Below are positions 1 through 64,000 of a stretch of DNA of 64,000 bases, in pieces. The translations under genes and the position numbers were made by a program. The notes beneath the pieces are model-generated. The model did not search any database. It saw only the letters and a program-made list of their open reading frames with translations, and had not been told where the DNA came from. Positions within the stretch are counted from its first letter, which is position 1, and every line of letters starts with the position of its first letter. Origin of the DNA: Candidatus Zixiibacteriota bacterium (GTDB lineage Bacteria; Zixibacteria; MSB-5A5; CAIYYT01); assembly GCA_040235515.1 (NCBI GenBank), contig JBECKX010000179.1, forward strand, positions 15,232 through 79,231, written 5' to 3'.

Positions 1-295
1 ATAAGTGGGCAACAGTCTGCCCATGTGATCCGATCAGGTCGATCTTCTCCTTCGTCAACCCATTACTCTCAATGAACTCTATAACTGAGTCGGCGTAGAA
101 ATGTCCAAGTTTGAGCGAGAGGAGCATCAGCTCCCTGAGTTCCACGCTCGCGGCCATCGAGAGAGTGAGGATCTCGTTGCGCAACGCATCGGGGTAATCG
201 ATAGTCGCGGAGGCGAGATTGCGCAGAGTGCGCTCCGAGGTGTTGACGTCGCAGGCGGCAATATCGATACCATCGGCGGATGTACCCGACATCAT
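1..295 (-). CDS. anmK: anhydro-N-acetylmuramic acid kinase AnmK, partial (N-terminal part; the 3' end runs off the left edge)
   Basis: The minus-strand frame reads (M)MSGTSADGIDIAACDV...IDYP...ELRELMLLSLKLGHFYADSVIEFIE...IDLIGSHGQTVAHL. This matches the AnmK N-terminal MSGTSxDGID and IGxHGQTV motifs. ATG codons sit at 295 and 292; an upstream TTG start is also possible. It lies directly downstream of nagZ on the same strand. Confidence 0.7.
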   Translation of the reverse strand, partial: MMSGTSADGIDIAACDVNTSERTLRNLASATIDYPDALRNEILTLSMAASVELRELMLLSLKLGHFYADSVIEFIESNGLTKEKIDLIGSHGQTVAHL

Positions 296-396
296 CCCCA
301 GCGTGACGCGCGAAAGCTTCTTTGTGAGACTGCGAAACAGCAAAAGTAAGTACCCTGGTTACGTTCCATCCATGGTCTGCACGGAGCCAATACGGC

Positions 397-1407
397 TCAT
401 TGCCCCTGCAATGCAGGCGAGCTTTGCCTGAACGTTTCGACCCGTCGGCAGCGATCGTCCAGCATCCGGCTGAGAGTATCATCAGTATCAATGCGGCGTA
501 CGACTTCATCAACAAGCGCGTCGAGTCCGCCGGAGAGATTGCCATATATTAGCAGGTCACAACCCGCCGACAACGATTTTATTGCCGCGCCGGCCGGGTC
601 GGTGCCCTCGAGCGCGCCCAGCATCTGCAAATCGTCGCTGATGACGAGGCCATCGAAATGAAGGTTGCCACGCAGCTCTTCGGTAATCAGTTTTCGGCTG
701 AAGGTCGCGATATTATCTGAGTCGAGGTCTGGCGCGAGCAAATGCGTGGGCATCACCAGGTCGCAACGGGCGGAGATCGCCGACGCAAAAACCGTAAAGT
801 CGCGCTGGCGAAACTCTGAGAGTTTGCGCTCTGAACGCGAGATCAGAAGATGCGGGTCTCCCGTGGCGGACGCCAGACCCGGGAAGTGCTTGGCACAGGA
901 GAGGAGGTTAAATTCGCGCAGGATGCTGACCTGTGCTGCGACCGCTTCGGCGCACTCGTGCGGGTCGCTTGAATACGACCTATCGTAGACGACGTGACCA
1001 CGCTGGGTTGGCTGCAAGTCGCAAACAGGAACGAGATTGCAGTTGATGCCGCATTGCCGCAGGTGTTGCGCCGTGACTCTGGTTGTATTGAGCAGGCCCG
1101 CGAGATCAGAGCGCGTCCCGAAGTAGCCGGGGGCGGGAAAGGCTGGAAAATCGCCGGCGAAGCGCGTGACACGTCCCCCTTCCTGATCCACGGCGATGAT
1201 GGCATCTTGGCGATCTCTGCAAATCGATTCGGTCAGCGCCGTGAGTTGAGCACGGTCGCGATAATTGCGGGCAAAGAGGATGATGCCGCCCAGGCCCTGT
1301 GTGAGCGCGAGGTGAAACTGTTCGGGAAGGCTGGTGCCCTCGAATCCGACTATCAGCAGTGACAGGAGTTGTTTTCGGCGTGGATGACTTGAAGCGGCTG
1401 TGTTCAT
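397..1407 (-). CDS. nagZ: beta-N-acetylhexosaminidase NagZ (glycoside hydrolase family 3)
   Basis: 336 aa. It carries a GH3 N-terminal domain with a KHFPG motif (KHFPGLASATGDPH) and DQEGG. Size and neighbourhood (anmK) fit peptidoglycan recycling. Confidence 0.8.
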   Translation of the reverse strand: MNTAASSHPRRKQLLSLLIVGFEGTSLPEQFHLALTQGLGGIILFARNYRDRAQLTALTESICRDRQDAIIAVDQEGGRVTRFAGDFPAFPAPGYFGTRSDLAGLLNTTRVTAQHLRQCGINCNLVPVCDLQPTQRGHVVYDRSYSSDPHECAEAVAAQVSILREFNLLSCAKHFPGLASATGDPHLLISRSERKLSEFRQRDFTVFASAISARCDLVMPTHLLAPDLDSDNIATFSRKLITEELRGNLHFDGLVISDDLQMLGALEGTDPAGAAIKSLSAGCDLLIYGNLSGGLDALVDEVVRRIDTDDTLSRMLDDRCRRVETFRQSSPALQGQ

Positions 1408-1409
1408 AG

Positions 1410-2969
1410 CTACACAGCTACTACGGCGTTCTTGCCCTTTCCTTTGGCCAGATACATCGCCTGATCGACGAGTTGTACGAGTTGGTCCTCGGAATGGCCA
1501 TTGTCGGGATAGGTGGTTGTGCCTACCGAGACGGTTGCATGCAGTTCGCCATACTGACTTCCCGCGCCGAACGTGGTTGTCTCGACCTGTTCACGAATGC
1601 GCTCAGCGATGACCTTCGCGTCCGATTGCACGGTCTGCGGCAGGATCACCACGAACTCCTCGCCGCCGTAACGAGCAACTACATCGGTGTCGCGGATTGT
1701 GTGCGAGATTACCTCGGCGACACCCCGCAGAACGATGTTGCCTGCCTCATGTCCGTGAGAGTCATTCATTCGTTTGAACCAGTCGATATCCACCATGATG
1801 AGTGAGAGCGGCTGGCGATAACGCGCAGCACGCCTGATTTCGTCGTTAAGTCTCTCGGAGAAATATCTGTAATTGTAGACGCGTGTCAAATCATCAATCA
1901 CAACCATCTTCTCCAGTTCGGCGTGGAGTCGGCTGTTTTCGTACGCCATAGCAGCGGATGCTGCCAGGATCGAGGAGACCTTCTGATCGGTCTCGGTGAA
2001 GTAGTTCACCTTGGTTGATTCGGCCAGAAGGACACCGATAACGCGGCCATGCGAGATCATCGGGATCAGCATGGCACTCTTGGCGTCCTCAATGGTCCGG
2101 GCGTAGTTATCCGCCCGTTCCAGGTCGATCAGGCGGCGTGGTTGGCGTTCGGCGATCACCTCACCGATAACACCATCCATCGGGATAATCTCGCGGAGCC
2201 CTTCCAGCAGTTTGACCCCTTCAACCAGACGCCCCCGCTCATAGAGGTAGGACTGATCGGGCGAACAGATCTGAATTGAACAAAGCTCAAAACCGAGGAT
2301 CGATTCGACGATGCGCAGCACGTCATTGGTAATGCCGCGGTCGTCCAGAATCTCACCGAGGAGGCGGGAAGCTTCATAGATCGTTCCAACTCGGGTTTGC
2401 GAGCGCTCCAGCTCGGTGGTGCTTTCGTTCAGTGAATCGAGCAGTTTGAGCAGTTTTGCCTCTGAGTGCTTGATATGCCGCGAGACAAGTCCGACGGTTA
2501 TGGCGAAGAACCAGACGAAACCGATGCGCAGAGCGAGATCGATCAGCGCGATTTCGGTCATCAATGTCGGCGTGCTGACCAGGTAGATGGTGGTAATCGC
2601 GGCGGAAATCCCGAGACAGAAATTGAGATTGAAATAGTAGGCGGAGAACATGATGTTGAGATAATAGAGCAGAAAGAAGCTCGAGTGCGCTCCGCCGGTA
2701 TACTCGATCAGATAAGTGACAAAGATGACATCGAAGATCAGAGAGTAGGTGAAGACATCCTGGATGAAGCTGGGTCGAAAGCGCCAGATCAGGTAGAAGG
2801 CGAGGAGATGGGCGATGAAGACGATCATGCCGAATGTCAGTTCGGTCATGACGTTGACAGCTTCCGGTACAGTTACAAGCCAGAGGATGACCGCAAGTGC
2901 AGTAGCTGCTCTCGAGGCGATGTAGATGTTTTCCAGGCGTGGAAATAGAGAGCGAATGCTTCCGTTCAA
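1410..2969 (-). CDS. membrane-anchored GAF-GGDEF diguanylate cyclase
   Basis: 519 aa. The N-terminus has about 6 predicted TM helices, followed by a central GAF-like region. The C-terminal GGDEF domain has an intact GGEEF motif (RYGGEEFVVILPQ). Its stop is 3 nt from the nagZ start, so the two are probably co-transcribed. Confidence 0.8.
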   Translation of the reverse strand: MNGSIRSLFPRLENIYIASRAATALAVILWLVTVPEAVNVMTELTFGMIVFIAHLLAFYLIWRFRPSFIQDVFTYSLIFDVIFVTYLIEYTGGAHSSFFLLYYLNIMFSAYYFNLNFCLGISAAITTIYLVSTPTLMTEIALIDLALRIGFVWFFAITVGLVSRHIKHSEAKLLKLLDSLNESTTELERSQTRVGTIYEASRLLGEILDDRGITNDVLRIVESILGFELCSIQICSPDQSYLYERGRLVEGVKLLEGLREIIPMDGVIGEVIAERQPRRLIDLERADNYARTIEDAKSAMLIPMISHGRVIGVLLAESTKVNYFTETDQKVSSILAASAAMAYENSRLHAELEKMVVIDDLTRVYNYRYFSERLNDEIRRAARYRQPLSLIMVDIDWFKRMNDSHGHEAGNIVLRGVAEVISHTIRDTDVVARYGGEEFVVILPQTVQSDAKVIAERIREQVETTTFGAGSQYGELHATVSVGTTTYPDNGHSEDQLVQLVDQAMYLAKGKGKNAVVAV

Positions 2970-3314
2970 AGGTTTTCCTTGGCTGCCAGTTGAAGTCCTG
3001 CCTATAGTTCTACCCTGTCTTTATCGGCAACCGGACTGAATAATCAATCCCATATCTCGCAGGCAGTTACAGTTAGAGATTCGGCAGTTTCGAAATGAGA
3101 CAAACTCCATTTGTATCCTTCCAACCGCTTGTCGCACAAAAAATTCGAGACCCGGAGGGGGATTCCGGGTCTCTCAGGCAGAAAGCGCATGAGGTGTGTA
3201 AGACACCTACAGGGGAGGCTTTTCGCTACAGTACTTTGCGCTCAAGTGCATCTCGCTTAGAGTGCTTTTCCCTCTCATCCTGCGTCAGGATATTCCACCT
3301 GCGCTTCCATAAGA

Positions 3315-4079
3315 TCATGCATGGAGCAGTTGAAACACTGAATCTGACGTCAGGAAGCGCTGGGCGTTTCCGGCCAGTTCGGCGTTTCGCTGTATCAATG
3401 CGGTAGCTTCCTCCGAGATTTCCTCGGCGGAACTCTCGTCGCGCACGCCGGCATCGGCGGCAGCCAGGTTTTGAGAAGCTACCTCTAATTTCTTCACTGT
3501 GGCTTCATAGTCGCTGCGGGAGCGATTACCCACGGCCAGCTGGTGTTCACCCAGTTCCCGCAGGGTACTGTCGATCTCCAGCATCGCATTGGCGATATCC
3601 TCCGGCGAGTCGGTCTCCAGGTCAGGCATCTTGCGAATCTGGAAGAGCTTGGCTGCACCGGTGGAGAAGAGCTTTTCACCATCAAATTCGGCGGCTGCAA
3701 GCTGTTGATTGTAGCCGTTTACCAACTCGGTTACACGGGTCTGGTAAGCACGGCTATCTTCAAGATTAGCGTCGGGATCAGCGGCGGCATCGGCAACGGC
3801 AGATTTGAGTTCCCTTACCGTATGCACCAGTTGCTCCAGGCTGTTTGCAGCGGCCTGATTGCGCTGGATTCCAGTCTCGAGTTCACGGATTTGTTCGGTC
3901 ACGACACCCATTTGAGTACGCATCCGTCTTGACAGCGCCAGATCGGCAGCTGACTTCTCGGCGAATTGCGCTGAGTCGGGCGAATCGACTCGACGTTTGG
4001 TGCGCGAGAGACTGCGATGTATCAGGGATATGTTTCTTACCGTGTTGATTCCGGCGTAGCTTCCCTGTATCGTAACCAT
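3315..4079 (-). CDS. flgL: flagellin-family protein, most like flagellar hook-associated protein 3 (FlgL)
   Basis: 254 aa. The N-terminus (SRTKRRVDSPDSAQFAEKSA...) resembles the FlgL/flagellin N-domain (STGKRVxxPSDDPxAA). The C-terminus (ATALIQRNAELAGNAQRFLTSDSVFQLL) resembles the flagellin C-terminal helix. Confidence 0.45.
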   Translation of the reverse strand: MVTIQGSYAGINTVRNISLIHRSLSRTKRRVDSPDSAQFAEKSAADLALSRRMRTQMGVVTEQIRELETGIQRNQAAANSLEQLVHTVRELKSAVADAAADPDANLEDSRAYQTRVTELVNGYNQQLAAAEFDGEKLFSTGAAKLFQIRKMPDLETDSPEDIANAMLEIDSTLRELGEHQLAVGNRSRSDYEATVKKLEVASQNLAAADAGVRDESSAEEISEEATALIQRNAELAGNAQRFLTSDSVFQLLHA

Positions 4080-4420
4080 TCTGCTAAATCCTCCTTCGCT
4101 CCTGCTGAAGCGCTGCCATTTCTATTTGCAATAGCTTTGCCGAGGTGGTGGATTCCGCGACCCGATTTCTAAGTCGTTAAATCTCAATCAGAAAAAGCGC
4201 AGCCAGGGTTGGGCGTGGAAATGAGAGGGAATTTGTTTCAAGCGGAAACTATAGCTCGCTCCCCACAGGTCATAAGCGCTCAACCATACAGTTGACCAAT
4301 CGGGTATAGCTGGAGCAGTATGGGAATTCCCCAATAACTATTGAGCAAGATCATCAGATCGTTTGGCAGTGGTGTTGTCAGCCATGCAAGTAACTCATTG
4401 CATGATAATGACTAAAGATC

Positions 4421-5767
4421 ATGGCACGCTTCTTGAGTAGATATGGATGGGAAATCTTTCCAGTTAATGTCAGAAGTGACGCAGGAGTCAGGTTAGAGAG
4501 AATGTCCTCAGTCAAGGTAAACATAACCACGACATTCCGGATTTACGATCCGCAGCCACGCGCCGAGACCGAGACGGGTCGCGGTGATGCGATGCCGTCA
4601 AGGAATGTGCGCACCCCACAGACTCCGGATAGTGCAGTCACCGCCAAGCCGCACACGACGACTGATTCGTATGAGAGGATTCGCAGAAAGCAGGAGAGAC
4701 TCGCCGCCGAGCGGGAAAGTGCTGATGAGGCACGACGAGCGGATCAGGAAGCCGATAGCCCGAGCCGGCGCCGGATCGAGGATGCTGCGGCTGAGCGGCA
4801 GCGCCTCGCAGTTCAGCGTCGCGCGCAATTGCGCTCGGAGGAGGATGAGGCAGAGCAACTGGAGCAGACAGCGAAACAGAACCAGGCGCACAGCGAGAGT
4901 GATCCCAGTGAAGCAAGAAATGAAAACGAGGAGCATGAGCGCCTGGTTAAGAACACCGGGCTGTTCCACGTGTTTAACCCGCCTGACAATAAGAGCGAGA
5001 CTGATCAAGGCGAGACAGGCGGCGGTAGTTCACCAGGTGCGAACCTGGCGAATGGCGCGAATGATGAGCAAGGCGCTGTCGTCGGCGAGACAACGATACC
5101 GCTTTCAGGTAAGAATCTCGAGTCAACCCAGCCGGTGATCAAACTGGTGGAGGAATCTCCCCCCCGGTTGAGTGCAGAGGATCTACCACCCACTCTGGAA
5201 GATCCACTCGACTTTGATGTCACGGCAATCGGTTTTGAGTTGGTACAGGTTTACCGTCGCCATTATCCTGATGATCCCAAGTATGACGAGGCACTGATCA
5301 AGCTACTCTCCGACGCAGCCGCGGTAGAGGCTGATGAGCCTGCTGAGGAGTTGGAGTTGCCGAAGGTGGATCCTGCAACTACTGGCGTGCACAAGCTGGT
5401 GTTTGCCGACCAGCCGACCGCGCTGAGCTCTGCAATGAAAGCGGTGAAGAATCTGCAGCGCGAAGGGGTCTTTGGTCAGACCTTCGATGGTCGTCCCGTT
5501 AGTGTGCGAGAATTCCTGCGACAGAAGGAGTTCGAGTATGATTTCGAGGAAAAGCCGTTCACGATTGATGCATTCCTGCGGGAAACCGAGAATGCGATTT
5601 ATGAAGCGTTGAAGAGTCCTCACATCCAGGCAGCCGCGCGCGATCTTATCGTAGCCGCCGAATCGGTCAACGCATTTCGAAACCACTTAGTCTCGGCTCT
5701 GACAAACAGCACCTCCACGCAGGCAACTGACGCGGGCAACGAATTGGAGCCGACGCAGACCGAGTAG
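4421..5767 (+). CDS. hypothetical protein with a highly charged Arg/Glu/Ala-rich coiled-coil N-terminal half and a conserved-looking C-terminal domain
   Basis: 448 aa ORF. The composition is low-complexity and charged (RRKQERLAAERESADEARRADQEAD...). It is transcribed divergently from the flgL-like gene. The start is uncertain; the alternative MSSVKVN near 4502 has an upstream purine-rich stretch (ttagagaga). Confidence 0.4.
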   Translation: MARFLSRYGWEIFPVNVRSDAGVRLERMSSVKVNITTTFRIYDPQPRAETETGRGDAMPSRNVRTPQTPDSAVTAKPHTTTDSYERIRRKQERLAAERESADEARRADQEADSPSRRRIEDAAAERQRLAVQRRAQLRSEEDEAEQLEQTAKQNQAHSESDPSEARNENEEHERLVKNTGLFHVFNPPDNKSETDQGETGGGSSPGANLANGANDEQGAVVGETTIPLSGKNLESTQPVIKLVEESPPRLSAEDLPPTLEDPLDFDVTAIGFELVQVYRRHYPDDPKYDEALIKLLSDAAAVEADEPAEELELPKVDPATTGVHKLVFADQPTALSSAMKAVKNLQREGVFGQTFDGRPVSVREFLRQKEFEYDFEEKPFTIDAFLRETENAIYEALKSPHIQAAARDLIVAAESVNAFRNHLVSALTNSTSTQATDAGNELEPTQTE

Positions 5768-5991
5768 CCGCTTGCTCCGCGGCGATGATAACCAGCGGTT
5801 GTCAGTTTGACAGATGACTCGCCCCCGATCGAATTCAAGCATAACATTTCTCTAAACTCTCCCCCCTCACCGCGACATTTCTCCCAATTTCGCGTTATGT
5901 CAACTAAGGACTTGTGACCCGTGCCGGATTTGGGTTTCTTTGGCCCAACCCAATACCGGGCATTTGACTCAATCCGACAAAGCGAGCGAAG

Positions 5992-7245
5992 ATGCACTAT
6001 GTAATCATAGGGAATGGTGTCGCCGGCATCAATGCCGCCAACACAATTCGCGGCAGGGATGACTCAGCCAAGATCACGATAGTCTCGTATGAGAGCGATC
6101 ATTTCTTCAGTCGCACCGCGCTGATGTATCTCTACGCGGGTCAGTTGAGTGACCGTTGCGTAGAGCCATTTGAACGTGACCACTACAGCCGGATGAAGTT
6201 TGAGCGTGTCAGGGATCATGTCGAGCAAGTTGAGTTCAGGGAGCAGAGAGTCAGGCTCAGGAGTGGAGAAGCGATCCACTACGACAAGCTGTTGATAGCC
6301 TCCGGTTCGCTGCCGGTAGCCGGCCCCTGGCCGGGGAGTGATCTTGAGGGTGTAGGCCATTTCGTGACCTGGCAAGACCTCGAGTGGTTGCGGTCGATCG
6401 GGCCCGGTGCGCGATCAGCCGCAGTGATCGGGGGAGGACTGATTGGAATTGAGGTAGCGGAGATATTGCTGCTCGACGGTGTTGATGTCCATTTCCTTGT
6501 CAGAGAGCCACATTTCTGGCCTGTCGCACTCAATCAGGCCGAAGCCTCACTCGTGTCGGATCATATGCGGAGCCATGGTTGTGACCTGCGGCTATCGACA
6601 GAAGTGAGCGAGCTTGTCGGTAGTGGCGGCAGAGTCAGCGGTGTTCGCACGAAGGATGGTGGTGAATTCCCCGCAGATCTGGTCGTTGTTGCTATCGGCG
6701 TTCGGCCACAAACCGACTTCCTCAGAGACTCGGGGCTATCCTTCGACGAGCGTGGCGGGATAGTGGTTGACGACCAGCTTCAGACCGGTTTCGACAATGT
6801 CTGGGCGGCCGGAGATTGCACGTCGGTCGTCTGGTTCAACGGCGTCCGTCGTCCCGAGCAGTTGTGGTACACGAGTCGTGACCAGGGGAGAATCGCCGGC
6901 CGGAGCATGGTTGGCGATGCCGTGGAGTACAAACGCGGCATCTTTTACAATTCAGCAAAGTTCTTCGATATCGAATACACGACGGCAGGCTACGTCAATT
7001 TCAACTTTGATGGCGAGCGCGACTGGTATCAACATGAACCGGGAACGAACTTCAGCGAACGGATTACATCTCTTCCGGATGGTCGCGTGATCGGTTTCAA
7101 CATGCTCGGGCGACGCTGGGATCACGTGGTCATGACAAAGTGGATAGCTGAGGAGCGGCAGCTCGAGTGGGTGCTCGCTCACCTCCACGAAGCACTTTTT
7201 GACGAGGAGTTCATGCCGAAGTTCAAACTCATAGAGCGAAGATGA
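5992..7245 (+). CDS. FAD/NAD(P)-binding pyridine nucleotide-disulfide oxidoreductase family protein
   Basis: 417 aa. It has two Rossmann GxGxxG motifs (VIIGNGVAG; VIGGGLIGIE), a fold typical of NADH-dependent FAD oxidoreductases and the reductase components of nitrite reductase or rubredoxin reductase. Confidence 0.7.
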   Translation: MHYVIIGNGVAGINAANTIRGRDDSAKITIVSYESDHFFSRTALMYLYAGQLSDRCVEPFERDHYSRMKFERVRDHVEQVEFREQRVRLRSGEAIHYDKLLIASGSLPVAGPWPGSDLEGVGHFVTWQDLEWLRSIGPGARSAAVIGGGLIGIEVAEILLLDGVDVHFLVREPHFWPVALNQAEASLVSDHMRSHGCDLRLSTEVSELVGSGGRVSGVRTKDGGEFPADLVVVAIGVRPQTDFLRDSGLSFDERGGIVVDDQLQTGFDNVWAAGDCTSVVWFNGVRRPEQLWYTSRDQGRIAGRSMVGDAVEYKRGIFYNSAKFFDIEYTTAGYVNFNFDGERDWYQHEPGTNFSERITSLPDGRVIGFNMLGRRWDHVVMTKWIAEERQLEWVLAHLHEALFDEEFMPKFKLIERR

Positions 7246-7272
7246 TCGGGACAGCGGAGCTGGAGGACTGAG

Positions 7273-8691
7273 TTGCAGGCAGGCATACTGAAAACCTACC
7301 GTCATGGTGCCCAGAGCAGAGGGGTGTGGGGTTACATTGCGGCCCTGCTGCTGTTTGCATTCTACGTTCTGATATACTTCACCGAGGCACTAACACCGGT
7401 CGCGCAGTTCCTTCATCTTGGTGGCAAATGGAATCTGTATGGGACGTTGTACACGGCAGCGATCGTTCTGGGTGGCATCTACTTCCTGCGCCGACATGGC
7501 AACAGCCGCTACCATCGCATTCGCACCCTTTCGGTGATATTCTTCCAGGTCGTCTTTGCGTTCTCGATTCCAATGATTCTTGAACTACTGGGGATGAAAG
7601 GCTTCACCTTTTCGATTTTCTGGCCCCTCAAGCTCGACTACTTCAACCCCTCCTACATCTTCGATTATCCGATCGTGCTGGTGCTCTACGCCTTCCTCAG
7701 TTCTCTCATACTGGTTCCGGTGCTGGCATTCCTGGTGGGAAAGCGCTGGTATTGCAGCTGGGTTTGTGGTTGCGGGGGACTGGCTGAAACCGCAGGCGAA
7801 CCATATCGTCATCTCTCAAACAAGTCTTCGGCTGCGTGGCGATTCGAACAGTTCTCGATCTATGCGGTGCTGGCATTCGCTGTGCTTGTCACAGTGTTGA
7901 TGATGGTTAACTGGTCGACAGGGGTGGCCGTGCGCGGGGAGGTCACGACGGCGTCACGAGTGATGTCGGCCAACGCTGAGGCCGCTGGCACACCTCGATT
8001 GGTGCTCTATGGTTCACCAAAGCTCGAGTTCCCTTACAACAGCAAATCTGTCTGGGCACCTGTCGGTGATGCAAGCGCTGAGAGGATGCCTGATGCATGG
8101 AGAGTCGTTGCGATCGGCGGGGAGATGGTCAGCCGGGAAACACAAGCTGCTTACGGGCTCGAATTTCGGGAGGGTTCCCTGCAAGTCGTGAGTACCGGCC
8201 CGGCTGAGAGTGACAAGGTCTTTGGCGCGTGGGACAGATTGGGCGACAGCAAGACACTCGAGATCAGTTTCCCTCGCTACGCGACGTTTTCGGCGATCGC
8301 CACGAGAATACAGGGGATATATGGGTTCGTGGTGGTAGCGCTGCTTTCGGGGATCTTCGGAGTTGGGCTCTATCCGCTTCTGGGCACACGAGTTTGGTGC
8401 AGGTTCTTCTGCCCGCTCGCTGCGATCCTGGGGATTGTCCAGAAGTTCGGGCGCTTTCGCATCACGGTGAAGAAGGATATGTGTATCTCTTGCGGTAATT
8501 GCTCGACCTATTGCGAGATGGGTATCGATGTACGATCGTATGCGCAAGCGAACCTCAGCTTCAAGCGAGCTGCGTGTGTGGGTTGCGGGATGTGCGCACA
8601 TGTCTGTCCGCGCGGGGTACTCAAGTTAGAGAACAAATGGGATTTGGGGCCAAACGATGAAAATTCGAACATCCAGATACTGGATATGTGA
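7273..8691 (+). CDS. membrane-bound polyferredoxin (NapH/MauN/CcoG-like 4Fe-4S binding protein)
   Basis: 472 aa with multiple TM helices. TM-embedded Cys motifs (CSWVCGCGG, CRFFCPLAA) are present, together with two C-terminal ferredoxin-type clusters (CISCGNCSTYCE, CVGCGMCAHVCP). A large hydrophilic insert sits between the TM blocks. Confidence 0.6.
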   Translation: MQAGILKTYRHGAQSRGVWGYIAALLLFAFYVLIYFTEALTPVAQFLHLGGKWNLYGTLYTAAIVLGGIYFLRRHGNSRYHRIRTLSVIFFQVVFAFSIPMILELLGMKGFTFSIFWPLKLDYFNPSYIFDYPIVLVLYAFLSSLILVPVLAFLVGKRWYCSWVCGCGGLAETAGEPYRHLSNKSSAAWRFEQFSIYAVLAFAVLVTVLMMVNWSTGVAVRGEVTTASRVMSANAEAAGTPRLVLYGSPKLEFPYNSKSVWAPVGDASAERMPDAWRVVAIGGEMVSRETQAAYGLEFREGSLQVVSTGPAESDKVFGAWDRLGDSKTLEISFPRYATFSAIATRIQGIYGFVVVALLSGIFGVGLYPLLGTRVWCRFFCPLAAILGIVQKFGRFRITVKKDMCISCGNCSTYCEMGIDVRSYAQANLSFKRAACVGCGMCAHVCPRGVLKLENKWDLGPNDENSNIQILDM

Positions 8692-8701
8692 CGGTGCTTT
8701 T

Positions 8702-9574
8702 ATGAGTGATTCAGTTGTGCGTTTGCAGGCACGAGGACGCAGAACACCGACTCTGCGTCGAGTGTTGGCGACAATAATGCTAGCGGCGTTGGCAGTTGCG
8801 GGATGCAGCCAGGCGGAAACCGAAGCTGGTGGGGCGCGAATCTCGGCGGTCAAGCTGGATCATAGCTATGCCGGTTATGCGCGACTGCTTGCAAGCTATG
8901 TGCAGGGTGCAAGGGTTGACTATGCCGGGCTCAAATCGGATCGCGCCGCCCTGGACTCTGTGGTAGCGATGATCGCCGATGCGGAATTGACAGATGCGTC
9001 TACTCAACAAAGACTGGCGTTCTATATCAATGCCTACAACATCCTGACGCTGCGTTCGATCGTCGCTGCCTACCCGGTGAAGTCAATCAAGGATATCGAT
9101 GGTGTCTGGCAGAAGAAATGGCGCGTTGCCGGACGCGAGCTTTCCTTGGACCAGATAGAGAACCAGATTCTGCGCGTTGAGTTTTCGGAACCGCGCATCC
9201 ATGTAGCGATCAATTGTGCTTCGATCAGTTGTCCGCCACTGCGCGGGGAACCATACAGGGCCGAACGAATCGAGGAACAACTCACTGAGGCGAGCCGCGG
9301 CTTTGCGACTTCGAACCACTACAACCAACTCCTTCCGACCGAAGGCAAAGCCAGGATTTCGATGATATTCGATTGGTTCGGCGGTGATTTTGTGGAACAG
9401 TTTTACCAGCCGGGTCACGCTGCAAAACTTTCGAAGGAAAAGAATGCTGCATTGAGTTTCCTGATCAAGTACTCGAGCCTGACCGACTCTGTGGAGTCAT
9501 TGCCGGAGGAGTGGGAAGTCAGCTTTATCGAATATGACTGGGGATTGAATGAGATACCGAACGATGCACGCTGA
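8702..9574 (+). CDS. DUF547 domain-containing lipoprotein
   Basis: It carries the DUF547 signature FYINAYN. The N-terminus has a lipobox (LAALAVAGC). The ATG at 8702 was chosen to avoid a 35-nt overlap with the upstream gene; the ORF-track start at 8657 is also possible. Confidence 0.6.
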   Translation: MSDSVVRLQARGRRTPTLRRVLATIMLAALAVAGCSQAETEAGGARISAVKLDHSYAGYARLLASYVQGARVDYAGLKSDRAALDSVVAMIADAELTDASTQQRLAFYINAYNILTLRSIVAAYPVKSIKDIDGVWQKKWRVAGRELSLDQIENQILRVEFSEPRIHVAINCASISCPPLRGEPYRAERIEEQLTEASRGFATSNHYNQLLPTEGKARISMIFDWFGGDFVEQFYQPGHAAKLSKEKNAALSFLIKYSSLTDSVESLPEEWEVSFIEYDWGLNEIPNDAR

Positions 9575-9619
9575 GCATCCACCGGTTCGTATGCGACTGC
9601 TTCAGCAAATAGCTGCTTT

Positions 9620-10315
9620 ATGACTCTCGGCAACCGCAAGATCATCGCAATCATCCCGGCATTGAACGAAGAATCCTCTGTTGGAAAGGTCATCACAGAA
9701 CTACCCGGGATGGTGAATGGCGTGATCGTCTGTGACAATGGATCGACCGACCGTACAGCTGCTGTGGCGCGGGAGGCTGGCGCGAAAGTAGTTGAGGAGA
9801 TAGAGAGAGGCTACGGTGCTGCGTGTTTGCGGGCAATCGCGGCGGCGCCTGCTGATACCGGCGTATTGCTCTTCATAGACGCAGACTACTCGGACTTTCC
9901 TGAAGAGGCGACAAACCTGCTGGAACCGTTGGCGGAGGGACATTACGACCTGGTCATCGGTTCGCGCATGTTGACCTACAGCGACCACAAGGCGCTGCCA
10001 CCGGTGGCGGCATTCGGCAACTGGCTGACCAGTAACTTGATCCGCATTATCTGGGGTGCGCGATTCACCGACATCGGCCCGTTTCGGGCGATCAGGTATG
10101 AGCAATATCAGAAGTTGGAAATGAAGGACCGCAACTTTGGCTGGACGACAGAGATGCAGGTGAAGGCAGTGAAGCGTGGGTTGCGGTGCCTTGAAGTTCC
10201 GGTCAGGTATCGTCCGAGGATCGGGGAGTCAAAGATTTCGGGGACAATCTCCGGCTCGATCAGGGCGGGCTTCAAATTCTTGTGGATCATCCTCCGGGAG
10301 GCGTTCTCCCGATGA
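9620..10315 (+). CDS. short GT2 family glycosyltransferase (Dpm1-like; consistent with rSAM/selenodomain-associated transferase 2, TIGR04283-type)
   Basis: 231 aa. The GT2 N-terminus reads IIAIIPALNEE...VIVCDNGSTD with a DAD motif. The size and its position in the same coupled cluster as the ArsS-type rSAM and a DUF2064 protein match the known TIGR04283 context. Confidence 0.6.
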   Translation: MTLGNRKIIAIIPALNEESSVGKVITELPGMVNGVIVCDNGSTDRTAAVAREAGAKVVEEIERGYGAACLRAIAAAPADTGVLLFIDADYSDFPEEATNLLEPLAEGHYDLVIGSRMLTYSDHKALPPVAAFGNWLTSNLIRIIWGARFTDIGPFRAIRYEQYQKLEMKDRNFGWTTEMQVKAVKRGLRCLEVPVRYRPRIGESKISGTISGSIRAGFKFLWIILREAFSR

Positions 10316-11616
10316 AGTGGAGGGTGATTCTCTATTCGCTGATTGCGCTCTTCCTCTTGACTGAGATTGCAATTTTCCTGCCTGACTATGATGAGCCTCG
10401 GATGGTAAAGTTCATCGTGATTTCGCAGATCCTGATGCTACTATCAGTGGGGATTTTCCTGGCCGGAAAGAAACTTCAGATTGCAGCGGGGATGGCGCGC
10501 CACGTCTGGATTGTTGTTCTGCTCGCGGTTGTCGCTCGCACGGTCATGTTGATCGGAGCGGGGGACAAATTCTATATCTCCGATGATATCTACCGTTATG
10601 TGTGGGACGCCAAGGTCAATGCGGCGGGAATAAACCCTTATCTTCATGCGCCCGATTCCGATTCGTTGAGGGCCTATCGGGAGGGTGAAATCTTCGGGCA
10701 GATCAATCACAACTGGCTGCCCACCATCTACCCCCCAATGGCTCAGAATATCTTCTTCGTGGTCTACCTGCTGGGAGGTGAGAACCTGTTCGCCTTCAAG
10801 CTGGTCACTGCGTTCTTCGAGTTGCTAACTTGTTTGGCGCTGTTCGTGCTGGCACGCGAGTGGGGAATACCACCAGCGAATTTGCTGCTCTATCTGTTTT
10901 CACCGCTGGTACTGATCGAGTTTTACCTATCAAACCACCTCGACATTCTCGCGCTGCCCTTCCTGGTGGCCGGTTTGATCACGCTGAAGCGGCGACAGGC
11001 GTTGCTGACCGGCATGCTGCTGGGACTCGCGACGCTCGTGAAGTTCTTCGGGCTCTTCTTCCTGCCAGTCGTCTTCTTCCACCTTAAAGGGAAAGAGAAG
11101 CTTCATTTTGCGGCTGCCTTCGTGGTTACTGCAGTTGCATTGTATCTGCCCTACATCGCCGATGGTGGACTGAGCGTGTTCGGGTCGTTGTTCGAGTATC
11201 TGCAGGAATGGCAGTTTAATGCTTCGGTTTATTTCGTGCTGAAATACTTCCTCAAGGTAGAAATCGCGCGCTATCTCGTAGCTGGGGCTTTCGTGGTCTG
11301 GGTGGGATGGTTGCTCGCGCGCAAACTACCGATCGAGCGGAAACTTCAGGATACCTTCGGTGGTTATATGGTGCTGACACCGACGCTGTTCCCCTGGTAC
11401 TTTGTCTGGATCTATCCAATGTTGTTGAGGACCCTGTCACCTGCATTTATCTATCTCTCAGGCGCGCTGCTCCTCTCCTATCATGTTCACATAGGCTACT
11501 ATGACACCGGTACCTGGTCGCCGATGCCCTGGTTGGGAATCGCGGCGTACGTTCCGTTTTATGCATTGCTGGTCGGAGTAACGTTGTTTCGAAGGGTGCG
11601 GCTTAAGGTGCAATGA
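10312..11616 (+). CDS. polytopic membrane protein, GT-C-like (DUF2029/mannosyltransferase-like)
   Basis: About 435 aa with at least 10 predicted TM helices, resembling the GT-C fold and DUF2029. An ATGA start/stop overlap with the upstream GT2 indicates translational coupling. Confidence 0.45.
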   Translation: MKWRVILYSLIALFLLTEIAIFLPDYDEPRMVKFIVISQILMLLSVGIFLAGKKLQIAAGMARHVWIVVLLAVVARTVMLIGAGDKFYISDDIYRYVWDAKVNAAGINPYLHAPDSDSLRAYREGEIFGQINHNWLPTIYPPMAQNIFFVVYLLGGENLFAFKLVTAFFELLTCLALFVLAREWGIPPANLLLYLFSPLVLIEFYLSNHLDILALPFLVAGLITLKRRQALLTGMLLGLATLVKFFGLFFLPVVFFHLKGKEKLHFAAAFVVTAVALYLPYIADGGLSVFGSLFEYLQEWQFNASVYFVLKYFLKVEIARYLVAGAFVVWVGWLLARKLPIERKLQDTFGGYMVLTPTLFPWYFVWIYPMLLRTLSPAFIYLSGALLLSYHVHIGYYDTGTWSPMPWLGIAAYVPFYALLVGVTLFRRVRLKVQ

Positions 11617-13070
11617 CAGATCTGCTCATAATCACATATTTCGCTCTGCTGTTCTTTATCAGTTTCTATGGCGTGTACCTCTATTGGCTGGTGGTCAACT
11701 ATCTGCGTTTGCCCGGTCAAACCCCACTCGTTCCGATGGAGCCTGAAGATGCCACGAACTTGCCGATGGTCACCGTTCAGTTGCCAATCTTCAATGAGAA
11801 ACGCGTTGTCGCGCGCCTGATCGAGGCGGTGACACACTTCGAGTGGCCGCAGGAGAAACTGGAAATTCAGGTGCTCGACGATTCGACAGACGAGACGAGT
11901 GAGATAGTCGCACGTTTGGTGACCGAGCTGAGTGGTCGCGGAGTGACGATCGAGCATATCAGAAGGCCCCACCGCGCCGGCTACAAAGCTGGTGCTCTGG
12001 CCGTGGGGCAGGAGAAGGCGCGCGGAGAATTCATCGCGATCTTCGATGCGGATAACATCCCGCCGAGCGATTTTTTGCGGCGTATGATTCCATACTTCGA
12101 TGATCCCCGGGTTGGTATGGCGCAGGCGCGCTGGAGTTTTCTTAATCGGGATGACTCGCTGTTATGCCAGGCGCAGGCGTTGTTTCTCGATTCACATTTC
12201 TACATCGAGCAGGCGGCGCGATCACGTGCAGGTTTGTTTCTGAATTTCAACGGAACGGCAGGTATCTGGCGGCGCCGGGCGATCGACAGCGCGGGCGGCT
12301 GGCAATCGGATACGCTGACCGAGGATCTCGACCTCTCCTATCGCGCACAGTTGCTTGGCTGGAAGATGTTGTTTGTCGAGGATGTCGATGTCCCGACCGA
12401 GCTACCCAATTCGGTGCGCGCCTTCAAGACGCAACAGCATCGCTGGGCGCGCGGTGCGATGGAGACCGGTTTCAAGTTGCTCGGGCGGGTACGCAGGGCG
12501 AAGTTGCCATTGGCGGTCAAGATTGCGGCGCATTTTCATCTGACGCAGAAGGTGGTGTCGGTTGCGTTACTGCTGCTGTCGATTCTGTTGATCCCGGCGC
12601 TCTATTTTCGCTGGGAAGCAAGCGCCTACAAAGTACTGCTGATCGACCTGCCGGTGTTTATTACCGGTATGGGGGCGATGTCGGTTTTTTATGGTATCGC
12701 GTACCGCCGTGAAAAGAAGAATCACAGTGCGAGGGCACGGCTGGTACTGCCGATGTTGAGCGCAATCGGGCTGGGACTGGCAGCGAACAATTCACTCGCT
12801 GTGATCTCGGCGCTGAAGCGGCGCGAGAGCGAGTTCGTCAGAACACCGAAGACCGGTTCGGCACGGGGTCGCAAGCTGGGCATTCCTCACGAGTATCGTG
12901 TGAGTTTCGACAGGACGTTGCTGGTTGAAGCGCTGCTCCTGGCGAACGGCAGCATTGCGTTCATTTATGCGTTTGATCTCGGCCTCTATTTCAGCCTGCC
13001 ATTTCTCGCAACCTTTGTGTTCGGCTACGGCTATTTCGTCGTGAATTCTTTGCGGGAGAGATATGGGTAA
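11613..13070 (+). CDS. processive family-2 glycosyltransferase (cellulose synthase/NodC/glucosyl-diacylglycerol synthase-like)
   Basis: 485 aa. It has an N-terminal TM helix, DDSTDET, DAD, TED (TEDLDLSYR) and QxxRW (QQHRWARG) motifs, and C-terminal TM helices. It overlaps the upstream gene in an ATGA arrangement. Confidence 0.75.
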   Translation: MTDLLIITYFALLFFISFYGVYLYWLVVNYLRLPGQTPLVPMEPEDATNLPMVTVQLPIFNEKRVVARLIEAVTHFEWPQEKLEIQVLDDSTDETSEIVARLVTELSGRGVTIEHIRRPHRAGYKAGALAVGQEKARGEFIAIFDADNIPPSDFLRRMIPYFDDPRVGMAQARWSFLNRDDSLLCQAQALFLDSHFYIEQAARSRAGLFLNFNGTAGIWRRRAIDSAGGWQSDTLTEDLDLSYRAQLLGWKMLFVEDVDVPTELPNSVRAFKTQQHRWARGAMETGFKLLGRVRRAKLPLAVKIAAHFHLTQKVVSVALLLLSILLIPALYFRWEASAYKVLLIDLPVFITGMGAMSVFYGIAYRREKKNHSARARLVLPMLSAIGLGLAANNSLAVISALKRRESEFVRTPKTGSARGRKLGIPHEYRVSFDRTLLVEALLLANGSIAFIYAFDLGLYFSLPFLATFVFGYGYFVVNSLRERYG

Positions 13071-13713
13071 AATTGCAGTCGGGCTGATGGCCAAGTTTCC
13101 GGAAATGGGGAAAGTAAAAACCAGGCTGGCCGCTGAGATAGGAGATCCCGCAGCGCTGCAGATCTATGCCACACTGCTGCAAATTGTGATGGAGAAGCTG
13201 AGGGAGCTTAACCGCGACCGATTTCAAACCTCTGTATTTGTAGCCCAGGAGAAACTGGTGGAGCGTTTCAGGTCACAATACCCGGGTGCGGCACACTACG
13301 CGGCGCAGAGTGCCGGTGACCTCGGTGCTCGTATGGAAGCAGCGATGCGAAATCTGCTCACCGGCGACAGTATCGAGGGCGTGCTGCTGATCGGTGCAGA
13401 TATTCCGGGAATCACCGCGGAAATCGTCGAGGAAGCAGCCTCGCAGTTGCTGGCGCACGACCTTGTCCTCGGGCCGACATTTGATGGTGGCTATTATCTG
13501 ATAGGGTCGCGCACCGTGCATCCGGAGTTGTTCCGGCAGATGGAGTGGAGCACCGATTCGGTCCTTTCGGAAACACTGAAGCGGGCCGGCGATGCAGGCT
13601 TGACGATTTTCCGCCTCGAAGAGCTGTCGGACCTCGACACTCTGGAGGATGTCGGTCGACTGCCGCGTGAAAGCAACGCCTTGATCAATTTACTCGACAC
13701 GTACTCGTCCTAG
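13063..13713 (+). CDS. DUF2064 family protein (TIGR04282-type, rSAM/selenodomain-associated transferase 1)
   Basis: 216 aa. The N-terminus (IAVGLMAKFPEMGKVKTRLA) and the GADIPG motif are typical of DUF2064. It is coupled by overlap to the upstream GT2 and lies immediately upstream of the AhpD-like and ArsS-like genes. Confidence 0.65.
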   Translation: MGKIAVGLMAKFPEMGKVKTRLAAEIGDPAALQIYATLLQIVMEKLRELNRDRFQTSVFVAQEKLVERFRSQYPGAAHYAAQSAGDLGARMEAAMRNLLTGDSIEGVLLIGADIPGITAEIVEEAASQLLAHDLVLGPTFDGGYYLIGSRTVHPELFRQMEWSTDSVLSETLKRAGDAGLTIFRLEELSDLDTLEDVGRLPRESNALINLLDTYSS

Positions 13714-13741
13714 TTGGGGCGAGAGATTCAGGAGCTGAAGC

Positions 13742-14074
13742 ATGGGTGATTATTTCGATTCGAAGGATCTGGCGAAATTCGGCAAGATTGGCAGGGTCAA
13801 CAAGGAGCTCGCCGACAAATACTTCGAGTACTACAACAGCGTTATGCAGGAGGGCAACCTGAGCGCCCGCGAGAAGGCGCTGATTGCGCTCGCGGTAGCA
13901 CACACCCTGAAGTGTCCCTATTGCATCGATGCCTACTCCACAGCGTGCATGGAGAATGGAGCAGATGAGGAACAGATGAGTGAAGCCGTTCATGTGGCCG
14001 CCGCGATGTCGGCGGGCATAACGCTAGTCCACAGCGTCCAGATGCAAAATCATATCGACTCACTGATGGGTTAG
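13742..14074 (+). CDS. AhpD-like / carboxymuconolactone decarboxylase family protein (arsenosugar-cluster-associated peroxidase-like type)
   Basis: 110 aa with a CxxC motif (KCPYCID) in an AhpD-like helical core. It sits between the DUF2064 and ArsS-like genes, as in the described rSAM/selenodomain neighbourhoods. Confidence 0.6.
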   Translation: MGDYFDSKDLAKFGKIGRVNKELADKYFEYYNSVMQEGNLSAREKALIALAVAHTLKCPYCIDAYSTACMENGADEEQMSEAVHVAAAMSAGITLVHSVQMQNHIDSLMG

Positions 14075-14109
14075 TCGGTGGGGCGGTAGTTTGGAGATCG
14101 GAGCGTGAA

Positions 14110-15105
14110 TTGAAGCTGGAAAAACAACTGCGCACACTCGAATCGTACGAGCAACCGTTCTGGAGATTCGTCAAGGAGCATTCCAACAATGGTGGCAGCT
14201 TGACGGCGTTGTCGATTAAGACGTTTCAAGTCAATGTGGGAAAACGCTGCAATCAAACATGCGTACATTGCCATGTCGATGCCGGACCGACTCGAAAGGA
14301 GATGATGACGCGTGCAACCGTAGACCGCTGTCTTGAGATCATTGCCGGCGTTCCGGGAATCGAGACGGTAGACATCACCGGTGGCGCGCCGGAGATCAAC
14401 CCCAACTTCCGGCATCTCGTAACGGAGTCGCGTCGGCTCGGTAAGCATGTGATTGACCGCTGCAATCTCACGATTCTGGAATACGAGGGATTCGAGTATC
14501 TCTACGAATTTCTCTCCGACAACAGGGTAGAGATTGTGGCGTCACTACCTCACTTCGCAAAGAGCAACACTGATCGCCAGCGCGGCGCAGGTGTGTATGA
14601 TAAATCAATCAACGCGCTGAAGAAGTTGAACGAGCTTGGCTACGGAACTGAACTACCCCTCAATCTGGTGTACAATCCGGTTGGCTTGTTCCTGAGTGCG
14701 CCACAGAAGCAACTGGAGCGTGAGTTCAAGCAGGAACTTCAGCGCAGGCATGGAATCGTATTCAACAACCTCTATTGCATCAATAATCTGCCAATCAACC
14801 GTTTCCTGGCGTTCCTTGTCCGGAATGGCCGGTTCGAGGATTACATGGAGACACTGGTGACATCGTTCAATCCCGGGACGCTGGAGGGATTGATGTGTCG
14901 CCACCAGATTTCAGTCGGCTATGACGGTAAGATCTATGATTGCGACTTCAATCAGATGCTGGAGCTGGAAGCGCAGCCGGTTGGACATATCAATGGTTTC
15001 AACCTCGATGAGTTTATGGCACGCCGGATCGAGATCGGCAACCACTGCTTCGGGTGCACGGCAGGTTCCGGTTCAAGCTGCGGTGGCGAGATCATCGAAG
15101 TCTGA
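14110..15105 (+). CDS. arsS: ArsS-type radical SAM protein with C-terminal Cys-rich domain (Cys form, not Sec)
   Basis: 331 aa. The rSAM CxxxCxxC motif reads CNQTCVHC. The C-terminal Cys-rich tail is CFGCTAGSGSSCGGEI, where Cys occupies the position that is Sec in the selenoprotein forms. A TTG start is inferred. Confidence 0.7.
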   Translation: MKLEKQLRTLESYEQPFWRFVKEHSNNGGSLTALSIKTFQVNVGKRCNQTCVHCHVDAGPTRKEMMTRATVDRCLEIIAGVPGIETVDITGGAPEINPNFRHLVTESRRLGKHVIDRCNLTILEYEGFEYLYEFLSDNRVEIVASLPHFAKSNTDRQRGAGVYDKSINALKKLNELGYGTELPLNLVYNPVGLFLSAPQKQLEREFKQELQRRHGIVFNNLYCINNLPINRFLAFLVRNGRFEDYMETLVTSFNPGTLEGLMCRHQISVGYDGKIYDCDFNQMLELEAQPVGHINGFNLDEFMARRIEIGNHCFGCTAGSGSSCGGEIIEV

Positions 15106-15516
15106 CGTGAATCTGGCGTGACCGGACCACAAATTCATATTCTTCACCCGGATCAGCGGGTTGGAGATTGAAATCGTGGGTATCGATCGCCTATACTTCA
15201 GGTTAAGTTAGCTCACAACGGCACACGGGAAAGAAGGGGCGGGGAGTCTGTGGCATTCGGGACAGAGCGTGTGCCTCCCTCATCGCCCACCAACCGCTAC
15301 CTTGATGCGTTTTTAGTTAAGGATTTGCTCACAGAGTCGTGAGATGTTTGTGAAAAAAAGCACGAACATGGGGCTGAAACGTCAGCGCGGATAGATGTTT
15401 GCGTGGCGGAACCGTCGGCATTACGCATTGTGCTGCAACAGTTTATGAGATAGGCCGCAATGGCGCCTATCATGGACTGATCTAATCCAAATACCCTACT
15501 TTGTCATAAATTTCGC

Positions 15517-15544
15517 TTGACTCTCTCAGGTGAGGAGTTACTAT
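15517..15544 (+). promoter_or_regulatory. putative sigma70-like promoter TTGACT-N16-TACTAT upstream of the cbb3 biogenesis cluster
   Basis: TTGACT at 15517-15522 and TACTAT at 15539-15544 are separated by a 16-nt spacer, about 120 nt upstream of the ccoI start. This is a sequence match only. Confidence 0.3.
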
Positions 15545-15564
15545 TGGGGAGTCTTTAATCGGCG

Positions 15565-15591
15565 ATTACACTAGTTGGCATTACACTAGTT
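15565..15591 (+). repeat. tandem direct repeat ATTACACTAGTT x2 (each unit contains the palindrome ACTAGT) just downstream of the putative -10; candidate operator
   Basis: Exact 12-nt units occur at 15565-15576 and 15580-15591, separated by GGC. Confidence 0.5.
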
Positions 15592-15664
15592 TTCGTGTTT
15601 CATGTAACAGTTGTCCATTGTCTTAGTCTGGTAACTTGGCGCGTAGCCGGGATTATGAATAGCA

Positions 15665-18133
15665 GTGAATCGATTTGAAGATGCCGAGGGCGGCGAAACA
15701 TTAGAGGGCACCACCATCGCTGGAGTGGAAGCGTCGCCCGAGTTGAGTTGCGCCCACTGCGGTGATCCCTGCAGAGAGAGTGACCCAAAGCTTGGGGAGA
15801 AGTACTTCTGCTGCCACGGCTGCCTTACTGTTTATCGAATGCTGACAGAACACAAACTGGGCAACTATTACCAGTTGAATGCTCAGCCGGGGCTGTCACT
15901 CAGGCAACATTCGGGGTCGGAGAAGTTTGAGTTCCTGGATGATCCTGAAACGGCGCGTCGTTTGCTCGATTTCAGTGATGGAAAGCTGGCACGGGTTCAG
16001 CTGTATGTTCCGCAGGTTTACTGTTCCTCCTGTATCTGGCTCCTGGAAAATCTCTATCGCTTACAACCTGCTGTGCTGGAGTCGAAGGTTGATTTCGTAA
16101 AGAAGGAGATCGCCATCTCCTTCCGTGAAGATAAGCTTACGCTGCGCGAGCTGGTGGAGTTACTGGCGTCGCTCGGCTACACCCCCAGCCTTACGCTCGA
16201 TACGACAGAGAAGAAACCGGATCGGAGAATCGGGCGGCGATTGTTGCTTCAGACCGGGCTGGCCGGGTTTGCCTTTGCCAACATCATGCTGCTCAGTTTC
16301 CCCGACTATCTCGACACCGTTGGCGCCATCGGCTCGGAATTCACGCGCTTTTTCGGTGTGGTTAGCCTGGTACTGGCCACGCCTGTCTTCCTGTACAGTG
16401 CTGCGGACTTTTTCAAGACCGCCTGGGGCAGCCTGCGACGCCGCCAGATGCACCTGGATGTTCCAATTTCGCTCGGCATTATTGCCCTGTTTGCTCGCAG
16501 TATCTATGACATAGTCACGGCGACCGGTACGGGGTTCCTGGACTCGATGTCGGGGCTGGTGTTTTTCCTGCTGATCGGTCGCATAATCCAGACCAGAACT
16601 TACAGGGCGCTCTCATTCGACCGCGACTACAAGTCCTACTTCCCGCTCTACGTGACTCGCGTCAGCGGTGACACCACCCAACAGGTCGCCGCCACCAATG
16701 TCACTGTCGGTGACAGGATTGCGGTGAGAAACGGTGAGCTGGTTGTTGCTGATGCGATACTGATCAGCAGCGAGGCGAGCATCGACTACAGCTTTGTGAG
16801 TGGTGAAGCTGAGCCGGTGAGGCGCAAATCGGGGGATTTGGTCTATGCCGGCGGCCGGGTCAGCGGTGATCGGGTCGAGCTGGAAGTGGTAAAGGATGTC
16901 TCCCAGAGTTACCTCGTCAGCCTCTGGAATTCGCAGCAATTCAAGCGGGAGCGGGAGAGTAAAGCCTCTCAGCTGGCCGAGAGTGTCGCACGTTATTTTA
17001 CCGCCGGAGTGTTGCTGCTTGCGGCGATTACCTTTGCCGCCTGGTTTCCGCAGGGATTGAACAGCGCGTTGCTCACGGCGACTGCGGTGTTGATCGTGGC
17101 TTGTCCCTGTGCGCTGGCCTTGACGATTCCGTTCACTTATGGTACGGCGATGCAGGTGATGGGAGCACGGGAGCTGTATCTGCGCAACCAGGGCGTGGTT
17201 GAGGGGTTGGCGAAGGCTGACACGATCGTTTTCGATAAGACCGGTACGCTGACGGTCGGCGGCAGTGGTGGAGTGGAGTTCGAGGGTGAGGCTTTAACTG
17301 CGCGCGAACGCCACCTGATCAAGTCGCTGGCGCTGCAATCGATCCACCCGATGAGTCGTCAAATCGTCGAGATGCTTGATCACGCTACGGCTTCGATTCC
17401 CCAGGGAGTAACTGAAAACCCCGGTCGAGGAATCTTAGGGCGGGTAGCGAATGTTGAAGTAAAAATCGGTTCACGCGAGTGGATCGGGACCGAGCCGGGG
17501 AATGCTGCGGATGCAGCGCCTGAGTCTGGCGGCGAAGCCTGGGTCACATTTGACGGTGTGATACGTGGTCGATTCGTGATGCGGTCGCAGGTGCGACCCG
17601 ATGTCGGGCAGAGTCTCTCGACCATGAGAAATACGCATTCGCTCTGGTTGCTCTCCGGTGATGGCGACCGCGAGAAGGCGCGTTTCACCGATTATTTTGA
17701 GGATGACAAACTGATCTTCAGGCAGTCACCACAACAGAAGCTCGATTTCATGGACAGGTTACGGAGCGGTGGCAAGCGACTGATCATGCTCGGTGACGGG
17801 CTCAATGACGCCGGTGCGCTGGCTGCCAGTGATGTGGGGATCGCGGTCTCCGACCGGGTGGCATCCTTCACTCCGGCCAGCGACGCGATCCTGGCGGGGG
17901 AGTCTTTGTGGCGGATGCCGGCCTTTATTGGCCTGAGCAAACGCGCGATCAAGATAGTGGTCGCCGGATTCATAATATCATTTGTCTATAATTTCGTGGG
18001 ATTATACTTTGCCGTAACGGGTCAACTTTCACCACTTTTGGCGGCGATTCTGATGCCGCTCTCCTCGGTGACGGTTGTCGGATTTGCGGTAGCCGCCACC
18101 AGATTGGCGGCGAAACGGGAAGGTTTGATATAA
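15665..18133 (+). CDS. ccoI: copper-translocating P1B-type ATPase, CcoI/FixI type (cbb3 oxidase maturation)
   Basis: 822 aa. The N-terminal Cys-rich FixI-type domain reads CAHCGDPC...CCHGCLTVY. It carries the CPC motif (ACPCALAL), DKTGTLT and GDGLNDAGAL. A GTG start is inferred. It sits directly upstream of ccoS and ccoNO. Confidence 0.85.
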   Translation: MNRFEDAEGGETLEGTTIAGVEASPELSCAHCGDPCRESDPKLGEKYFCCHGCLTVYRMLTEHKLGNYYQLNAQPGLSLRQHSGSEKFEFLDDPETARRLLDFSDGKLARVQLYVPQVYCSSCIWLLENLYRLQPAVLESKVDFVKKEIAISFREDKLTLRELVELLASLGYTPSLTLDTTEKKPDRRIGRRLLLQTGLAGFAFANIMLLSFPDYLDTVGAIGSEFTRFFGVVSLVLATPVFLYSAADFFKTAWGSLRRRQMHLDVPISLGIIALFARSIYDIVTATGTGFLDSMSGLVFFLLIGRIIQTRTYRALSFDRDYKSYFPLYVTRVSGDTTQQVAATNVTVGDRIAVRNGELVVADAILISSEASIDYSFVSGEAEPVRRKSGDLVYAGGRVSGDRVELEVVKDVSQSYLVSLWNSQQFKRERESKASQLAESVARYFTAGVLLLAAITFAAWFPQGLNSALLTATAVLIVACPCALALTIPFTYGTAMQVMGARELYLRNQGVVEGLAKADTIVFDKTGTLTVGGSGGVEFEGEALTARERHLIKSLALQSIHPMSRQIVEMLDHATASIPQGVTENPGRGILGRVANVEVKIGSREWIGTEPGNAADAAPESGGEAWVTFDGVIRGRFVMRSQVRPDVGQSLSTMRNTHSLWLLSGDGDREKARFTDYFEDDKLIFRQSPQQKLDFMDRLRSGGKRLIMLGDGLNDAGALAASDVGIAVSDRVASFTPASDAILAGESLWRMPAFIGLSKRAIKIVVAGFIISFVYNFVGLYFAVTGQLSPLLAAILMPLSSVTVVGFAVAATRLAAKREGLI

Positions 18134-18135
18134 GC

Positions 18136-18342
18136 GTGTCCGCGATTTTTCTGCTCATCGGTGCAAGCCTGCTGGTGGCGGTGGGATTCCTGGCGTTGTT
18201 CGTGTGGGCGGTCAGGAGCGGCCAGTATGAGGATACGGTCACCCCGAGTATGAGAATGGTGGTTGACGATGACGGCGCGGTGCCTGGCGGGCAGCACGGC
18301 GCTTCGGTGCAAAGAAAAGATAGCAGTAACAACCTGGAGTGA
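18136..18342 (+). CDS. ccoS: cbb3-type cytochrome oxidase maturation protein CcoS/FixS
   Basis: 68 aa with a single TM helix and a conserved WAVRSGQYED motif. It starts at GTG and lies between ccoI and ccoN. Confidence 0.75.
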   Translation: MSAIFLLIGASLLVAVGFLALFVWAVRSGQYEDTVTPSMRMVVDDDGAVPGGQHGASVQRKDSSNNLE

Positions 18343-18358
18343 TGGAGTGAGCTGACGC

Positions 18359-20491
18359 ATGGAAGTCGAACAATTTTCATACGACAATAAAATCGTCAGG
18401 TATTTCACCTACGCGACCGCCTTATGGGGCGCAGTAGGTATGTTGGTCGGGGTGATCGTCGCCCTGCAGATATTTATTCCGGAAGCGAATTTCGGTATCT
18501 CGTGGTTGACCTATGGCAGGCTCAGGCCGCTGCACACGAATGCTGTAATTTTCGCTTTCGTCGGCAACGGCATTTTCGCCGGCGTCTATTACTCGCTGCA
18601 ACGACTCTGCAAAGCGAGGATGTGGTCTGACCTGCTGAGCAAGCTGCATTTCTGGGGCTGGCAGTTGATCATCGTCTCGGCGGCGATCACTTTGCCACTC
18701 GGGTATACCACCTCGAAGGAGTACGCGGAGCTGGAGTGGCCAATCGATATCCTGATCGCGCTCGTCTGGGTGATTTTCACGGTCAACATGTTCGGAACGA
18801 TATTCAAGCGGCGCGAACGTCATATGTACGTCGCGATCTGGTTTTACATCGCGACCGTCGTGACGGTGGCGATGCTGCATATCGTTAACTCAATCGAGTT
18901 CCCGCTATCGTTGATGAAGAGTTATCCGGTTTACGCCGGAGTACAGGATGCGCTGGTGCAGTGGTGGTACGGCCACAACGCCGTGGCGTTCTTCCTGACC
19001 ACACCGTACCTGGGGTTGATGTACTACTTCGTGCCGAAGGCGGCGAACCGTCCGATATTCTCCTACCGGCTCTCGATCATTCACTTCTGGGCGCTGATCT
19101 TCATCTACATCTGGGCAGGCCCTCACCATTTGCTTTACACCTCACTCCCTGACTGGGCTCAGTCGCTCGGCACGGTGTTCTCGATCATGCTGATTGCTCC
19201 GTCCTGGGGTGGCATGATCAACGGATTGTTGACATTGCGTGGCGCCTGGGATCGAGTACGCACCGATCCGATTTTGAAGTTCTTCGTTGTAGCGATAACG
19301 GCTTACGGTATGGCAACTTTCGAGGGGCCGATGCTTTCGATAAAGAGCGTCAATGCTATCTCGCACTACACCAGCTGGACCATTGCCCATGTGCATGTGG
19401 GAGCGCTCGGCTGGAACGGATTGCTGACCTTTGGCATGCTGTACTGGATGGTGCCTCGTTTATTCAAGACGAAACTCTATTCGGTCAAACTGGCGAATTT
19501 GCACTTCTGGATATCGACGCTGGGGATTGCCTTCTATGCCATCCCGATGTATTTCGCCGGTTGGATGGAAGGATTGCTCTGGAAGCAGTTCACGCCTGAG
19601 GGTTTCTTGCAATACCCCAACTTCCTTGAGATCGTTACCCAGATCATCCCGATGTATGCGATTCGTGCATTCGGCGGCGCGCTTTACCTCTCCGGCGTAT
19701 TCGTGATGGCGTACAATTTGATCAAGACGATGAAATCGGGTGTGGCGGAGGACAACGAAGCTGCCGAAGCCCCGGCGTTGCCGAAGAAGTATCATGAGAA
19801 GGAAGTTCATCCATACCGTCACCGCTGGCTGGAGGCCAAGCCGGCACAGTTTATCGTGCTGACCTTTATCGCCGTGGCCATCGGCGGATTGATCGAATTC
19901 ATACCGACATTCATGGTAAAATCGAATGTGCCGACGATTGCGTCGGTACGCCCTTACACGCCGCTTGAATTGGAGGGTCGCGACATTTATATCCGCGAGG
20001 GATGCAACAACTGCCATTCGCAGATGATCAGACCATTTCGCTCCGAGACCGAGCGCTATGGTGAATACTCCAAGGTTGGTGAGTTCGTGTATGACCATCC
20101 GTTCCTCTGGGGTTCCAAGCGCACCGGACCTGATCTGCACCGTATCGGCGGCAAGTACCCCGATGCGTGGCATTATCAGCATATGGAGGATCCACGCTCG
20201 ATGTCGCCGGGATCGGTAATGCCGCCTTACCCGTGGTTGCTGACCAGCAAGCTTGACACCTCGCATACTCGCGACAAGATATCATTGATGCGATCGCTCG
20301 GAGCGCCATACAGCGATGGTTACGAGGAGCAGGCGATGGCCGACTTACAGGAACAGGCGGAGGGAATTTCCAAGGGGCTTGAGGAAGCGAAGATCATCAC
20401 CGACTGGGATTCCGAGATCGTGGCCCTGATTGCTTACCTGCAACGACTTGGAACCGATATCAAGGTAGAGGGGGCGCAGGCGGGATTATGA
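18359..20491 (+). CDS. ccoNO: cbb3-type cytochrome c oxidase, fused subunits I and II (CcoN-CcoO)
   Basis: 710 aa. The first ~470 aa form a polytopic heme-copper oxidase subunit I. The C-terminal part is the mono-heme CcoO (CNNCHSQMIRPFRSETERYGEYSKVGEF...GPDL). The fusion is typical of Bacteroidetes/FCB lineages. Confidence 0.9.
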   Translation: MEVEQFSYDNKIVRYFTYATALWGAVGMLVGVIVALQIFIPEANFGISWLTYGRLRPLHTNAVIFAFVGNGIFAGVYYSLQRLCKARMWSDLLSKLHFWGWQLIIVSAAITLPLGYTTSKEYAELEWPIDILIALVWVIFTVNMFGTIFKRRERHMYVAIWFYIATVVTVAMLHIVNSIEFPLSLMKSYPVYAGVQDALVQWWYGHNAVAFFLTTPYLGLMYYFVPKAANRPIFSYRLSIIHFWALIFIYIWAGPHHLLYTSLPDWAQSLGTVFSIMLIAPSWGGMINGLLTLRGAWDRVRTDPILKFFVVAITAYGMATFEGPMLSIKSVNAISHYTSWTIAHVHVGALGWNGLLTFGMLYWMVPRLFKTKLYSVKLANLHFWISTLGIAFYAIPMYFAGWMEGLLWKQFTPEGFLQYPNFLEIVTQIIPMYAIRAFGGALYLSGVFVMAYNLIKTMKSGVAEDNEAAEAPALPKKYHEKEVHPYRHRWLEAKPAQFIVLTFIAVAIGGLIEFIPTFMVKSNVPTIASVRPYTPLELEGRDIYIREGCNNCHSQMIRPFRSETERYGEYSKVGEFVYDHPFLWGSKRTGPDLHRIGGKYPDAWHYQHMEDPRSMSPGSVMPPYPWLLTSKLDTSHTRDKISLMRSLGAPYSDGYEEQAMADLQEQAEGISKGLEEAKIITDWDSEIVALIAYLQRLGTDIKVEGAQAGL

Positions 20492-20685
20492 TACACGATA
20501 TCTTCACATCGATTGAGGGAGTGGGGCTTTACCCCATCATCACACTGATTCTGTTCCTGGTGGTCTTTGTGGCGGTCGGTTTATGGGCGTTGTTTGCCAA
20601 CCGCGAATACCTGGACCACATGAAGCAACTACCACTAGAAGATTCCGACCTGAGCGTCGGAGTGGGAGAGCGGAAAGATGGCTGA
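20488..20685 (+). CDS. ccoQ: small single-TM protein in the CcoQ position of the cbb3 operon
   Basis: 65 aa with one TM helix. It overlaps the ccoNO stop and precedes ccoP. Confidence 0.5.
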   Translation: MIHDIFTSIEGVGLYPIITLILFLVVFVAVGLWALFANREYLDHMKQLPLEDSDLSVGVGERKDG

Positions 20686-21346
20686 GTATAAGGACGAACT
20701 GCTTGACCACGAGTATGACGGTATCCGTGAACTGGATAACGACCTGCCGCCCTGGTGGCTCTACATGTTCTATATCACGATCGCCTGGGGAGTACTCTAT
20801 TTCGCTTACTACCACGTTTTCGATATTGGCTATTCCTCAACCGATCAGTACATGGCGGAACTGGATCCGAAGTACACGCGCGATCAGAATCCCAATTACT
20901 CGCCGCCGAAGTTGATCCGGACGTATCATTCTCCCTGGTACAGTTCGCGCGGCGACGAGACACCTTACTCGATTGCGATGTCAGGCCCGCAGGCGGAATT
21001 CGTGGAAATGAACCGCGAGGATGAGCCTGAGGTAGATGCACTGACCGCTCCGGAAGCGCTTGCCGCCGGCGAACAGTTGTTCAAGAAGAACTGTGTGCAG
21101 TGTCACGGCGTCGCGGGTGAGGGCGGCATCGGGCCGAACCTCACAGATCAGTACTGGCTGCATGGCGCGGGGATCAACAATGTTCTTCGTACAATCAAAT
21201 ATGGTGTCCCCGCGAAGGGGATGATTGCCTGGCGCGGTTTTCTCTCACAGGAAGAGATCCACGAGGTCGCCAGCTACATCCTGACGTTGGAGGGCACCAA
21301 TCCTCCGAACGCCAAGGCCCCTCAGGGTGAGTTAGTTACTGAATAG
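20678..21346 (+). CDS. ccoP: cbb3 oxidase c-type cytochrome subunit CcoP (apparently mono-heme variant)
   Basis: 222 aa. The N-terminal TM helix has the CcoP-like DLPPWWLYMFY motif. A single CxxCH (CVQCH) is found; the usual second heme motif is absent. Confidence 0.7.
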   Translation: MAEYKDELLDHEYDGIRELDNDLPPWWLYMFYITIAWGVLYFAYYHVFDIGYSSTDQYMAELDPKYTRDQNPNYSPPKLIRTYHSPWYSSRGDETPYSIAMSGPQAEFVEMNREDEPEVDALTAPEALAAGEQLFKKNCVQCHGVAGEGGIGPNLTDQYWLHGAGINNVLRTIKYGVPAKGMIAWRGFLSQEEIHEVASYILTLEGTNPPNAKAPQGELVTE

Positions 21347-21422
21347 TCATGCATAGTCGCGCCGCCCGGCTGGAGATCCCTGCCGGCGCGGCCGCTTCCC
21401 TTGCTATTGGAGTGATGCTGCA

Positions 21423-22895
21423 ATGTCAGCTCCGCAGACCGACAAACCAGATTCTTACCGCGACCATATCTCGACAGTTGACGATTCCGGAAAGCGAGTA
21501 ATCCTCTATCCGACGAAACCGAAGGGGCGTTATCATCGGGCGCGCCTGATCGTCAGCTGGTTTCTGCTGGCATTTATGTTCGGGGCGCCATTCATCAAGG
21601 TGAACGGTCACCCGCTGATGCTGCTGAACGTATTCGAACGCAAGTTCGTGATCTTCGGCACAGCTTTCTGGCCACAGGATTTTTACCTGTTTGTCTTTGC
21701 GGTGCTCTCGTTTGTGGTGTTTATCGTTCTCTTCACGGTGATCTTCGGCCGATTGTGGTGCGGTTGGGCGTGTCCCCAGACGATTTTCATGGAGATGGTT
21801 TTCCGCAAGATCGAGTATTGGATCGAGGGCAACGCCGGCAAGCAGCGCAAGCTCGACCGCTCGCCCTGGACGGCCCAGAAGACTTTCAAGAAGCTCACCA
21901 AGCATGCAATCTTTCTCGCCATCTCGTTCCTCGTGGGCAACACGGTGGTTGCGTGGCTGGTTGGCGTCGAGAAGTTGCAGGAGTTGATCACCGACGGTCC
22001 CGGTGCACATCTCGGCGCGTTCATCGGCGTAGTCGTATTCAGTCTGATAACCTACGGCGTATTCGCACGCTTCCGCGAGCAGGTCTGCCTGATTGTGTGT
22101 CCCTACGGAAGACTTCAGTCGGTATTGCTTGACGACAGGTCGATTGTCGTGTCATACGACTTCAAACGTGGCGAGCCGCGAAAGCCGATGTCGCTGAAGA
22201 AGGATGAGACGCGCGAAGCGGGGGATTGCATCATGTGTAATTCGTGTGTCGATGTTTGCCCCACCGGCATCGATATTCGCAACGGAACGCAGCTTGAGTG
22301 CATCAACTGCACGGCCTGTATGGATGCCTGCGACACCGTAATGGACAAAATCGGATTTGAACGCGGGTTGGTTCGCTATGCCTCTCACAAACGAATCCTG
22401 GAGGGGCTGCGACTAAAGGTCACGCCGCGCATGATCGGCTATTCGGCGGTGCTGGTAGCGCTCTTGACGCTGCTGGTGTTCTTATTGCTGGGACGAAGTG
22501 ATTTCGAGACTACGATCTTCCGTACCCCCGGAGTGATGTTCGAGGAACTGGAGAATGGAAACATCCGTAATCTCTATTCGATCAAGGTGATCAATAAGAC
22601 GTTTGATCCTTACGACGTGGAACTGAAGCTCAAGGATATCGAGGGTTCGATCAGTATGGTTGGCGGCGATATCACGCTGCCGCGACAGGGGCTTGCCGAA
22701 ACAGCGTTCTTTGTGGATATTCCACAACGGGTGCTGAAGTCATCGCGTCAAGATATCGTGATCGATGTGTTTGCCGGCGACAGGTTGGTGGAGACGGTCG
22801 AATCGACGTTCTTAGGCCCGCGCGTGAGCGTGCATCGGGATGACGTTGCTGATCCGGAAGAAAAAGAATCAGACAAGGCGAACGATGGAAACTGA
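21423..22895 (+). CDS. ccoG: cbb3 oxidase accessory protein CcoG/FixG (membrane 4Fe-4S polyferredoxin)
   Basis: 490 aa. It has TM helices, CGWACPQT, ferredoxin motifs (CIMCNSCVDVCP, CINCTACMDACD) and a C-terminal beta-rich domain typical of FixG. Confidence 0.85.
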   Translation: MSAPQTDKPDSYRDHISTVDDSGKRVILYPTKPKGRYHRARLIVSWFLLAFMFGAPFIKVNGHPLMLLNVFERKFVIFGTAFWPQDFYLFVFAVLSFVVFIVLFTVIFGRLWCGWACPQTIFMEMVFRKIEYWIEGNAGKQRKLDRSPWTAQKTFKKLTKHAIFLAISFLVGNTVVAWLVGVEKLQELITDGPGAHLGAFIGVVVFSLITYGVFARFREQVCLIVCPYGRLQSVLLDDRSIVVSYDFKRGEPRKPMSLKKDETREAGDCIMCNSCVDVCPTGIDIRNGTQLECINCTACMDACDTVMDKIGFERGLVRYASHKRILEGLRLKVTPRMIGYSAVLVALLTLLVFLLLGRSDFETTIFRTPGVMFEELENGNIRNLYSIKVINKTFDPYDVELKLKDIEGSISMVGGDITLPRQGLAETAFFVDIPQRVLKSSRQDIVIDVFAGDRLVETVESTFLGPRVSVHRDDVADPEEKESDKANDGN

Positions 22896-23376
22896 CAGGA
22901 AAACTGAGAGCAAGACCGCAAAGCCGAAGGACCGGACGTGGGGAATCGGTATAGCCGTGTTCTACTCGTTGTTCGTGGTAGTGACCTTGGGCCTCGTCTT
23001 CTACGCCACGTTGCAGAAGTTCGATCTGGTGGCGGAGAACTACTACGAGGATGGGGTCAGGTATCAGGATCGCATCGACCAGAAGCGCCTGGCCGAGTCT
23101 GCAGAGTACAAGCTCGAGATCAAGTATGATCGGGCGAATCGCGCAGTGAATCTGCAATTCCCCGAGAATCTGGCGACAGACTCTATTTCGGGCAAGGTCG
23201 TGTTGTTCAGACCGTCAAACGCTTCACTCGATCGGCACTGGGAGTTGCAGGTGGATACGGATGGTTCACAGCGACTCGACCTCAAGGGCGCCAGCAAGGG
23301 AGTCTGGAAAGTGATGGTCTACTGGAAGGCCGGGAGCACCGACCTGTACAGTGAAAAGTCAATCTACGTCGAGTAA
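22885..23376 (+). CDS. ccoH: FixH/CcoH family protein
   Basis: About 163 aa. It has an N-terminal TM helix followed by a FixH-like domain, and lies directly after ccoG with a small overlap. The ATG at 22885 is preferred over the ORF-track start at 22840. Confidence 0.65.
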   Translation: METDRKTESKTAKPKDRTWGIGIAVFYSLFVVVTLGLVFYATLQKFDLVAENYYEDGVRYQDRIDQKRLAESAEYKLEIKYDRANRAVNLQFPENLATDSISGKVVLFRPSNASLDRHWELQVDTDGSQRLDLKGASKGVWKVMVYWKAGSTDLYSEKSIYVE

Positions 23377-23406
23377 TAGTTAGCTCGCGAGCACGAGAGA
23401 GAGCTT

Positions 23407-24141
23407 ATGGAACTGTGGACTGCATTTATCATCGGGCTGGTCGGTTCGCTCCACTGCGTTGGGATGTGTGGACCGATAGTCGCCGCGCTGCCGGTAGATA
23501 CTCGCAGTCGCTGGTCAATGATTGCGGGACGGATGCTCTACAACCTGGGTCGTGTCGTGACTTATGCCCTTCTGGGTGTGCTCTTCGGGCTGGTCGGACG
23601 CGGGTTCTTCATGGGCGGTTACCAGCAGGTAGTCTCGATCGTGTTGGGGGCTGCGATCATAATCGCGGTGTTGTTGCCGGGCAGACTGACGCAGCAAGTT
23701 CTCAATACGCTGGGTCTGAACAGGGCGTATGGCATGCTCAGCCGCAGTTGGGGGAGGCTCTTCAAGAACAGCAGCAAACGCTCCCTTTTCGCGATCGGCA
23801 TACTCAACGGATTCCTGCCGTGCGGGTTCGTTTATGTCGGACTGGCGGGCGCGGTGTCGACAGGCAGCATTATTGAGGGTGCGGCTTACATGGCACTGAT
23901 CGGATTGGGGACAATCCCGATTTTGTTCGCGCTTGGTATCGCCGGAAACTTCGTTGGCGCGCGCGTAAAACGCAGTTTCGCCCGTGCGCTGCCGGTCTTT
24001 GCAATCGTGCTCGGTTTATTGTTCGTAGCGCGCGGTCTGAATCTCGGCATACCATACATCAGCCCGAAGATGAAGCACAACGTCGTGACAGAGCAAACCG
24101 AGACAAGCTGCTGTGATCCGGCAAAGCACCAGACTCACTAG
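23407..24141 (+). CDS. DsbD_2/TauE-SafE-like polytopic membrane protein with HCxxMCGP motif, cbb3-cluster associated
   Basis: 244 aa with about 6 TM helices. The N-terminal LHCVGMCGPI motif is characteristic of the DsbD_2 family, which is often found at the end of Bacteroidetes cco clusters. Confidence 0.55.
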   Translation: MELWTAFIIGLVGSLHCVGMCGPIVAALPVDTRSRWSMIAGRMLYNLGRVVTYALLGVLFGLVGRGFFMGGYQQVVSIVLGAAIIIAVLLPGRLTQQVLNTLGLNRAYGMLSRSWGRLFKNSSKRSLFAIGILNGFLPCGFVYVGLAGAVSTGSIIEGAAYMALIGLGTIPILFALGIAGNFVGARVKRSFARALPVFAIVLGLLFVARGLNLGIPYISPKMKHNVVTEQTETSCCDPAKHQTH

Positions 24142-24270
24142 TCATTCCATACGTTCCACTCATTCCACTCGTTCCCCGTCTCACCCCTTCCTTTCCACCT
24201 GGATCAGGACGCTTCTACTTGCTATCGAACGCTGCAATGTGTTAGATTTCAGCCAGGAGGGTATCCTGCC

Positions 24271-24804
24271 ATGAGTCAGAATTTGAGACACAAGCCAGAC
24301 TATGAGCTGTTCCATGAGGAGCAGAGGTTCACGCAGTGGTGGATAAGACTGCTGGTGGTCGCGGTCACGCTGCTGGTGTGGTGGGCGTTCATACAGCAGA
24401 TATTGTTAGGGAAGCCGGCCGGCACCAACCCCGGACCCGATTGGTTTCTCTGGATCATCATGGTCGTGCTGGGGGTAGGTTTTCCGCTTTTCATGTTCAC
24501 GCTCAAATTGGAGACTCGCGTGTATCCAGGTCGTGTAGACCTACGATTCGCCTACCTGATCAGGAGAAGGATTTCGATGAAGTCGATCGTATCCTTCAGG
24601 GCAAGGGAGTATCGGCCGCTGATGGAGTTTGGCGGTTGGGGGGTACGCTGGGTACCGGGCAAAGGGGTGGCATTCAATACCGGTGGAAACAAGGGGGTCG
24701 AGGTCAATCTGGATGATGGCAAGATGGTGATGATCGGCTCACAGGAGGAGATGAAACTTGAACAAGCTATCAGGCAGGCCAAAGACTCCGGGTTCGCTGA
24801 GTAA
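24271..24804 (+). CDS. hypothetical membrane protein (2 TM + bacterial PH-like domain)
   Basis: 177 aa. It has two N-terminal TM helices and then a beta-rich domain (GWGVRWVPGKGVAFNTGGNKGVEVNLDDGKMVMIG). Confidence 0.4.
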   Translation: MSQNLRHKPDYELFHEEQRFTQWWIRLLVVAVTLLVWWAFIQQILLGKPAGTNPGPDWFLWIIMVVLGVGFPLFMFTLKLETRVYPGRVDLRFAYLIRRRISMKSIVSFRAREYRPLMEFGGWGVRWVPGKGVAFNTGGNKGVEVNLDDGKMVMIGSQEEMKLEQAIRQAKDSGFAE

Positions 24805-25009
24805 CTAACCCTCGCTTTCAGACGTCTCTTTTCGCTGCAATTCTGTTATCTGAACTTCCACAGATGCACCATTTCTGTGCGCGGCTGCGCGCCAGGGATC
24901 AACGGGTTGGGCCTAACATTTGAACCTGCAATAGCTTACCGATTTAGGCACGGGAGTTGATCTTGGATAGTCACAGAAATTGCATTCAACGACTACAGGA
25001 GGAAATGCA

Positions 25010-25648
25010 ATGCGAAAAGCAATCATCGCTTTCTTAGTTCTGGTCCTCGCGGGTCAGGCATTTGCAGTTAAGAAGACACCAAAAGATGAACCGAAGAGAA
25101 CGAGGTCAACGACGCGGGTCTATGTGCAGAAGGAGCAGCATTCACTCGGCTGGTATATAACTCCAACCGTCAAGATTGCCGAGATTCGTGGGGTTACGAG
25201 AGGCTTGGCGGGACTTCGCGCCGGACTGATTCTGGATCGCTCACTTTATGTGGGTCTGGCGGGCTATGGAATGGCCGATCCTGACACCTGGAATTGGGAC
25301 GACTGGGATGATTACTACGGTTACGATGGTGACCACTGGGAACTTGGTTACGGTGGTCTTGAACTCGGGATACTGAGTGGGCGTGGCGGCGATACTCAGC
25401 TCGGGCTGGGTGTACTCGTCGGTGGTGGAGAGATCGATGAATACTTCGATTTCGACCGCTGGCACAGAAGCGACGGGTTCTTCATCGTCGAACCAAACGC
25501 TGACCTGCTCTTCCACTTCAACAGGCATGTCGCGCTTAACCTGGGATTCGGCTATCGGTTTGTGGATGGAGTCGAGACGCCGAGGTTTACCGATGATGAT
25601 CTCGACGGACCATCATTCAATATCTCCCTTCAATTGGGCAGCTTTTAG
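25010..25648 (+). CDS. small secreted outer-membrane-like protein (signal peptide, Gly/aromatic-rich, C-terminal Phe)
   Basis: The signal peptide is MRKAIIAFLVLVLAGQAFA, and an RBS (AGGAGGA) lies 6 nt upstream of the ATG at 25010. The sequence is rich in alternating Gly/aromatic beta-strand-like segments and ends in ...LQLGSF. Confidence 0.5.
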   Translation: MRKAIIAFLVLVLAGQAFAVKKTPKDEPKRTRSTTRVYVQKEQHSLGWYITPTVKIAEIRGVTRGLAGLRAGLILDRSLYVGLAGYGMADPDTWNWDDWDDYYGYDGDHWELGYGGLELGILSGRGGDTQLGLGVLVGGGEIDEYFDFDRWHRSDGFFIVEPNADLLFHFNRHVALNLGFGYRFVDGVETPRFTDDDLDGPSFNISLQLGSF

Positions 25649-25763
25649 TTTGAATATACTCAGGGATTTCACCTGAGGAATCAGCTGCGGACCTAAACCT
25701 CCCCTGTGGTTTGTTAGGAACGGGCGATTGTGAGCGCAGTCGCCCGTTGTTTATTTTGCACGA

Positions 25764-27104
25764 TTAAGGTTTCCTGATCGCGGCGAGCTGGATATCCATC
25801 ACATTGGTGCCGGTTGGGCCGGTGATGATCAAGTCGTTGAGGGGTTTGAAGAAGTTATACGAGTTGTGTTCCGCGAGAAAACGCGCGGCCTCAAGCTTCA
25901 GCTTCCTGCCACGAGTCAAACTCTGACCATCCGCAAACGCTCCGGCGGCATCAGTGGGGCCGTCGCTGCCATCGGTACCAACCGAAGCGATTACCAGCCT
26001 CCCAGTTCCGGCGATCGCGATCGCTGCCGCCAGCACCAGCTCCTGATTTCGCCCGCCGACACCTGAGCCGGCGTGTGTGACGGTAGTTTCACCACCAGAG
26101 ATGATCATCACGGGCGGGTCGGTGGCTCGCAGCGATTTCTGGACCGTCATGGCTCGTTGCGCCAGTTCCTCCCCGACGCGGCGAGCTTCGCCGCTGACAG
26201 GTTGTTCGCAGAGTTCAACCCGGTAGCCGAGTTGGGCAGCGCAGCGGGCGGCTGCAGCCACGGCCTGACTATTTGCAGCGATAATCGAGTAACTCGCATT
26301 ATGGAATAGCGGTTCGTCGGGAGTGGGTGTCTCGGAAAATTCTCCCCGCGCACCCATTTCGAGATGCGTGACAATAGCGCTCGGAAGTTGCCGGCGAATA
26401 CCATGCTTTGTGATCACTGCGAGAGCGGCTGCGAATGTAGTCGGATCGCCTGCCGTCGGACCGGAACCGATGACGCCGGGATCATCACCGATGACATCTG
26501 AGAGCGCGAGCGTGATCAGAGTCGCAGGGGCTATCGCCTGCGCGAGTCGACCACCCTTGATGGCTGAGAGATGTTTGCGCACGCAGTTGATCTCCTCGAT
26601 CGAGGCACCGCACTGCAGCAGCAGGCGCGTAGTGGCGGCTTTCTCGTCCAGAGTGAGCCCCGGTGCAGGTGCGCTCCAGAGGGCGCTGGCGCCGCCAGAA
26701 ACCAGGCAGATGGCCAGGTCAGTTGCGGAGAGTTGCGCCGCCAGTCTCAGGGCCGCGTTGGCTGCTCTCTGGCTGTTCTCGTTGGGGACTGGGTGCCCGG
26801 CGAGTATCAGCTCGACCCCGGCGACTTCAAAATCGGGCAGTTCTCTGACGGAGAGCAAGCCACTCACGTGATGAGGCTGCAGGATTTGCGCGACTGCGCG
26901 TGCCATCCGGGCGGAAGCTTTGCCGGCGCCGAGAAGCTTAATACGACTGAATGCCGATACCTGGAGCTTGCGATCCTGCAGAACGAGGGTGCCGTCGATC
27001 TGTTGCAGGTGCGAAGCCACTGCCCGTTCCGGGTCTACGGCAGCAATCGCGGCTGAAATGACCTGTCGCAGGTCAGATTTCATCGATTGGGTGAGATTGG
27101 GCAC
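25764..27104 (-). CDS. glycerate 2-kinase (MOFRL family, GckA/TtuD-like)
   Basis: 446 aa with DUF4147 and MOFRL architecture. Conserved Gly-rich segments (LLGAGKAS..., GGETTV, GTDGSDGPTD) are present. Confidence 0.75.
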   Translation of the reverse strand: MPNLTQSMKSDLRQVISAAIAAVDPERAVASHLQQIDGTLVLQDRKLQVSAFSRIKLLGAGKASARMARAVAQILQPHHVSGLLSVRELPDFEVAGVELILAGHPVPNENSQRAANAALRLAAQLSATDLAICLVSGGASALWSAPAPGLTLDEKAATTRLLLQCGASIEEINCVRKHLSAIKGGRLAQAIAPATLITLALSDVIGDDPGVIGSGPTAGDPTTFAAALAVITKHGIRRQLPSAIVTHLEMGARGEFSETPTPDEPLFHNASYSIIAANSQAVAAAARCAAQLGYRVELCEQPVSGEARRVGEELAQRAMTVQKSLRATDPPVMIISGGETTVTHAGSGVGGRNQELVLAAAIAIAGTGRLVIASVGTDGSDGPTDAAGAFADGQSLTRGRKLKLEAARFLAEHNSYNFFKPLNDLIITGPTGTNVMDIQLAAIRKP

Positions 27105-27350
27105 GTTGATTCCAGGGCCGTTAATCCTTCTTCAAAACACTATCTACAAAATTGAGCGTTGAGTCGGTCTTCGCAAAGGTGAAATCGCTGCGGCGGATCA
27201 GCGGAGAGGCACGAGACTGCCGCTTCGAGAGCCTGCGAAATTTGTCTTAAATAAATGTCACGAGAGGATAGAAATTTTTACGAAAATCGTTTTAATTGGG
27301 AAGCTGAACTAACGTTCGTGGCCAAAACTTACATCTTTAGGAGCAATGCA

Positions 27351-28022
27351 ATGCAACAAGAGCAAGCAGCAATGGAAAAGCCGGTCGGACTCCCCCGTAT
27401 TGGTTCACCAGCCCCTCATTTTGAAGCCAAAACCACTCACGGGACGTTAAGACTGGAGGATTTCAAAGGCAGTTGGTTGATACTTTTTTCGCACCCTGCC
27501 GATTTCACTCCGGTCTGCACGACTGAGTTCATGGGGTTTGCCGAGATTTATCCGGAGTTGCAGAAGCTTAACACCCAGCTCATCGGCCTCAGTGTCGACA
27601 GCGTTTATTCCCACATCGCCTGGGTTCGCAATATCGAGGAGAAGATGGGCGTGAAGATCCAATTCCCGGTCATCGCGGACCTTGATATGAAGGTGGCCAA
27701 AGCCTACGGCATGATCCACGAGGGCGAAAGCAGTACCGAGACGAGCCGTGCGGTGTTTGTCATCGACGACAAGCAGGTTGTGCGCGCGATTATCTACTAC
27801 CCGCTGAGCACCGGTCGCAACATGGATGAGATTCTGCGTCTCGTCAAGGCGCTCCAGACTGTGGATGCGAACGGCGTTGCCACGCCGGCGAACTGGCGTC
27901 CGGGTAACAAGGTGATCGTTCCGCCGGCGCAAACTCAGGAAATGGCTGAGGAACGCACGCAGGACAGCAGTTTGGAATGCACCGATTGGTACTTCTGCAA
28001 GAAAACTCTGGCAGGCGCATAG
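27351..28022 (+). CDS. peroxiredoxin (1-Cys/Prx6-like, AhpC/TSA family)
   Basis: The peroxidatic Cys motif is FTPVCTTEF. An ATG at 27351 lies 8 nt downstream of an AGGAG RBS. The protein is about 224 aa. Confidence 0.85.
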   Translation: MQQEQAAMEKPVGLPRIGSPAPHFEAKTTHGTLRLEDFKGSWLILFSHPADFTPVCTTEFMGFAEIYPELQKLNTQLIGLSVDSVYSHIAWVRNIEEKMGVKIQFPVIADLDMKVAKAYGMIHEGESSTETSRAVFVIDDKQVVRAIIYYPLSTGRNMDEILRLVKALQTVDANGVATPANWRPGNKVIVPPAQTQEMAEERTQDSSLECTDWYFCKKTLAGA

Positions 28023-28038
28023 GCCGGGAGTCTTCCTG

Positions 28039-28260
28039 ATGGGATGTGTGAACTCAGATGGTTCAATTACCAACTCAGCACGACTGATGCTATCCTTGCT
28101 GTCGACTCCGATGACCGCTGAAGAGGCGGCTGCCCAGTCAGGTCAACCGTTGTTCAAGGTGCGGAGCAGTCTGCGCGAGATGGTTGAGACAGGCCTGGTG
28201 GAGTTGGAAGGTGAGCACTACCGGACATCTGCCCTGGGGAAGGCCAGGGCGGAAGCGTGA
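28039..28260 (+). CDS. small hypothetical protein, possibly winged-helix-like
   Basis: 73 aa ORF immediately after the peroxiredoxin gene, with a weak helix-turn-helix-like pattern. Coding status is uncertain. Confidence 0.25.
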   Translation: MGCVNSDGSITNSARLMLSLLSTPMTAEEAAAQSGQPLFKVRSSLREMVETGLVELEGEHYRTSALGKARAEA

Positions 28261-28423
28261 CCGCACCGACGCCACACCTTCAGGTGGTTGAATCAGAAAG
28301 TGGAATCACGAGTACCCTGCGGCGATCATGCCGCGGGGTATTGTTTTATCGGCTGGAGATGAGCAATGCGGCGAGTGGGGCGGAGGCGCAGGGGAGCGAG
28401 TTCCGAGTTGCAAAAGCAACAGA

Positions 28424-29962
28424 CTACATCGCCTGATAGACTCTCGCCGTACGCCAGTAGAAGTGACCGATTTCTCCGAATTCGTTGGTAAGGGTCTCCT
28501 TTTTGATCTCTCCGAGCTCGGAGAAGCGGCTTACGACGCCCTTTTCATTCAGACGCCCTTCGGTAAAGCTGATCAACATTGCGGTTCGACCCGCCGCGAT
28601 TCCGGGGGGGGACCATTCCTTCCACATCAAGCCGTTGCCTCCAACGAGGTTTTCGCCGGCAAATTCAGGCAGTGAGTCATCGTCCATAGAATCATAGAAA
28701 CTGGCCTCGCTCACGAGCCAGTATTTATCCAATCCGATGATGAGGGGTTCGGAGCCTGATTGGTGTTCCAGCTCATGCTCGAGGCGTTCGATTCGATCAC
28801 CAAAGGCGCTCCAAGCGATCGGCAGCCTCATGCCGTTCTGCTTGGGAGCACCGGGCATCCCGGCAACCAGATAACTAAATCCGACGAGGAAGAGCAGCAC
28901 CAGCACGGTCGAATAGCCGATCCAGCGCCCACGCAATTTTGCGGTCGAAGCTGCGAGTCCGGAAAGGTTCAGGGTGGAGATTCTGTCGGCGAGCAACGGC
29001 AGCACAGCCAGCCACACCGGGCCGGTCCAATTCAGTTTCGGTTGACCGCGCAGGCTGTGGATAACGAACACCGTTAGCGGCACTGCGGTCAGCAGCAGCA
29101 TAAAGAGAATTCGGCGGCTCTGTTCGGCCCGTTCCTGGCGAATCGCTCGGCGACTTACCCAATAAGATCGGACAATCTGAAGGATGTGATAGAGCGCCAT
29201 AGGAGTGATCAGCACGAAGATACTGCCGATCAGGATGTGAAGCTGAAAATTCAGCTCCCCGCTCCAGCGGCGAGAGCCTTGAAATGCGAAGGAGGCCCAG
29301 TCGTTGTGGTAGTTCCAGATGAGAACCGGCAGGAAGACGATCATCGCCAGAATCAGGGCGATGTATGGCTGCGGCCGCAACAACCAGCGGCGACTCTCCC
29401 GGTCAAGCAGGAGGAACGCCAGGACTGCAGGGACGACCAAACCCATCGTGTATTTCGAGAGTAATCCCAACCCGAGCGAGATGCCCGCCAGATACCAGAC
29501 TGCGGGCCTGGGTCCGAAAATCGCCCGTTCCAGCAGAAAGAGCGTCGCAGCCCAGAAAAGGTAGAATGGGGCATCGGGGGTCATTAAGAATCCGACTGAC
29601 ATGTAGATCGGGAATACGGCCAGCAGAAGCACGACCCATTTGCCTACAGCCTTTCCAAGCATTCGCGCACTGAATCTGAACATGAACCAGGCGAAGGCGA
29701 GCCAGCCCAGGAAGGCGGGCAGCCTGACGGCGAATTCGTTCCTGCCGAGGAGTAGCTCCGAGAGGTAGATCAACCACGCCACCATCGGTGGATGATCGAG
29801 GTAACCGATGCTGAGGTGGTCTGCATAGTTCCAGTAGTAGGCTTCCTCCGGCAACAGGTCGAGGTAGCCGAGAAAGACTAACCTGACAAGCACCGCCAGG
29901 CAGATCAATAGCCAGACGCTGTCGAAACCGAAGCGGCCTATAAAGTTTTCTTTTTTATCCAT
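28424..29962 (-). CDS. ArnT/PMT-family (GT83/GT39-like) membrane glycosyltransferase
   Basis: 512 aa with more than 10 TM helices. The N-terminal conserved loop (LDLLPEEAYYWNYADHLSIGYLDHPPMVAWLIY) is typical of dolichyl/undecaprenyl-phosphate-sugar dependent GT-C transferases. Confidence 0.75.
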   Translation of the reverse strand: MDKKENFIGRFGFDSVWLLICLAVLVRLVFLGYLDLLPEEAYYWNYADHLSIGYLDHPPMVAWLIYLSELLLGRNEFAVRLPAFLGWLAFAWFMFRFSARMLGKAVGKWVVLLLAVFPIYMSVGFLMTPDAPFYLFWAATLFLLERAIFGPRPAVWYLAGISLGLGLLSKYTMGLVVPAVLAFLLLDRESRRWLLRPQPYIALILAMIVFLPVLIWNYHNDWASFAFQGSRRWSGELNFQLHILIGSIFVLITPMALYHILQIVRSYWVSRRAIRQERAEQSRRILFMLLLTAVPLTVFVIHSLRGQPKLNWTGPVWLAVLPLLADRISTLNLSGLAASTAKLRGRWIGYSTVLVLLFLVGFSYLVAGMPGAPKQNGMRLPIAWSAFGDRIERLEHELEHQSGSEPLIIGLDKYWLVSEASFYDSMDDDSLPEFAGENLVGGNGLMWKEWSPPGIAAGRTAMLISFTEGRLNEKGVVSRFSELGEIKKETLTNEFGEIGHFYWRTARVYQAM

Positions 29963-30037
29963 TATAGGTGTAGAATGCGAGTAGACTCGGTCACTGAATA
30001 AAGGATTTACTTGAGTTACTTACCTGTTCACTTAATA

Positions 30038-30125
30038 CGGAGAGGCAGGGATTCGAACCCTGGAACCGTTTGCACGGTTAACGGTTTTCGAGACCGCCGC
30101 ATTCGACCACTCTGCCACCTCTCCG
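30038..30125 (-). tRNA. tRNA-Ser (anticodon CGA), type II with long variable arm
   Basis: Cloverleaf folded by eye: acceptor GGAGAGG/CCTCTCC, anticodon loop CTCGAAA, long variable arm, and T-arm GGTTCGAATCC. No CCA is encoded. Confidence 0.85.
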
Positions 30126-30262
30126 ATATGCTTCTTTCCTGCGCAGACAAGCTCCAATCGGGGTAGAGCTGCTCGCTGCTACAGAATCGGGAATATATAC
30201 GCTTACCCGCTGCTTGGCAACCGATTAGAACGCTCAAATGGGGTTGGGAGATGTTGGAAAAG

Positions 30263-30763
30263 TCAGCGCCTGAAGAGCTGCTCGGCCAGCTCCTCGATCT
30301 CATCGACTTTCGGTTTGAGCAGCATCAGGCCGGCGGGGCAGAAGACGGAGAGTAAGACATAGGTTTCCAGGTCGCCGCCGATCAGGTAGAAGATCAGTCC
30401 GTAGAGCGCCGGGGCAGCCGCGACGGCGAAGATCGGGATGTAGGCACTCGAGAGTTGGCGCGCCAGCGCGCCGGGATGTGGGTCGAATCGTCGGCGGAGG
30501 GCTGCCGGGGTCATCATCCGCTTCTTCAGCACAAAAGCAGCGACCAGATCCATGAGCGCAACGGCGATAAATGCGTAGCCGACGACCTCCAGGTTGGCGC
30601 TCACTGGCGTTGCCAGGAAGTCGAAACTGTTGCGCAGCAACATTGCCAGGAGAAAGAGCAGTACCGGCAAACCAACGCAGATCTGCACACCGAGACGTGC
30701 TACCCGCCCGACAACCCGGTAGGGATCGAGGTGGGTAGGGTTTGAATTGTCACTGTGTTCCAT
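30263..30763 (-). CDS. hypothetical integral membrane protein (4 TM)
   Basis: 166 aa. The hydrophobic segments are separated by short loops. No motif was recognised. Confidence 0.45.
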   Translation of the reverse strand: MEHSDNSNPTHLDPYRVVGRVARLGVQICVGLPVLLFLLAMLLRNSFDFLATPVSANLEVVGYAFIAVALMDLVAAFVLKKRMMTPAALRRRFDPHPGALARQLSSAYIPIFAVAAAPALYGLIFYLIGGDLETYVLLSVFCPAGLMLLKPKVDEIEELAEQLFRR

Positions 30764-30772
30764 TCGTCCGGC

Positions 30773-31276
30773 TTACTTCCCTTCTCTCTGTCGTTTTTCC
30801 CTGACCGCCTGAAAGAAACCGCTGATGAGATCAGCGCATTCCAGTTCGCGCACACCGCGGACAACCTCTACCTGATGATTCAGCCTCGGGTCCTGGACGA
30901 TATTGAACATTGATCCGCACGCTCCGGTTTTCGGATCAGCCGCGCCATAGACGAGTCGCGCCAGGCGCGCGAGCACAATCGCACCGGCACACATCGAACA
31001 GGGTTCAATGGTGACATAGAGTGTAGCGTTTTCCAGGTAGCGCGACTGCAGCTTGCTGCAACCGGCAGTGATCGCGATCATCTCGGCGTGCGCGGTTGGG
31101 TCGTGTAGCTGCTTGTTCTGGTTATAGCCCCTGCCGATGATTTGATTATCAAAAACAACGACAGCTCCCACCGGTACTTCGCCATGCGACTCCGCAATGG
31201 TGGCATCGCGAAGGGCCGCCGCCATGAAGGCCTCATCGATCTCCTTCTGCGTCGCGTCAGGATTGAGATTGATCAT
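30773..31276 (-). CDS. tadA: tRNA adenosine(34) deaminase TadA
   Basis: The CDA-fold zinc motifs HAEMIAI and PCSMCAGAI are present. The sequence aligns with E. coli TadA from EVPVGAVVV onward. The internal ATG (MINLNPD) is preferred over the ORF-track start at 31312. Confidence 0.8.
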   Translation of the reverse strand: MINLNPDATQKEIDEAFMAAALRDATIAESHGEVPVGAVVVFDNQIIGRGYNQNKQLHDPTAHAEMIAITAGCSKLQSRYLENATLYVTIEPCSMCAGAIVLARLARLVYGAADPKTGACGSMFNIVQDPRLNHQVEVVRGVRELECADLISGFFQAVREKRQREGK

Positions 31277-31420
31277 ACGACGGAAGGTACGAGGAATGGT
31301 GTGCAAACACAACAGCTATGGGGCAGTCAGTGGAACTAACAGGCGTGCGCGTCAGGCTGCATCATTCCAAATGATGTCTCCTTCGGTATCCTTGAAACAC
31401 CCCCAGCCAACCGGTGACAT

Positions 31421-32215
31421 TCAGATTATGAGTTGGCCTCTCATCGTGATTACGGCATCCCCACCGATGAGACAGCGATCATTCTCCAGCTTGAGATGAA
31501 ACTCGCCACCGCGCTGTGATGCCTGCAGAGTGTGAAATTCGGACTTGTTCAGCTTCTTGCTCCAGTAGTCTATCAGTGCACACTGGGCCGACCCGGTCGC
31601 GGGATCTTCATTGATACGGATTCGCGGTGCGAAGTAGCGCGAGATGAAATCGTGACCGTCGCCGGCGCAGGCGGTAAGGCAGACGCCCCAGTAGTCAAGC
31701 TTGCCAAAGTAGGCAAAATCGGGAGTGGCCCGGCGAAGTGCGTCGGCAGAAGAGACCTCGACTACCAGCTTTCCCTTACCCTGAGTCTCAGCCGCCGCTA
31801 CGGCATCCAGGCCGGTAGCCTCACCAAAACCGGCGGGGATTGCTGTTTCGCTCAACCGGAGTACGGGGAAATCCATCAACAGCCGTTGGCCGTCACGCTT
31901 GACCTTGAGCGTTCCGGAGAATTTCGTGTAAAACTCGATTTCAGCATCCGGTCGAACGTGCCCGTCTTCGAACAGCACGTGCGCTGAGGCGAGGGTTGCG
32001 TGCCCGCACAATTGGACCTCGGCGCCGGGGGTGAACCAGCGGAGGTTGTAGCCATCTCTATCGGGATAGAGAAATGCGGTCTCCGACAAGTTCATTTCGA
32101 GCGCGACCTGCTGCATCCAGGTATCATCAGCGGCGTTTTTCATGAGACACACCGCGGCGGGATTGCCGCAAAATGGCGTCTTCGTGAATGCATCAACCTG
32201 TATAATTTCCTGCAT
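31421..32215 (-). CDS. PhzF family phenazine-biosynthesis-like isomerase
   Basis: 264 aa. The N-terminus (QVDAFTKTPFCGNPAAV) is the PhzF/DAP-epimerase-like fold signature. Confidence 0.75.
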   Translation of the reverse strand: MQEIIQVDAFTKTPFCGNPAAVCLMKNAADDTWMQQVALEMNLSETAFLYPDRDGYNLRWFTPGAEVQLCGHATLASAHVLFEDGHVRPDAEIEFYTKFSGTLKVKRDGQRLLMDFPVLRLSETAIPAGFGEATGLDAVAAAETQGKGKLVVEVSSADALRRATPDFAYFGKLDYWGVCLTACAGDGHDFISRYFAPRIRINEDPATGSAQCALIDYWSKKLNKSEFHTLQASQRGGEFHLKLENDRCLIGGDAVITMRGQLII

Positions 32216-32488
32216 AATCGAGAATCCTGTGAGACGTTTCGGATTGGCGCCACCTGCGTGGAACCGGACTACTAGAGAGTGTTACGCAGCCACGCCGCTG
32301 AAGGTTGTCGTTAGCGGGGCTCACGATCTGAGTTTGCACCCGGGAGGTGGCGTTAGAAAACCAGCAGGATGGCGGCTAAGAGCGTAGAATAATCATTAAC
32401 TCTAACCCATCCCACGTCTGGAGCATGTGTCGATCGAATCAGGTTTCGTCAACGATCATGCTTCCCGTGTTCAGGAAGGACTTCTTGG

Positions 32489-33220
32489 ATGATTGGAATC
32501 AAACCTCGATTGAACTCGCCATTTAGAACCGGTCTGCTTGCAGCCGTATTCAGTTTCCTGATCGCTGCGACAGCAGTTGCGCAGGTGACACCGGCAGACG
32601 GCGAAGGCAAGCCAGGCTCGGTAGATAGACGGATAGCGCCCTCTGCGGATCAGATTCAGCCGCTGCTGATTGGTGCGACTGTACCCTCGGTGCAGGTGGT
32701 AACGGCGGATGGAGAAGCGGTTGATCTGAAGGAGATAGTATCCGGGCAGCCAACGATCCTGATCTTCTATCGCGGAGGTTGGTGACCATACTGCAACTCG
32801 CAGTTGGGTCAACTGCAAGAGATTGAGCCGCAGCTAATTGAGCTTGGCTACCAGATTGTCGCGGTCAGCGCCGACCGCCCTGCGAAGATACGTGAGACGC
32901 TGGCGAAGAGCGAGTTCCGGTACAAGCTCTACTCGGACAGTGCGGCGAATGCGACATCGGCCTTCGGAATAGCGTTCCGGGTCGAGGAGGACTATGTCGA
33001 GCGGGTGAAGGCGTTCGATATTGATATCGAAGGTGCTGCCGGCAACAAGAATCATATCCTGCCGGTACCAGCCGTCTTCATCCTGGACGATACAGGTTTG
33101 ATAAAATTCGAGTATGTAAATCCCAGATACCAGGTTCGCATCCATCCTGAGGTTCTGCTGGCTGCCGCAACGGCTGAAGCCCGGCAGTGGTCAAAGGAGA
33201 AGTCGAAGGAGAAGAAGTAG
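32489..33220 (+). CDS. secreted peroxiredoxin-like/thioredoxin-fold selenoprotein with in-frame UGA (Sec) at 32783-32785, redox motif W-U-P-Y-C
   Basis: ORFs 32489..32785 and 32804..33220 share one frame and are separated only by a TGA. Read through, the sequence is FYRGGW-U-PYCNSQLGQL, which matches the F(Y)RGxWCPxC motif of Prx-like redoxins with Sec in place of the first Cys. It has an N-terminal signal peptide. A 7-bp stem/3-nt loop hairpin begins 14 nt downstream of the UGA. The second ORF's start is only a TTG artefact. Confidence 0.75.
32800..32816 (+). promoter_or_regulatory. candidate bacterial SECIS hairpin (GCAGTTG-GGT-CAACTGC) downstream of the in-frame UGA
   Basis: The arms are perfect inverted repeats with a 3-nt G-rich loop, 14 nt after the UGA. 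The position fits a bacterial SECIS. Confidence 0.45.
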
Positions 33221-33400
33221 GCTACATCAGGTTGATCCGGCGCGGAGAGTCTTTTTCGCGAACGGCACATAGGCAAAGGGGTTGATTGTCGCAACAAAGG
33301 GGCGCGTTTATCGTAATTTAGAGATATAAGAAGATCATAATATTGGAAAAGCTCCATCTTCTTGCCGATGAGATCGAGACGATTTTGCGGCAGATGTGAA

Positions 33401-34135
33401 ATGGCGGCTTTGGGAGGTTGCGCTTTGAATATCAAGAAGGCTGGAATACTCCTGATCGCATTAGGTTTGTTGGCGCTTGTCGTTGTGCCGGCGATTGCCC
33501 ACGATGCCGACGGTCGGGAGCACAGACATTATTCGACAGATCGCCAGGTGGCAATCCAGCGAATGGTTGACCGCCAGGTTGACACGCGAGTGCATCGTGA
33601 CGGCGGAATCCGCTTCAACTGTGGCTACGACAGTGAACTTGGGGATATCGGATTGCATTTCGGCATCGGTGACGACGACAACTCACGCGTCTACTTCCGT
33701 GGCAATGAAGATCTGGTGATCAGGAATTACGATAAGGGCCCCCGCCGCATGACAATCACACCGCAATACGAATTGCTCGTCAACGGCGATCCGGTCACTC
33801 TTGATGCGGAGCAGAAGGAGCTTGTGGCGGACTTTTACAATACCGCGCACAAAATCCGTTCGAAGTCGGTAAGAATTGGTATTGAGGGCGCCAGAATCGG
33901 TGTGCGAGGCGCCAAGCTGGGAATTCGTGCCGCCGCCGGGGCGTTCCGGATGTTGCTCACTGATTATACCGAGGAGGAGTTCGAGCGCGACATCGAGCGC
34001 GAGGCCGACAAGCTCGAAGCGCAGGCTGAACCGCTTGAGCAGATGGGTGAGGAGGTCGACCGACTCGCGGAGCGGCTTGAGCGTCTGTATGATAAGATGG
34101 TGCGCAAGATACCGGAGATCAGCGAGAGTATTTAG
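33401..34135 (+). CDS. hypothetical secreted/membrane-anchored protein with C-terminal coiled coil
   Basis: The N-terminal hydrophobic segment is ILLIALGLLALVVVPAIA. The C-terminal segment is charged and heptad-like. The start is taken at the MAALGG ATG. Confidence 0.4.
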   Translation: MAALGGCALNIKKAGILLIALGLLALVVVPAIAHDADGREHRHYSTDRQVAIQRMVDRQVDTRVHRDGGIRFNCGYDSELGDIGLHFGIGDDDNSRVYFRGNEDLVIRNYDKGPRRMTITPQYELLVNGDPVTLDAEQKELVADFYNTAHKIRSKSVRIGIEGARIGVRGAKLGIRAAAGAFRMLLTDYTEEEFERDIEREADKLEAQAEPLEQMGEEVDRLAERLERLYDKMVRKIPEISESI

Positions 34136-34358
34136 CTGCCGGAGTGTTTCGGGAGTAGATAGATAAGAATTCACTGCCTTATGCGAGGCTGTCACCAAAA
34201 ATCCCTCGCGAATGGCGGGCGGGGTGACACCCTGCCGGTTGCTTTGCGACGAAAAAGATTGTTCATGCGGGAGTAAGCATGACAACCCAGAGCAGCCGAT
34301 GGGCGGGTCGAAAGGCCCGCCTTTTTTTGTTTGAACTATCGCTTTTCCGTGGAGTTGG

Positions 34359-34946
34359 TCATGACTTACGGGCGATCAACTGGATCACTGCTGCGGTACC
34401 GCTGTGGTGGCGGCCCTCGTTGACTTCACGTTCCAGCTCCTCCGCGTGTTCGATTGCCAGCCCCTTAAAATCGGACATGGCTTCCGTGAGGCTGTAGAGC
34501 ATGGTGGGGTCCTTGGGCCCACCGGTGTTATACTTGAGTTGAGCGGTGGTGAAGAACTCGAGCAGAAAGACGCCGTTCGGGGCAAGACCCCGGATAGAGT
34601 CGGCAAAGACCCGGCTGCGGAGATCGCGCGGGAGGTGACAGAAGATGGCGACAATGCCGTCCCAGGCGCCCGGTTCGATTTTGAATTCGGCAAGATTGGC
34701 CTCGATCGTTTCAATCTCGACACCTTTCTCCTCAGCCAGTCTGCGTGCCTTCTTCAGACCGACGCCAGACTGGTCCACCGCAGTCACCTGATAGCCTTTG
34801 ATTGCGAGAAACACACCGTTGCGCCCTTCACCGGCGCCGATTTCTAGCACGCGGCCTTTGGGGATTTTGTTGAAATGTGCGGCCAGGAACTGATTCGGTT
34901 CGGTGCCGTAAACATACTCAGGATTGGAATAGCGTTCGTCCCACAT
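34359..34946 (-). CDS. class I SAM-dependent methyltransferase (TehB-like)
   Basis: 195 aa. Motif I reads VLEIGAGEGRNGVFLA, with an acidic residue after beta-2 (VTAVDQS). Confidence 0.7.
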   Translation of the reverse strand: MWDERYSNPEYVYGTEPNQFLAAHFNKIPKGRVLEIGAGEGRNGVFLAIKGYQVTAVDQSGVGLKKARRLAEEKGVEIETIEANLAEFKIEPGAWDGIVAIFCHLPRDLRSRVFADSIRGLAPNGVFLLEFFTTAQLKYNTGGPKDPTMLYSLTEAMSDFKGLAIEHAEELEREVNEGRHHSGTAAVIQLIARKS

Positions 34947-34957
34947 GGTCTAGATGA

Positions 34958-36169
34958 TTACTCCTTCAGCCTGCTCCGCACTTTGATTTCGCCGTGGAGG
35001 GTGCGATGAACCGGGCACATGTCGGCTATCTCGAGCAGGCGGTCGCGCTGACCGGCATCAAGATCACCAGTGACTTCAATGACGCGCGTGATCTCATCCA
35101 CCTTGCCTTTCCTGTTCTCGCAATCCTCACACTCCTCCGCATGGATCTTGTTGTGATCGAGGTGCACCGTGACCTTATCGACGGGCCATTGCTTGCGGTC
35201 GGCATACATTCGGATCGTCATCGCAGTACAGGTGCCGAGCGCGGCATTGAGGTACTCATAGGGTGACGGACCGAAGTCATTGCCGCCATACTTCTGCGGT
35301 TCATCCGCGATCAGTCGGTGCTTGCCGATCTGGACTTTGGTGGTGTAGTGATCGGTTCCGATCTCGCAGACTACATCATGGTCCGTCTCGAGCTGCCACG
35401 GTTCCGGCCTGCCGACATAACGCGCGGCCCACGCGCCAATTACATGGCCGACATAGAAGGAATCGCTACGGCGTTTGATCAGATGGTCGGCGCCATCGAG
35501 GCTGATGTATGACTTGTTTTGCTGTGCTGCTTTGAAGATGCGGGTGGCATTGTCGATCGAGACGACTTCATCATCGGGCGAGTGAATCACGAGCAGAGCC
35601 GCGTTGAGGTTGCGAATTGCTTCGTTGCTCTCGATAGAGGCGACATCATCCATGAACTGCCGGGTGATGGTGAATTCGCGTCCGGCGATATTGACGGTCG
35701 CTTTGCCATCCTCCGAGAAACCGGCGATCTTCGATGAGAGCAACCTGCCAACATGCTCCGGCGAATGCGGTGCGGCGATCGTCGCTACGGCCCGCACGGA
35801 GGAAATCCTGCCACCGGCTATCAGCACCGCCGCCCCGCCGAGAGAATGACCGAGCAGCAGTTTAGGTGCGTCGTATTCCGATTCGAGGAAGTCGGCGGCG
35901 GATACCAGATCCTCCACATTCGAGGAGAAGTTGGTGTCCTGAAAATCCCCCTCACTCTCACCGATACCGGTAAAATCAAAGCGCAAAACCGCGAAGCCGT
36001 GAGCGCAGAGTGAAGACGCTATATTGTAGATCGTGCTGTGATCTTTACCGCAGGTAAAACAATGGGCGAAGATGGCGTAGCTGTGTGGCGGCTGATCGGT
36101 GGGAAACTGCAGCCAGGCCGCGAGCTGTGCACCACCCTGATTTTGGAACGATACTTTTGTGACTCTCAT
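34958..36169 (-). CDS. bifunctional alpha/beta hydrolase / OsmC-family protein
   Basis: 403 aa. The N-terminal alpha/beta hydrolase has a GHSLGG nucleophile elbow. The C-terminal ~140 aa are OsmC/Ohr-like, ending CPVHRTL. Confidence 0.7.
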   Translation of the reverse strand: MRVTKVSFQNQGGAQLAAWLQFPTDQPPHSYAIFAHCFTCGKDHSTIYNIASSLCAHGFAVLRFDFTGIGESEGDFQDTNFSSNVEDLVSAADFLESEYDAPKLLLGHSLGGAAVLIAGGRISSVRAVATIAAPHSPEHVGRLLSSKIAGFSEDGKATVNIAGREFTITRQFMDDVASIESNEAIRNLNAALLVIHSPDDEVVSIDNATRIFKAAQQNKSYISLDGADHLIKRRSDSFYVGHVIGAWAARYVGRPEPWQLETDHDVVCEIGTDHYTTKVQIGKHRLIADEPQKYGGNDFGPSPYEYLNAALGTCTAMTIRMYADRKQWPVDKVTVHLDHNKIHAEECEDCENRKGKVDEITRVIEVTGDLDAGQRDRLLEIADMCPVHRTLHGEIKVRSRLKE

Positions 36170-36437
36170 AATCTCTCCCTGAGGAAAATAGCCTTAACAG
36201 GAGATGGTTCGTTCATACGGGAAAATAGCGTTCGAAACGGCTCTGGCAATCGGGTTTCGCAGCGTTGAGCAGATATTCGGCTACCTGATTTGATCTTGAC
36301 GAATCACCGGAACTTGTTTTATTTGAATATGTTGACCGAATTACCCGATGTAGAATACTCATACTCTTTTCTCTAATCATTTTCAGATTCGCTGCCTGTG
36401 AAGACACGAGGATGTAACCCCCGCCTACCGAGCTAAG

Positions 36438-38717
36438 ATGGAGGCCGTTTTGACGCAGAAGCCCTACCACCGAACTACGCCGGTTGCCCGCAGGATGCAG
36501 GCGCCAGGTGTCACGTTATCAGCATTCCTTCTCCTCACTCTGTTATTCTCCGCGACCAGTCTATTCGCGCAGCCGATCGAGAGTTGCGGAACGCGGATTG
36601 GCCCTGATGAAGTAGATGAGTTGTTCAAACACACGCAGGAGCTAATCGGCATGAGCCAGAAGCGTGCCGGAGAAACATACAAGATTCCGATCCAGCACCA
36701 TGTCGTGCGGCAATCGAATGGCAGCGGTGGTTTCACCCAGGCTGAAGTCGACAACGCTATGCTGGAGGGAAATGCGCTCTTCGTACAGGTTAATGTCGAG
36801 TTGTATAATTATGGCCCGGTTGATTTCATCGACGATGATTTCTTCTTTTTCGACTGCTCCAGTTCCGCGCAGTGGGACAGCCTGCGCAACACGAATGTTG
36901 AGCCGAACGCGATAAACATCTTCTGGGTGCCTAGTTCCTCGGGATTTCCCTACTGCGGTCTGTCATCCTTTACGACCAGTACCACGCAGGGTATCGTCAT
37001 GAACAACGCCTGCGGTGGCATCGGACCGAGCAACTCAACCATGGTGCATGAAATCGGCCACTACTTCAATCTCTACCATACGCACGAAACGGCTTTCGGC
37101 GATGAATGTCCGAGCGGCGACAATTGCGGCTTCACGGGGGATCTCGTCTGCGACACACCCGCCGATCCGAATCTGCAGGGCCAGGTTACCCCTGAGCCTG
37201 ACTGCATCTACACCGGCGCTGATCCGCCGCCGATCGGATGTGATGCCACCCCCTATGCGCCGCAGACGGAAAATATCATGTCTTATTCTACCAAGGCCTG
37301 CCGCGACCTCTACACCGCGGGACAGACCGACAGGTTCCGGCTCACCCTCGAGAATGACCGCACGGAACTGGCGGTGCAGGTTGGTGACCTCTACTATTTT
37401 CCCACATCGTTCGGCGCCCTGAACGTGAGTGTCGGGGGAATGGTGGATACGACGGTCACTCTCAGAAACGAGGGGGGTGCTGCGATCACGGTAAATTCTA
37501 TCAGCGTCATGAGTGGAATGGTCGCCGTGAGCGGCCCGGTGCCGACGACGCTTAATCCGGGCGAGACACAGGATTACGTGATCAGTTTCGATGCCACCGG
37601 GTTTGCCGTGCCGTGCGACCTGGGGTCGTACGATGATATCGTGACATTCACCACTACTGACGCCGAGCGGCCGGTATTCGATATGGCAGTTACCGCCGTC
37701 GTGGGACTGGAGGTACCGGCACAGAGTTCCTACTCTTTCGGACCTAACTGCCTGATGCTCGATGTCGGTAACACACCGGGATTCAGCGACCTGAACGACT
37801 TCGTGAGTGATGTGCTCTACGACGGCTCTCTGCTGGTTGGTGTTATCAACGGATCGGACACGACGGTCTACCAGGACCTGTTCGGGCGGGCCGACTACTC
37901 GATCATCGATGGTTTCACACAGGGGGTTGATTCGGTCGGTCGCACAACCCAGACGCTGCAATTCCTCAGCAACGATGACAAGATATACGGTAGTGTGAAG
38001 TACAGCTATGGGGCCAACACAGCGGGTCTTGATAGCTGCAAGATCATCCAGGTCGAGTATACCCTGAATAATGCCTGCGATACTTCCATGACAATCGCCG
38101 CTGGAATTTATGGGGACTTTGACATCGATGGTTCCGGCAGCAATAATGCCAGGATATCACTTGCGCAGAACATGGTCTATGTCGAACAAACTTCGACAAA
38201 TCACCTGGCCGGATTTGTCAATCTGACCCCTGATTCTCCGACGCGAGGACTCGTTCCGGTTTCGAATCCGACGTCGATTTATCCCACCGGCCAGTACGAA
38301 AACAATGAGGCGTATGCTTCGCTGGTGGGGGGCAATGGTCCGGAGATAACCGCCACCGACGTATCCGCGCTACTGGCTTTCGGTGAGTACGAGCTGCCTG
38401 CCGGAGGAAGCATCACTTTTGCCGGGGCGATTGTGGTGTCATCCAGCTCACTGGCTGATCTGCAATCGAGTGCGCAGGCAATTCGGCTATTCTACTCGCC
38501 ACCTGCGTATCTCTGCGGTGACGCTGATGGTAACGACACTGTCACGATTGCCGATGCGGTCTTTCTGATCAACTTCATTTTCGGAGGCGGACCGGCTCCA
38601 TTTCCGCCGCTTGCCGGGGACGCCAACTGCGACGGTTCCATCTCGATCACCGATGTCGTGTATATAATCAACTACATCTTCGGTGGAGGTCCGGCGCCTT
38701 GCGCCTCCTGCAAGTAG
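36438..38717 (+). CDS. secreted zinc metallopeptidase (metzincin-like, HEIGHYFNLYHTHE) with C-terminal double dockerin-like module
   Basis: 759 aa with a signal peptide. It carries a HExxHxxNxxH-type zinc motif. The last ~66 aa are Cys-bounded with two Ca-loop/helix repeats (CGDADGNDTVTIADAVFLINFIFGGGPAP...GDANCDGSISITDVVYIINYIFGGGPAPCASCK). Confidence 0.7.
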   Translation: MEAVLTQKPYHRTTPVARRMQAPGVTLSAFLLLTLLFSATSLFAQPIESCGTRIGPDEVDELFKHTQELIGMSQKRAGETYKIPIQHHVVRQSNGSGGFTQAEVDNAMLEGNALFVQVNVELYNYGPVDFIDDDFFFFDCSSSAQWDSLRNTNVEPNAINIFWVPSSSGFPYCGLSSFTTSTTQGIVMNNACGGIGPSNSTMVHEIGHYFNLYHTHETAFGDECPSGDNCGFTGDLVCDTPADPNLQGQVTPEPDCIYTGADPPPIGCDATPYAPQTENIMSYSTKACRDLYTAGQTDRFRLTLENDRTELAVQVGDLYYFPTSFGALNVSVGGMVDTTVTLRNEGGAAITVNSISVMSGMVAVSGPVPTTLNPGETQDYVISFDATGFAVPCDLGSYDDIVTFTTTDAERPVFDMAVTAVVGLEVPAQSSYSFGPNCLMLDVGNTPGFSDLNDFVSDVLYDGSLLVGVINGSDTTVYQDLFGRADYSIIDGFTQGVDSVGRTTQTLQFLSNDDKIYGSVKYSYGANTAGLDSCKIIQVEYTLNNACDTSMTIAAGIYGDFDIDGSGSNNARISLAQNMVYVEQTSTNHLAGFVNLTPDSPTRGLVPVSNPTSIYPTGQYENNEAYASLVGGNGPEITATDVSALLAFGEYELPAGGSITFAGAIVVSSSSLADLQSSAQAIRLFYSPPAYLCGDADGNDTVTIADAVFLINFIFGGGPAPFPPLAGDANCDGSISITDVVYIINYIFGGGPAPCASCK

Positions 38718-39044
38718 GGCGCAGCAGATTTTGATAACCAGAGAGCCGGTGTTGTCACAACATCGGCTCTTTTTGTATGCGCGGGGCTTCTGCCTGAAGG
38801 TCGGGATGGCAATTTCAGCGCCTATCATGTCTGTTTCAATCCGGAACGTCGTTTTTGACGAAGTAGTTCGCTCCGAGATACTTCAGTAACTTTTCCACCT
38901 GACGATAATCTCTACATAGCATTGGCTCGCCCAATTCGAGCCGACACGCTCGGTCGGGGCAGGTGCGTTCATACCGCCGTGTCGGAAACAACATCCAGAA
39001 AAACTGACTCGTTCAGGGTAGAGTCAAAGGAGGCGGAAAACGAC

Positions 39045-42000
39045 ATGGGGATTACAACCAGAAGCGGCAGCGGTGAGCCCGCGCACGAGACATCCACGCA
39101 CGACATTGACAGACAGCATGATGCCGCAGTCATGAACGATCAAGGTAGTGGTGAGGCTACTTTCTCCGACTGTCTCCTCAAGTGTTCTCAAGTACTGGCG
39201 AATTCAGGCACGGATGATCGCGACAGTATCGAGGTAGCGCTGCGTGCACTGGTAGAGGCTACGCGATTCGACCGCATTCGCATCATCGAAAACATTTCGG
39301 ACGATGCGAGCGCCCGCTATGCGCAGTTGACCTGCGCAGTCGTGGGGGAAGGTGAGTCGCGCGAGGCCGGGCAGCAGTTGCAGTTCGAGTATGACGGCGA
39401 ATGCGCCGCATGGAGTTCGATGCTCGACAAGAGCGGCGCTGAGAATGGTGCTGCTGTCGAAATCCCGGACTCACTCAGGGAGAAGCTGAAGGCTGAAGAT
39501 GCCAGGGAGATGCTGGCGTTTCCGCTCTTTTCCAGTGGTACCTGGATCGGGCTGATCACCTTTGAACAACTGCAGGACTCAGGCGAATGGGTACCGGGTG
39601 AGACCGGGTTACTCACGGCGGTAGCCGGAATGCTGGGCAGTCATCTCGGCAGGCGCAGGGCGATGTCGAGCCTCCGGCGCCAGGTTGCGCTGCAAACGGT
39701 GCTGGGTACAGTCGCCAAGCGTCTGGCCCAAACGCAATCAACTTCAATCGGTGCAGAAATCGACGCTTCACTTGAGGAGATGGGGCAGGCCTGCGGGGCC
39801 GATCGCGCCTCTATCTTCAAGTTGAATCGCTATGATGGTCTCGTAACCAATATCCATGAATGGTGCGACGAGGGAGTTCCCGCACGGATTTCGCAATCGC
39901 TCGATTTCTCACTGCGTGGTGATCTCCCCTGGTTAGCCCGCCAACTGCACGAATTCAAGCATATATCGCTGGCTTCGCTGGAACAACTCCCGCAGGGCAC
40001 GGAGAAAGAGCGTGCCTGGCTTGAAGCCCGCGATGTCGAGTCGATCCTGATCATCCCGCTGCTGATAGACAATTACCTCTTCGGCTTTCTCTGTATCGAA
40101 ACCGTGAATGAGCAGCGCGCCTGGCGGAGTGAGATATCCTCGACGCTGCATGTCTTCGGTGAACTGGTAGCAGGCGCCATCAAGCGTAAAGAGATCGACG
40201 ATGCAATCAAGTCAAGCGAGCGACGCTACAGGCTGATCGCCGACAACGCTACGGAAATCATCACGGTCTATGACAAAGAACACAGCCTGGTGTGGGCATC
40301 CCCCACATTCGGTGAGCTGACCGGCGTGTCTGCGGACACATTCGTCGGCAGGGAGATCAGTGAGCTGATTTTCGAAGAGGATCTCGATTCATTCCGTCGC
40401 CTGCAGGCATTAACGCTGAAGGGAGCGGACGGAGAACGGGCGCGGGTACGGATCGCCACCAAGCGTGGTGACTGGTACTGGCTTGAGTTAACCGGCAAGC
40501 CGTTCTCGGGTGCATCGGCAGGCTCGGAGGATCAGTACATCCTGATCGGGCGCAGCATTGACCATCACACGCGCGTGGAGGAGACGCTGCGCCGTAACCT
40601 GAGCTTCATGCAGAGAATTCTGGACACGATCCCCGACCCGATCTACTTCAAGGATCAGAACCTGAACTACCGATTGGTAAACAAGGCGTTCGAGGATTTC
40701 CTTGGCCGGTTCAAGCGAGACATCATCGGCAAGAGCACTTTAGACTTCTGGGAGCCAGAGGTGGCGAACCTCTTCATAGAGATGGATAAAGCGCTGCTGT
40801 TGAAGCCCGGTGTCCAAACGCACGAGACTGAAGTCATCAGAGGGGACGGATCGAAATCGCTCATGATGCTGCACCGTGCATCATTCGCAGACGAGAATGG
40901 GGAGATTCAGGGCGTTCTGGGAATCGGCAGGGATATCTCGGAGCGGAACCGCAGCGAGCAAGCATTGCGGGATCTTGAAGCGCGTCACAAACAGATTCTG
41001 AATGCGATTTCGGATATCATCATTGTGAAGAGTCCCAGCTCACGAATCACCTGGGCAAACACCGCATTCATGGACTATTACAATCTCTCCGAAGAGGACC
41101 TGTTCGACTATATCGACTCGACGTTTAACGATGCCGCGACCACGCAACGTTATCTGGAAGCAGATCGCCGGGTAGTCCAGAGTGGCAAAACTGTTGTGAT
41201 CGATGAGGAGCCTATCACGCGGCATGACGGCGAGGTTCGACTCTTCAATACCGTTAAATCACCGATTTTCGACTCATCGGGAGCGGTTACGGCGATCGTA
41301 GCGGTCTGCAGAGATATTACGAACAGCAAGATTACTGAGCGTGCGCTGGAAGAGAGCAACAGGCTATTCATGACGCTGATCGGCAACCTGCCGGGAATGG
41401 TCTACCGTTGCAAACCAGACGATGAGCGTACGATGCTCTACGCCTCCAATGGCTGCATCAACCTGACGGGCTACACGCCATCCGAACTGACCCATAACCG
41501 CAGGGTCACCTTTGCCGCCCTGATTCACCCGGAAGATATCGCGAAGGTAAGACGCGCGGTCAAACGGGCCGTTGAGCAGCAGAGCACCTACCAGGTAACC
41601 TACCGCATCAATGCCGCGGATGGGAGTACGCGCTGGGTCTGGGAACAGGGAGCGGTAGAGCCGATCACCAATTCTGACGAGTTGTGTCTTGAAGGTTTGA
41701 TCCTCGATATCACGGATAAGAAAGCCGAAGAAGAGAGCCGCCTGCGCCTTGCCACCGCTGTTGAGCAGGTGGCCGAGGCCATTATGATCATGAACTATGA
41801 TGGCCAGATCGAGTATGTTAACCCCGGATTCACGCAGGTCACAGGTTACAGCTTCGAAGACGCGCTGGGTCGCGACCCCATATTCCTGTCGAAGGGTCTG
41901 CACGATGACGCCCACTTCACGCAGTTGTGGGCTACGATCAAGTCGGGCAAAGCCTGGAAGGGGCGCATGAAGAACATGCACAAGGAGAACCGCGTAATCG

Positions 42001-42935
42001 AGTGCGACGCGACGATTTCTCCGGTGCGTGACGGTAGCGGCAAGATTACGAATTTCGTGGCGGTGGAGCGCGATGTCACCGAGATGGTGAATCTCGAGGG
42101 CCAGTTGCGCCAGGCACAGAAGCTGGAGTCTGTCGGTTCGCTGGCAGCCGGCATCGCACATGAAATCAATACGCCGATCCAGTTTGTGGGGGACAATACG
42201 CATTTCCTCGCGGACGCCTTCCTGGATATCAACAAAGTACTCGAGAAGGCCCAGTTGATGATCGAGGAAACCAAGCCTGAGGATCCTTGCTCAGTAGCGT
42301 GCAAGGAACTGCGCGATGCGGTTGCGAACTGCGATGTGGGATTCTATCGCGAAGAGATACCGAGCGCGATCGACCAAACGTTGCAGGGTGTTGACCGAGT
42401 CGCGACGATCGTGCGGGCGATGAAAGAGTTTTCGCATCCAGATACCAGGGAGAAGACACCGATCGAGGTCAATAAGGCGATCACCACCACGCTGACGGTG
42501 GCCCGGAACGAGCTCAAGTACGTTGCGGATGTTGAAACCGAGTTCGGTGAGAATCTGCCGGCTGTGATGGGCTATCCGGGCGAGTTGAACCAGGTATTCC
42601 TCAACTTGCTGGTGAATGCTTCGCACGCGATCGCCAAAGTTGTGGGTGAGGGTTCGGGTGAGAAGGGGAAGATCACCGTGCGCACCTATGAAGAGGAGGA
42701 CTACCTGGTGGTTGAGGTGCGGGACACGGGATGCGGAATCAAGCTGGAGGATCGCGATCGTATCTTCGACCCATTCTACACGACCAAGCCGGTAGGCAAG
42801 GGAACCGGGCAGGGTCTGGCGATAGCCCGCTCGGTAGTGGTGGATAAGCATGGTGGAAAGATCGACTTCGAAACGGAGATCGGTCGCGGCACCACATTCT
42901 TCGTACGGCTACCATTAAGCGCTGAAGGGACATGA
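39045..42935 (+). CDS. multi-sensor histidine kinase (GAF + multiple PAS/PAC + HisKA + HATPase_c)
   Basis: The ATG at 39045 has an AAGGAGG RBS 10 nt upstream and is preferred over the ORF-track start at 38922. At least 5 PAS-like repeats are present. The H-box is AAGIAHEINTP and the C-terminal ATPase motifs are GxGxG (TGCGI, GKGTGQGL). Confidence 0.8.
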   Translation: MGITTRSGSGEPAHETSTHDIDRQHDAAVMNDQGSGEATFSDCLLKCSQVLANSGTDDRDSIEVALRALVEATRFDRIRIIENISDDASARYAQLTCAVVGEGESREAGQQLQFEYDGECAAWSSMLDKSGAENGAAVEIPDSLREKLKAEDAREMLAFPLFSSGTWIGLITFEQLQDSGEWVPGETGLLTAVAGMLGSHLGRRRAMSSLRRQVALQTVLGTVAKRLAQTQSTSIGAEIDASLEEMGQACGADRASIFKLNRYDGLVTNIHEWCDEGVPARISQSLDFSLRGDLPWLARQLHEFKHISLASLEQLPQGTEKERAWLEARDVESILIIPLLIDNYLFGFLCIETVNEQRAWRSEISSTLHVFGELVAGAIKRKEIDDAIKSSERRYRLIADNATEIITVYDKEHSLVWASPTFGELTGVSADTFVGREISELIFEEDLDSFRRLQALTLKGADGERARVRIATKRGDWYWLELTGKPFSGASAGSEDQYILIGRSIDHHTRVEETLRRNLSFMQRILDTIPDPIYFKDQNLNYRLVNKAFEDFLGRFKRDIIGKSTLDFWEPEVANLFIEMDKALLLKPGVQTHETEVIRGDGSKSLMMLHRASFADENGEIQGVLGIGRDISERNRSEQALRDLEARHKQILNAISDIIIVKSPSSRITWANTAFMDYYNLSEEDLFDYIDSTFNDAATTQRYLEADRRVVQSGKTVVIDEEPITRHDGEVRLFNTVKSPIFDSSGAVTAIVAVCRDITNSKITERALEESNRLFMTLIGNLPGMVYRCKPDDERTMLYASNGCINLTGYTPSELTHNRRVTFAALIHPEDIAKVRRAVKRAVEQQSTYQVTYRINAADGSTRWVWEQGAVEPITNSDELCLEGLILDITDKKAEEESRLRLATAVEQVAEAIMIMNYDGQIEYVNPGFTQVTGYSFEDALGRDPIFLSKGLHDDAHFTQLWATIKSGKAWKGRMKNMHKENRVIECDATISPVRDGSGKITNFVAVERDVTEMVNLEGQLRQAQKLESVGSLAAGIAHEINTPIQFVGDNTHFLADAFLDINKVLEKAQLMIEETKPEDPCSVACKELRDAVANCDVGFYREEIPSAIDQTLQGVDRVATIVRAMKEFSHPDTREKTPIEVNKAITTTLTVARNELKYVADVETEFGENLPAVMGYPGELNQVFLNLLVNASHAIAKVVGEGSGEKGKITVRTYEEEDYLVVEVRDTGCGIKLEDRDRIFDPFYTTKPVGKGTGQGLAIARSVVVDKHGGKIDFETEIGRGTTFFVRLPLSAEGT

Positions 42936-42940
42936 GAACG

Positions 42941-44134
42941 ATGAAACGAGTACTGTTTGTTGATGATGAACCCAATGTCCTGCGCGGACTGAAGCGGATG
43001 CTGCACAAGATGCGCGAAGAATGGGAGATGGAGTTTGCATCCGGCGGCAAGGACGCGCTGGAACTGCTTAAATCAAAGCCATTCGACGCCGTCGTTTCCG
43101 ATATGCGCATGCCGGAAATGAACGGCGCAGAGTTGCTGAATGAGATCAAGAACAATTTCCCGGAGGCGGTGCGATTCATCCTGTCGGGACATTCCGACAG
43201 CGACCTGATCATGCAGTCGATCGGCTGCACGCATCAATACCTCGCCAAGCCGTGCGATCCCACGCAGTTGGTGACATCGCTCAACAACTCGTTTGCGCTG
43301 CGGAGCCTGCTTTCGCGCGAGGAATTGCTGGTTCAACTCTCGAAGATTTCGACATTACCGACGCTCCCCGACACCTACAAGGATCTGCTCGCGGCGCTCT
43401 CCGATGAGAACAGCTCGCTTGATACGGTTGCCAAGATCGTTTCACGCGATGTGGGAATGACGGCGACTATTCTGCACATGGTCAATTCGGCATTCTTCGG
43501 ACTCCCGCGCCAGGTGGAGAGTCCTCAGCGTGCGGTAAGCCTGCTGGGGCTGGAGACCATTCGCTCGCTGGTGATGATGGCGGGTGTATTCGCGCAGTTA
43601 AAAATCGAGCCGCTTCGCGGCATGACGATTGAGAGTGTCTATTCTCACTGTCTCGAGGTTGGAGTCGTGGCGCAGAAGATCGCTCGAATCCTGGAACTGG
43701 ACAAGCGCACGGTCGATGCCGCCTTTATGGCCGGTACGATGCACGATATTGGTAAGGCTATCATGCTGGTCCACCTGCGCACAGAGTTGGAGCAGGCGGT
43801 CGAGGTGTCGGAAGCTGAGGATATGACGATCTACCAGGCGGAGATGGCGGTTCATGACATCAGTCATGCGGAGATCGGGGCGTATCTCCTCTCGATCTGG
43901 GGAGAGCCTGATTCGATTGTCGAGGCGGTCGCCCGCCACCACAGGCCTCATTCCACCGAGAAGGCGGAGTTGAGCGCTTTGACCTGTGTACACCTTGCCA
44001 ATGTCTTTAACCTTGAGGGGCAAGCTGACGATAAGACTAAGTGGGATAACCCGGTAGCGGACACTGAATACCTAGCGGAGGTCGGACTGGCTGATCGGAT
44101 TGACAAGATCCGTGAGCAGGTAACGGCCGAGTAG
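42941..44134 (+). CDS. response regulator, REC + HDOD domain
   Basis: The REC domain has the phospho-acceptor Asp (VVSDMRMPEMNG). The C-terminal HDOD domain starts at LPTLPDTYKDLL...VNSAFFGL. It begins 6 nt after the kinase stop. Confidence 0.75.
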   Translation: MKRVLFVDDEPNVLRGLKRMLHKMREEWEMEFASGGKDALELLKSKPFDAVVSDMRMPEMNGAELLNEIKNNFPEAVRFILSGHSDSDLIMQSIGCTHQYLAKPCDPTQLVTSLNNSFALRSLLSREELLVQLSKISTLPTLPDTYKDLLAALSDENSSLDTVAKIVSRDVGMTATILHMVNSAFFGLPRQVESPQRAVSLLGLETIRSLVMMAGVFAQLKIEPLRGMTIESVYSHCLEVGVVAQKIARILELDKRTVDAAFMAGTMHDIGKAIMLVHLRTELEQAVEVSEAEDMTIYQAEMAVHDISHAEIGAYLLSIWGEPDSIVEAVARHHRPHSTEKAELSALTCVHLANVFNLEGQADDKTKWDNPVADTEYLAEVGLADRIDKIREQVTAE

Positions 44135-44151
44135 TACGGAGGACTGCAAAA

Positions 44152-45354
44152 ATGGATGAGTATGGACTGAATCGGATTCTGATTGTTGACGACGATCCGA
44201 ACCTCCTCGCTGCTCTGAGCCGGCAGCTGCGTGGCAAGCACGATGTCACGACGGCCGAGGGCGGTAAGGAGGGCGTAGAGACCCTGCAGAAACGTGGGCC
44301 GTTCGCTGTTATCATTTCTGATATGCGGATGCCGGAGATGAACGGCATACAGTTCCTCACGCGGGCGCAGGAGTTGTATCCCAACTCGGTGCGTATGATG
44401 CTCACGGGCAATGCGGATATCGAGACTGCTATGCACGCTGTGAATGAGGGGAACATCTTCCGGTTCCTGACCAAGCCTTGCCAGCGCGAAACGCTCTACT
44501 GGGCGATCGATGCCGGCATCAGGCAGTACCGGCTTGTGATCGCGGAACGAATCCTCCTGGAAAAGACATTGATGGGGAGCATCAAAGTGCTCGCCGACGT
44601 ACTTGCGCTCGTTAATCCGATTGCGTTTGGAAGGGCGAACCGGCTGAAAGAGTATGCTTCACAATTGGTGAACAACCTGAACGTCGAGGATATCTGGCAG
44701 TTCGAAGCTGCTGCATTACTCTCGCAGATCGGCTGCGTGGCGCTCCCTGAGGATATCCTCAGCAAGGTCTACTCGGGCGAAGAACTCACCGAGGATGAGC
44801 ATGAGATGTATTCCAAGCATCCGGAGCTGGCGGGACAGTTGCTCTCTCTGATTCCACGCCTCGGCATCGTCGGCAAGATGATCGCCAAGCAGGATATGGA
44901 TTTTGTCGAGATGGGAATCAGTTCCGACGAGTTGATAAATCACCGCGACCTGCTCGGCGCCCAGATCCTGAAAGCGTGCACCGAGTTCGATACCTACATC
45001 TTCAGCGGAGAACAGCGGGTAACCGCCCTGGCGCGGTTGAAGTCGAAGTCGAATCGCTATCATCCCGCTATTTTGCGCGCGGCTCAGCGCTTTGAAGTGA
45101 TCAATATTGAACACCGTGAATCGGAATTGCCGATACGCGAACTGACCGATTCGATGACGCTGGCGGAGGATGTCGTTACCGGAAGCGGAATCTTGATTGC
45201 ACCGCGTGGACAGCGGATATCCCTCTCGATGAGAATCAAGCTGCAGAACTACGCACATCGGAATCAAATTCCGAAGAAGATCAAGGTCCATCTGCCGAGC
45301 GGTAATCCGATTTCCCCGACAGAGGCTTCCGAGTCGAAAGTCAGCATGCTTTAG
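44152..45354 (+). CDS. response regulator, REC + HD-related (HD-GYP-like, possibly degenerate) output domain
   Basis: REC motif: IISDMRMPEMNG. The C-terminal ~230 aa form an HD-family helical domain in which no clear GYP motif was seen. Confidence 0.6.
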   Translation: MDEYGLNRILIVDDDPNLLAALSRQLRGKHDVTTAEGGKEGVETLQKRGPFAVIISDMRMPEMNGIQFLTRAQELYPNSVRMMLTGNADIETAMHAVNEGNIFRFLTKPCQRETLYWAIDAGIRQYRLVIAERILLEKTLMGSIKVLADVLALVNPIAFGRANRLKEYASQLVNNLNVEDIWQFEAAALLSQIGCVALPEDILSKVYSGEELTEDEHEMYSKHPELAGQLLSLIPRLGIVGKMIAKQDMDFVEMGISSDELINHRDLLGAQILKACTEFDTYIFSGEQRVTALARLKSKSNRYHPAILRAAQRFEVINIEHRESELPIRELTDSMTLAEDVVTGSGILIAPRGQRISLSMRIKLQNYAHRNQIPKKIKVHLPSGNPISPTEASESKVSML

Positions 45355-45552
45355 CCTGCCGCTTCCGGCGCACAACATAATCCCGATATCTGGCTGCCGC
45401 GGACGTGCTGCGCCTCTCGCTCCGGCATTCAAGTGCTACACCAACCGTGCCCGACTGAATTTCCGTATTGAATCTGGGGGGAGATTGAGTGCAGATTTTC
45501 CGCTGCGCAGGGTAGCGGATGATTCGGCTTGGCGACAACGGAGTGAAGCAAG

Positions 45553-45948
45553 ATGCCCCATTCGATTTCTGAGTTAGTGTTGAAAGTTAGAGATATCCGC
45601 GCAGGAGTTGAATTCTACCGGAACTTGCTGGGGCTTCAGTTGGAAGAACCGTTCAGCGATGATTGGGCATGGTTCAAGCTCAGCGATAACCCACCGCAAC
45701 GATTTGCACTGCGAAAGGGGACATTGTTGTTCGAGGAGCATTCGCCGCGGGTCGCGGAGGAGCGATTTGGCCCGGTGCACTTTGCATTTCAGGTGGATCG
45801 ATCGGAGTTGGAGGCTACGACGGCAAGGTTGAGAGACGCAGGCATTGATCTGCACGGACCTGTTGCGCTCGATTGGATGAATGCCGATTCGGTTTACTGC
45901 TACGACCCCGATGATAACCTGGTAGAGTTATGGTGCCTGCGCGAGTAG
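45553..45948 (+). CDS. VOC (glyoxalase/bleomycin-resistance/dioxygenase) family protein
   Basis: 131 aa with the paired beta-alpha-beta-beta-beta module signature (VLKVRDIRAGVEFYRNLLGL). Confidence 0.7.
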   Translation: MPHSISELVLKVRDIRAGVEFYRNLLGLQLEEPFSDDWAWFKLSDNPPQRFALRKGTLLFEEHSPRVAEERFGPVHFAFQVDRSELEATTARLRDAGIDLHGPVALDWMNADSVYCYDPDDNLVELWCLRE

Positions 45949-45979
45949 TTGCGCCGGCGATCCGGAGTTGGAGCAGAAG

Positions 45980-46363
45980 CTAGAATGCGCCGTCGCTGTT
46001 GGGCGAGTCGTGTTGGAGCGGCATGATGCAATCCCACATCTCGACAATTTTGCCACTCTCGAACCTGAATAGATGAACCACTGAAATTCCCGGATTGTCT
46101 TGAGCGATCTCAAGATGCGAGTGTATGGCAACCATGTTGCCTTCGGCGATAGCATTCTTGATCGACAACTTCTTGTTCGGGTTCTGTTTGTAATCATCGA
46201 TCATCGCTTGTTTGAGTACGGGGAAGCCGGCTGGAAAATAGATATTGTGATGCTTTCCAGACATGTCGACATACTGCTCGTATGCTGCCTCGAACTTGCC
46301 GTCCACAACTAGTTTCATGAACTCGATCGCAGCCGCCTTGTTGGTGTTCTCCATGTCGATCAA
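45980..46363 (-). CDS. SnoaL-like/NTF2-superfamily protein
   Basis: 127 aa. The pattern of an alpha+beta cone-shaped fold (AAIEFMKLVVDGKFEAAYEQYV ... VVHLFRFESGKIVEMWD) is typical of SnoaL-like proteins. Confidence 0.6.
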   Translation of the reverse strand: MIDMENTNKAAAIEFMKLVVDGKFEAAYEQYVDMSGKHHNIYFPAGFPVLKQAMIDDYKQNPNKKLSIKNAIAEGNMVAIHSHLEIAQDNPGISVVHLFRFESGKIVEMWDCIMPLQHDSPNSDGAF

Positions 46364-46382
46364 TCGCTCCTGAGGATTGGGT

Positions 46383-46979
46383 TTACGCTGTTGCCTGCTC
46401 CGATATACGCGTGTAGTTGGCGATAATAACGCCCTTCGACGAGATCTTGCTGTCCGTTAGTTTGAACGCAGCCGAGATTGTACCATCAGAGAAGAGGCGC
46501 TTGCCGCTCCCGAGCGTTATCGGGAAAATCTTGAGCCATAACTCATCGACTAAATCATGCTTCAGGAGCGTCTGCACCAGATTGCCGCTTCCCCAGACGC
46601 GCAGATCGGGCCCATCATCACCCTTCAATTCCTTGATCTTTGCGACTACATCTCCCGAGAGAAGCACACAGTTTTCCCACTTAAGCTCGCGCGCCGAGTC
46701 GTGTGAAGCGACGTACTTTCTTACTTCATTGATGCCGGGCCATCCCTCACTATGCTCAGGCCAGAACCCGGCGAAGTTGTCGTAGGTCTTGCGACCGAGC
46801 AGCAGTTCGCAACGCTCCAATGACATCTGTTCACGCATCACCTTACCGGAGATTTCGTCGGCGTAGGGGTGCAGCCACCCGCCATGCTTGAAACCACCGC
46901 TCGTGTCCTCTTCGGGGCCGCCGGGCGCCTGCATGACACCGTCAAGCGTGACGAACTCAATGATGGTTAGCTTTCTCAT
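46383..46979 (-). CDS. dihydrofolate reductase family protein (RibD C-terminal domain-like)
   Basis: 198 aa. The N-terminus reads RKLTIIEFVTLDGVMQAPGGPEED...GGW, which is characteristic of the YwjB/RibD_C family. Confidence 0.75.
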   Translation of the reverse strand: MRKLTIIEFVTLDGVMQAPGGPEEDTSGGFKHGGWLHPYADEISGKVMREQMSLERCELLLGRKTYDNFAGFWPEHSEGWPGINEVRKYVASHDSARELKWENCVLLSGDVVAKIKELKGDDGPDLRVWGSGNLVQTLLKHDLVDELWLKIFPITLGSGKRLFSDGTISAAFKLTDSKISSKGVIIANYTRISEQATA

Positions 46980-47202
46980 AATCCTGCGTCAATGCCTCCG
47001 CGCTTTCGCTGCAATCCATCCGGTGCAGGGATCTGCATTTCCAGGGAGAGTAACGCTCATTGGGGGTCGCTACTCACCTGCACGTGCAGATAGAGCGACT
47101 CAGGGGACTGCAGATCTGCCCGCTTTTGGCCGCAGCCAGTTTCAATACGATTTGAATTTCAGAAGGGAATCAGCGGTCGGTTCGACCGCATGAATTCCAA
47201 AA

Positions 47203-47296
47203 TGGCGGAGTGGCAGGGATTCGAACCCTGGAGACGCTTTTGGCGCCTACACACTTTCCAGGCGTGCTCCTTCAGCCAGACTCGGACACCACTCCG
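47203..47296 (-). tRNA. tRNA-Ser (anticodon GGA), type II, CCA encoded
   Basis: Acceptor GGAGTGG/CCACTCC, anticodon loop CTGGAAA, long variable arm, T-arm GGTTCGAATCC and a 3' CCA. Confidence 0.85.
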
Positions 47297-47561
47297 TGAT
47301 CGTGCGCAATCGTGATCGTGTACAGATCAGGACGGCGAAGGGCTATAGCCATGAGAGGGCATAGCCTCAGGGCGCCGTATCAGGCAGGCAATTTATAATA
47401 TCGGCGCGAAAATGCAAACCGAAGTTGCTGCTATTCCAGTGGGGTTTGGAGATAAGAATCCTCCGCAGTTGGCGATCGCCCGGGTTAGCCGAGTTCTACG
47501 TACCAGAGCACCGCGGCGACTGTTATGAGCAGCAGCACGGTGAAGAGCAGGAGCGGGCTAA

Positions 47562-48512
47562 TCAGTCTCTTTTTTTTTTATTCTCGTCCACCGAGAGCTT
47601 CTGGGTAGCTTCGGCTTCTTCGGAATCCACGTCAGCATCCTCCCGAGGAAAATGCTCTTCCGCCAGCGCTTCGATTGCTCCCAGTTCCGGATCTTCGCCC
47701 CAGTCGACGGTCAGCCTGCGCAGTTCGTCGAAATTTTCCGCTTCTTCCTGTTCCTGAACATACGCCACGCAGACCGTAATATTGTCGACGCCGCCGGCAT
47801 TGTTGGCTTGCTCGATCAGCGCTCTGACGAGTTCGTGCGGATTATTTTTCGACTCAAGCGACGCCTTGAGGATGTCGGCATCGCTGATCATTCCGCAAAG
47901 ACCATCGGAACAGAGTATGAAGAGATCATCTTTTCTGAAACGAAGTTGAGAGATGTCGGTTCTGATCGCCGGTTTGGTTCCGAGCGCACGCGTGATTACG
48001 TTCTTGTTCACCTGCGCTTCAGCTTCCGCCTCGGAGATGTTATGTTTCTCCATCACTTCGCTCACCCAGGAGTGATCGACGGTAAGACGCTTGATGGCTC
48101 CGTCGCGCACCAGGTAAACGCGGGAGTCGCCCACATGGCAAACGCTGACAACGCCCTCCTGGAACTTGCACGAGACCACAGTGGTACCGAGACCACCACG
48201 AGTTGGATTCAGCCTCCCATGATCGATAACTCTGTGGTTGGCGGTCGCTATTGCGCCCACCAGGACCTTGCCATCATTGGTGATGTCGTCGGGCCAGCGG
48301 AACTCTCTGGAGTTAAACCGTTCGGCAGGCACCTGCTTAACGATTGAAGTGATCGTTTCGATAGCGATACCGGAGGCAACTTCTCCGGCTGCATGTCCCC
48401 CCATGCCGTCGCAAACCACCACCAGATTTTCTTCCGGTACGATGGCGAATGCGTCTTCGTTATGGTCGCGTACGCGACCTACATCTGTATCCCCGGCAAA
48501 GGTTATCTTCAT
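47562..48512 (-). CDS. PP2C-family Ser/Thr protein phosphatase with acidic C-terminal tail
   Basis: 316 aa with PP2C motifs (FAGDTDVGRVRDHNED, VCDGMGGHAAGEVAS, DNITV). It ends ...KKKRD, encoded over an A/T10 homopolymer. Confidence 0.8.
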   Translation of the reverse strand: MKITFAGDTDVGRVRDHNEDAFAIVPEENLVVVCDGMGGHAAGEVASGIAIETITSIVKQVPAERFNSREFRWPDDITNDGKVLVGAIATANHRVIDHGRLNPTRGGLGTTVVSCKFQEGVVSVCHVGDSRVYLVRDGAIKRLTVDHSWVSEVMEKHNISEAEAEAQVNKNVITRALGTKPAIRTDISQLRFRKDDLFILCSDGLCGMISDADILKASLESKNNPHELVRALIEQANNAGGVDNITVCVAYVQEQEEAENFDELRRLTVDWGEDPELGAIEALAEEHFPREDADVDSEEAEATQKLSVDENKKKRD

Positions 48513-48519
48513 CTCTTCG

Positions 48520-49839
48520 TTAGTCTCCCAGGAGCAATACCAGCAGAATTATAGCGAGTACCACGATTACGGCAAGGAGAATAAGTGCTGGTACGAGCAT
48601 CGCGTTTTTCTTAAGCGGCTCATAGTTCTCCTGCCCCCTGTAACAGAGTCGAAAGACCACTTCTCCTGTCGGCGCCGGAATAGAGATCACATCCTCCGGC
48701 GTAATGTTCTCGCGCTGATTAGGTTCAATGACTCTACCATTTATGTACGTTCTAAGCTTGCTTTTCTTGTCGACCAGATAGAGAAGTCCATCCTCGCTGG
48801 AGATTATCGCGAAGTGTTCGCGAGAAATCGACTTTTCAAGCTCACCCTTCTCGTTGCGATCAATCACCAGGTCGGCATTGCGCGGATCGCGCCCAACCAC
48901 GAATTCCCGGCAATCGATTTCCTGCGCCCGACCCTTGTATTGACCCGACAATCCGACGAGCGAGTACTCCGCCCGGATGCGTTGTTTCTGTCTTGAGTCA
49001 GCGGGTGGCTGCTCCACCGGCCGCTGCGCCGGAGGTTCGGTTTGACGCTGCTGCGGCGGCGCCTGTCGTTGCGACTGAGACGGTACGCGCGAGGGCTGTT
49101 GCGACTGTGAGCTTGGCGGCAGGTCAGCAGCGCTGATGATACGAGTCTCCTTCTCACTACCGCGTGGAGGCGGCGGTGGACCTGGCGCTTTCGGCTGTTC
49201 CGGCTTCGGAGGCTTTGTCTTCGGAGGTTCCTGTCTGGCAGTCGTGGGTTTGGGCGGCGGCGCCGGTTTTGCCTGCTGCTGCTGAGGCGGGGGTGATTTC
49301 TGCTGGGCCTGGGCGCGACGCTCCAGCTCTTCGATGTCGATCAGGGTTGTCGCCTTCTCGCTGCCGGCCGGTTTACCGGGAGCAGGCGGCGGTTCGACAC
49401 TTGCCGGCTTGGCCGCTTCCGGCTCAGGCGGCGGTGGCGCCATCGGCGTGACCGGGGCTGTGTCCCTGGAAACCGTGCCCTGCGGAGCCGCTGCCTGCGG
49501 CTTCTCCGCATGCTCGGGAGCCGACTCAGGAGCCGGTGTACCAAGCATCGGAGGATAAGTGACTATCACCAGGAAATCTTCAAAAGCGATCTTGTCACCG
49601 TCATTCAGCGCCACGCGATCGCTCCCTGGCTTGCCGTTGACGGTAAACTCGAGTTTGGGGGCGCGGCGTTCGAGATCGTAGCCGGCTGACGACTTGGTCA
49701 GGAAGAAAAGGTCACCTTCGTGCTTGGTGCCCTCCAGGCGTAGATCCATTGCCTCGCCAGCGCCAACTCGTGCGATATTGCCGTCGAATTCGAATACGGT
49801 ATGACTCTGCCCACCCTTCAGCACCACGAATCTTGCCAC
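48520..49839 (-). CDS. FHA domain protein (two FHA domains, Pro-rich linker, C-terminal TM helix)
   Basis: 439 aa. The N-terminal FHA runs from ARVGAGEAMDLRLEG to ALNDGDKIAF, and a second FHA lies near the C-terminus (SREHFAIISSEDGLLYLVDKKSKLRTYINGRVI). The Pro/Gln-rich middle has low complexity. Confidence 0.7.
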   Translation of the reverse strand: MARFVVLKGGQSHTVFEFDGNIARVGAGEAMDLRLEGTKHEGDLFFLTKSSAGYDLERRAPKLEFTVNGKPGSDRVALNDGDKIAFEDFLVIVTYPPMLGTPAPESAPEHAEKPQAAAPQGTVSRDTAPVTPMAPPPPEPEAAKPASVEPPPAPGKPAGSEKATTLIDIEELERRAQAQQKSPPPQQQQAKPAPPPKPTTARQEPPKTKPPKPEQPKAPGPPPPPRGSEKETRIISAADLPPSSQSQQPSRVPSQSQRQAPPQQRQTEPPAQRPVEQPPADSRQKQRIRAEYSLVGLSGQYKGRAQEIDCREFVVGRDPRNADLVIDRNEKGELEKSISREHFAIISSEDGLLYLVDKKSKLRTYINGRVIEPNQRENITPEDVISIPAPTGEVVFRLCYRGQENYEPLKKNAMLVPALILLAVIVVLAIILLVLLLGD

Positions 49840-49865
49840 GCTTAATCCTCCAGAATCGCTTCTGG

Positions 49866-51320
49866 TTATCTTCGCTTAATCTTGATTGTCACTATATACT
49901 CTTCCCCGGCCTTGATCTCTTTCTTCTCATCCTCATTCTTGTAGTTCTCATGCGATGCGATGAACTTGTACTTGGCCGGAGTAAGGTTAACCCTGATCTC
50001 CCCATCACTGTCGGTGCGCCCCAGATTACGATATTGATCTTTGCCATCAAGTTTGAATTCCGCCATCACGACGGCGCCCTCGACCGGTCGACGGTCATTG
50101 TCCACCACGACCAACCGCACGGAGCCGGAGTTCTCATCCTTCGCCGGCTGCTCAACGGTTTCACTTGAAGCACCCGATTGACTCGCAGTTTTCGGACGCA
50201 TCTGCACGCTGAATTCTTTGACGTAGGGGGTTATGATCGTGTCTGTTTCGACATAGCCATCAGCTTCAAACACCAGTCGGCACTCGATGCCGGGCAGACG
50301 CACCGATGCCGGTGTGACATCACTGCTGCCGTGGTCACGTCCCCCGTAGATGATGCGAGTCAGTTTTGCCTTGAGACTTTTCTCCGGGTTGGTGGCATCA
50401 TAGGCGGATAAATCGACGCGACGGAAGAGAGTCACCGGATAGGAGGGTTTACGATCGCCGGCAACGGGGATTTCCAGCACTCGATCTTCGAAGCCATCCT
50501 TGCTGATGGTTACCTGAACGCTGGTTTCGCCGAAGTCGTAGTTAAGCGGAGTTGTGCCCGCCTTAACGCCGGAGCCTTGAATCGTTACCTCCGCACCACT
50601 CGGGTAGGAGATGATGCGTGTCCGCGGCCTGTCGGCGAATGATCCAGAGAACTCAAGCCCGCCTGTCTCCAATTCGCGGAGGTCGAAGTCGGTAGATTGG
50701 TAATCGGCGAATTCCGCCAGGACGATTGGTCCACTATTGAGAGGGCGCTTGCCCCGCATTTCCAGATCGATCGTAATCGTGTCTCCGGCATTGACCGGGA
50801 ACTTGTAGGGCGTCGTCGCATTGATATCCTCGCCATTGAGGATAATCCTGGCGCCAACCGGGTCAGAGACGATGTTTATGGAAGTTTGTAAGACGATCGG
50901 TTCGGATTCGAAGCGGGCGAAGTCGACTACAAGTTGAGTATCTGGGCAACAAGGATGCATCAGCCGTACGACGCTGCCTTCCGTCATGGTGAAGGTCAGC
51001 GGTGTCGTGCCGATCAGGGAATCGCCGCTCAATACGGATGCCCCAACGGGCAGGGTCTGAAGTGTGCCGGTTTTGCTCTCCACAATCTGCGGTGGCGGTG
51101 GTGAATCATCATCTCCGCCAAGTTTGGAGATTGCGACGACAGCCACCACAACCAGCAGGAGGATCGCCACCACACCGAGAACGAGGATGGTGCGGTTGCC
51201 GCCGAGACCACTGCGCTTGGCACGATTGATCCGTTCTGCGACCGGCATCCCGCCGATGCGTGTTTCCTGACCGGGTTGCGGTCTTCTCTTCTCGTTGTCG
51301 TCAGACGAGTTCGCGTTCAT
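49866..51320 (-). CDS. PEGA-domain protein with N-terminal TM anchor and C-terminal CarboxypepD_reg-like beta domain
   Basis: 484 aa with a TM helix near the N-terminus. Repeated PEGA-like segments are present (GDSLIGTTPL, GARIILNGEDINATTPY, GAEVTIQGSGVKAGTTPL). Confidence 0.65.
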   Translation of the reverse strand: MNANSSDDNEKRRPQPGQETRIGGMPVAERINRAKRSGLGGNRTILVLGVVAILLLVVVAVVAISKLGGDDDSPPPPQIVESKTGTLQTLPVGASVLSGDSLIGTTPLTFTMTEGSVVRLMHPCCPDTQLVVDFARFESEPIVLQTSINIVSDPVGARIILNGEDINATTPYKFPVNAGDTITIDLEMRGKRPLNSGPIVLAEFADYQSTDFDLRELETGGLEFSGSFADRPRTRIISYPSGAEVTIQGSGVKAGTTPLNYDFGETSVQVTISKDGFEDRVLEIPVAGDRKPSYPVTLFRRVDLSAYDATNPEKSLKAKLTRIIYGGRDHGSSDVTPASVRLPGIECRLVFEADGYVETDTIITPYVKEFSVQMRPKTASQSGASSETVEQPAKDENSGSVRLVVVDNDRRPVEGAVVMAEFKLDGKDQYRNLGRTDSDGEIRVNLTPAKYKFIASHENYKNEDEKKEIKAGEEYIVTIKIKRR

Positions 51321-51618
51321 TGAACCTTACCCTATTCAATCAGTAAGAGGTGTTGTCATATTGCGCCGTGCACCGGAGAATCCGATACACACCCACCCGG
51401 CACGAAGCGGTCACCTGGTTCAACCTTGATTGCCATCAAGCGGCTTTGTAACCACTTCGCCGAGCGTTGATTCCTGCCAACCAAACGTATCGGGTAAATT
51501 TAGGAGTTTGCACCCATTTATCAACAGTAAACTCTCCCAGATTTGCGAGATTGTAACTTGCTGCGTTCTCTGCGCTTGCGCCTTGCGGTCCCCGTTTTGG
51601 GCGGTTCTGGAACAACAT

Positions 51619-51660
51619 AAAAGACCCTGCCGCGTGGTGTTCGGCAGGGCCTGATTTTTG
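51619..51660. terminator. rho-independent terminator-like hairpin (CCCTGCCG...CGGCAGGG) flanked by A- and T-runs on either side
   Basis: An 8-bp GC-rich stem with a 9-nt loop is followed by TTTTT on the plus strand and preceded by AAAAGA, which reads TCTTTT on the minus strand. It lies about 140 nt downstream of the minus-strand T9SS cargo gene. Confidence 0.5.
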
Positions 51661-51791
51661 CCGAGACCGTAGTATCCGTAGCGTGCGCGAGAAGAATCGA
51701 GCCACTACTAAAGGACTACGGTATTCGCTCTATTCAACTTTAGGAGCAATCGAGTAAAGTTTATACAGAGATTTTTCTACTTAACAAATAC

Positions 51792-52817
51792 CTACTTCAA
51801 CAATGTCATCTTGCGCGTAAGGCTGTAACCATCCGACGAGAGGCGGTAGAAATAGATGCCGCTGCTGGCTTGACGGCCATTCGCGTCGATTCCGTGCCAG
51901 GTAAAGGTATGCTCTCCCGCACCCAGTACGCCATCGAACAGCGTCGCCTGCTTGCGACCGAGGATGTCGTAGACCTCCAGGTTGACGTGGCCGCTCTTCT
52001 CCAGATTGAAGGCGATATTCGTTTCCGGGTTGAAGGGGTTAGGGTAGTTCTGCTGCAAGCGGAACTCACCCGGAATCACATAGTCGTTCTCATCGACACT
52101 GGTGAGGTTGTCCACCTTGGTCGTGATCATCTTTGAACCGGAATTGGTACCTTCGAACTGCGAAGTAGCCGTGACTGTCAGGTCATCCTCTTCACCCACA
52201 GTAGCGCCGACCGGAATCGTAACGCTGACTGTAACTTCAAGAGACTCGCCGGCGAGCAGATAGAAACCGCCGAGGGGTGCATCATGGCTGACCGCCCAGC
52301 CTTTATCGCTGGTGGCGCTGAAGCTGAAGAGGTCGGTGCCGTTACCTTCGTTATTGACGAAGACGGTGTAATCAACAACCGTTCCAGCTTCACCCTGCCC
52401 ATCATCCGCACCATCGACGGAGACGCCGAATGTTTGTTGAACCGATAGTTTCATCAACTTGGTAGCACCAAATTCGGACCAAATGTCATCATCGGGGCCG
52501 AGCTCAGTAGCCTGAATGCCATTGATGTAGAAATCTATGCTCTCGCCTATGGAGCATCCCTCATCTTCCGGTGAATTCGGATTATCAAGGTAAACAGCCA
52601 TAAACGTATACAAACCGGCCTTCATGAAGGTCTTCTCGCCGCAGATAACTCCATCATTGTCGACAGCCTGCAAGATCGCTCCCACTGGAACCGGCAAATC
52701 GTTTAATTCGCACGAATCGCTGGCCCAAGACATCCACTGCGGTGACTGTGCACTAGCAACACCCATACAGAGTAGCAGAAGGAGTCCGGTCAAGCTAATG
52801 ATCAACTTATTCTTCAT
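51792..52817 (-). CDS. secreted hypothetical protein with T9SS (Por) type-A C-terminal sorting domain
   Basis: A signal peptide is present. The CTD begins with the conserved motif QNYPNPFNPET..., includes IYFYRL and ends in K. Confidence 0.8.
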   Translation of the reverse strand: MKNKLIISLTGLLLLLCMGVASAQSPQWMSWASDSCELNDLPVPVGAILQAVDNDGVICGEKTFMKAGLYTFMAVYLDNPNSPEDEGCSIGESIDFYINGIQATELGPDDDIWSEFGATKLMKLSVQQTFGVSVDGADDGQGEAGTVVDYTVFVNNEGNGTDLFSFSATSDKGWAVSHDAPLGGFYLLAGESLEVTVSVTIPVGATVGEEDDLTVTATSQFEGTNSGSKMITTKVDNLTSVDENDYVIPGEFRLQQNYPNPFNPETNIAFNLEKSGHVNLEVYDILGRKQATLFDGVLGAGEHTFTWHGIDANGRQASSGIYFYRLSSDGYSLTRKMTLLK

Positions 52818-52872
52818 ATCAGATACCTCTTAAATTTCTCTGGAAATATAGAAATCGAACTCTTCTCCGCAA

Positions 52873-54909
52873 CTATTTTACCAGCATCATTTTCTTCGTC
52901 TCGGTGAAGTCACCTGCGGTGAGACGATAAAAGTAGATACCGGAAGGAACCACATTGCCTTCACTGTCATCACCATTCCAGGTGACACCATAGCTGCCAA
53001 CCGGAAGGGAACGATTCACGAGAGTGTTGACACGCTCACCGAGGAGGTTGAACACCTCGAGAGATACGAACTCTGTCTTTGGTACGTTGAACTCGATTAA
53101 CGTTGCTGGGTTAAACGGGTTCGGAAAATTCTGCTTAAGTACGAAATCTGTCGGCAATTCGGCTGAAGTGCGCTGCAGGCTGGTGAATTGACCAAGTTGC
53201 AGGCGCTGGCCGAACTGCTCGATCTGGTAGTCTTCATTGACCGGTTGACCATTGACACTAAAATTGACGCGACCGCCGCGTTGGGTGCCCTCATCGACCG
53301 GCGTGGAACCGAGATCGAAGTAGATCGGGGTGAACTTAACTACGCCACCCTGCTCTACCGTTGCGCTGCCGCAGAGATTGCCATCCTCATCGAACACTTC
53401 GATCATCGATCCGGCAGGAACGAGTTCGCCATCCAGGATGATTCCCTCACCATACATGTCGATCCATTCGGGCGTCGGAATCACGCCGCTCTGCGGGACT
53501 GCTTTGAAGTCTGCACCGGCAAAGGGATCAGTTACAAGCGGAACAAGACCCGGATAGGTCAGGGTGCCGGAGGCGGAAGTTTTCAGCCAATAGCCGAAAT
53601 GCGGGCTGAGGAAATCGAGATCGGAAAGAGTCGGCTCATTGGGATCGTATGTCTGTGCGGTGCCATTGAATCCGAGAACGACGATCAGGTCGTCGTGCAC
53701 TGATGCCAGCGCATCGATCGGTGCGAGATCACCATCGGGCAGGTAGCTGACCAGATTCCAGTTTTCTTCCAGCTCGATCGGTGTACCATCCGGAACAGCC
53801 ATACCGGTTACACAGAGAACGGTATCACATTCCATGCGGAACCAGTAGCCGTGCAGATGGTCCAGTTCTGACAAAGTTGAAAATTGCGGGAGGTCGGGAT
53901 CGTAGGTTGCGGCGCCGGCTTCAAAGCCGAAGATGGCGTCGATGCAGCCCTTGATGTCGGCGATGATAGTCTCAATATCATCACTCGGAGTATCGACATC
54001 CCAGCTGATCAGATTCCAGCCGGCGACCAGATCAATACAGCGAGTCACTTCGACCGGTTCTTCGACAACTTCCAGATGAACCGTTGCCCATTTTTTCTTC
54101 GGCACCGCCAGCTCGGAATATACCGAGAACGAGTCGACGTAGGTGCCGAGGGCGAGACCGGTTACATCGGGGGTGATATCAACGCTGCTGGGAGCGGTTC
54201 CGCTCGTCGGTGAAACGATGATCCAGCCAGGCAGATCGGCGATCTGCCAGTTCAACGGGTCTTCCCCGATATTGGTGATGCTCATTGCCTGCGATGGCGG
54301 ATTTACACCTATGACGGCGGTAAACCAGAATTCATCGGGTTCAAGCAGTGCTTCCGGCACATGTGTCGTCACCTGGATCAGCCCCTCATCGATCGGCGTC
54401 GCCACGTCATTACCGTTCACGTCCATAATCTTGTAGGCTACGTTCGGCGGAATGGTTGTCAGTCCGACGATGATATTCTGTGCGGTAGCGTTCTGGTCAA
54501 TCGTAATATAGACCTTCATCAGGAGGCCATCGCCCGGCAGCAACGGCGTCAGCGAATCGGCGTTGAAATCCACGAAGAACTTCGGGGGCTCATTGGTGAG
54601 GTTTTTCGTGATGACGCCGAGACCCTCGATACGTGAGCCGGCAGTCGAGACCGAGTCAATCACGACATCGACGCCGGGCGTGAACGTGAGTGGTACACAG
54701 ACAAAATCGAGAGTGTCGCCGTTGAAGAGATAAACCGGATAACAGAGATGCTGCCCATTTGCCGCTGTGGTGTCGGGCATATGGACATAGTTGAGTGCAC
54801 CGACCTGCTGCGCCTGGGTATGCGCCGGCAAAATCCCGATCAGAAAAATCAGTGGCAGTAGCAGAAGTGCCATTGGAGTTCTGATCTGCTTAATTGCGTT
54901 AACCTTCAT
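52873..54909 (-). CDS. large secreted hypothetical protein with T9SS type-A C-terminal sorting domain
   Basis: The preferred start is MKVNAIK, with a GGAGG RBS about 10 nt upstream and a signal peptide. The CTD is NFPNPFNPATLIEF...SGIYFYRLTAGDFTETKKMMLVK. Confidence 0.75.
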   Translation of the reverse strand: MKVNAIKQIRTPMALLLLPLIFLIGILPAHTQAQQVGALNYVHMPDTTAANGQHLCYPVYLFNGDTLDFVCVPLTFTPGVDVVIDSVSTAGSRIEGLGVITKNLTNEPPKFFVDFNADSLTPLLPGDGLLMKVYITIDQNATAQNIIVGLTTIPPNVAYKIMDVNGNDVATPIDEGLIQVTTHVPEALLEPDEFWFTAVIGVNPPSQAMSITNIGEDPLNWQIADLPGWIIVSPTSGTAPSSVDITPDVTGLALGTYVDSFSVYSELAVPKKKWATVHLEVVEEPVEVTRCIDLVAGWNLISWDVDTPSDDIETIIADIKGCIDAIFGFEAGAATYDPDLPQFSTLSELDHLHGYWFRMECDTVLCVTGMAVPDGTPIELEENWNLVSYLPDGDLAPIDALASVHDDLIVVLGFNGTAQTYDPNEPTLSDLDFLSPHFGYWLKTSASGTLTYPGLVPLVTDPFAGADFKAVPQSGVIPTPEWIDMYGEGIILDGELVPAGSMIEVFDEDGNLCGSATVEQGGVVKFTPIYFDLGSTPVDEGTQRGGRVNFSVNGQPVNEDYQIEQFGQRLQLGQFTSLQRTSAELPTDFVLKQNFPNPFNPATLIEFNVPKTEFVSLEVFNLLGERVNTLVNRSLPVGSYGVTWNGDDSEGNVVPSGIYFYRLTAGDFTETKKMMLVK

Positions 54910-55385
54910 TTGAGGAGGACCTCCTGGGTGCTTTAAGCACGGTGAATCGTTCGCGGGCAGCATCTGCTCACGAACTACCTGTAATTCGAATGCATTCGAA
55001 GCTTTGTACTTGAATGTACTTTCAGGATATAGTGCTATCCAATGCTGGGCGAGTAGCTCTTGTCAAACCATCCGATGGGTGTGTCTATCCGTAGAAGGCT
55101 GGGCGCACTTCGGGAGGGCTCTCCATCCTTCGCGCTCAATATATAGTGTCAGGTGGTTCTGTCAAGCTCATTTATCAGCAACCAATATCGCCTAACTGTC
55201 TATTTCTTAAACAGTTACGGAATTTTTCTGAAGTGACTTATAGGGTGGCGGCGCAACTACCGTTTGACAAAAGCCCTTGGCTTTGATTGATTTAGCCCGA
55301 AGAAATATTCGGGGGCGCTTTGGGAAGTTCGAGGGAAACCGATAAAATCCTATGTAGAGAGACTTCCGGATTCCTGGAGTAGCTT

Positions 55386-55898
55386 GTGCAGATTTCGCGA
55401 TACATGAGTGTCGACCTGATTCAACTCGAGATGCAGACTGAATTCATTGAGGTTGAAGAAGATGGCGCAGATATAGAGGTGACCGAAAAAGTCCTGCAGT
55501 CGCGCAAAGAGCTGCTGTTGCAGGAGTGTGTCCAGTTGCTCGATAAGTCAGGAAAAATCAGCAATCCGAGTAAGTTGTTGACCGACTTGTTCAATCGCGA
55601 AAAGAAGGCTACCACGGCGCTCGGGAAGGGGATTGCCATTCCGCATGTGCGCACTATGCAGGCGAAGGAATTCGTGATCGGATTTGCCCGCTCGACTGCC
55701 GGCTATGAGTTTGGTGCGCCTGACAACGAACGTGTCCATCTCTTCGTTCCGATGGCTGCGCCCCCCTACGATGACACTCTCTACCTCAAGGTATTCAAGA
55801 CACTCGCCGAGCTGTTTTCTTACCGGCAGTTGTATGAGCAGATCATGACAGCGGAACAACCGTACGATGTGATCCGTGCCATCCAGGAGATTGAGTAG
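55386..55898 (+). CDS. PTS EIIA type-2 domain protein (PtsN/EIIA-Ntr-like)
   Basis: The conserved His-containing motif GKGIAIPHVRT is present within a ~150 aa EIIA-2 fold. Confidence 0.6.
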   Translation: MQISRYMSVDLIQLEMQTEFIEVEEDGADIEVTEKVLQSRKELLLQECVQLLDKSGKISNPSKLLTDLFNREKKATTALGKGIAIPHVRTMQAKEFVIGFARSTAGYEFGAPDNERVHLFVPMAAPPYDDTLYLKVFKTLAELFSYRQLYEQIMTAEQPYDVIRAIQEIE

Positions 55899-56021
55899 GG
55901 AGTGGGGGAAGCCGTAAGCTGAGCAGAGCTGTTAAACTGGCTGGACAAAAGAGAAAGCAGAGTGATCCTGATGAACCACTCTGCTTTTTGTGCGATTGGG
56001 CGAAATCTCAGCGAGGATGGC

Positions 56022-58967
56022 CTACGGACATGCGCTGCAAGGCGCAGGACCACCGCCGAAGATGTAGTTAATGATGTAGACGGCATCACCAATACTCACG
56101 CTTCCACTGCAATCGGCATCACCCGCTTCGATCGGATCGGGAGCAGGTCCGCCGCCGAAGATGAAGTTGATGATATGAACGGCATCGCTGATCGAAACCG
56201 CGCCGTTGCCATCAGCATCACCACAGACCCAGGGTGGAGCCTCAAAGGTTGCATTGAGTGTTCTCAGTCCCCACGAATCCCACTCGAAACAGAGTGTGCT
56301 CGTAAGCGGGACCTGGAAAATGAGCTGTCCGAACCCACCTGACTGATCGATATAGCCAAGAGGTACCGTGTACTCGCCTGGCTGAGTGATATTCATCGTA
56401 CCGGAGCCGAGGGATGACTGCGGGCATGAGACCTGCAGCACGCCGGGCTGGGCGACATCTCTGACGTAAACGACAACTTCCATATCTTCCCACCATTGAT
56501 TAGGCCCTGGGATATCGAACTGCGCCGAGTATTGCTGGGTAGGGCCGCATGGTCCCAGGTTGCGCGGGATCTGGGAGAGGTCAAAGCCATCGGAGAATGT
56601 TTGCGAGGTTGAGTGCGAGGGTGGGAAGCCGTCGCCGAATTCGTCGGAGCTACCGTCGCGCCCACCCGCCGATCCACCGGCAAACTCGACAGGGTTAGAG
56701 GGTGTAGCCGCATCCTCCCTGTCGGGTTTTGAGGTGATGGTTACATCGGAGGTGCCTTGTGGATCGTCGAAGTGAACCCAGAAGATTCCAGTGGAATTAC
56801 TGTCGACATCGAGTACACGCGTCTCGCCGCCGGCCATATATCCGAAGCTGCCGGGGGTTGTCCAGTTCCACTCGCGGACCCGGACGCGCCTGCCATCGGC
56901 CTGTTGCTCGTATACCGTCACGTTTCCGCAGCCACCTGAGCCGTCGAATTCGAATTTCAGTTGTCCACCCTTCGGCGCCACAACCTGCTTCCAGTCGCAA
57001 TATTCCTTCAACTGATAACGCACCCAGCTATCGTTCGGATCGTTGAGCAGATTATCGTAGTAATTGGCGGTCGCGTCATCCTGATCCGCCTTTGCTCTCA
57101 GCGCAGCCCTTTGCGCCGGGGTGAGGCCGTTACCCAGTTGATCGGCGACCAGCCTGCGCCACTCGGCTCGTTCACGTGCGGCGTCGCGCGCGTCAGTCAG
57201 GTACTTCCGGTAGCAATCCTTGGCGAACTGCACACATTGCTCGTAGGTGTAACGGCCGGTCGCCAGAGAGTCAATCTTGCACTTGAGGTAAGGATGCACC
57301 TCGGTCAGCGGCGAGTCTCCGAAGGTATCGGCGCCGGAGTTGCTGTTGACATGGATTTCAGTTTTGCTCTTGTCATCGATCCCTTTCATCGCATTGACGA
57401 TCTGCCCGCCGAAGCATTGCAGCATTTCATCATACATATAGTCGCAGCAGGAGTCGATCAACTCTTGCTGCATTGCGCGCAGTTCGTCCCCGGTGAGGAC
57501 CTCGTTCTGCAACATGTTGATCCCGGTTTCGCCCCACCCCAGGACCCCTGATTTGCAGCCGTGGTTGGTCACCATTTTCTGCACTGTGGCATCTTTGCCT
57601 GCATCTTCACAGGCAGCTATCTTCTTGGCGATATCTTTGTGTGCCTTCTGGACATTTGCCTGAGTGCACGAATCGACGGCAGCGTTGGGAATCAGCGCTG
57701 TGTTCTCGCTATTGCCTTTGAAGTAGAGGATTTTGATGTTGCCGGGGCAGTAGCCCTCGTTGTTTACCTTGTGCTGATAGAGCGCCTCGATGTTCTTCCA
57801 GTACTTCGGCTTGTTCTGTCCGGCGCTGATACCGCCGCTGATCAGGATGGCGAACTTACACGAATCGCAATCCTCGGCACTTCTCTCGATGACTTCGACT
57901 CCGCCATCGTCGCCATTACTACCATCCACACTCCCCTGCGGCGGGGCAAATTCATCGAGGAAGCTGGAGCTGTCGATATAGGTGTATGATGCAGCCGTAA
58001 GGGTGAGCATCAACGAATCTTCGGGGAAAGGCGCAAGATCGTCGGGTGTCGATGAGAGCACACCGGTTGCGATCATCAGTCCGCCAAACCAATAGTTGGT
58101 GTCGGGCATCGTCCCCTCGAGAAAGATGACTGATTGGGTCGGACCATAGGTGTCCGCGATGAACACGTCATAATCGTTGACCAGTGCAGCAAAGTCGGGG
58201 TGAGTGAACTCGCCGACAACGCTGATCGTCTGTCCCTCGAGTGAATCGACTGCCTCAAAGACCTCGGCTATAGAGAAGAATTCCTTGGTGTAATAGATCC
58301 GCAGCTTTGGGCGATTGGCCGGAGTGGCATTCTCGCGGGAATCAAAACGCTTTGCGGAGGAAGAGTCGGCCTCGTTACCGATGATGATCCACCCGAAATT
58401 GCTTGCCGGGCTTGATACCCAAGCCTCAACATCGGCGACCATCTGTGCCGTTGAACCCCAGACGTAACTACCGAGACCGGCAACGCTCTGCGTGGCGGAC
58501 GGGGCCGCTTCATAGTCCCCTCCGGCTGACGCCCAGAATGTCGTATCGTAGAAGCTGTGAATCCAGGTGGCATCGTCGGCCTGCGAAGGGGCACCGGCGC
58601 CTTCCTGACCGGTGGCGTCGGAAGTACCCTCGCCCCAGGCAGATGTTACTTTGTGCAGAGAGATGGTTTCGCTGCCTGAGATTGTCTTCGACATGTTGAG
58701 GACCAACTCAACGCTGTCGATTGTCGCTCCGACCGGAAGCTGGGTGGCGACATCGAACTTAACCAGTGCCCGCCGCAGATCGAGTCCGGCGGTTGCACCT
58801 GAGAACAGGTGTGCTCCAGCACCGTTGCTGAGCGAACCTGTTATGTCTTCGTAGAGTGTATTGTCCTGAACAGCCTCGAGTTCCACTACCTGGGCGTGAA
58901 GCGCCGGGGTGGCCGGAAGCAGACAGAGCAGGGTAAGAATCAGGGCGATAGCTTTAGAACCGGTCAT
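56022..58967 (-). CDS. large secreted clan CD cysteine peptidase-like protein (legumain/clostripain-like core) with N-terminal DNRLRE-like beta domain and C-terminal double dockerin-like module
   Basis: 981 aa with a signal peptide. The central blocks are CDSCKFAILISGG, NIKILYFKG, VTNHGC and LQCFGGQ. These align by eye with the legumain blocks AVLVAGS, VVMMYDD, DHGS and EACESG. The C-terminus reads CGDADGNGAVSISDAVHIINFIFGGGPAP...GDADCSGSVSIGDAVYIINYIFGGGPAPCSACP. Confidence 0.6.
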   Translation of the reverse strand: MTGSKAIALILTLLCLLPATPALHAQVVELEAVQDNTLYEDITGSLSNGAGAHLFSGATAGLDLRRALVKFDVATQLPVGATIDSVELVLNMSKTISGSETISLHKVTSAWGEGTSDATGQEGAGAPSQADDATWIHSFYDTTFWASAGGDYEAAPSATQSVAGLGSYVWGSTAQMVADVEAWVSSPASNFGWIIIGNEADSSSAKRFDSRENATPANRPKLRIYYTKEFFSIAEVFEAVDSLEGQTISVVGEFTHPDFAALVNDYDVFIADTYGPTQSVIFLEGTMPDTNYWFGGLMIATGVLSSTPDDLAPFPEDSLMLTLTAASYTYIDSSSFLDEFAPPQGSVDGSNGDDGGVEVIERSAEDCDSCKFAILISGGISAGQNKPKYWKNIEALYQHKVNNEGYCPGNIKILYFKGNSENTALIPNAAVDSCTQANVQKAHKDIAKKIAACEDAGKDATVQKMVTNHGCKSGVLGWGETGINMLQNEVLTGDELRAMQQELIDSCCDYMYDEMLQCFGGQIVNAMKGIDDKSKTEIHVNSNSGADTFGDSPLTEVHPYLKCKIDSLATGRYTYEQCVQFAKDCYRKYLTDARDAARERAEWRRLVADQLGNGLTPAQRAALRAKADQDDATANYYDNLLNDPNDSWVRYQLKEYCDWKQVVAPKGGQLKFEFDGSGGCGNVTVYEQQADGRRVRVREWNWTTPGSFGYMAGGETRVLDVDSNSTGIFWVHFDDPQGTSDVTITSKPDREDAATPSNPVEFAGGSAGGRDGSSDEFGDGFPPSHSTSQTFSDGFDLSQIPRNLGPCGPTQQYSAQFDIPGPNQWWEDMEVVVYVRDVAQPGVLQVSCPQSSLGSGTMNITQPGEYTVPLGYIDQSGGFGQLIFQVPLTSTLCFEWDSWGLRTLNATFEAPPWVCGDADGNGAVSISDAVHIINFIFGGGPAPDPIEAGDADCSGSVSIGDAVYIINYIFGGGPAPCSACP

Positions 58968-59407
58968 GCTCTCCTCCTGGTGGTTGATGGGTGCAGGGGC
59001 GTGTGATGATGCTCGTAATCCATGTTGCCCCTCTGGATTTTACAGTAGCGAACAGAAGCGTCGGGAACCAGTGCGGGCCTATGGTTCGGCGCTGCTATCT
59101 GCTGGTGCTTTGCGCTAAAGAATCTGCGCGGACGATCTGGTTATGACTGAATTGCTGAACGTTGCTTATGGCCCCACAGGCCTTTAGTGCTCTCAGGTTC
59201 AGTATAAGTCCGTAGTTGTCTCAGGCAAGTTAAATTAGCATTTAACGATCGTTTCTGTCCATGTTTCGAACTGCGACTCGGTACGACCTATCCGATCTGA
59301 TTCGGCACAACCGATCGTGCCTGAAGCGGATTTGCGAATCCGCTCCCGACAAAGCTTCGCCAATTGCAGGCCCAACTCAGGTTGTATGCGACTCGCAGCC
59401 GGGTATC

Positions 59408-62356
59408 CTACGGGCAAGCGGCGCATGGTGCCGGTCCACCGGCGAAGATGAAGTTGATCAGGTAGACTGCATCGCTGATGCTGACTGCGCCGCTGCAGTC
59501 GGCGTCGCCAGAGGCCAGCGGATTGGGGGCCGGGCCGCCTGCAAAGATGTAATTGATGATAAAAACTGCGTCTCCGATCGAAACGGCCGTGCTGCCGTCC
59601 GCATCACCGCATAAGTATGGCGGGAATGTCTCAACCAGAGAACGCAATCCCCAGCTATCAAACTCGAAACTGGCGCCGGAGAAACTGGTGACGAACTCGA
59701 TTTCACCCGAGCCGCCCGTTGTGGCGATCGCACCCAGGTGCGCGGTATAGCGTCCGGGGCCTGAAATGGTGAGAGGCACAACGGAGTTGGCGGCCTGCGG
59801 ACATTCTATGGTCATCGGACCCGGTTGCAGCACAGTCAATACATCAAGAACGACCTCCATGTCACTCCAGTAGACGTTATCCGCCGGGATATCGAAGGAT
59901 GCAATGTAGTGATTCACACCGCTTGACCCACCTGACCCAAGATCACGCGGGCAATCACCGAGGTCGGAATCATCATTGAACGTACCGGAGGAGCCGTGCG
60001 GATCGCTGAAGGGCCCCTCGCCGAACTCCTCGGAGGAACCGTCCCGAAAACCTCGCGACCCGCCTGCGTAGCTGATCGGGTTAGATGGCGAGTCGGTACC
60101 GAATCGCGCCATGGTTGAGACAACTTCAACCGTGAAGTCGCTTCCATCGTTATGCAGGATGAACACTCCGCTGGAGCCGGTGTCGACATCGTAGTAGCGC
60201 GTGTCGTTGCCGGGCACGAATTCGTTGCTCCCCGGTAGATTCCAGTTCCATTCACGTTTCTGCACCGGGTCATCGACGCCCTCCTTTTTCTCGTACAGCC
60301 TGACGTTACCGCAGGTACCGGTACCTGAGAACTTGAAGCAGAGCTGCCCACCTTTCGGCGCTGTGACGGTGCGAGAATCGCAGTACTCATTGAACTGGAT
60401 TCGATAGAAGCGCGTACCGCAAGTATCGAGCACTCCCTGCACGACGTCGCGATAATACTCGCGATTCCGGATCTGTCGCCGCACGTTGGCGCGCTGGTCT
60501 GAGAAGAGAAAACCGGTACTATCGAGCAGCTTCAGCGAGTCGATGTCGTCGAGGGCGTCATCGAGCCATTTCATCAGAGTGTCTTTGAAGCAGTGCATTC
60601 CAAAAGTCACGCACTCTTCATAGCTGTAGCGACCGGTTGCCAACGAGTCAAGCTTGCAACGGACGTAATCGTGCACAATGTTGTTCTGTGAAGGCACCGG
60701 GAGACTGCCGAGCGCGGGAGAATTGACGTGGATCTCCGTTTCGCTGCTGTCTGCCAGGGACTTCAGATCCTCAACCTGAATACCGCTGAAGCAATGGGTG
60801 AGCTCCACGAACATAGAATCGGCGCCTGAGTCGATCAGTTTCTGCTGATTGGCTCGCAATTCCGCCGGGGTCAGCACGCTGTCGGCGCAGAGGAGGCAGG
60901 TTCCGGTCTTCGCTGGGTCTGACGGATCGAGCACACCGTGATTACCGACGAACGTGTAGGCTATCCCGGACGAATCGCAGTTTGCCAGCCTGGCTGCGGC
61001 CTGGTCATACGCCCAGTTGATCGAATCCCGAGAACATTTGAATACCCGGTTGTCCGGAACGCTGATTATGCCGGCGCTCCCCGGAACGCCATCGTAGTAC
61101 AGCACCCAGATATTCTCCGGGCAGAGATTGGCAGAATTGACGAGGTAGTCATAGTTTTTCTCGAGAGTCGCCCAGTAACCCTCTTTGTTCTTGGCTTCGT
61201 CAATTCCCCCGCTGATCAGGACCGCCACTTTGCAGCTGTCGCAGTCATCAAGTTTTTGCAGGCTGCTTGAGACCGGTGGGTGGGGTGAATAGGCTTTTGC
61301 GGCCTTGGCGGTACCACCTTCGAGTCCGAAGGGATGAATCAGGTCATACCCCGAGACGCTCAAGCTGAGTTGTTTGTCATTGAGCGGCGCGGTGCACTCC
61401 AGAATCGGATCAACCGAGAGAATCCCATGAGCGACTACCAAGCCGCCATACCAGTAGTCGGAGGGGGGATAAGCTCCGGTGATAAAGACGTTGCTCCAGG
61501 GAGGCATCGGCGTGTCGAGCTTGTATGCCGCGTAGTCGGTGACAAAGAGCGGCACTTGGTCTGAAATGAACTCGCCAACTATAGAGACAGACATTCCATC
61601 GAGTGAGTCCGCCCATTCATAAGCACGCGGAATATCAATGAAGTCAAACGCGCAGGTGGCGTCGAAGTTATCGACGGCAAGGGTTCGAATCCAGACCTGA
61701 CCGGGATACCCCTGGTCGAACAGGTCGGAGAGGGTACCATCCTTGAGCCGGTAGCTGGTACATGGACCGGGCAGCGTATCGACGAACATATCAAAGCAGC
61801 TTACCGGGTTATTCAGCTTATAGCTGATAAAGAAGTCACCTGAGATGCAGAGTGTATCGGTGAACAGGGCCGTGACGACGCCACAGGTGGGTCCGCCGGG
61901 TGAGGTTAGCAATCCTGTGGCTGTTTCGTAGAGGAGAGCGCCCGGCTGGGGACATTCGATTCCAGCTGCATCGTAAATTTCAAAGGAAATCTGAGTCGTG
62001 CAAGCCGACGAGACACAAACTACGAATTGCAGACCGATGATTCCGATCGGCAGAGTAGGTTCACAAGTCGACAGATCGATGTCCTGAAACCGGAAATACG
62101 ATTCTTCGCCGGTGATTTCACCAAACAGTTGTAATCCGAGGTCTCCCGGATAAGGGAGAGCGCATTCGGCCTGAGTGGAGCGAGTGTCGATCTGGCCAGT
62201 GCCCGCGATTTCTTCGAAGGTTATCAGAGGGCTATTGGATTTGTCGGTAGCCGCTCGCTGCAAGTTCTCTCGCGGATCAGAAGCGTTCGAAGCCGCCATC
62301 AAAAGCGGCAAGACCAGAGTCGCGGCCAGGATGATACACCTGCGCAAGAAATTCAT
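59408..62356 (-). CDS. paralogous large secreted clan CD cysteine peptidase-like protein with Cys-rich N-terminal region and C-terminal double dockerin-like module
   Basis: 982 aa with a signal peptide. It shares the central core (CDSCKVAVLISGG, NIWVLYYDG, FVGNHGV, THCFSG) and the C-terminal module (CGDADGSTAVSIGDAVFIINYIFAGGPAP...CSGAVSISDAVYLINFIFAGGPAPCAACP) with the upstream paralog. Confidence 0.6.
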   Translation of the reverse strand: MNFLRRCIILAATLVLPLLMAASNASDPRENLQRAATDKSNSPLITFEEIAGTGQIDTRSTQAECALPYPGDLGLQLFGEITGEESYFRFQDIDLSTCEPTLPIGIIGLQFVVCVSSACTTQISFEIYDAAGIECPQPGALLYETATGLLTSPGGPTCGVVTALFTDTLCISGDFFISYKLNNPVSCFDMFVDTLPGPCTSYRLKDGTLSDLFDQGYPGQVWIRTLAVDNFDATCAFDFIDIPRAYEWADSLDGMSVSIVGEFISDQVPLFVTDYAAYKLDTPMPPWSNVFITGAYPPSDYWYGGLVVAHGILSVDPILECTAPLNDKQLSLSVSGYDLIHPFGLEGGTAKAAKAYSPHPPVSSSLQKLDDCDSCKVAVLISGGIDEAKNKEGYWATLEKNYDYLVNSANLCPENIWVLYYDGVPGSAGIISVPDNRVFKCSRDSINWAYDQAAARLANCDSSGIAYTFVGNHGVLDPSDPAKTGTCLLCADSVLTPAELRANQQKLIDSGADSMFVELTHCFSGIQVEDLKSLADSSETEIHVNSPALGSLPVPSQNNIVHDYVRCKLDSLATGRYSYEECVTFGMHCFKDTLMKWLDDALDDIDSLKLLDSTGFLFSDQRANVRRQIRNREYYRDVVQGVLDTCGTRFYRIQFNEYCDSRTVTAPKGGQLCFKFSGTGTCGNVRLYEKKEGVDDPVQKREWNWNLPGSNEFVPGNDTRYYDVDTGSSGVFILHNDGSDFTVEVVSTMARFGTDSPSNPISYAGGSRGFRDGSSEEFGEGPFSDPHGSSGTFNDDSDLGDCPRDLGSGGSSGVNHYIASFDIPADNVYWSDMEVVLDVLTVLQPGPMTIECPQAANSVVPLTISGPGRYTAHLGAIATTGGSGEIEFVTSFSGASFEFDSWGLRSLVETFPPYLCGDADGSTAVSIGDAVFIINYIFAGGPAPNPLASGDADCSGAVSISDAVYLINFIFAGGPAPCAACP

Positions 62357-63060
62357 TTAACCCTCCAATGCATTGATTGTCAGAGATCGCCAAAGATCGT
62401 CAAATCGCATTCTGGATGCGGTCGGGACCTGTTTCTATTATCGATTTTGAAGTCGTTTCGCGCATTGACCCGAACGGTCCGGTTGTTGCCGGCATCCGCA
62501 AGACAGCTCTGGCGTATCACCGACGAAAGACAGGTTGCATGAGCATCTCCGAAGATGTCCCACCTGCTAACACCCAATAACAACAGGGCAACAGAACCGG
62601 GAGATAGAGCGTGCGAGCCTGCCCGGTAGGTTCGGCGGCTGCGGGAATACCGGTTTTCAGCACTACAGCAAAGGCGCTGCGATGAAGCTTTGAGCCGCCG
62701 GGAACACGGTGCCAGACGCGCGTTGCTCAAACTGCCTGCTTTTGCATCTCTTGTCTATTGAATAGTTGTTGCTTGATAGCAACTTAGTTACAGAGGCGAA
62801 TCAAGTCAAGATCGAACTTATCTCACCATGATAGGGTGGGGAAAAATCGGTTGACAAAGGATAGGGGTCAACGTAAAATGCTCATTCTTAATTGCGCAAG
62901 TAATGGGAGTAGTGCGTCTATTAATTTCAGGCAGAGCATTCCAAAGACACTCCGTTTAACACTACTGAAGTGTATTCTGCAGTGTGACTCACGTTTTGCC
63001 TGTGGAAACAGCCTTTGTCCAAGACGCGGCAGCATAAGAACTTACAAACATGGTTGGTAG

Positions 63061-64000
63061 ATGGAGATGGTGATGAGATTTTGCAAATTGTCGTTACTCA
63101 CGCCACTGCTGGTGGTTGTCTGGTGTGGAGTCGTGGTGGCAGGAGGATGGCAGTACACCGGAGTGGGCGCGCGCGCCAAGTCGATGGGGAACGCATTTAG
63201 AGCTATCTCGGCTGACGCGAGTAACGCGTACTACAATCCTGCTGGGCTCGCATATCTGGAGACTCATATATTTTCAGGAACTGTAGAGTTGCATGGTCCT
63301 CGACCGGAGTTGGATCCGAATTTCAATTCCGCGGGCTACAACTTTGGGTACTTGAATGGCGAGACGCGTTATCCTTTCGATGAAGTTTATGCGATGGGAA
63401 CAGCGTCGCTCTATTTTCAGCCCAAGGGCATACCGAATCTGGTCCTGGGTGGCTCAGTGTATCAGGCTTATGATCACAACGCCGTATGGAACCTGTTCAG
63501 CATTTCCCCCGCGTACAACGCCAATGCCAGTATAGTGGAGGAGAATCATCGCTCGAACTTTGATGTTGTGACATTCCAGCCGACGGTCGCCTACAAGTTT
63601 TCTGATGACAAGATCGCGGTCGGAGTCGGTGTGCAGATTCACCGTGGCGACGCCTGGCTCGATCAGGTCAGGTTGCTCGACAACCCGTATCAATACCCGC
63701 TTGATGTCCGCCCGATGGACAAGCTGCCCGAAGCTTACTCGGTGGACGGCTACGGCTACTCGGTTGGAGCCAACATCGGCGTGCAGGTGAAGCTCAATGA
63801 GAAAGTAACTCTGGGAGCGAACTACAAATCGAAGTCGACGATGACGATCGATGGTGCCAGCGTGGAACGAATCTTCTTCCCGCTCAACCCCGGAATCGCC
63901 GCTCTCTACAACGACCCGAGCGTGAACAACAATCCTGAGCAGTTGGAGATCTTCACGACCTATTCAACCGGCCCGGAGTATGTTGTCCTGAGCGATTTCG
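63061..64000 (+). CDS. FadL/OmpP1/TodX-like outer-membrane beta-barrel protein, partial (the 3' end runs off the right edge)
   Basis: The open frame runs from the ATG at 63061 to the window end. It has a signal peptide and then GVGARAKSMGNAFRAISADASNAYYNPAGLA, which is typical of the FadL family N-terminus. It is absent from the ORF track because no stop is reached. Confidence 0.5.
   Translation, partial: MEMVMRFCKLSLLTPLLVVVWCGVVVAGGWQYTGVGARAKSMGNAFRAISADASNAYYNPAGLAYLETHIFSGTVELHGPRPELDPNFNSAGYNFGYLNGETRYPFDEVYAMGTASLYFQPKGIPNLVLGGSVYQAYDHNAVWNLFSISPAYNANASIVEENHRSNFDVVTFQPTVAYKFSDDKIAVGVGVQIHRGDAWLDQVRLLDNPYQYPLDVRPMDKLPEAYSVDGYGYSVGANIGVQVKLNEKVTLGANYKSKSTMTIDGASVERIFFPLNPGIAALYNDPSVNNNPEQLEIFTTYSTGPEYVVLSDF

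Follow-up and report, generated by a model that had tools for sequence, protein, structure and literature searches.

An ArsS-type radical SAM gene in a nine-gene operon with membrane-linked glycosyltransferases and no neighbouring arsM

Introduction

What would an ArsS-type radical SAM (rSAM) enzyme make when its gene is coupled to membrane glycosyltransferases and has no arsenite methyltransferase gene (arsM) beside it? According to PMC13598754 and PMC8552651, the reaction of the family moves the 5'-deoxyadenosyl group from SAM onto dimethylarsenite, yielding 5'-deoxy-5'-dimethylarsinoyl-adenosine. This activity is documented for the Synechocystis-type enzyme only, with one family member characterised. 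The question is posed by a 64,000-nucleotide stretch of DNA from a Candidatus Zixiibacteriota bacterium (hereafter the window), in which a preliminary description had recognised an ArsS/DUF2064/AhpD-like trio among glycosyltransferases and had argued for a product other than an arsenosugar. Here we analyse this locus and its counterparts in other genomes. We tentatively read it as an extension of the known ArsS gene set.

Results

Operon layout

Six plus-strand open reading frames were confirmed at 9620-15105. The full unit, however, is a nine-gene operon spanning 5992-15105, not six genes:

5992..7245, + strand: FAD/NAD(P)H pyridine-nucleotide-disulfide oxidoreductase of the CoA-disulfide reductase / NADH oxidase-like class (PF07992)
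7273..8691, + strand: membrane polyferredoxin of the NapH/MauN/CcoG type (Fer4_5, Fer4_21; putative start TTG 7273)
8657..9574, likely start ATG 8702, + strand: DUF547 protein, probable exported lipoprotein (PF04784)
9620..10315, + strand: short soluble GT2 (GT-A fold), Dpm1/AglJ-like (PF00535)
10312..11616, + strand: GT-C fold membrane glycosyltransferase, GT87 / MptA_B (PF09594)
11613..13070, + strand: membrane GT2 of the cellulose-synthase-like / GT21 type (Glyco_tranf_2_3, Glyco_trans_2_3, Glyco_transf_21)
13063..13713, + strand: DUF2064 / TIGR04282 protein with a nucleotidyl-transferase / GT-A-like fold (TIGR04282)
13742..14074, + strand: AhpD-like CxxC protein, the ArsS-associated 'peroxidase-like' protein (TIGR04169)
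14110..15105, + strand: ArsS radical SAM protein with DUF3641 domain and Cys-rich tail (TIGR04167, PF04055, PF12345)

The identities given to the last six genes in the preliminary description are borne out, the TIGR04282, TIGR04169 and ArsS proteins all exceeding their NCBIfam cut-offs. Their junctions are -4 (ATGA), -4 (ATGA), -8 (ATGGGTAA), +28 and +35 nt; the GT-C gene has an ATGA overlap at its 5' side, and the 8-nt overlap joins the synthase-like GT2 (11613-13070) to DUF2064. The six coupled genes therefore stand as described, but the three ATGA overlaps counted earlier become two, plus the one of 8 nt. The redox genes at 5992..8691 do lie upstream of this cluster, although not directly, since the DUF547 gene (8657/8702-9574), missed earlier, intervenes.

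The ArsS, AhpD-like and DUF2064 trio

The preliminary description had allowed that HMM scores might place the rSAM outside the ArsS type. That search was run, and the protein passed TIGR04167 with 429.8 bits (cut-off 300), model positions 3-303 of 303 being aligned. The rSAM motif CNQTCVHC (CX3CX2C) occupies residues 47-54, PF04055 also matches, the DUF3641 domain scores 176.8 bits against PF12345, and the Cys-rich C-terminal tail, HCFGCTAGSGSSCGG, is of the Cys form, not the selenocysteine form. In an alignment of 84 ArsS proteins, 79 columns reach 97% conservation or more, and the window ArsS keeps the consensus residue in every one. Its identity to ArsS proteins that are arsM-linked or fused to ArsM is 50-53%, and no position of the ArsS alignment separates the arsM-linked from the glycosyltransferase-linked (GT-linked) proteins. 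Judged by its sequence, it is a bona fide TIGR04167 family member, and adenosylation of dimethylarsenite is what family membership predicts for it.

For comparison, we sampled 80 ArsS loci across phyla; the adjacency counts for arsenic genes also cover further loci. The AhpD-like protein (TIGR04169 178.1, cut-off 120; CPYC at residues 58-61), whose gene stops 35 nt upstream of ArsS, has a homologue adjoining ArsS in 55 of the 80. The DUF2064 protein scores 185.7 bits against TIGR04282 (cut-off 134), a family labelled 'arsenosugar biosynthesis glycosyltransferase', and 107.7 against PF09837, with a weak match to CofC; it also matches PDB 3cgx, a 'putative nucleotide-diphospho-sugar transferase', at E = 9.5e-31.

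Glycosyltransferases

The short GT2 (9620-10315) matches PF00535 with 69.8 bits and, in the PDB, the Pyrococcus DPMS 5mlz. It falls below the equivalog cut-offs for AglJ (140 vs 325) and dolichyl-P hexose transferase (93 vs 375), and is, by family-level resemblance, a candidate polyprenyl-phosphate sugar synthase; it shares 48-51% identity with its orthologues from Cesiribacter and Pontibacter. Membership of TIGR04283, the small GT2 family of canonical ArsS loci, was rejected for both window GT2s, which score 45.3 (9620-10315) and 32.8 (11613-13070) against a cut-off of 182, and a search of the window with an HMM made from genuine TIGR04283 proteins gave no match.

The GT-C protein (10312-11616) matches PF09594 (GT87) with 29.2 (cut-off 25), and its database relatives have PF26314 MptA_B. 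Its AlphaFold model (pLDDT 93.5, pTM 0.92) finds ALG3, GPI mannosyltransferase I, PimE, ArnT and ALG6 as best Foldseek matches, all of the matches being to enzymes that take polyprenyl-phosphate sugar donors. The first external loop contains the acidic motif SDDxYRY, in which S90, D92, R95 and Y96 are invariant among 37 homologues. A GT-C fold together with a Dpm1-like GT2 points to lipid-carrier chemistry.

The third enzyme (11613-13070) has DAD at 145, TED at 236, QQHRW at 274 and about five predicted TM segments. Its best solved relative is BcsA (92 bits); it is far under the cut-offs for CelA (116 bits) and PgaC (102 bits), and PF13506 (GT21) also matches. The motifs would suit a processive enzyme, as had been proposed, but do not settle processivity because non-processive lipid glycosyltransferases (GT21) share them.

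This combination of ArsS with glycosyltransferases recurs in the Zixibacteria-like loci L001, L003 and L093 and, rearranged, in Cesiribacter (L086) and Pontibacter (L032/L057/L075). TIGR04283 was found in none of these GT-type ArsS loci.

Redox pair and DUF547 lipoprotein

The FAD oxidoreductase (PF07992, 186.9 bits) has no dimerisation domain and reaches no NCBIfam model at its cut-off. Orthologues with 39-63% identity lie in the cluster at L003, L089, L093 (inverted) and Cesiribacter L086. The polyferredoxin has about five TM segments, two WCxxxC(P/G) motifs and two CxxCxxCxxxC clusters. It scores 67 bits on the NapH/MauN model (cut-off 213), and its motifs are weakly common to the window's own CcoG. 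The two proteins are co-conserved and stay with the cluster even when inverted. The DUF547 protein (PF04784, 95.8 bits) has the lipobox AVAGC and the motif NCASxSCPPL (Cx4C); in an alignment of seven homologues, signal or lipobox N-termini occur and the Cys pair is kept. DUF547 is present in L001, L003, L089 and L093, adjoins ArsS in L067 (with arsM) and L078, adjoins an alternative rSAM in L090, and has a weak match (76 bits) in L068 (with arsM).

The redox pair had been put forward as a possible electron donor to the rSAM; on this view it would be a dedicated chain reducing the [4Fe-4S] cluster, as opposed to an arsenical or thiol reductase. Radical SAM enzymes depend on a one-electron donor, for priming at the least, the polyferredoxin has two ferredoxin-type clusters on its C-terminal side, and the pair is co-conserved with the rSAM-containing operon in five loci, adjoining it after inversion. 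CcoG-type relatives of the polyferredoxin, on the other hand, are metal reductases, and canonical ArsS loci have an FAD disulfide reductase that resembles MerA and in many cases is fused to a VTT/DedA membrane domain, which suggests redox chemistry on substrate or thiols at the membrane. Moreover, a polyferredoxin was detected at just two of the 80 ArsS loci sampled (L086 of Cesiribacter and, as a weak match, L072), and the pair thus tracks the glycosyltransferase module rather than ArsS. Finally, PMC13598754 reports ArsS catalysis to be redox-neutral once primed. The donor role is possible, but it finds no specific support here, and we consider it rather unlikely.

Absence of arsM and the arsenic signature of ArsS loci

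The earlier remark that no arsM or ars genes are nearby holds for the whole 64 kb window: its Pfam-scanned ORFs include no ArsM, ArsR, ArsB/ACR3 or ArsC, and an HMM built from 17 ArsS-adjacent ArsM proteins has no match in it. Likewise, arsM is absent from the flanks of L001, L003, L093, L086, L057, L075 and L032. Neither the window nor any of the eight GT-type ArsS loci examined has an arsM, a gene for ars resistance or one for a nucleoside phosphorylase, and ArsR or Pit genes adjoin ArsS in 0/8 of these loci.

On this absence the preliminary description built its view that the rSAM adenosylates a non-arsenic substrate, the operon making an arsenic-free, 5-deoxyribosyl- or adenosyl-derived glycolipid or polysaccharide. 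Missing arsenic neighbours are, however, the usual state of the family. Thus, arsM adjoins ArsS in just 17 of the 80 sampled loci (9/42 where at least 5 kb is available on both sides), and its depletion in GT-type loci (0/8) is not significant (Fisher p = 0.20). That 63 of the 80 have no arsenic gene beside ArsS, in a family with one characterised member, can itself be counted in favour of a non-arsenic substrate. The 17 loci with ArsM-like neighbours are nevertheless scattered over the ArsS tree, and the GT-linked ArsS of Cesiribacter is sister, with 73% identity, to an arsM-adjacent one (L076). ArsR-like genes adjoin in four loci and PitA-like genes in four, and L065 encodes an ArsS::ArsM-like fusion. 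DUF547 and DUF2064 are shared with the arsM-containing loci L067 and L068, and PNP_UDP_1/MTAP-like genes stand directly beside ArsS in L034, L037 and L058, in the order CMD-ArsS-PNP-like-DUF2064-x-TIGR04283.

A further argument for a non-arsenic substrate comes from L089, an otherwise orthologous operon in which a different, unrelated-looking rSAM replaces ArsS and the AhpD-like gene, as it possibly does on two more contigs. The operon core, therefore, does not strictly need ArsS. Yet the replacing rSAM, of a distant, unnamed family, itself adjoins an ArsM-like methyltransferase, DUF547 and a TIGR04282::TIGR04283 fusion in Verrucomicrobia (L090). It represents a large sister family and may be a second former of carbon-metalloid bonds by adenosylation. 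With arsM-less loci being usual, with all 79 conserved columns kept and no specificity-determining position that would set the window ArsS apart from arsM-linked proteins, the phrase 'rather than arsenosugar' is not supported, and we regard a non-arsenic substrate as unlikely.

Recurrence of the gene set

L003 and L093 contain all nine families amid unrelated flanking sequence, the redox pair of L093 being inverted yet adjoining. In Cesiribacter L086 (Cytophagales, a second phylum), eight of the nine are contiguous, reordered and 27-64% identical to those of the window, the GT-C being just 27% identical. Three Pontibacter species have six of the nine within 10 kb. The trio's place in an arsM-less glycosyltransferase cluster, noted earlier from the window, is thus a conserved architecture and not an accident. 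Since the set recurs with varied flanks and orders, the nine genes at 5992-15105 are probably one functional unit.

The glycosyl module does have an independent existence outside ArsS loci: L006 and L008, from two other phyla, have the GT-C and GT2-synthase pair but no ArsS, and L007 and L094 have just the GT-C. One could accordingly see two or three independent modules side by side (redox pair, envelope glycan or glycolipid genes, ArsS trio) with no common pathway, the more so as the GT-C or synthase is missing from most ArsS loci and the two parts in Pontibacter lie on opposite strands, with some 5 kb of unrelated genes in between; we find this slightly less credible still than a non-arsenic substrate, given the 8-nt overlap that ties the synthase to DUF2064, the ATGA overlaps inside the glycosyltransferase module, and the persistence of the set through changed flanks, order and strand in Zixibacteria-like loci and contiguously in a second phylum. 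In addition, GT-type loci are without the TIGR04283 GT2 that goes with DUF2064 in many ArsS loci, which suggests substitution rather than coincidence.

Discussion

Proposed pathway

Our preferred reading, advanced tentatively and at something short of even confidence, is that the operon extends the known gene set of ArsS (organoarsenical adenosylation) in a lineage-specific way, ending in an envelope-bound arsenosugar conjugate. Following adenosylation by ArsS, the AhpD-like protein, the Cx4C DUF547 lipoprotein and the flavoprotein/polyferredoxin pair would control the arsenical's thiol and redox state, keeping or making it trivalent and delivering it, and might also prime the rSAM cluster. 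Adenine would be removed by a purine-nucleoside-phosphorylase-type enzyme, here presumably a housekeeping one and elsewhere encoded beside ArsS. The DUF2064/TIGR04282 protein could then activate or transfer the 5-deoxyribosyl unit. The Dpm1-like GT2 would load the sugar onto polyprenyl phosphate, at the place where canonical clusters have the small TIGR04283 GT2; against this counts that Dpm1-like enzymes ordinarily take an NDP-hexose as donor rather than a 5-deoxypentose. Beyond the cytoplasmic membrane, the GT-C would attach the sugar to a glycan or glycolipid that the cellulose-synthase-like GT2 produces. An arsenoglycolipid or arsenic-decorated glycan bound to the envelope would result, and could help to detoxify or sequester methylated As(III), whether this comes from a distal arsM or from the community around the cell.

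The more specific version, in which the operon builds polyprenyl-phosphate-linked 5-deoxy-5-(dimethylarsinoyl)ribofuranose, or a related metalloid sugar, with which the GT-C decorates an extracytoplasmic glycan or lipid, is doubtful. If true, it would mark the first case of organoarsenical glycosylation that depends on a lipid carrier, and would supply genes for late arsenosugar and arsenolipid steps. As ArsS is joined to membrane sugar-transfer enzymes, these become candidates for the later arsenic-sugar or arsenic-lipid steps.

Comparison with known systems

With NapH, MauN and CcoG, the polyferredoxin shares TM-flanking WCxxxC(P) motifs and the two CxxCxxCxxxC clusters. It differs in its far lower score, an insertion of about 125 residues between TM4 and TM5, and a cytoplasmic FAD oxidoreductase as partner.

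The translational coupling of a Dpm1-like GT2 to a GT-C resembles the Ppm1/PimE, Dpm1/ALG3, ArnC/ArnT and DPA/Emb systems. The GT-C model superposes on ALG3, GPI-MT-I, PimE and ArnT with TMq (TM-score normalised to query length) of 0.46-0.61, at 11-18% identity to solved GT-C enzymes among the top matches. We know of no polyprenyl-phosphate sugar plus GT-C system coupled to an rSAM.

Hopanoid side-chain synthesis proceeds from HpnH (an adenosylating rSAM) through HpnG (a nucleosidase) to HpnI (a GT2). By analogy, the logic of 5'-deoxyadenosyl addition, adenine removal and glycosylation of the ribose-derived unit by a membrane GT2 may be shared, and the window GT2 genes have weak matches to HpnI and HpnB. 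The rSAM family and the acceptor differ (arsenic versus hopene) and the window has no hopanoid genes, so that the likeness is confined to how the two might work.

Among the closest known systems is the ArsM-ArsS arsenosugar pathway of Synechocystis sp. PCC 6803 (Xue et al. 2019, as cited in PMC8552651, with the ArsS chemistry as outlined in PMC13598754). The likeness lies in the rSAM family TIGR04167, the CX3CX2C motif and the Cys-rich tail, and the window ArsS is 51.5% identical to that of the cyanobacterium Stenomitos, whose arsM adjoins. Unlike the Synechocystis system, the window has AhpD-like and DUF2064 partners and no adjacent arsM, and it adds, in the same operon, three membrane-linked glycosyltransferases, the DUF547 lipoprotein and the flavoprotein/polyferredoxin pair.

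Compared with the NCBIfam/TIGRFAM 'arsenosugar biosynthesis' set (TIGR04167, TIGR04169, TIGR04282, TIGR04283), the window has a Dpm1/AglJ-like GT2, a GT-C and a cellulose-synthase-like GT2 where TIGR04283 is expected, and its flavoprotein is of a different class, partnered with a NapH/CcoG-like polyferredoxin. It nevertheless contains three of the four families in their usual close order, and the DUF547, FAD oxidoreductase and PNP-like genes of such arsenosugar-type loci fit the same toolkit.

Gene content of the operon

ArsS is encoded by the last of nine open reading frames that lie on one strand and span 5992–15105. The gap on the upstream side measures 224 nt; on the downstream side a gap of 560 nt leads to an unrelated cbb3-oxidase cluster.

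Genes of the operon, assigned by Pfam and NCBIfam matches (scores are given with the family cut-off)
5992–7245, +, gene 1: pyridine-nucleotide-disulfide FAD oxidoreductase
7273–8691, +, gene 2: NapH/CcoG-like membrane polyferredoxin
8657–9574, +, gene 3: DUF547 protein
9620–10315, +, gene 4: short GT2 (GT2a), nearest to AglJ and dolichyl-phosphate hexose transferases
10312–11616, +, gene 5: GT87/MptA_B GT-C protein
11613–13070, +, gene 6: membrane GT2 with cellulose-synthase motifs (synthase-like GT2)
13063–13713, +, gene 7: TIGR04282/DUF2064 protein (185.7 vs 134)
13742–14074, +, gene 8: TIGR04169 AhpD-like protein (178.1 vs 120)
14110–15105, +, gene 9: ArsS, TIGR04167 (429.8 vs 300)

Among motifs read from the translations, the synthase-like GT2 has QQHRW, TED and DAD, the AhpD-like protein has CPYC, and ArsS has CNQTCVHC plus HCFGCTAGSGSSCGG. 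The gene calls of the preliminary description are right, and the unit is larger than was noted there. Of the HMM checks proposed with that description, TIGR04167, TIGR04282 and the AhpD-like TIGR04169 all scored above cut-off, whereas the GT2s of the window reached 45 and 33 bits with TIGR04283, the small GT2 of canonical ArsS neighbourhoods (cut-off 182). The junctions of the last six genes measure −4 (ATGA), −4 (ATGA), −8 (ATGGGTAA), +28 and +35 nt; thus two of the three ATGA overlaps first described are such, while the third is a longer overlap of 8 nt. Consensus scans for promoters and terminators (10 matches vs 7.0±3.1 and 16 vs 9.8±3.0 expected from shuffling, a slight excess at most) did not define the operon ends, and an Rfam scan of 4000–16500 gave nothing credible, its one ALIL match (20 bits vs 50) lying within the ArsS gene.

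The nearest homologues of the GT-C protein and of ArsS carry the names Zixibacteria or GN15, and T9SS-sorting-domain proteins are also encoded in the window, so that the source is probably a Zixibacteria-like bacterium within the FCB group. Just upstream of the operon, a 448-residue acidic, low-complexity ORF (4421–5767) has no Pfam or NCBIfam match. Directly downstream, in a ccoI-NO-P-G-H-DsbD_2 cluster, CcoN and CcoO (COX1 and FixO) are fused in one 710-residue ORF (18359–20491). Farther away, tandem paralogues of about 980 residues (56022–58967 and 59408–62356, both −) have a C-terminal dockerin as their sole recognisable domain.

Conservation and rearrangement

For comparison, 80 ArsS loci were drawn from one-genome-per-species contigs and annotated with phmmer and with HMMs built for this analysis; these and further comparison loci are denoted by L numbers. 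All nine genes are found in the same order, between unrelated flanks, in the Zixibacteria locus L003, whose ArsS is 67% identical. Nine genes in the same order are also present in L001, where the upstream oxidoreductase-sized gene has no recorded family match. L093 (ArsS 69% identical) retains DUF547 through ArsS, and has the polyferredoxin and oxidoreductase on the opposite side and strand, yet still adjacent. A comparison of homologue lists places GT-C and ArsS apparently together on at least eight contigs.

Outside this group, Cesiribacter sp. SM1 (L086, Bacteroidota) has a contiguous, single-strand set whose order is unlike that of the window, oxidoreductase-polyferredoxin-GT2a-synthase-GT-C-AhpD-like-ArsS-DUF2064. 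Three Pontibacter species have AhpD-like-ArsS-rhodanese-DUF2064, with GT-C, synthase and GT2a at most 10 kb away. The Cytophagales proteins are 48–51% (GT2a), 40–43% (synthase), 39% (oxidoreductase) and 27% (GT-C) identical to those of the window. Zixibacteria-like bacteria thus share the nine-gene operon, and Cytophagales have it in rearranged form; the neighbourhood survey first proposed finds ArsS with GT-C and the synthase in Zixibacteria-like loci, Cesiribacter and Pontibacter. That the set recurs in two phyla despite being rearranged, and that reading frames overlap, speaks for a functional unit. The Pontibacter rhodanese-domain protein between ArsS and DUF2064 (L057:10875–11423; also L075 and L032) passes NCBIfam NF045521 'rhoda_near_glyco' (171 vs 145). 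In the Melioribacteraceae loci L027/L046, an FAD oxidoreductase in the vicinity of ArsS was rejected as a case of linkage, since it is part of a DsrC/DsrE sulfur cluster that lies several genes off.

Evidence against a unit comes from two further phyla, in which the GT-C/synthase pair stands by itself (L006, L008), and from L007 and L094, which have GT-C alone; the glycosyl module is therefore separable. In L006 (8526–11380) and L008 (10001–12735) the adjacent GT-C and cellulose-synthase-like GT2 genes are without ArsS, DUF2064 and GT2a. The pair is an independent two-gene module.

Absence of arsM and the substrate of ArsS

The preliminary description had noted that arsM was missing and had proposed a non-arsenic product. 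The former was confirmed across the 64-kb window, where the scanned ORFs gave no match to the ArsM, ArsR, ArsB/ACR3 or ArsC families and an HMM made from ArsM proteins encoded beside ArsS gave none either. A TehB-like methyltransferase (34359–34946, −) was rejected as a hidden ArsM: its 195 residues, scanned against NCBIfam and the ArsM HMM, have TehB/CpaM-type matches only and are negative with the latter. A small glyoxalase/VOC-superfamily protein (45553–45948, +) has no arsenic-specific match in Pfam or our own HMMs. Both genes lie 20–30 kb from the operon.

The proposal of a non-arsenic product is not supported, for two reasons. First, an ArsS locus without adjacent arsM is the rule: an ArsM-like gene (by NCBIfam) adjoins ArsS in 17 of the 80 sampled loci and in 9 of the 42 that extend for 5 kb or more on each side. 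With about four fifths of ArsS loci lacking one, a missing adjacent arsM is poor evidence of non-arsenic function. Adjacent arsM was found in none of the eight GT-type loci, that is, ArsS loci with the glycosyltransferase module, a depletion that is not significant (Fisher p = 0.20). Second, the window ArsS is indistinguishable from arsM-linked proteins. Of the alignment of 84 ArsS sequences, 79 columns are at least 97% conserved, and at every one of these the window protein carries the consensus residue; no column separates 18 ArsM-linked from 7 GT-linked ArsS by disjoint residue sets. In the neighbour-joining tree, which otherwise tracks taxonomy, arsM-linked loci are dispersed and GT-linked ArsS form no clade: the Zixibacteria group lies beside Leptospira and Fibrobacteria, and the Cytophagales proteins lie beside arsM-adjacent ArsS (L086 and L076 are 73% identical). 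Neither alignment nor tree gives a sign of an altered substrate; no solved ArsS structure was found on which to map substrate residues.

The ArsS family overall carries a clear arsenic signature, and ArsR-like and PitA-like genes recur in its loci. One paper mentions arsM in a few Zixibacteria genomes (PMC10439189). One 713-residue ORF (L065:9959–12100) is a complete ArsS fused to an ArsM-like SAM methyltransferase, a Rosetta-stone link of both activities, and is flanked by TIGR04283 and DUF2064. OlsE-like membrane proteins of the fatty-acid-hydroxylase family recur in ArsS loci (L068:13228–13986, L080:691–1560, L054, L081); in L068 ArsS and ArsM flank a MIP channel, and a second MIP match is near ArsM in L039. 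These proteins hint at ties to lipid metabolism and arsenite transport.

A second radical SAM family in the same slot

In the Zixibacteria locus L089, seven upstream genes are orthologous to those of the window (46–74% identity, as near as L003). There, DUF2064 (TIGR04282, 181.9 bits) is directly followed by a different, 304-residue radical SAM protein, and the AhpD-like gene is absent. This protein is 23% identical to ArsS and scores only 44 bits with TIGR04167; the model that fits it best is that of the Rv1681 family (109 bits vs a cut-off of 380). Profile-profile comparison by hhalign showed full-length homology between the two families, C-terminal Cys motifs included (probability 97.8%, E = 1.2e-12, 275 columns).

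Members of the alternative family, which is of about 305–316 aa and matches PF04055 only
L089:13425–14339, alternative radical SAM protein
L090:9001–9933, alternative radical SAM protein
L091:9001–9918, alternative radical SAM protein
L092:10001–11104, alternative radical SAM protein

There is no curated family for these proteins, the best being Rv1681 (about 104–109 bits vs 380). The family counts 7365 database proteins at E ≤ 1e-10, and identities of 54–61% in several phyla are seen among the matches listed outside the closest relatives. In L090 (Verrucomicrobia) the order is DUF547, radical SAM, ArsM-like methyltransferase, VTT, MerA-like oxidoreductase and a TIGR04282::TIGR04283 fusion; in L091 (Motiliproteus) it is DUF2064, radical SAM, MTAP-like phosphorylase and a TIGR04283-like GT2. 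Both families are thus linked to ArsM-like methyltransferases. The swap in L089 and the shared neighbours indicate that the slot is conserved, with its occupant drawn from either of two distantly related families, and the replacement supports coupling between the radical SAM step and the glycosyl module.

A proposed route from the ArsS product to the cell envelope

In the literature searched, no paper was found on the enzymes that lead from the ArsS product to arsenosugars or arsenosugar lipids. Other loci are informative in this respect. PNP_UDP_1/MTAP-like genes directly adjoin ArsS in L034, L037 and L058, and L058 has the order AhpD-like, ArsS, PNP-like, DUF2064, small ORF, TIGR04283. The coordinates of such genes are L034:9901–10749, L037:1922–2743, L058:10374–11180 and, beside the alternative radical SAM, L091:9977–10828. 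Nucleoside phosphorylase genes in these positions are expected if the adenosylated product loses its adenine by cleavage. L058-type neighbourhoods fit a sequence of four steps, whereby adenosylation by ArsS would be followed by adenine removal, activation by DUF2064, which has a nucleotidyl-transferase fold, and GT2-catalysed transfer. For DUF2064 there is a match to PDB 3cgx, and its matches to CofC and MobA are weak.

For the GT-C protein, the confident AlphaFold model (pLDDT 93.5, pTM 0.92) is best matched by ALG3, GPI mannosyltransferase I, PimE, ArnT and ALG6, all of which use polyprenyl-phosphate sugar donors. GT2a, which is translationally coupled to the GT-C protein, belongs to the Dpm1/AglJ type and has a PDB match to DPMS. 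It would make a lipid-phosphate sugar, which the GT-C protein would use outside the membrane. The synthase-like GT2 is similar to BcsA and also matches a GT21 lipid-glycosyltransferase model; putatively processive by its motifs, it could be the source of a glycan or glycolipid acceptor. Because GT-type loci are without TIGR04283, which many other DUF2064-bearing ArsS loci have, GT2a is proposed to stand in for it, although with two sets this small the mutual exclusion is not significant.

DUF547 recurs with both radical SAM families. It abuts ArsS in L067, a locus also with ArsM, TIGR04283, PitA and a MerA-like FAD oxidoreductase, and is present in L078, with a weak match (76 bits) in L068. 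Every aligned homologue shows a signal peptide or lipobox as well as a conserved NCASxxCPPL (Cx4C), from which an exported Cys-pair protein is predicted; the motif is invariant in the window protein (8657–9574) and in those of L001, L003, L067, L078, L089 and L090. The PDB contains no sequence relative of DUF547, and its single-sequence AlphaFold model was unusable (pLDDT 34.9).

MerA-like FAD oxidoreductases recur near ArsS, often fused to a VTT/DedA membrane domain, and the flavoprotein-polyferredoxin pair of the window may have the same membrane redox role. VTT/DedA domains beside ArsS or the alternative radical SAM (L034:6750–8900, L082:6224–8845, L091:12824–14983, L070:8892–9584) are either free or joined to a MerA-like FAD disulfide oxidoreductase (NF004991). 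The redox pair had earlier been suggested as a dedicated electron donor to ArsS; this suggestion is weakened by the report that ArsS turnover is redox-neutral once primed (PMC13598754), and can be kept as a tentative idea.

Comparison with known ArsS neighbourhoods

The literature searched contains no description of this nine-gene architecture, and nothing specific on DUF547 with radical SAM proteins, arsenolipid gene clusters or arsM in Pontibacter. The operon provides a defined, testable gene set for the late steps of arsenosugar and arsenosugar-lipid synthesis: DUF2064, the Dpm1-like GT2, GT-C, the synthase-like GT2, DUF547 and the membrane redox pair. Its presence in cultured Cytophagales (Pontibacter, Cesiribacter) makes it accessible to genetics and arsenic speciation, and the alternative radical SAM in the same slot brings a second enzyme family, so far unstudied, into the question.

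The operon is best placed, as a variant, with the known ArsS neighbourhood, rather than with non-arsenic systems. What distinguishes it is the Dpm1-like GT2, GT-C, the synthase-like GT2, the exported DUF547 and the membrane redox pair, and the arrangement suggests that the ArsS product may be handed to a lipid-carrier route that ends on the cell envelope.

Follow-up and report, generated by a model that had tools for sequence, protein, structure and literature searches.

The in-frame TGA at 32783-32785 of the window (the whole stretch of DNA that was analysed, 64,000 nucleotides) very probably encodes selenocysteine (Sec) in an exported thioredoxin-fold redox enzyme. The complete coding sequence occupies 32489..33220 on the + strand, as do all features of the gene described below, and comprises 243 sense codons with UGA as codon 99, closed by a TAG stop at 33218-33220. 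We are highly confident that the locus is best explained as one selenoprotein gene, coding for a Prx-like thiol:disulfide oxidoreductase, in which UGA-99 is read as selenocysteine by means of a downstream SECIS hairpin.

ORF calling split this gene in two. The upstream ORF (32489..32785, 98 aa) and the downstream ORF (32804..33220, 138 aa, TTG start) share one frame, and nothing lies between them except the TGA and six further sense codons. The public gene call at the locus corresponds to the 138-aa C-terminal fragment only (P0001). When the TGA was translated through, ILIFYRGGW was followed by the stop position and then by PYCNSQLGQLQ; the U-containing peptide of the read-through product is GGW-U-PYCNSQLGQLQEIEPQLIELGYQIVAVSADR. 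The AhpC/TSA (Prx-like thioredoxin-fold) domain (PF00578, also PF08534) extends over residues 61-206 (32669..33106) and thus across codon 99, with E = 7e-23 and 81.4 bits against a cut-off of 26 for PF00578. Full-length homologues are single proteins of ~190-250 aa (typically about 215) that are collinear with the read-through product. In their alignment the TGA column is the invariant first Cys of FYRGGW-C-PxC in 26/26 sequences, and the read-through product retains all of the 22 family-invariant residues located 3' of the TGA. These data demonstrate that 32489..33220 is one gene with one domain. The earlier note had described a UGA-recoded redoxin divided by the ORF track, with FYRGGW-U-PYCN as a UxxC active site, and had proposed to align the read-through protein with Cys homologues; the shared frame, the single domain, the alignment and the recurrence of the TGA (see below) all bear this description out. 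In a promoter/terminator scan no terminator-like site was detected, and the sole promoter-like match was inside the gene on the wrong strand.

The structure model available stands for P0003, a Cys homologue with 61% identity, and not for the protein of the window itself. AF2 predicted one compact domain (pLDDT 89, pTM 0.83), with low confidence over the region matching the signal peptide, and placed the position matching UxxC at the N-terminus of helix alpha1. The best Foldseek matches of this model were BCP/PrxQ peroxiredoxins, and the top 50 PDB entries were nearly all Prx/BCP/AhpE, which indicates a peroxiredoxin-type thioredoxin fold.

The UxxC active site (U99-P100-Y101-C102, 32783..32794) aligns with the invariant CPxC of the homologues. 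In the alignment with ApBCP (2cx3), R95 corresponds to the Prx Pro, U99 to the Ser/Thr and C102 to the peroxidatic Cys. The PxxxT/SxxC(U) motif of canonical peroxiredoxins is not present in the window protein, since the Pro and the Thr are missing and Sec is off the peroxidatic position. In alignments with solved structures, U99 also falls on the first, attacking Cys of the ResA WCxxC. Judged by these alignments, Sec is assigned to the N-terminal position of a Trx/ResA-type CxxC, which matches the Thr/Ser of the Prx PxxxTxxC. The earlier suggestion that Sec replaces the resolving or peroxidatic Cys was thus not upheld.

A genome collection was scanned for FYRGGW-TGA-P[YF]C. The pattern was found at at least 120 loci in species-representative genomes, versus a chance expectation of ~0.02 calculated from its degeneracy. 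Among the matches listed, TGA loci belong to Poribacteria, Desulfobacterota, Acidobacteriota, Chloroflexota, Nitrospirota and Ignavibacteria, and in every listed locus not ended by a contig edge, over 100 codons follow the TGA without a stop. By sequence, the loci form no fewer than four subfamilies, between which the register of the hairpin differs. The window gene belongs to a signal-peptide-bearing 'CPYCNxQLGQLQxIE' subfamily, in which at least 36 Sec forms were counted. Sec forms are spread over at least eight phyla and interspersed with Cys forms, and a rough NJ tree requires at least 12 U/C switches.

A perfect 7-bp hairpin, GCAGTTG-GGT-CAACTGC, is located at 32800-32816, separated from the TGA by a 14-nt spacer (32786-32799). 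In the RNA it forms the upper stem-loop GCAGUUG/CAACUGC with GGU as apical loop, and its coding content is the last base of S104 followed by codons Q105-L106-G107-Q108-L109-Q110. Published criteria for a bacterial SECIS (bSECIS) are a loop of 3-9 nt, a stem of 4-16 bp, a G within the first two loop positions, a UGA-to-loop distance of 16-37 nt and an energy of at most -7.5 kcal/mol (PMC13188914). The hairpin, with its GGU loop, 7 bp and 21 nt to the loop, lies within these limits, and within that for energy only when flanking bases are included: the bare 17 nt gave -7.4 kcal/mol, just short of the threshold, and contexts of 23-28 nt, in which the hairpin was kept, gave -8.9 to -10.2 kcal/mol. 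The SECIS of the E. coli fdhF type consists of a 17-nt upper stem-loop 11 nt after the UGA, with a bulged U and GU in the loop. The hairpin described here has no bulge, lies 14 nt from the UGA and is not of that type; it fits the broader bSECIS consensus rather than the E. coli-specific form. An extended SECIS (32797..32819) is possible, with C32797-G32819 and U32798-A32818 pairing below a C/A mismatch, and support for this extension is weak because the lower pairs vary across orthologues. At the hairpin, Rfam returned only noise (E at least 0.67), which says little since no Rfam family that covers such elements was found. An alternative MFE structure combining UGACC/GGUCA and ACUGC/GCAGU (32783-32842, -19.1 kcal/mol, z = -2.3) is favoured by single-sequence folding. 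It was rejected: its pairing over 54 Sec-form sequences (74%) does not exceed that of shuffles, and it is broken in most orthologues.

Given the peptide S-Q-L-G-Q-L-Q and the codon usage of the window, a full 7-bp stem is expected by chance in about 5.5% of cases, so the hairpin alone is only mildly surprising; its significance comes from its conservation across Sec-form orthologues. The closest Sec-form loci share the hairpin in register, as does the Poribacteria subfamily, and the stem variants include GCAGUUG/CAACUGC, GCAACUG/CAGUUGC, GCAGCUC/GAGCUGC and GGAGCUG/CAGCUCC. Over the Sec forms 97.4% of cells are paired, compensatory changes affect 4 of the 7 pairs and 47 cells are doubly changed. 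None of 500 shuffles matched the observed pairing or covariation, slid-register controls were 15-54% paired, and RNAalifold recovered the same helix. Of 59 Sec forms, 48 have the full stem, versus 7 of 38 Cys forms that share the peptide QLG[Q/E]L (Fisher p about 9e-10); when only unique 48-mers are considered, the counts are 44/54 versus 4/31. Because the genomes behind the Sec loci are related, such counts do not represent independent events. The mean hairpin energy is -7.8 kcal/mol in Sec forms and -2.9 kcal/mol in Cys forms. In the nearest Sec orthologue, L030, from an Ignavibacteria MAG (66% aa identity), the 17-nt hairpin is identical and flanking synonymous sites differ. Together, these results show that a covariation-supported RNA hairpin is specific to the Sec forms, and they strengthen the earlier proposal that the element 14 nt downstream of the TGA fits a bacterial SECIS.

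Prx-like thiol:disulfide oxidoreductase selenoproteins have been known since 2004 (Kryukov & Gladyshev 2004). The family is listed as PF00578 with UxxC or UxxU motifs, an example being WP_010940744.1 from Geobacter sulfurreducens (PMC13188914). In the GOS survey 'Prx-like 1' comprised 2,740 Cys versus 225 Sec sequences (PMC2398784), and three Cys-to-Sec transitions were inferred for the Prx-like family (PMC1794560). From its sequence features, the window gene is assigned to this known family. The assignment rests on PF00578, UxxC at the redox Cys, the recurring UGA and the bSECIS. Shared traits are PF00578, UxxC with Sec first, many Cys homologues, a bSECIS directly 3' of the UGA and repeated Cys-to-Sec transitions.

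Other thioredoxin-fold proteins were compared. PrxU of Eubacterium acidaminophilum (PF00578, TxxU) is also a bacterial selenoprotein of the same Pfam family and overall Prx fold. In PrxU, however, Sec acts as the peroxidatic residue within PxxxTxxU, whereas in the window protein it is three residues earlier, at the Thr position, with a Cys at the peroxidatic-equivalent position and Arg95 in place of the conserved Pro; the NCBIfam PrxU model (NF040737) did not match the window protein. Proteins of the ResA/TlpA/StoA type are extracytoplasmic and, like the window protein, have their W-C-x-x-C motif at the start of helix alpha1. ResA (4nmu) was the best PDB sequence match (E = 4e-7, with CxxC over UxxC), but these proteins contain Cys instead of Sec and show about 20% identity, and the window scaffold is structurally nearer to BCP/PrxQ. 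The corresponding NCBIfam scores were far below cut-off (ResA 31 vs 170, DsbE 27 vs 123). BCP/PrxQ proteins (e.g. 3hjp, 2cx3/4gqf) gave the best structural matches (Foldseek E about 1e-10, target TM 0.78-0.83), yet identity is 17-22%, and the window family lacks their PxxxTxxC and contains insertions not seen in BCP (178-185 aligned columns versus targets of 150-160 residues). The best NCBIfam match was the SelL-related redox protein (NF040769), a selenoprotein-associated family with a Prx-like fold, of which the window protein is not a member because it scored 46 bits against a cut-off of 120.

The TGA could also be a lesion in a Cys-type Prx-like gene, caused either by a nonsense mutation from TGY to TGA or by faulty sequencing or assembly, and the product would then be truncated and inactive. 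We consider this improbable. A single substitution turns TGC or TGT into TGA, and the source is an uncultured MAG for which a single-base assembly error at the TGA is formally possible. Moreover, Sec machinery is not visible in the 64-kb window, the public gene call contains the C-terminal fragment alone, and a QLGQLQ peptide yields a full hairpin by chance in about 5% of cases; 7/38 Cys forms have one too. Such a lesion, however, would have had to fall on the very codon that reads TGA in at least 120 other genomes, in a gene equipped with the Sec-form-specific hairpin. No further decay is seen, the frame being open to the normal C-terminus with its invariant residues intact, and the same TGA and identical hairpin in L030, at 66% protein identity, indicate that this state is old and maintained.

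A second possibility is that the UGA is read through without Sec, by suppression with a near-cognate Trp or Cys tRNA or with Cys-tRNA(Sec), or that UGA is reassigned. In its favour, the alignment column requires a Cys-like residue, so that Cys insertion would also give an active enzyme. Against this, the conserved hairpin, its SECIS distance and its G-G/U loop are a signature of SelB-dependent recoding, and the family is already established as selenoproteins. Furthermore, TGA is the ordinary stop of 15 of the 42 well-supported window genes, so the code is standard and reassignment of UGA, for instance to Trp or Gly, was rejected. Such read-through is, in our judgement, still less plausible than a lesion. 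The last reading assumes two separate genes, one for a secreted peptide of 98 aa that stops at the TGA and one for a 138-aa protein initiated at TTG 32804. It follows the mechanical ORF list and the public call of the 138-aa piece but is effectively refuted, because a single Pfam domain and a single predicted fold cross the junction, where the strand-CxxC-helix unit would be severed, because the TTG falls within the hairpin, and because the 26 aligned homologues and the matches listed are all single proteins, with a few longer domain fusions and none of the separate halves that the earlier note had named as counter-evidence.

The selenoprotein reading presupposes a host able to insert Sec. No selA, selB, selC, selD or tRNA-Sec was found in the 64-kb window with ARAGORN, Rfam and Pfam, the Pfam scan covering 40 of the 42 listed genes (all but 38922..42935, 1337 aa, and 59408..62356, 982 aa). 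A tRNA at 47203-47295 (93 nt) was considered as a mis-called tRNA-Sec and rejected, as it is an ordinary long-arm tRNA-Ser(GGA). A search of the window for in-frame TGAs with long flanking frames revealed no second selenoprotein. When 519 TGAs were tested for a bSECIS-like hairpin and a nearby Cys, only the site reported here was in a real coding frame, the remaining candidates being out-of-frame shadows of annotated genes. Since neither Sec machinery nor a second selenoprotein was seen within the window, we infer Sec insertion and assume that the host is capable of it.

Under the selenoprotein reading, SelB.GTP.Sec-tRNA(Sec) would bind the hairpin during translation, its apical loop starting 21 nt after the UGA, and UGA-99 would then be decoded as selenocysteine and not as a stop. 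The N-terminus M1-A31 (32489..32581) is a probable Sec-pathway signal peptide cleaved by SPase I at AVA|Q. Recognised by eye in the translation, it has a basic n-region (K5, R7, R13) and a hydrophobic core of 16 residues ahead of AVA|Q, and equivalent hydrophobic N-termini are found in the aligned homologues. The earlier note had concluded from a signal peptide that the protein is periplasmic; an SPase-I-like N-terminus is indeed present, and export itself is the presumed consequence. The signal peptide would export the protein, leaving a mature form of roughly 212 residues with U99-P-Y-C102 as redox centre. Outside the cytoplasm, helix alpha1 would carry the selenolate at its N-terminus, placed on a peroxiredoxin-like scaffold where a Trx/ResA-type WCxxC has its attacking residue. 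As to the chemistry and physiological substrate of the enzyme, we infer that a substrate disulfide, or perhaps a hydroperoxide, is the target of the selenolate; a selenenylsulfide with C102 would then form and be re-reduced by an envelope thiol-reducing system.

The SECIS codons of the gene lie in the conserved helix-alpha1 peptide Q-L-G-(Q/E)-L, which is also conserved in Cys forms. The latter average about 5/7 pairs in register, and in one Cys clade (L130, L131, L150, L163 and P0071), which adjoins the Sec form L113, the hairpin is perfect. This clade could represent a relic or a pre-adapted state. A more general and tentative idea, which we regard as somewhat doubtful, is that every Cys-form gene carries a 'latent SECIS' in its Q-L-G-(Q/E)-L codons that eases Cys/Sec switching, because Gln (CAR) and Leu (YUG) codons are complementary and Gly (GGN) provides a G-G/U apical loop. 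If so, one TGY-to-TGA change together with one or two synonymous changes would turn a Cys gene into a Sec gene, and the interspersed Sec and Cys forms would be explained.

Since the selenoprotein family was already described in 2004, the locus is an annotation correction and not a discovery. Knowledge of selenoproteins is unchanged, as family, motif and SECIS type are all established; mildly new is the coincidence of the SECIS with a self-complementary conserved peptide, which could explain frequent Cys/Sec switching, and many phyla contain Sec forms of the secreted 'QLGQLQ' Prx-like subfamily. Because the public call retains only a C-terminal fragment, the redox repertoire and the selenium dependence of the organism are under-reported. 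The gene implies selenocysteine use in an uncultured FCB-group bacterium, of a lineage related to Zixibacteria, Calditrichota and Ignavibacteria.

Two further observations concern the same bacterium. Among its genes are those for a cbb3 oxidase and for type-9 secretion cargo. In addition, ArsS is encoded at 14110..15105 (430 bits versus a cut-off of 300 for TIGR04167, 'arsenosugar biosynthesis radical SAM (seleno)protein'). No stop codon interrupts this ORF, which identifies it as the non-Sec form, as the earlier note had recognised.

Two same-frame open reading frames make up the redoxin gene at 32489..33220 (+): an upstream half at 32489..32785 (+; 98 aa, ATG start) and a downstream half at 32804..33220 (+; 138 aa, TTG start). 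Translation bore out the earlier note's reading that only the TGA at 32783-32785 (codon 99) parts them, and read-through yields a 243-codon product (...PTILIFYRGGW-*-PYCNSQLGQLQEIE...). When the stop was replaced by Cys, the product matched PF08534 (Redoxin) as well as one PF00578 (AhpC/TSA) domain in Pfam (residues 61-206, E = 7e-23), which spans codon 99. Among the 3,303 relatives found by a protein search, the top matches are nearly all of about 190-250 aa with both halves present. Together with the single domain across the TGA, this confirms one gene that had been split by ORF calling. The exception is the best match (P0001), a 99% identical 138-aa fragment from the same NCBI contig as the window, indicating that the public gene call is a truncated C-terminal piece. 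When the product was aligned with 26 full-length homologues, the TGA fell in the first Cys column of the invariant motif F-Y-R-G-G-W-C-P-x-C, as expected from the proposed FYRGGW-U-PYCN motif with its UxxC. Of the 34 invariant columns, 22 come after the TGA, and the window gene keeps every one of them; by its sequence it shows no sign of decay past the "stop". The AlphaFold model of a 61% identical Cys homologue (P0003) is one compact thioredoxin-type domain (pLDDT 89, pTM 0.83) with the CxxC between a beta-strand and the N-terminus of helix alpha1; in such a model, a split at the TGA would sever the strand-CxxC-helix alpha1 unit. The N-terminus (K5, R7 and R13, a 16-residue hydrophobic run, then AVA|Q) looks like a signal peptide, judging from its residues and the similar N-termini of homologues.

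In an alignment to ResA (4nmu), W-U-P-Y-C lies opposite W-C-K-P-C, placing Sec in the N-terminal, attacking position of a thioredoxin-type CxxC. In an alignment to the peroxiredoxin ApBCP (2cx3), C102 falls in the peroxidatic Cys column, U99 corresponds to the Ser/Thr of PxxxT/SxxC and R95 to the conserved Pro. The closest fold is BCP/PrxQ, at about 20% identity. Together, these results indicate a Prx scaffold carrying a Trx-like redox centre, which sets the protein apart from canonical peroxiredoxins. The proposal of Sec at the redox Cys of a redoxin therefore holds for the UxxC active site but not for the peroxidatic column. Thiol-disulfide exchange through a U99-C102 selenenylsulfide in the cell envelope would be the most likely activity, and peroxide reduction would be possible.

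One genome per bacterial and archaeal species was scanned for back-translated FYRGGW-TGA-P[YF]C. At least 120 loci matched, against about 0.02 expected by chance from the degeneracy of the pattern, and the matches listed include Poribacteria, Desulfobacterota, Acidobacteriota (Thermoanaerobaculia), Chloroflexota, Nitrospirota, Ignavibacteria and Planctomycetota, among others. Wherever no contig end interrupts the locus, the frame after the TGA is open for 103-139 codons or more and clearly homologous. About 39 of the matches listed belong to the subfamily of the window gene (U-PYCN-x-QLGQLQ-x-IE; 42-66% identity).

The 7-bp hairpin proposed as a SECIS is present at 32800-32816, 14 nt past the TGA, as a perfect inverted repeat with a 3-nt GGT loop (GCAGTTG-GGT-CAACTGC). 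Its register is kept in loci of the window's subfamily and in a Poribacteria subfamily (U-PFCR-x-QLGELQ), with differing stems (GCAGUUG/CAACUGC, GCAACUG/CAGUUGC, GCAGCUG/CAGCUGC, GCAGCUC/GAGCUGC, GCAACUC/GAGUUGC and GGAGCUG/CAGCUCC). Among 54 distinct Sec-form sequences (TGA at the position of U99) in an ungapped alignment, 97.4% of cells are paired, and in four of the seven pairs both partners have changed (47 cells). No column shuffle out of 500 equalled the observed pairing or covariation score, pairing fell to only 15-54% when the 3' arm was slid by 1-3 nt, and RNAalifold independently found the same helix. The nearest Sec-form relative (L030, Ignavibacteria) has a hairpin identical at 17/17 nt, although synonymous sites in the flanking codons differ. 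The hairpins of other subfamilies differ in register, with a spacing of 23 nt and GUCAU or GUCUU loops or a spacing of 16 nt and an AGUUG loop, suggesting independent origins.

Part of this pairing could stem from the peptide alone, because the stem is encoded by Q-L-G-Q-L-Q, in which the Gln codons (CAR) can pair with the Leu codons (YUG) and the Gly codon forms the loop. With the window's own codon usage, we estimate that this peptide would give the full stem by chance in about 5.5% of cases. Hence, metagenomic Cys forms encoding exactly C-P-[YF]-C-N-x-Q-L-G-[QE]-L were used as a control for Sec forms with the same peptide. The full 7-bp stem was found in 48/59 Sec forms versus 7/38 Cys forms (Fisher p ~9e-10), or 44/54 versus 4/31 when only unique 48-mers were counted, and the mean energy of the fixed hairpin was -7.8 versus -2.9 kcal/mol. 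Of the Sec loci, 68/121 passed a stricter home-made bSECIS filter, as did 1/45 of the Cys loci and 6/121 of the shuffled sequences; the failures include many at -7.2 or -7.4 kcal/mol, barely outside the threshold. This contrast and the identity with L030 indicate that selection for the hairpin-making codons is specific to genes with TGA in place of the Cys codon, which is what a SECIS predicts and is contrary to a pseudogene. The alternative structure that was favoured in single-sequence folding was rejected, since it is only 74% paired, at the level of shuffles, and is broken in most orthologues. Reassignment of UGA is ruled out because 42 well-supported window genes end in TGA (15), TAG (17) or TAA (10), so that UGA is a normal stop in this organism.

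A bSECIS is described as having an apical loop of 3-9 nt, an upper stem of 4-16 bp, a UGA-to-loop distance of 16-37 nt, a G as first or second loop base, with G or U usually coming next, and a minimum free energy of at most -7.5 kcal/mol (2026 review, PMC13188914). The loop (GGU), stem (7 bp) and spacing (21 nt from UGA to loop) of the window hairpin lie inside these ranges; the bare 17-mer has -7.4 kcal/mol, and -8.9 to -10.2 kcal/mol is reached with 3-5 flanking bases. The E. coli fdhF SECIS element has a bulged U and 11-nt spacing. The window hairpin has neither and thus fits the general bacterial consensus rather than the E. coli special case. Covariation, Sec-form specificity and geometry all agree with the bacterial SECIS suggested earlier, the energy threshold being passed only with flanks.

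The "Prx-like thiol:disulfide oxidoreductase" family (PF00578, UxxC/UxxU) is catalogued as predicted with high confidence and attributed to a 2004 prokaryotic selenoproteome study (PMC13188914). Eight members from sequenced genomes, mostly of Geobacter, Syntrophus and Desulfotalea, and three inferred Cys-to-Sec events were reported in 2006 (PMC1794560), and 225 Sec and 2,740 Cys sequences of "Prx-like 1, pfam00578, UxxC" in GOS metagenomes (PMC2398784). The window gene agrees with this family in every feature tested, unlike canonical or Sec-peroxiredoxins (TxxU), from which it departs, and the NCBIfam SelL-related family, for which it scores 46 versus 120 bits. It is a previously unannotated member of an established selenoprotein family.

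No selA, selB, selC or selD was found in the 64-kb window: none of the 40 genes scanned with Pfam and NCBIfam, out of 42 listed, matched SelA, SelB or SelD, and no tRNA-Sec was detected in the window by Rfam or by ARAGORN, which reported two tRNA-Ser genes only. A second selenoprotein gene, an indirect sign of Sec use, was not found in the window either. Sec insertion at UGA-99 is thus strongly inferred rather than demonstrated. The recurrent TGA, the open frame behind it and the covarying hairpin specific to Sec forms sustain the UGA-recoded redoxin of the earlier note, and 32489..33220 is very probably a genuine Sec-encoding gene. One tRNA-Ser(GGA), at 47203..47295 (-), was missed by whole-window Rfam at the gathering threshold and scored 46.7 bits when searched alone; the miss is a filter artefact, and the tRNA is neither unusual nor a tRNA-Sec. 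Three consecutive genes at 5992..9574 (+) encode a 417-aa pyridine-nucleotide-disulfide oxidoreductase, a 472-aa membrane 4Fe-4S protein and a DUF547 protein. The oxidoreductase weakly matches the "N-terminal to SelD" model TIGR03169 (62 versus a cut-off of 310 bits), too far under the cut-off to be accepted as evidence of selD.

The SECIS of the window's subfamily overlaps a conserved helix-alpha1 peptide with intrinsically self-complementary codons, and Cys forms already contain about 5/7 of the hairpin pairs. A rough neighbour-joining tree with 183 members of the subfamily has at least 12 switches between the Sec and Cys states, and on it the window redoxin pairs with the Ignavibacteria Sec form, adjoining Ignavibacteriae Cys forms. 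A Cys clade of four metagenome loci (L130, L131, L150, L163) and an Armatimonadetes protein (P0071, CG2_30_59_28) lies beside the Sec form L113; its members have TGC at the Sec position and a perfect 7-bp GCAACUG-GGG-CAGUUGC in SECIS register, which may be the remnant of a SECIS in a lineage that reverted from Sec to Cys, or a pre-adapted state. It is plausible that a "latent SECIS" in Cys forms may ease Cys-to-Sec conversion, on a tree that is crude and a sampling that is biased. The FYRGGW-U-P[YF]C genes comprise at least four subfamilies with differing architectures. Poribacteria forms have an open frame of 260-300 codons upstream of the TGA and only 108 codons downstream, N-termini are very short in the Chloroflexota forms (about 50-80 codons), and one locus (L046) continues for 358 codons past the TGA, suggesting a C-terminal fusion. 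Some of the Cys homologues are fused to other domains, namely nitroreductase (P0050), rhodanese (P0064) or thioredoxin-like ones (P0107).

The fused CcoNO protein shares 83-89% identity with proteins from a few MAGs and about 75% with those from Zixibacteria, Calditrichota and Ignavibacteria, and two window proteins have type-9-secretion sorting domains. With the tree position of the redoxin, these point to an uncultured FCB-group bacterium, an origin also supported by large secreted proteins with C-terminal type-9-secretion sorting (Por_Secre_tail) or dockerin domains at 51792..54963 (-), 36438..38717 (+) and 56022..58967 (-). The redoxin gene lies between a divergent PhzF-family gene and, downstream, a DUF2884-like gene, and it has no obvious operon partner. 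Within about 5 kb of the redoxin gene are three genes for other redox or stress proteins: a 1-Cys peroxiredoxin of the Prx6 type, extended at its N-terminus by about 48 aa (27255..28022, +), a sub-threshold TehB-like SAM methyltransferase of the tellurite/selenite-methylating family (34359..34946, -) and an alpha/beta-hydrolase-OsmC fusion (34958..36169, -), the OsmC part of which gives a weak match to the NCBIfam "OsmC-related (seleno)protein" (63 versus 95 bits).

A complete cbb3-type cytochrome oxidase cluster at 15665..24141 (+) encodes a CcoI-like P-type ATPase, the fused CcoN-CcoO (710 aa; 18359..20491, +), CcoP, CcoG/FixG, FixH and a DsbD_2-family membrane protein (23407..24141, +). This last protein could feed reducing equivalents into thiol oxidoreductases of the envelope; any connection with the selenoprotein would be pure speculation. 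An arsenosugar biosynthesis pair occupies 13063..15105 (+): a TIGR04282-family glycosyltransferase-like protein (13063..13713, +; 186 bits, cut-off 134) and then the radical SAM protein ArsS (14110..15105, +; TIGR04167 "(seleno)protein ArsS", 430 versus 300 bits). ArsS has no in-frame stop and is, as previously noted, the non-Sec form, in a genome apparently using Sec elsewhere. Three glycosyltransferase genes (9620..13070) lie immediately upstream of this pair.
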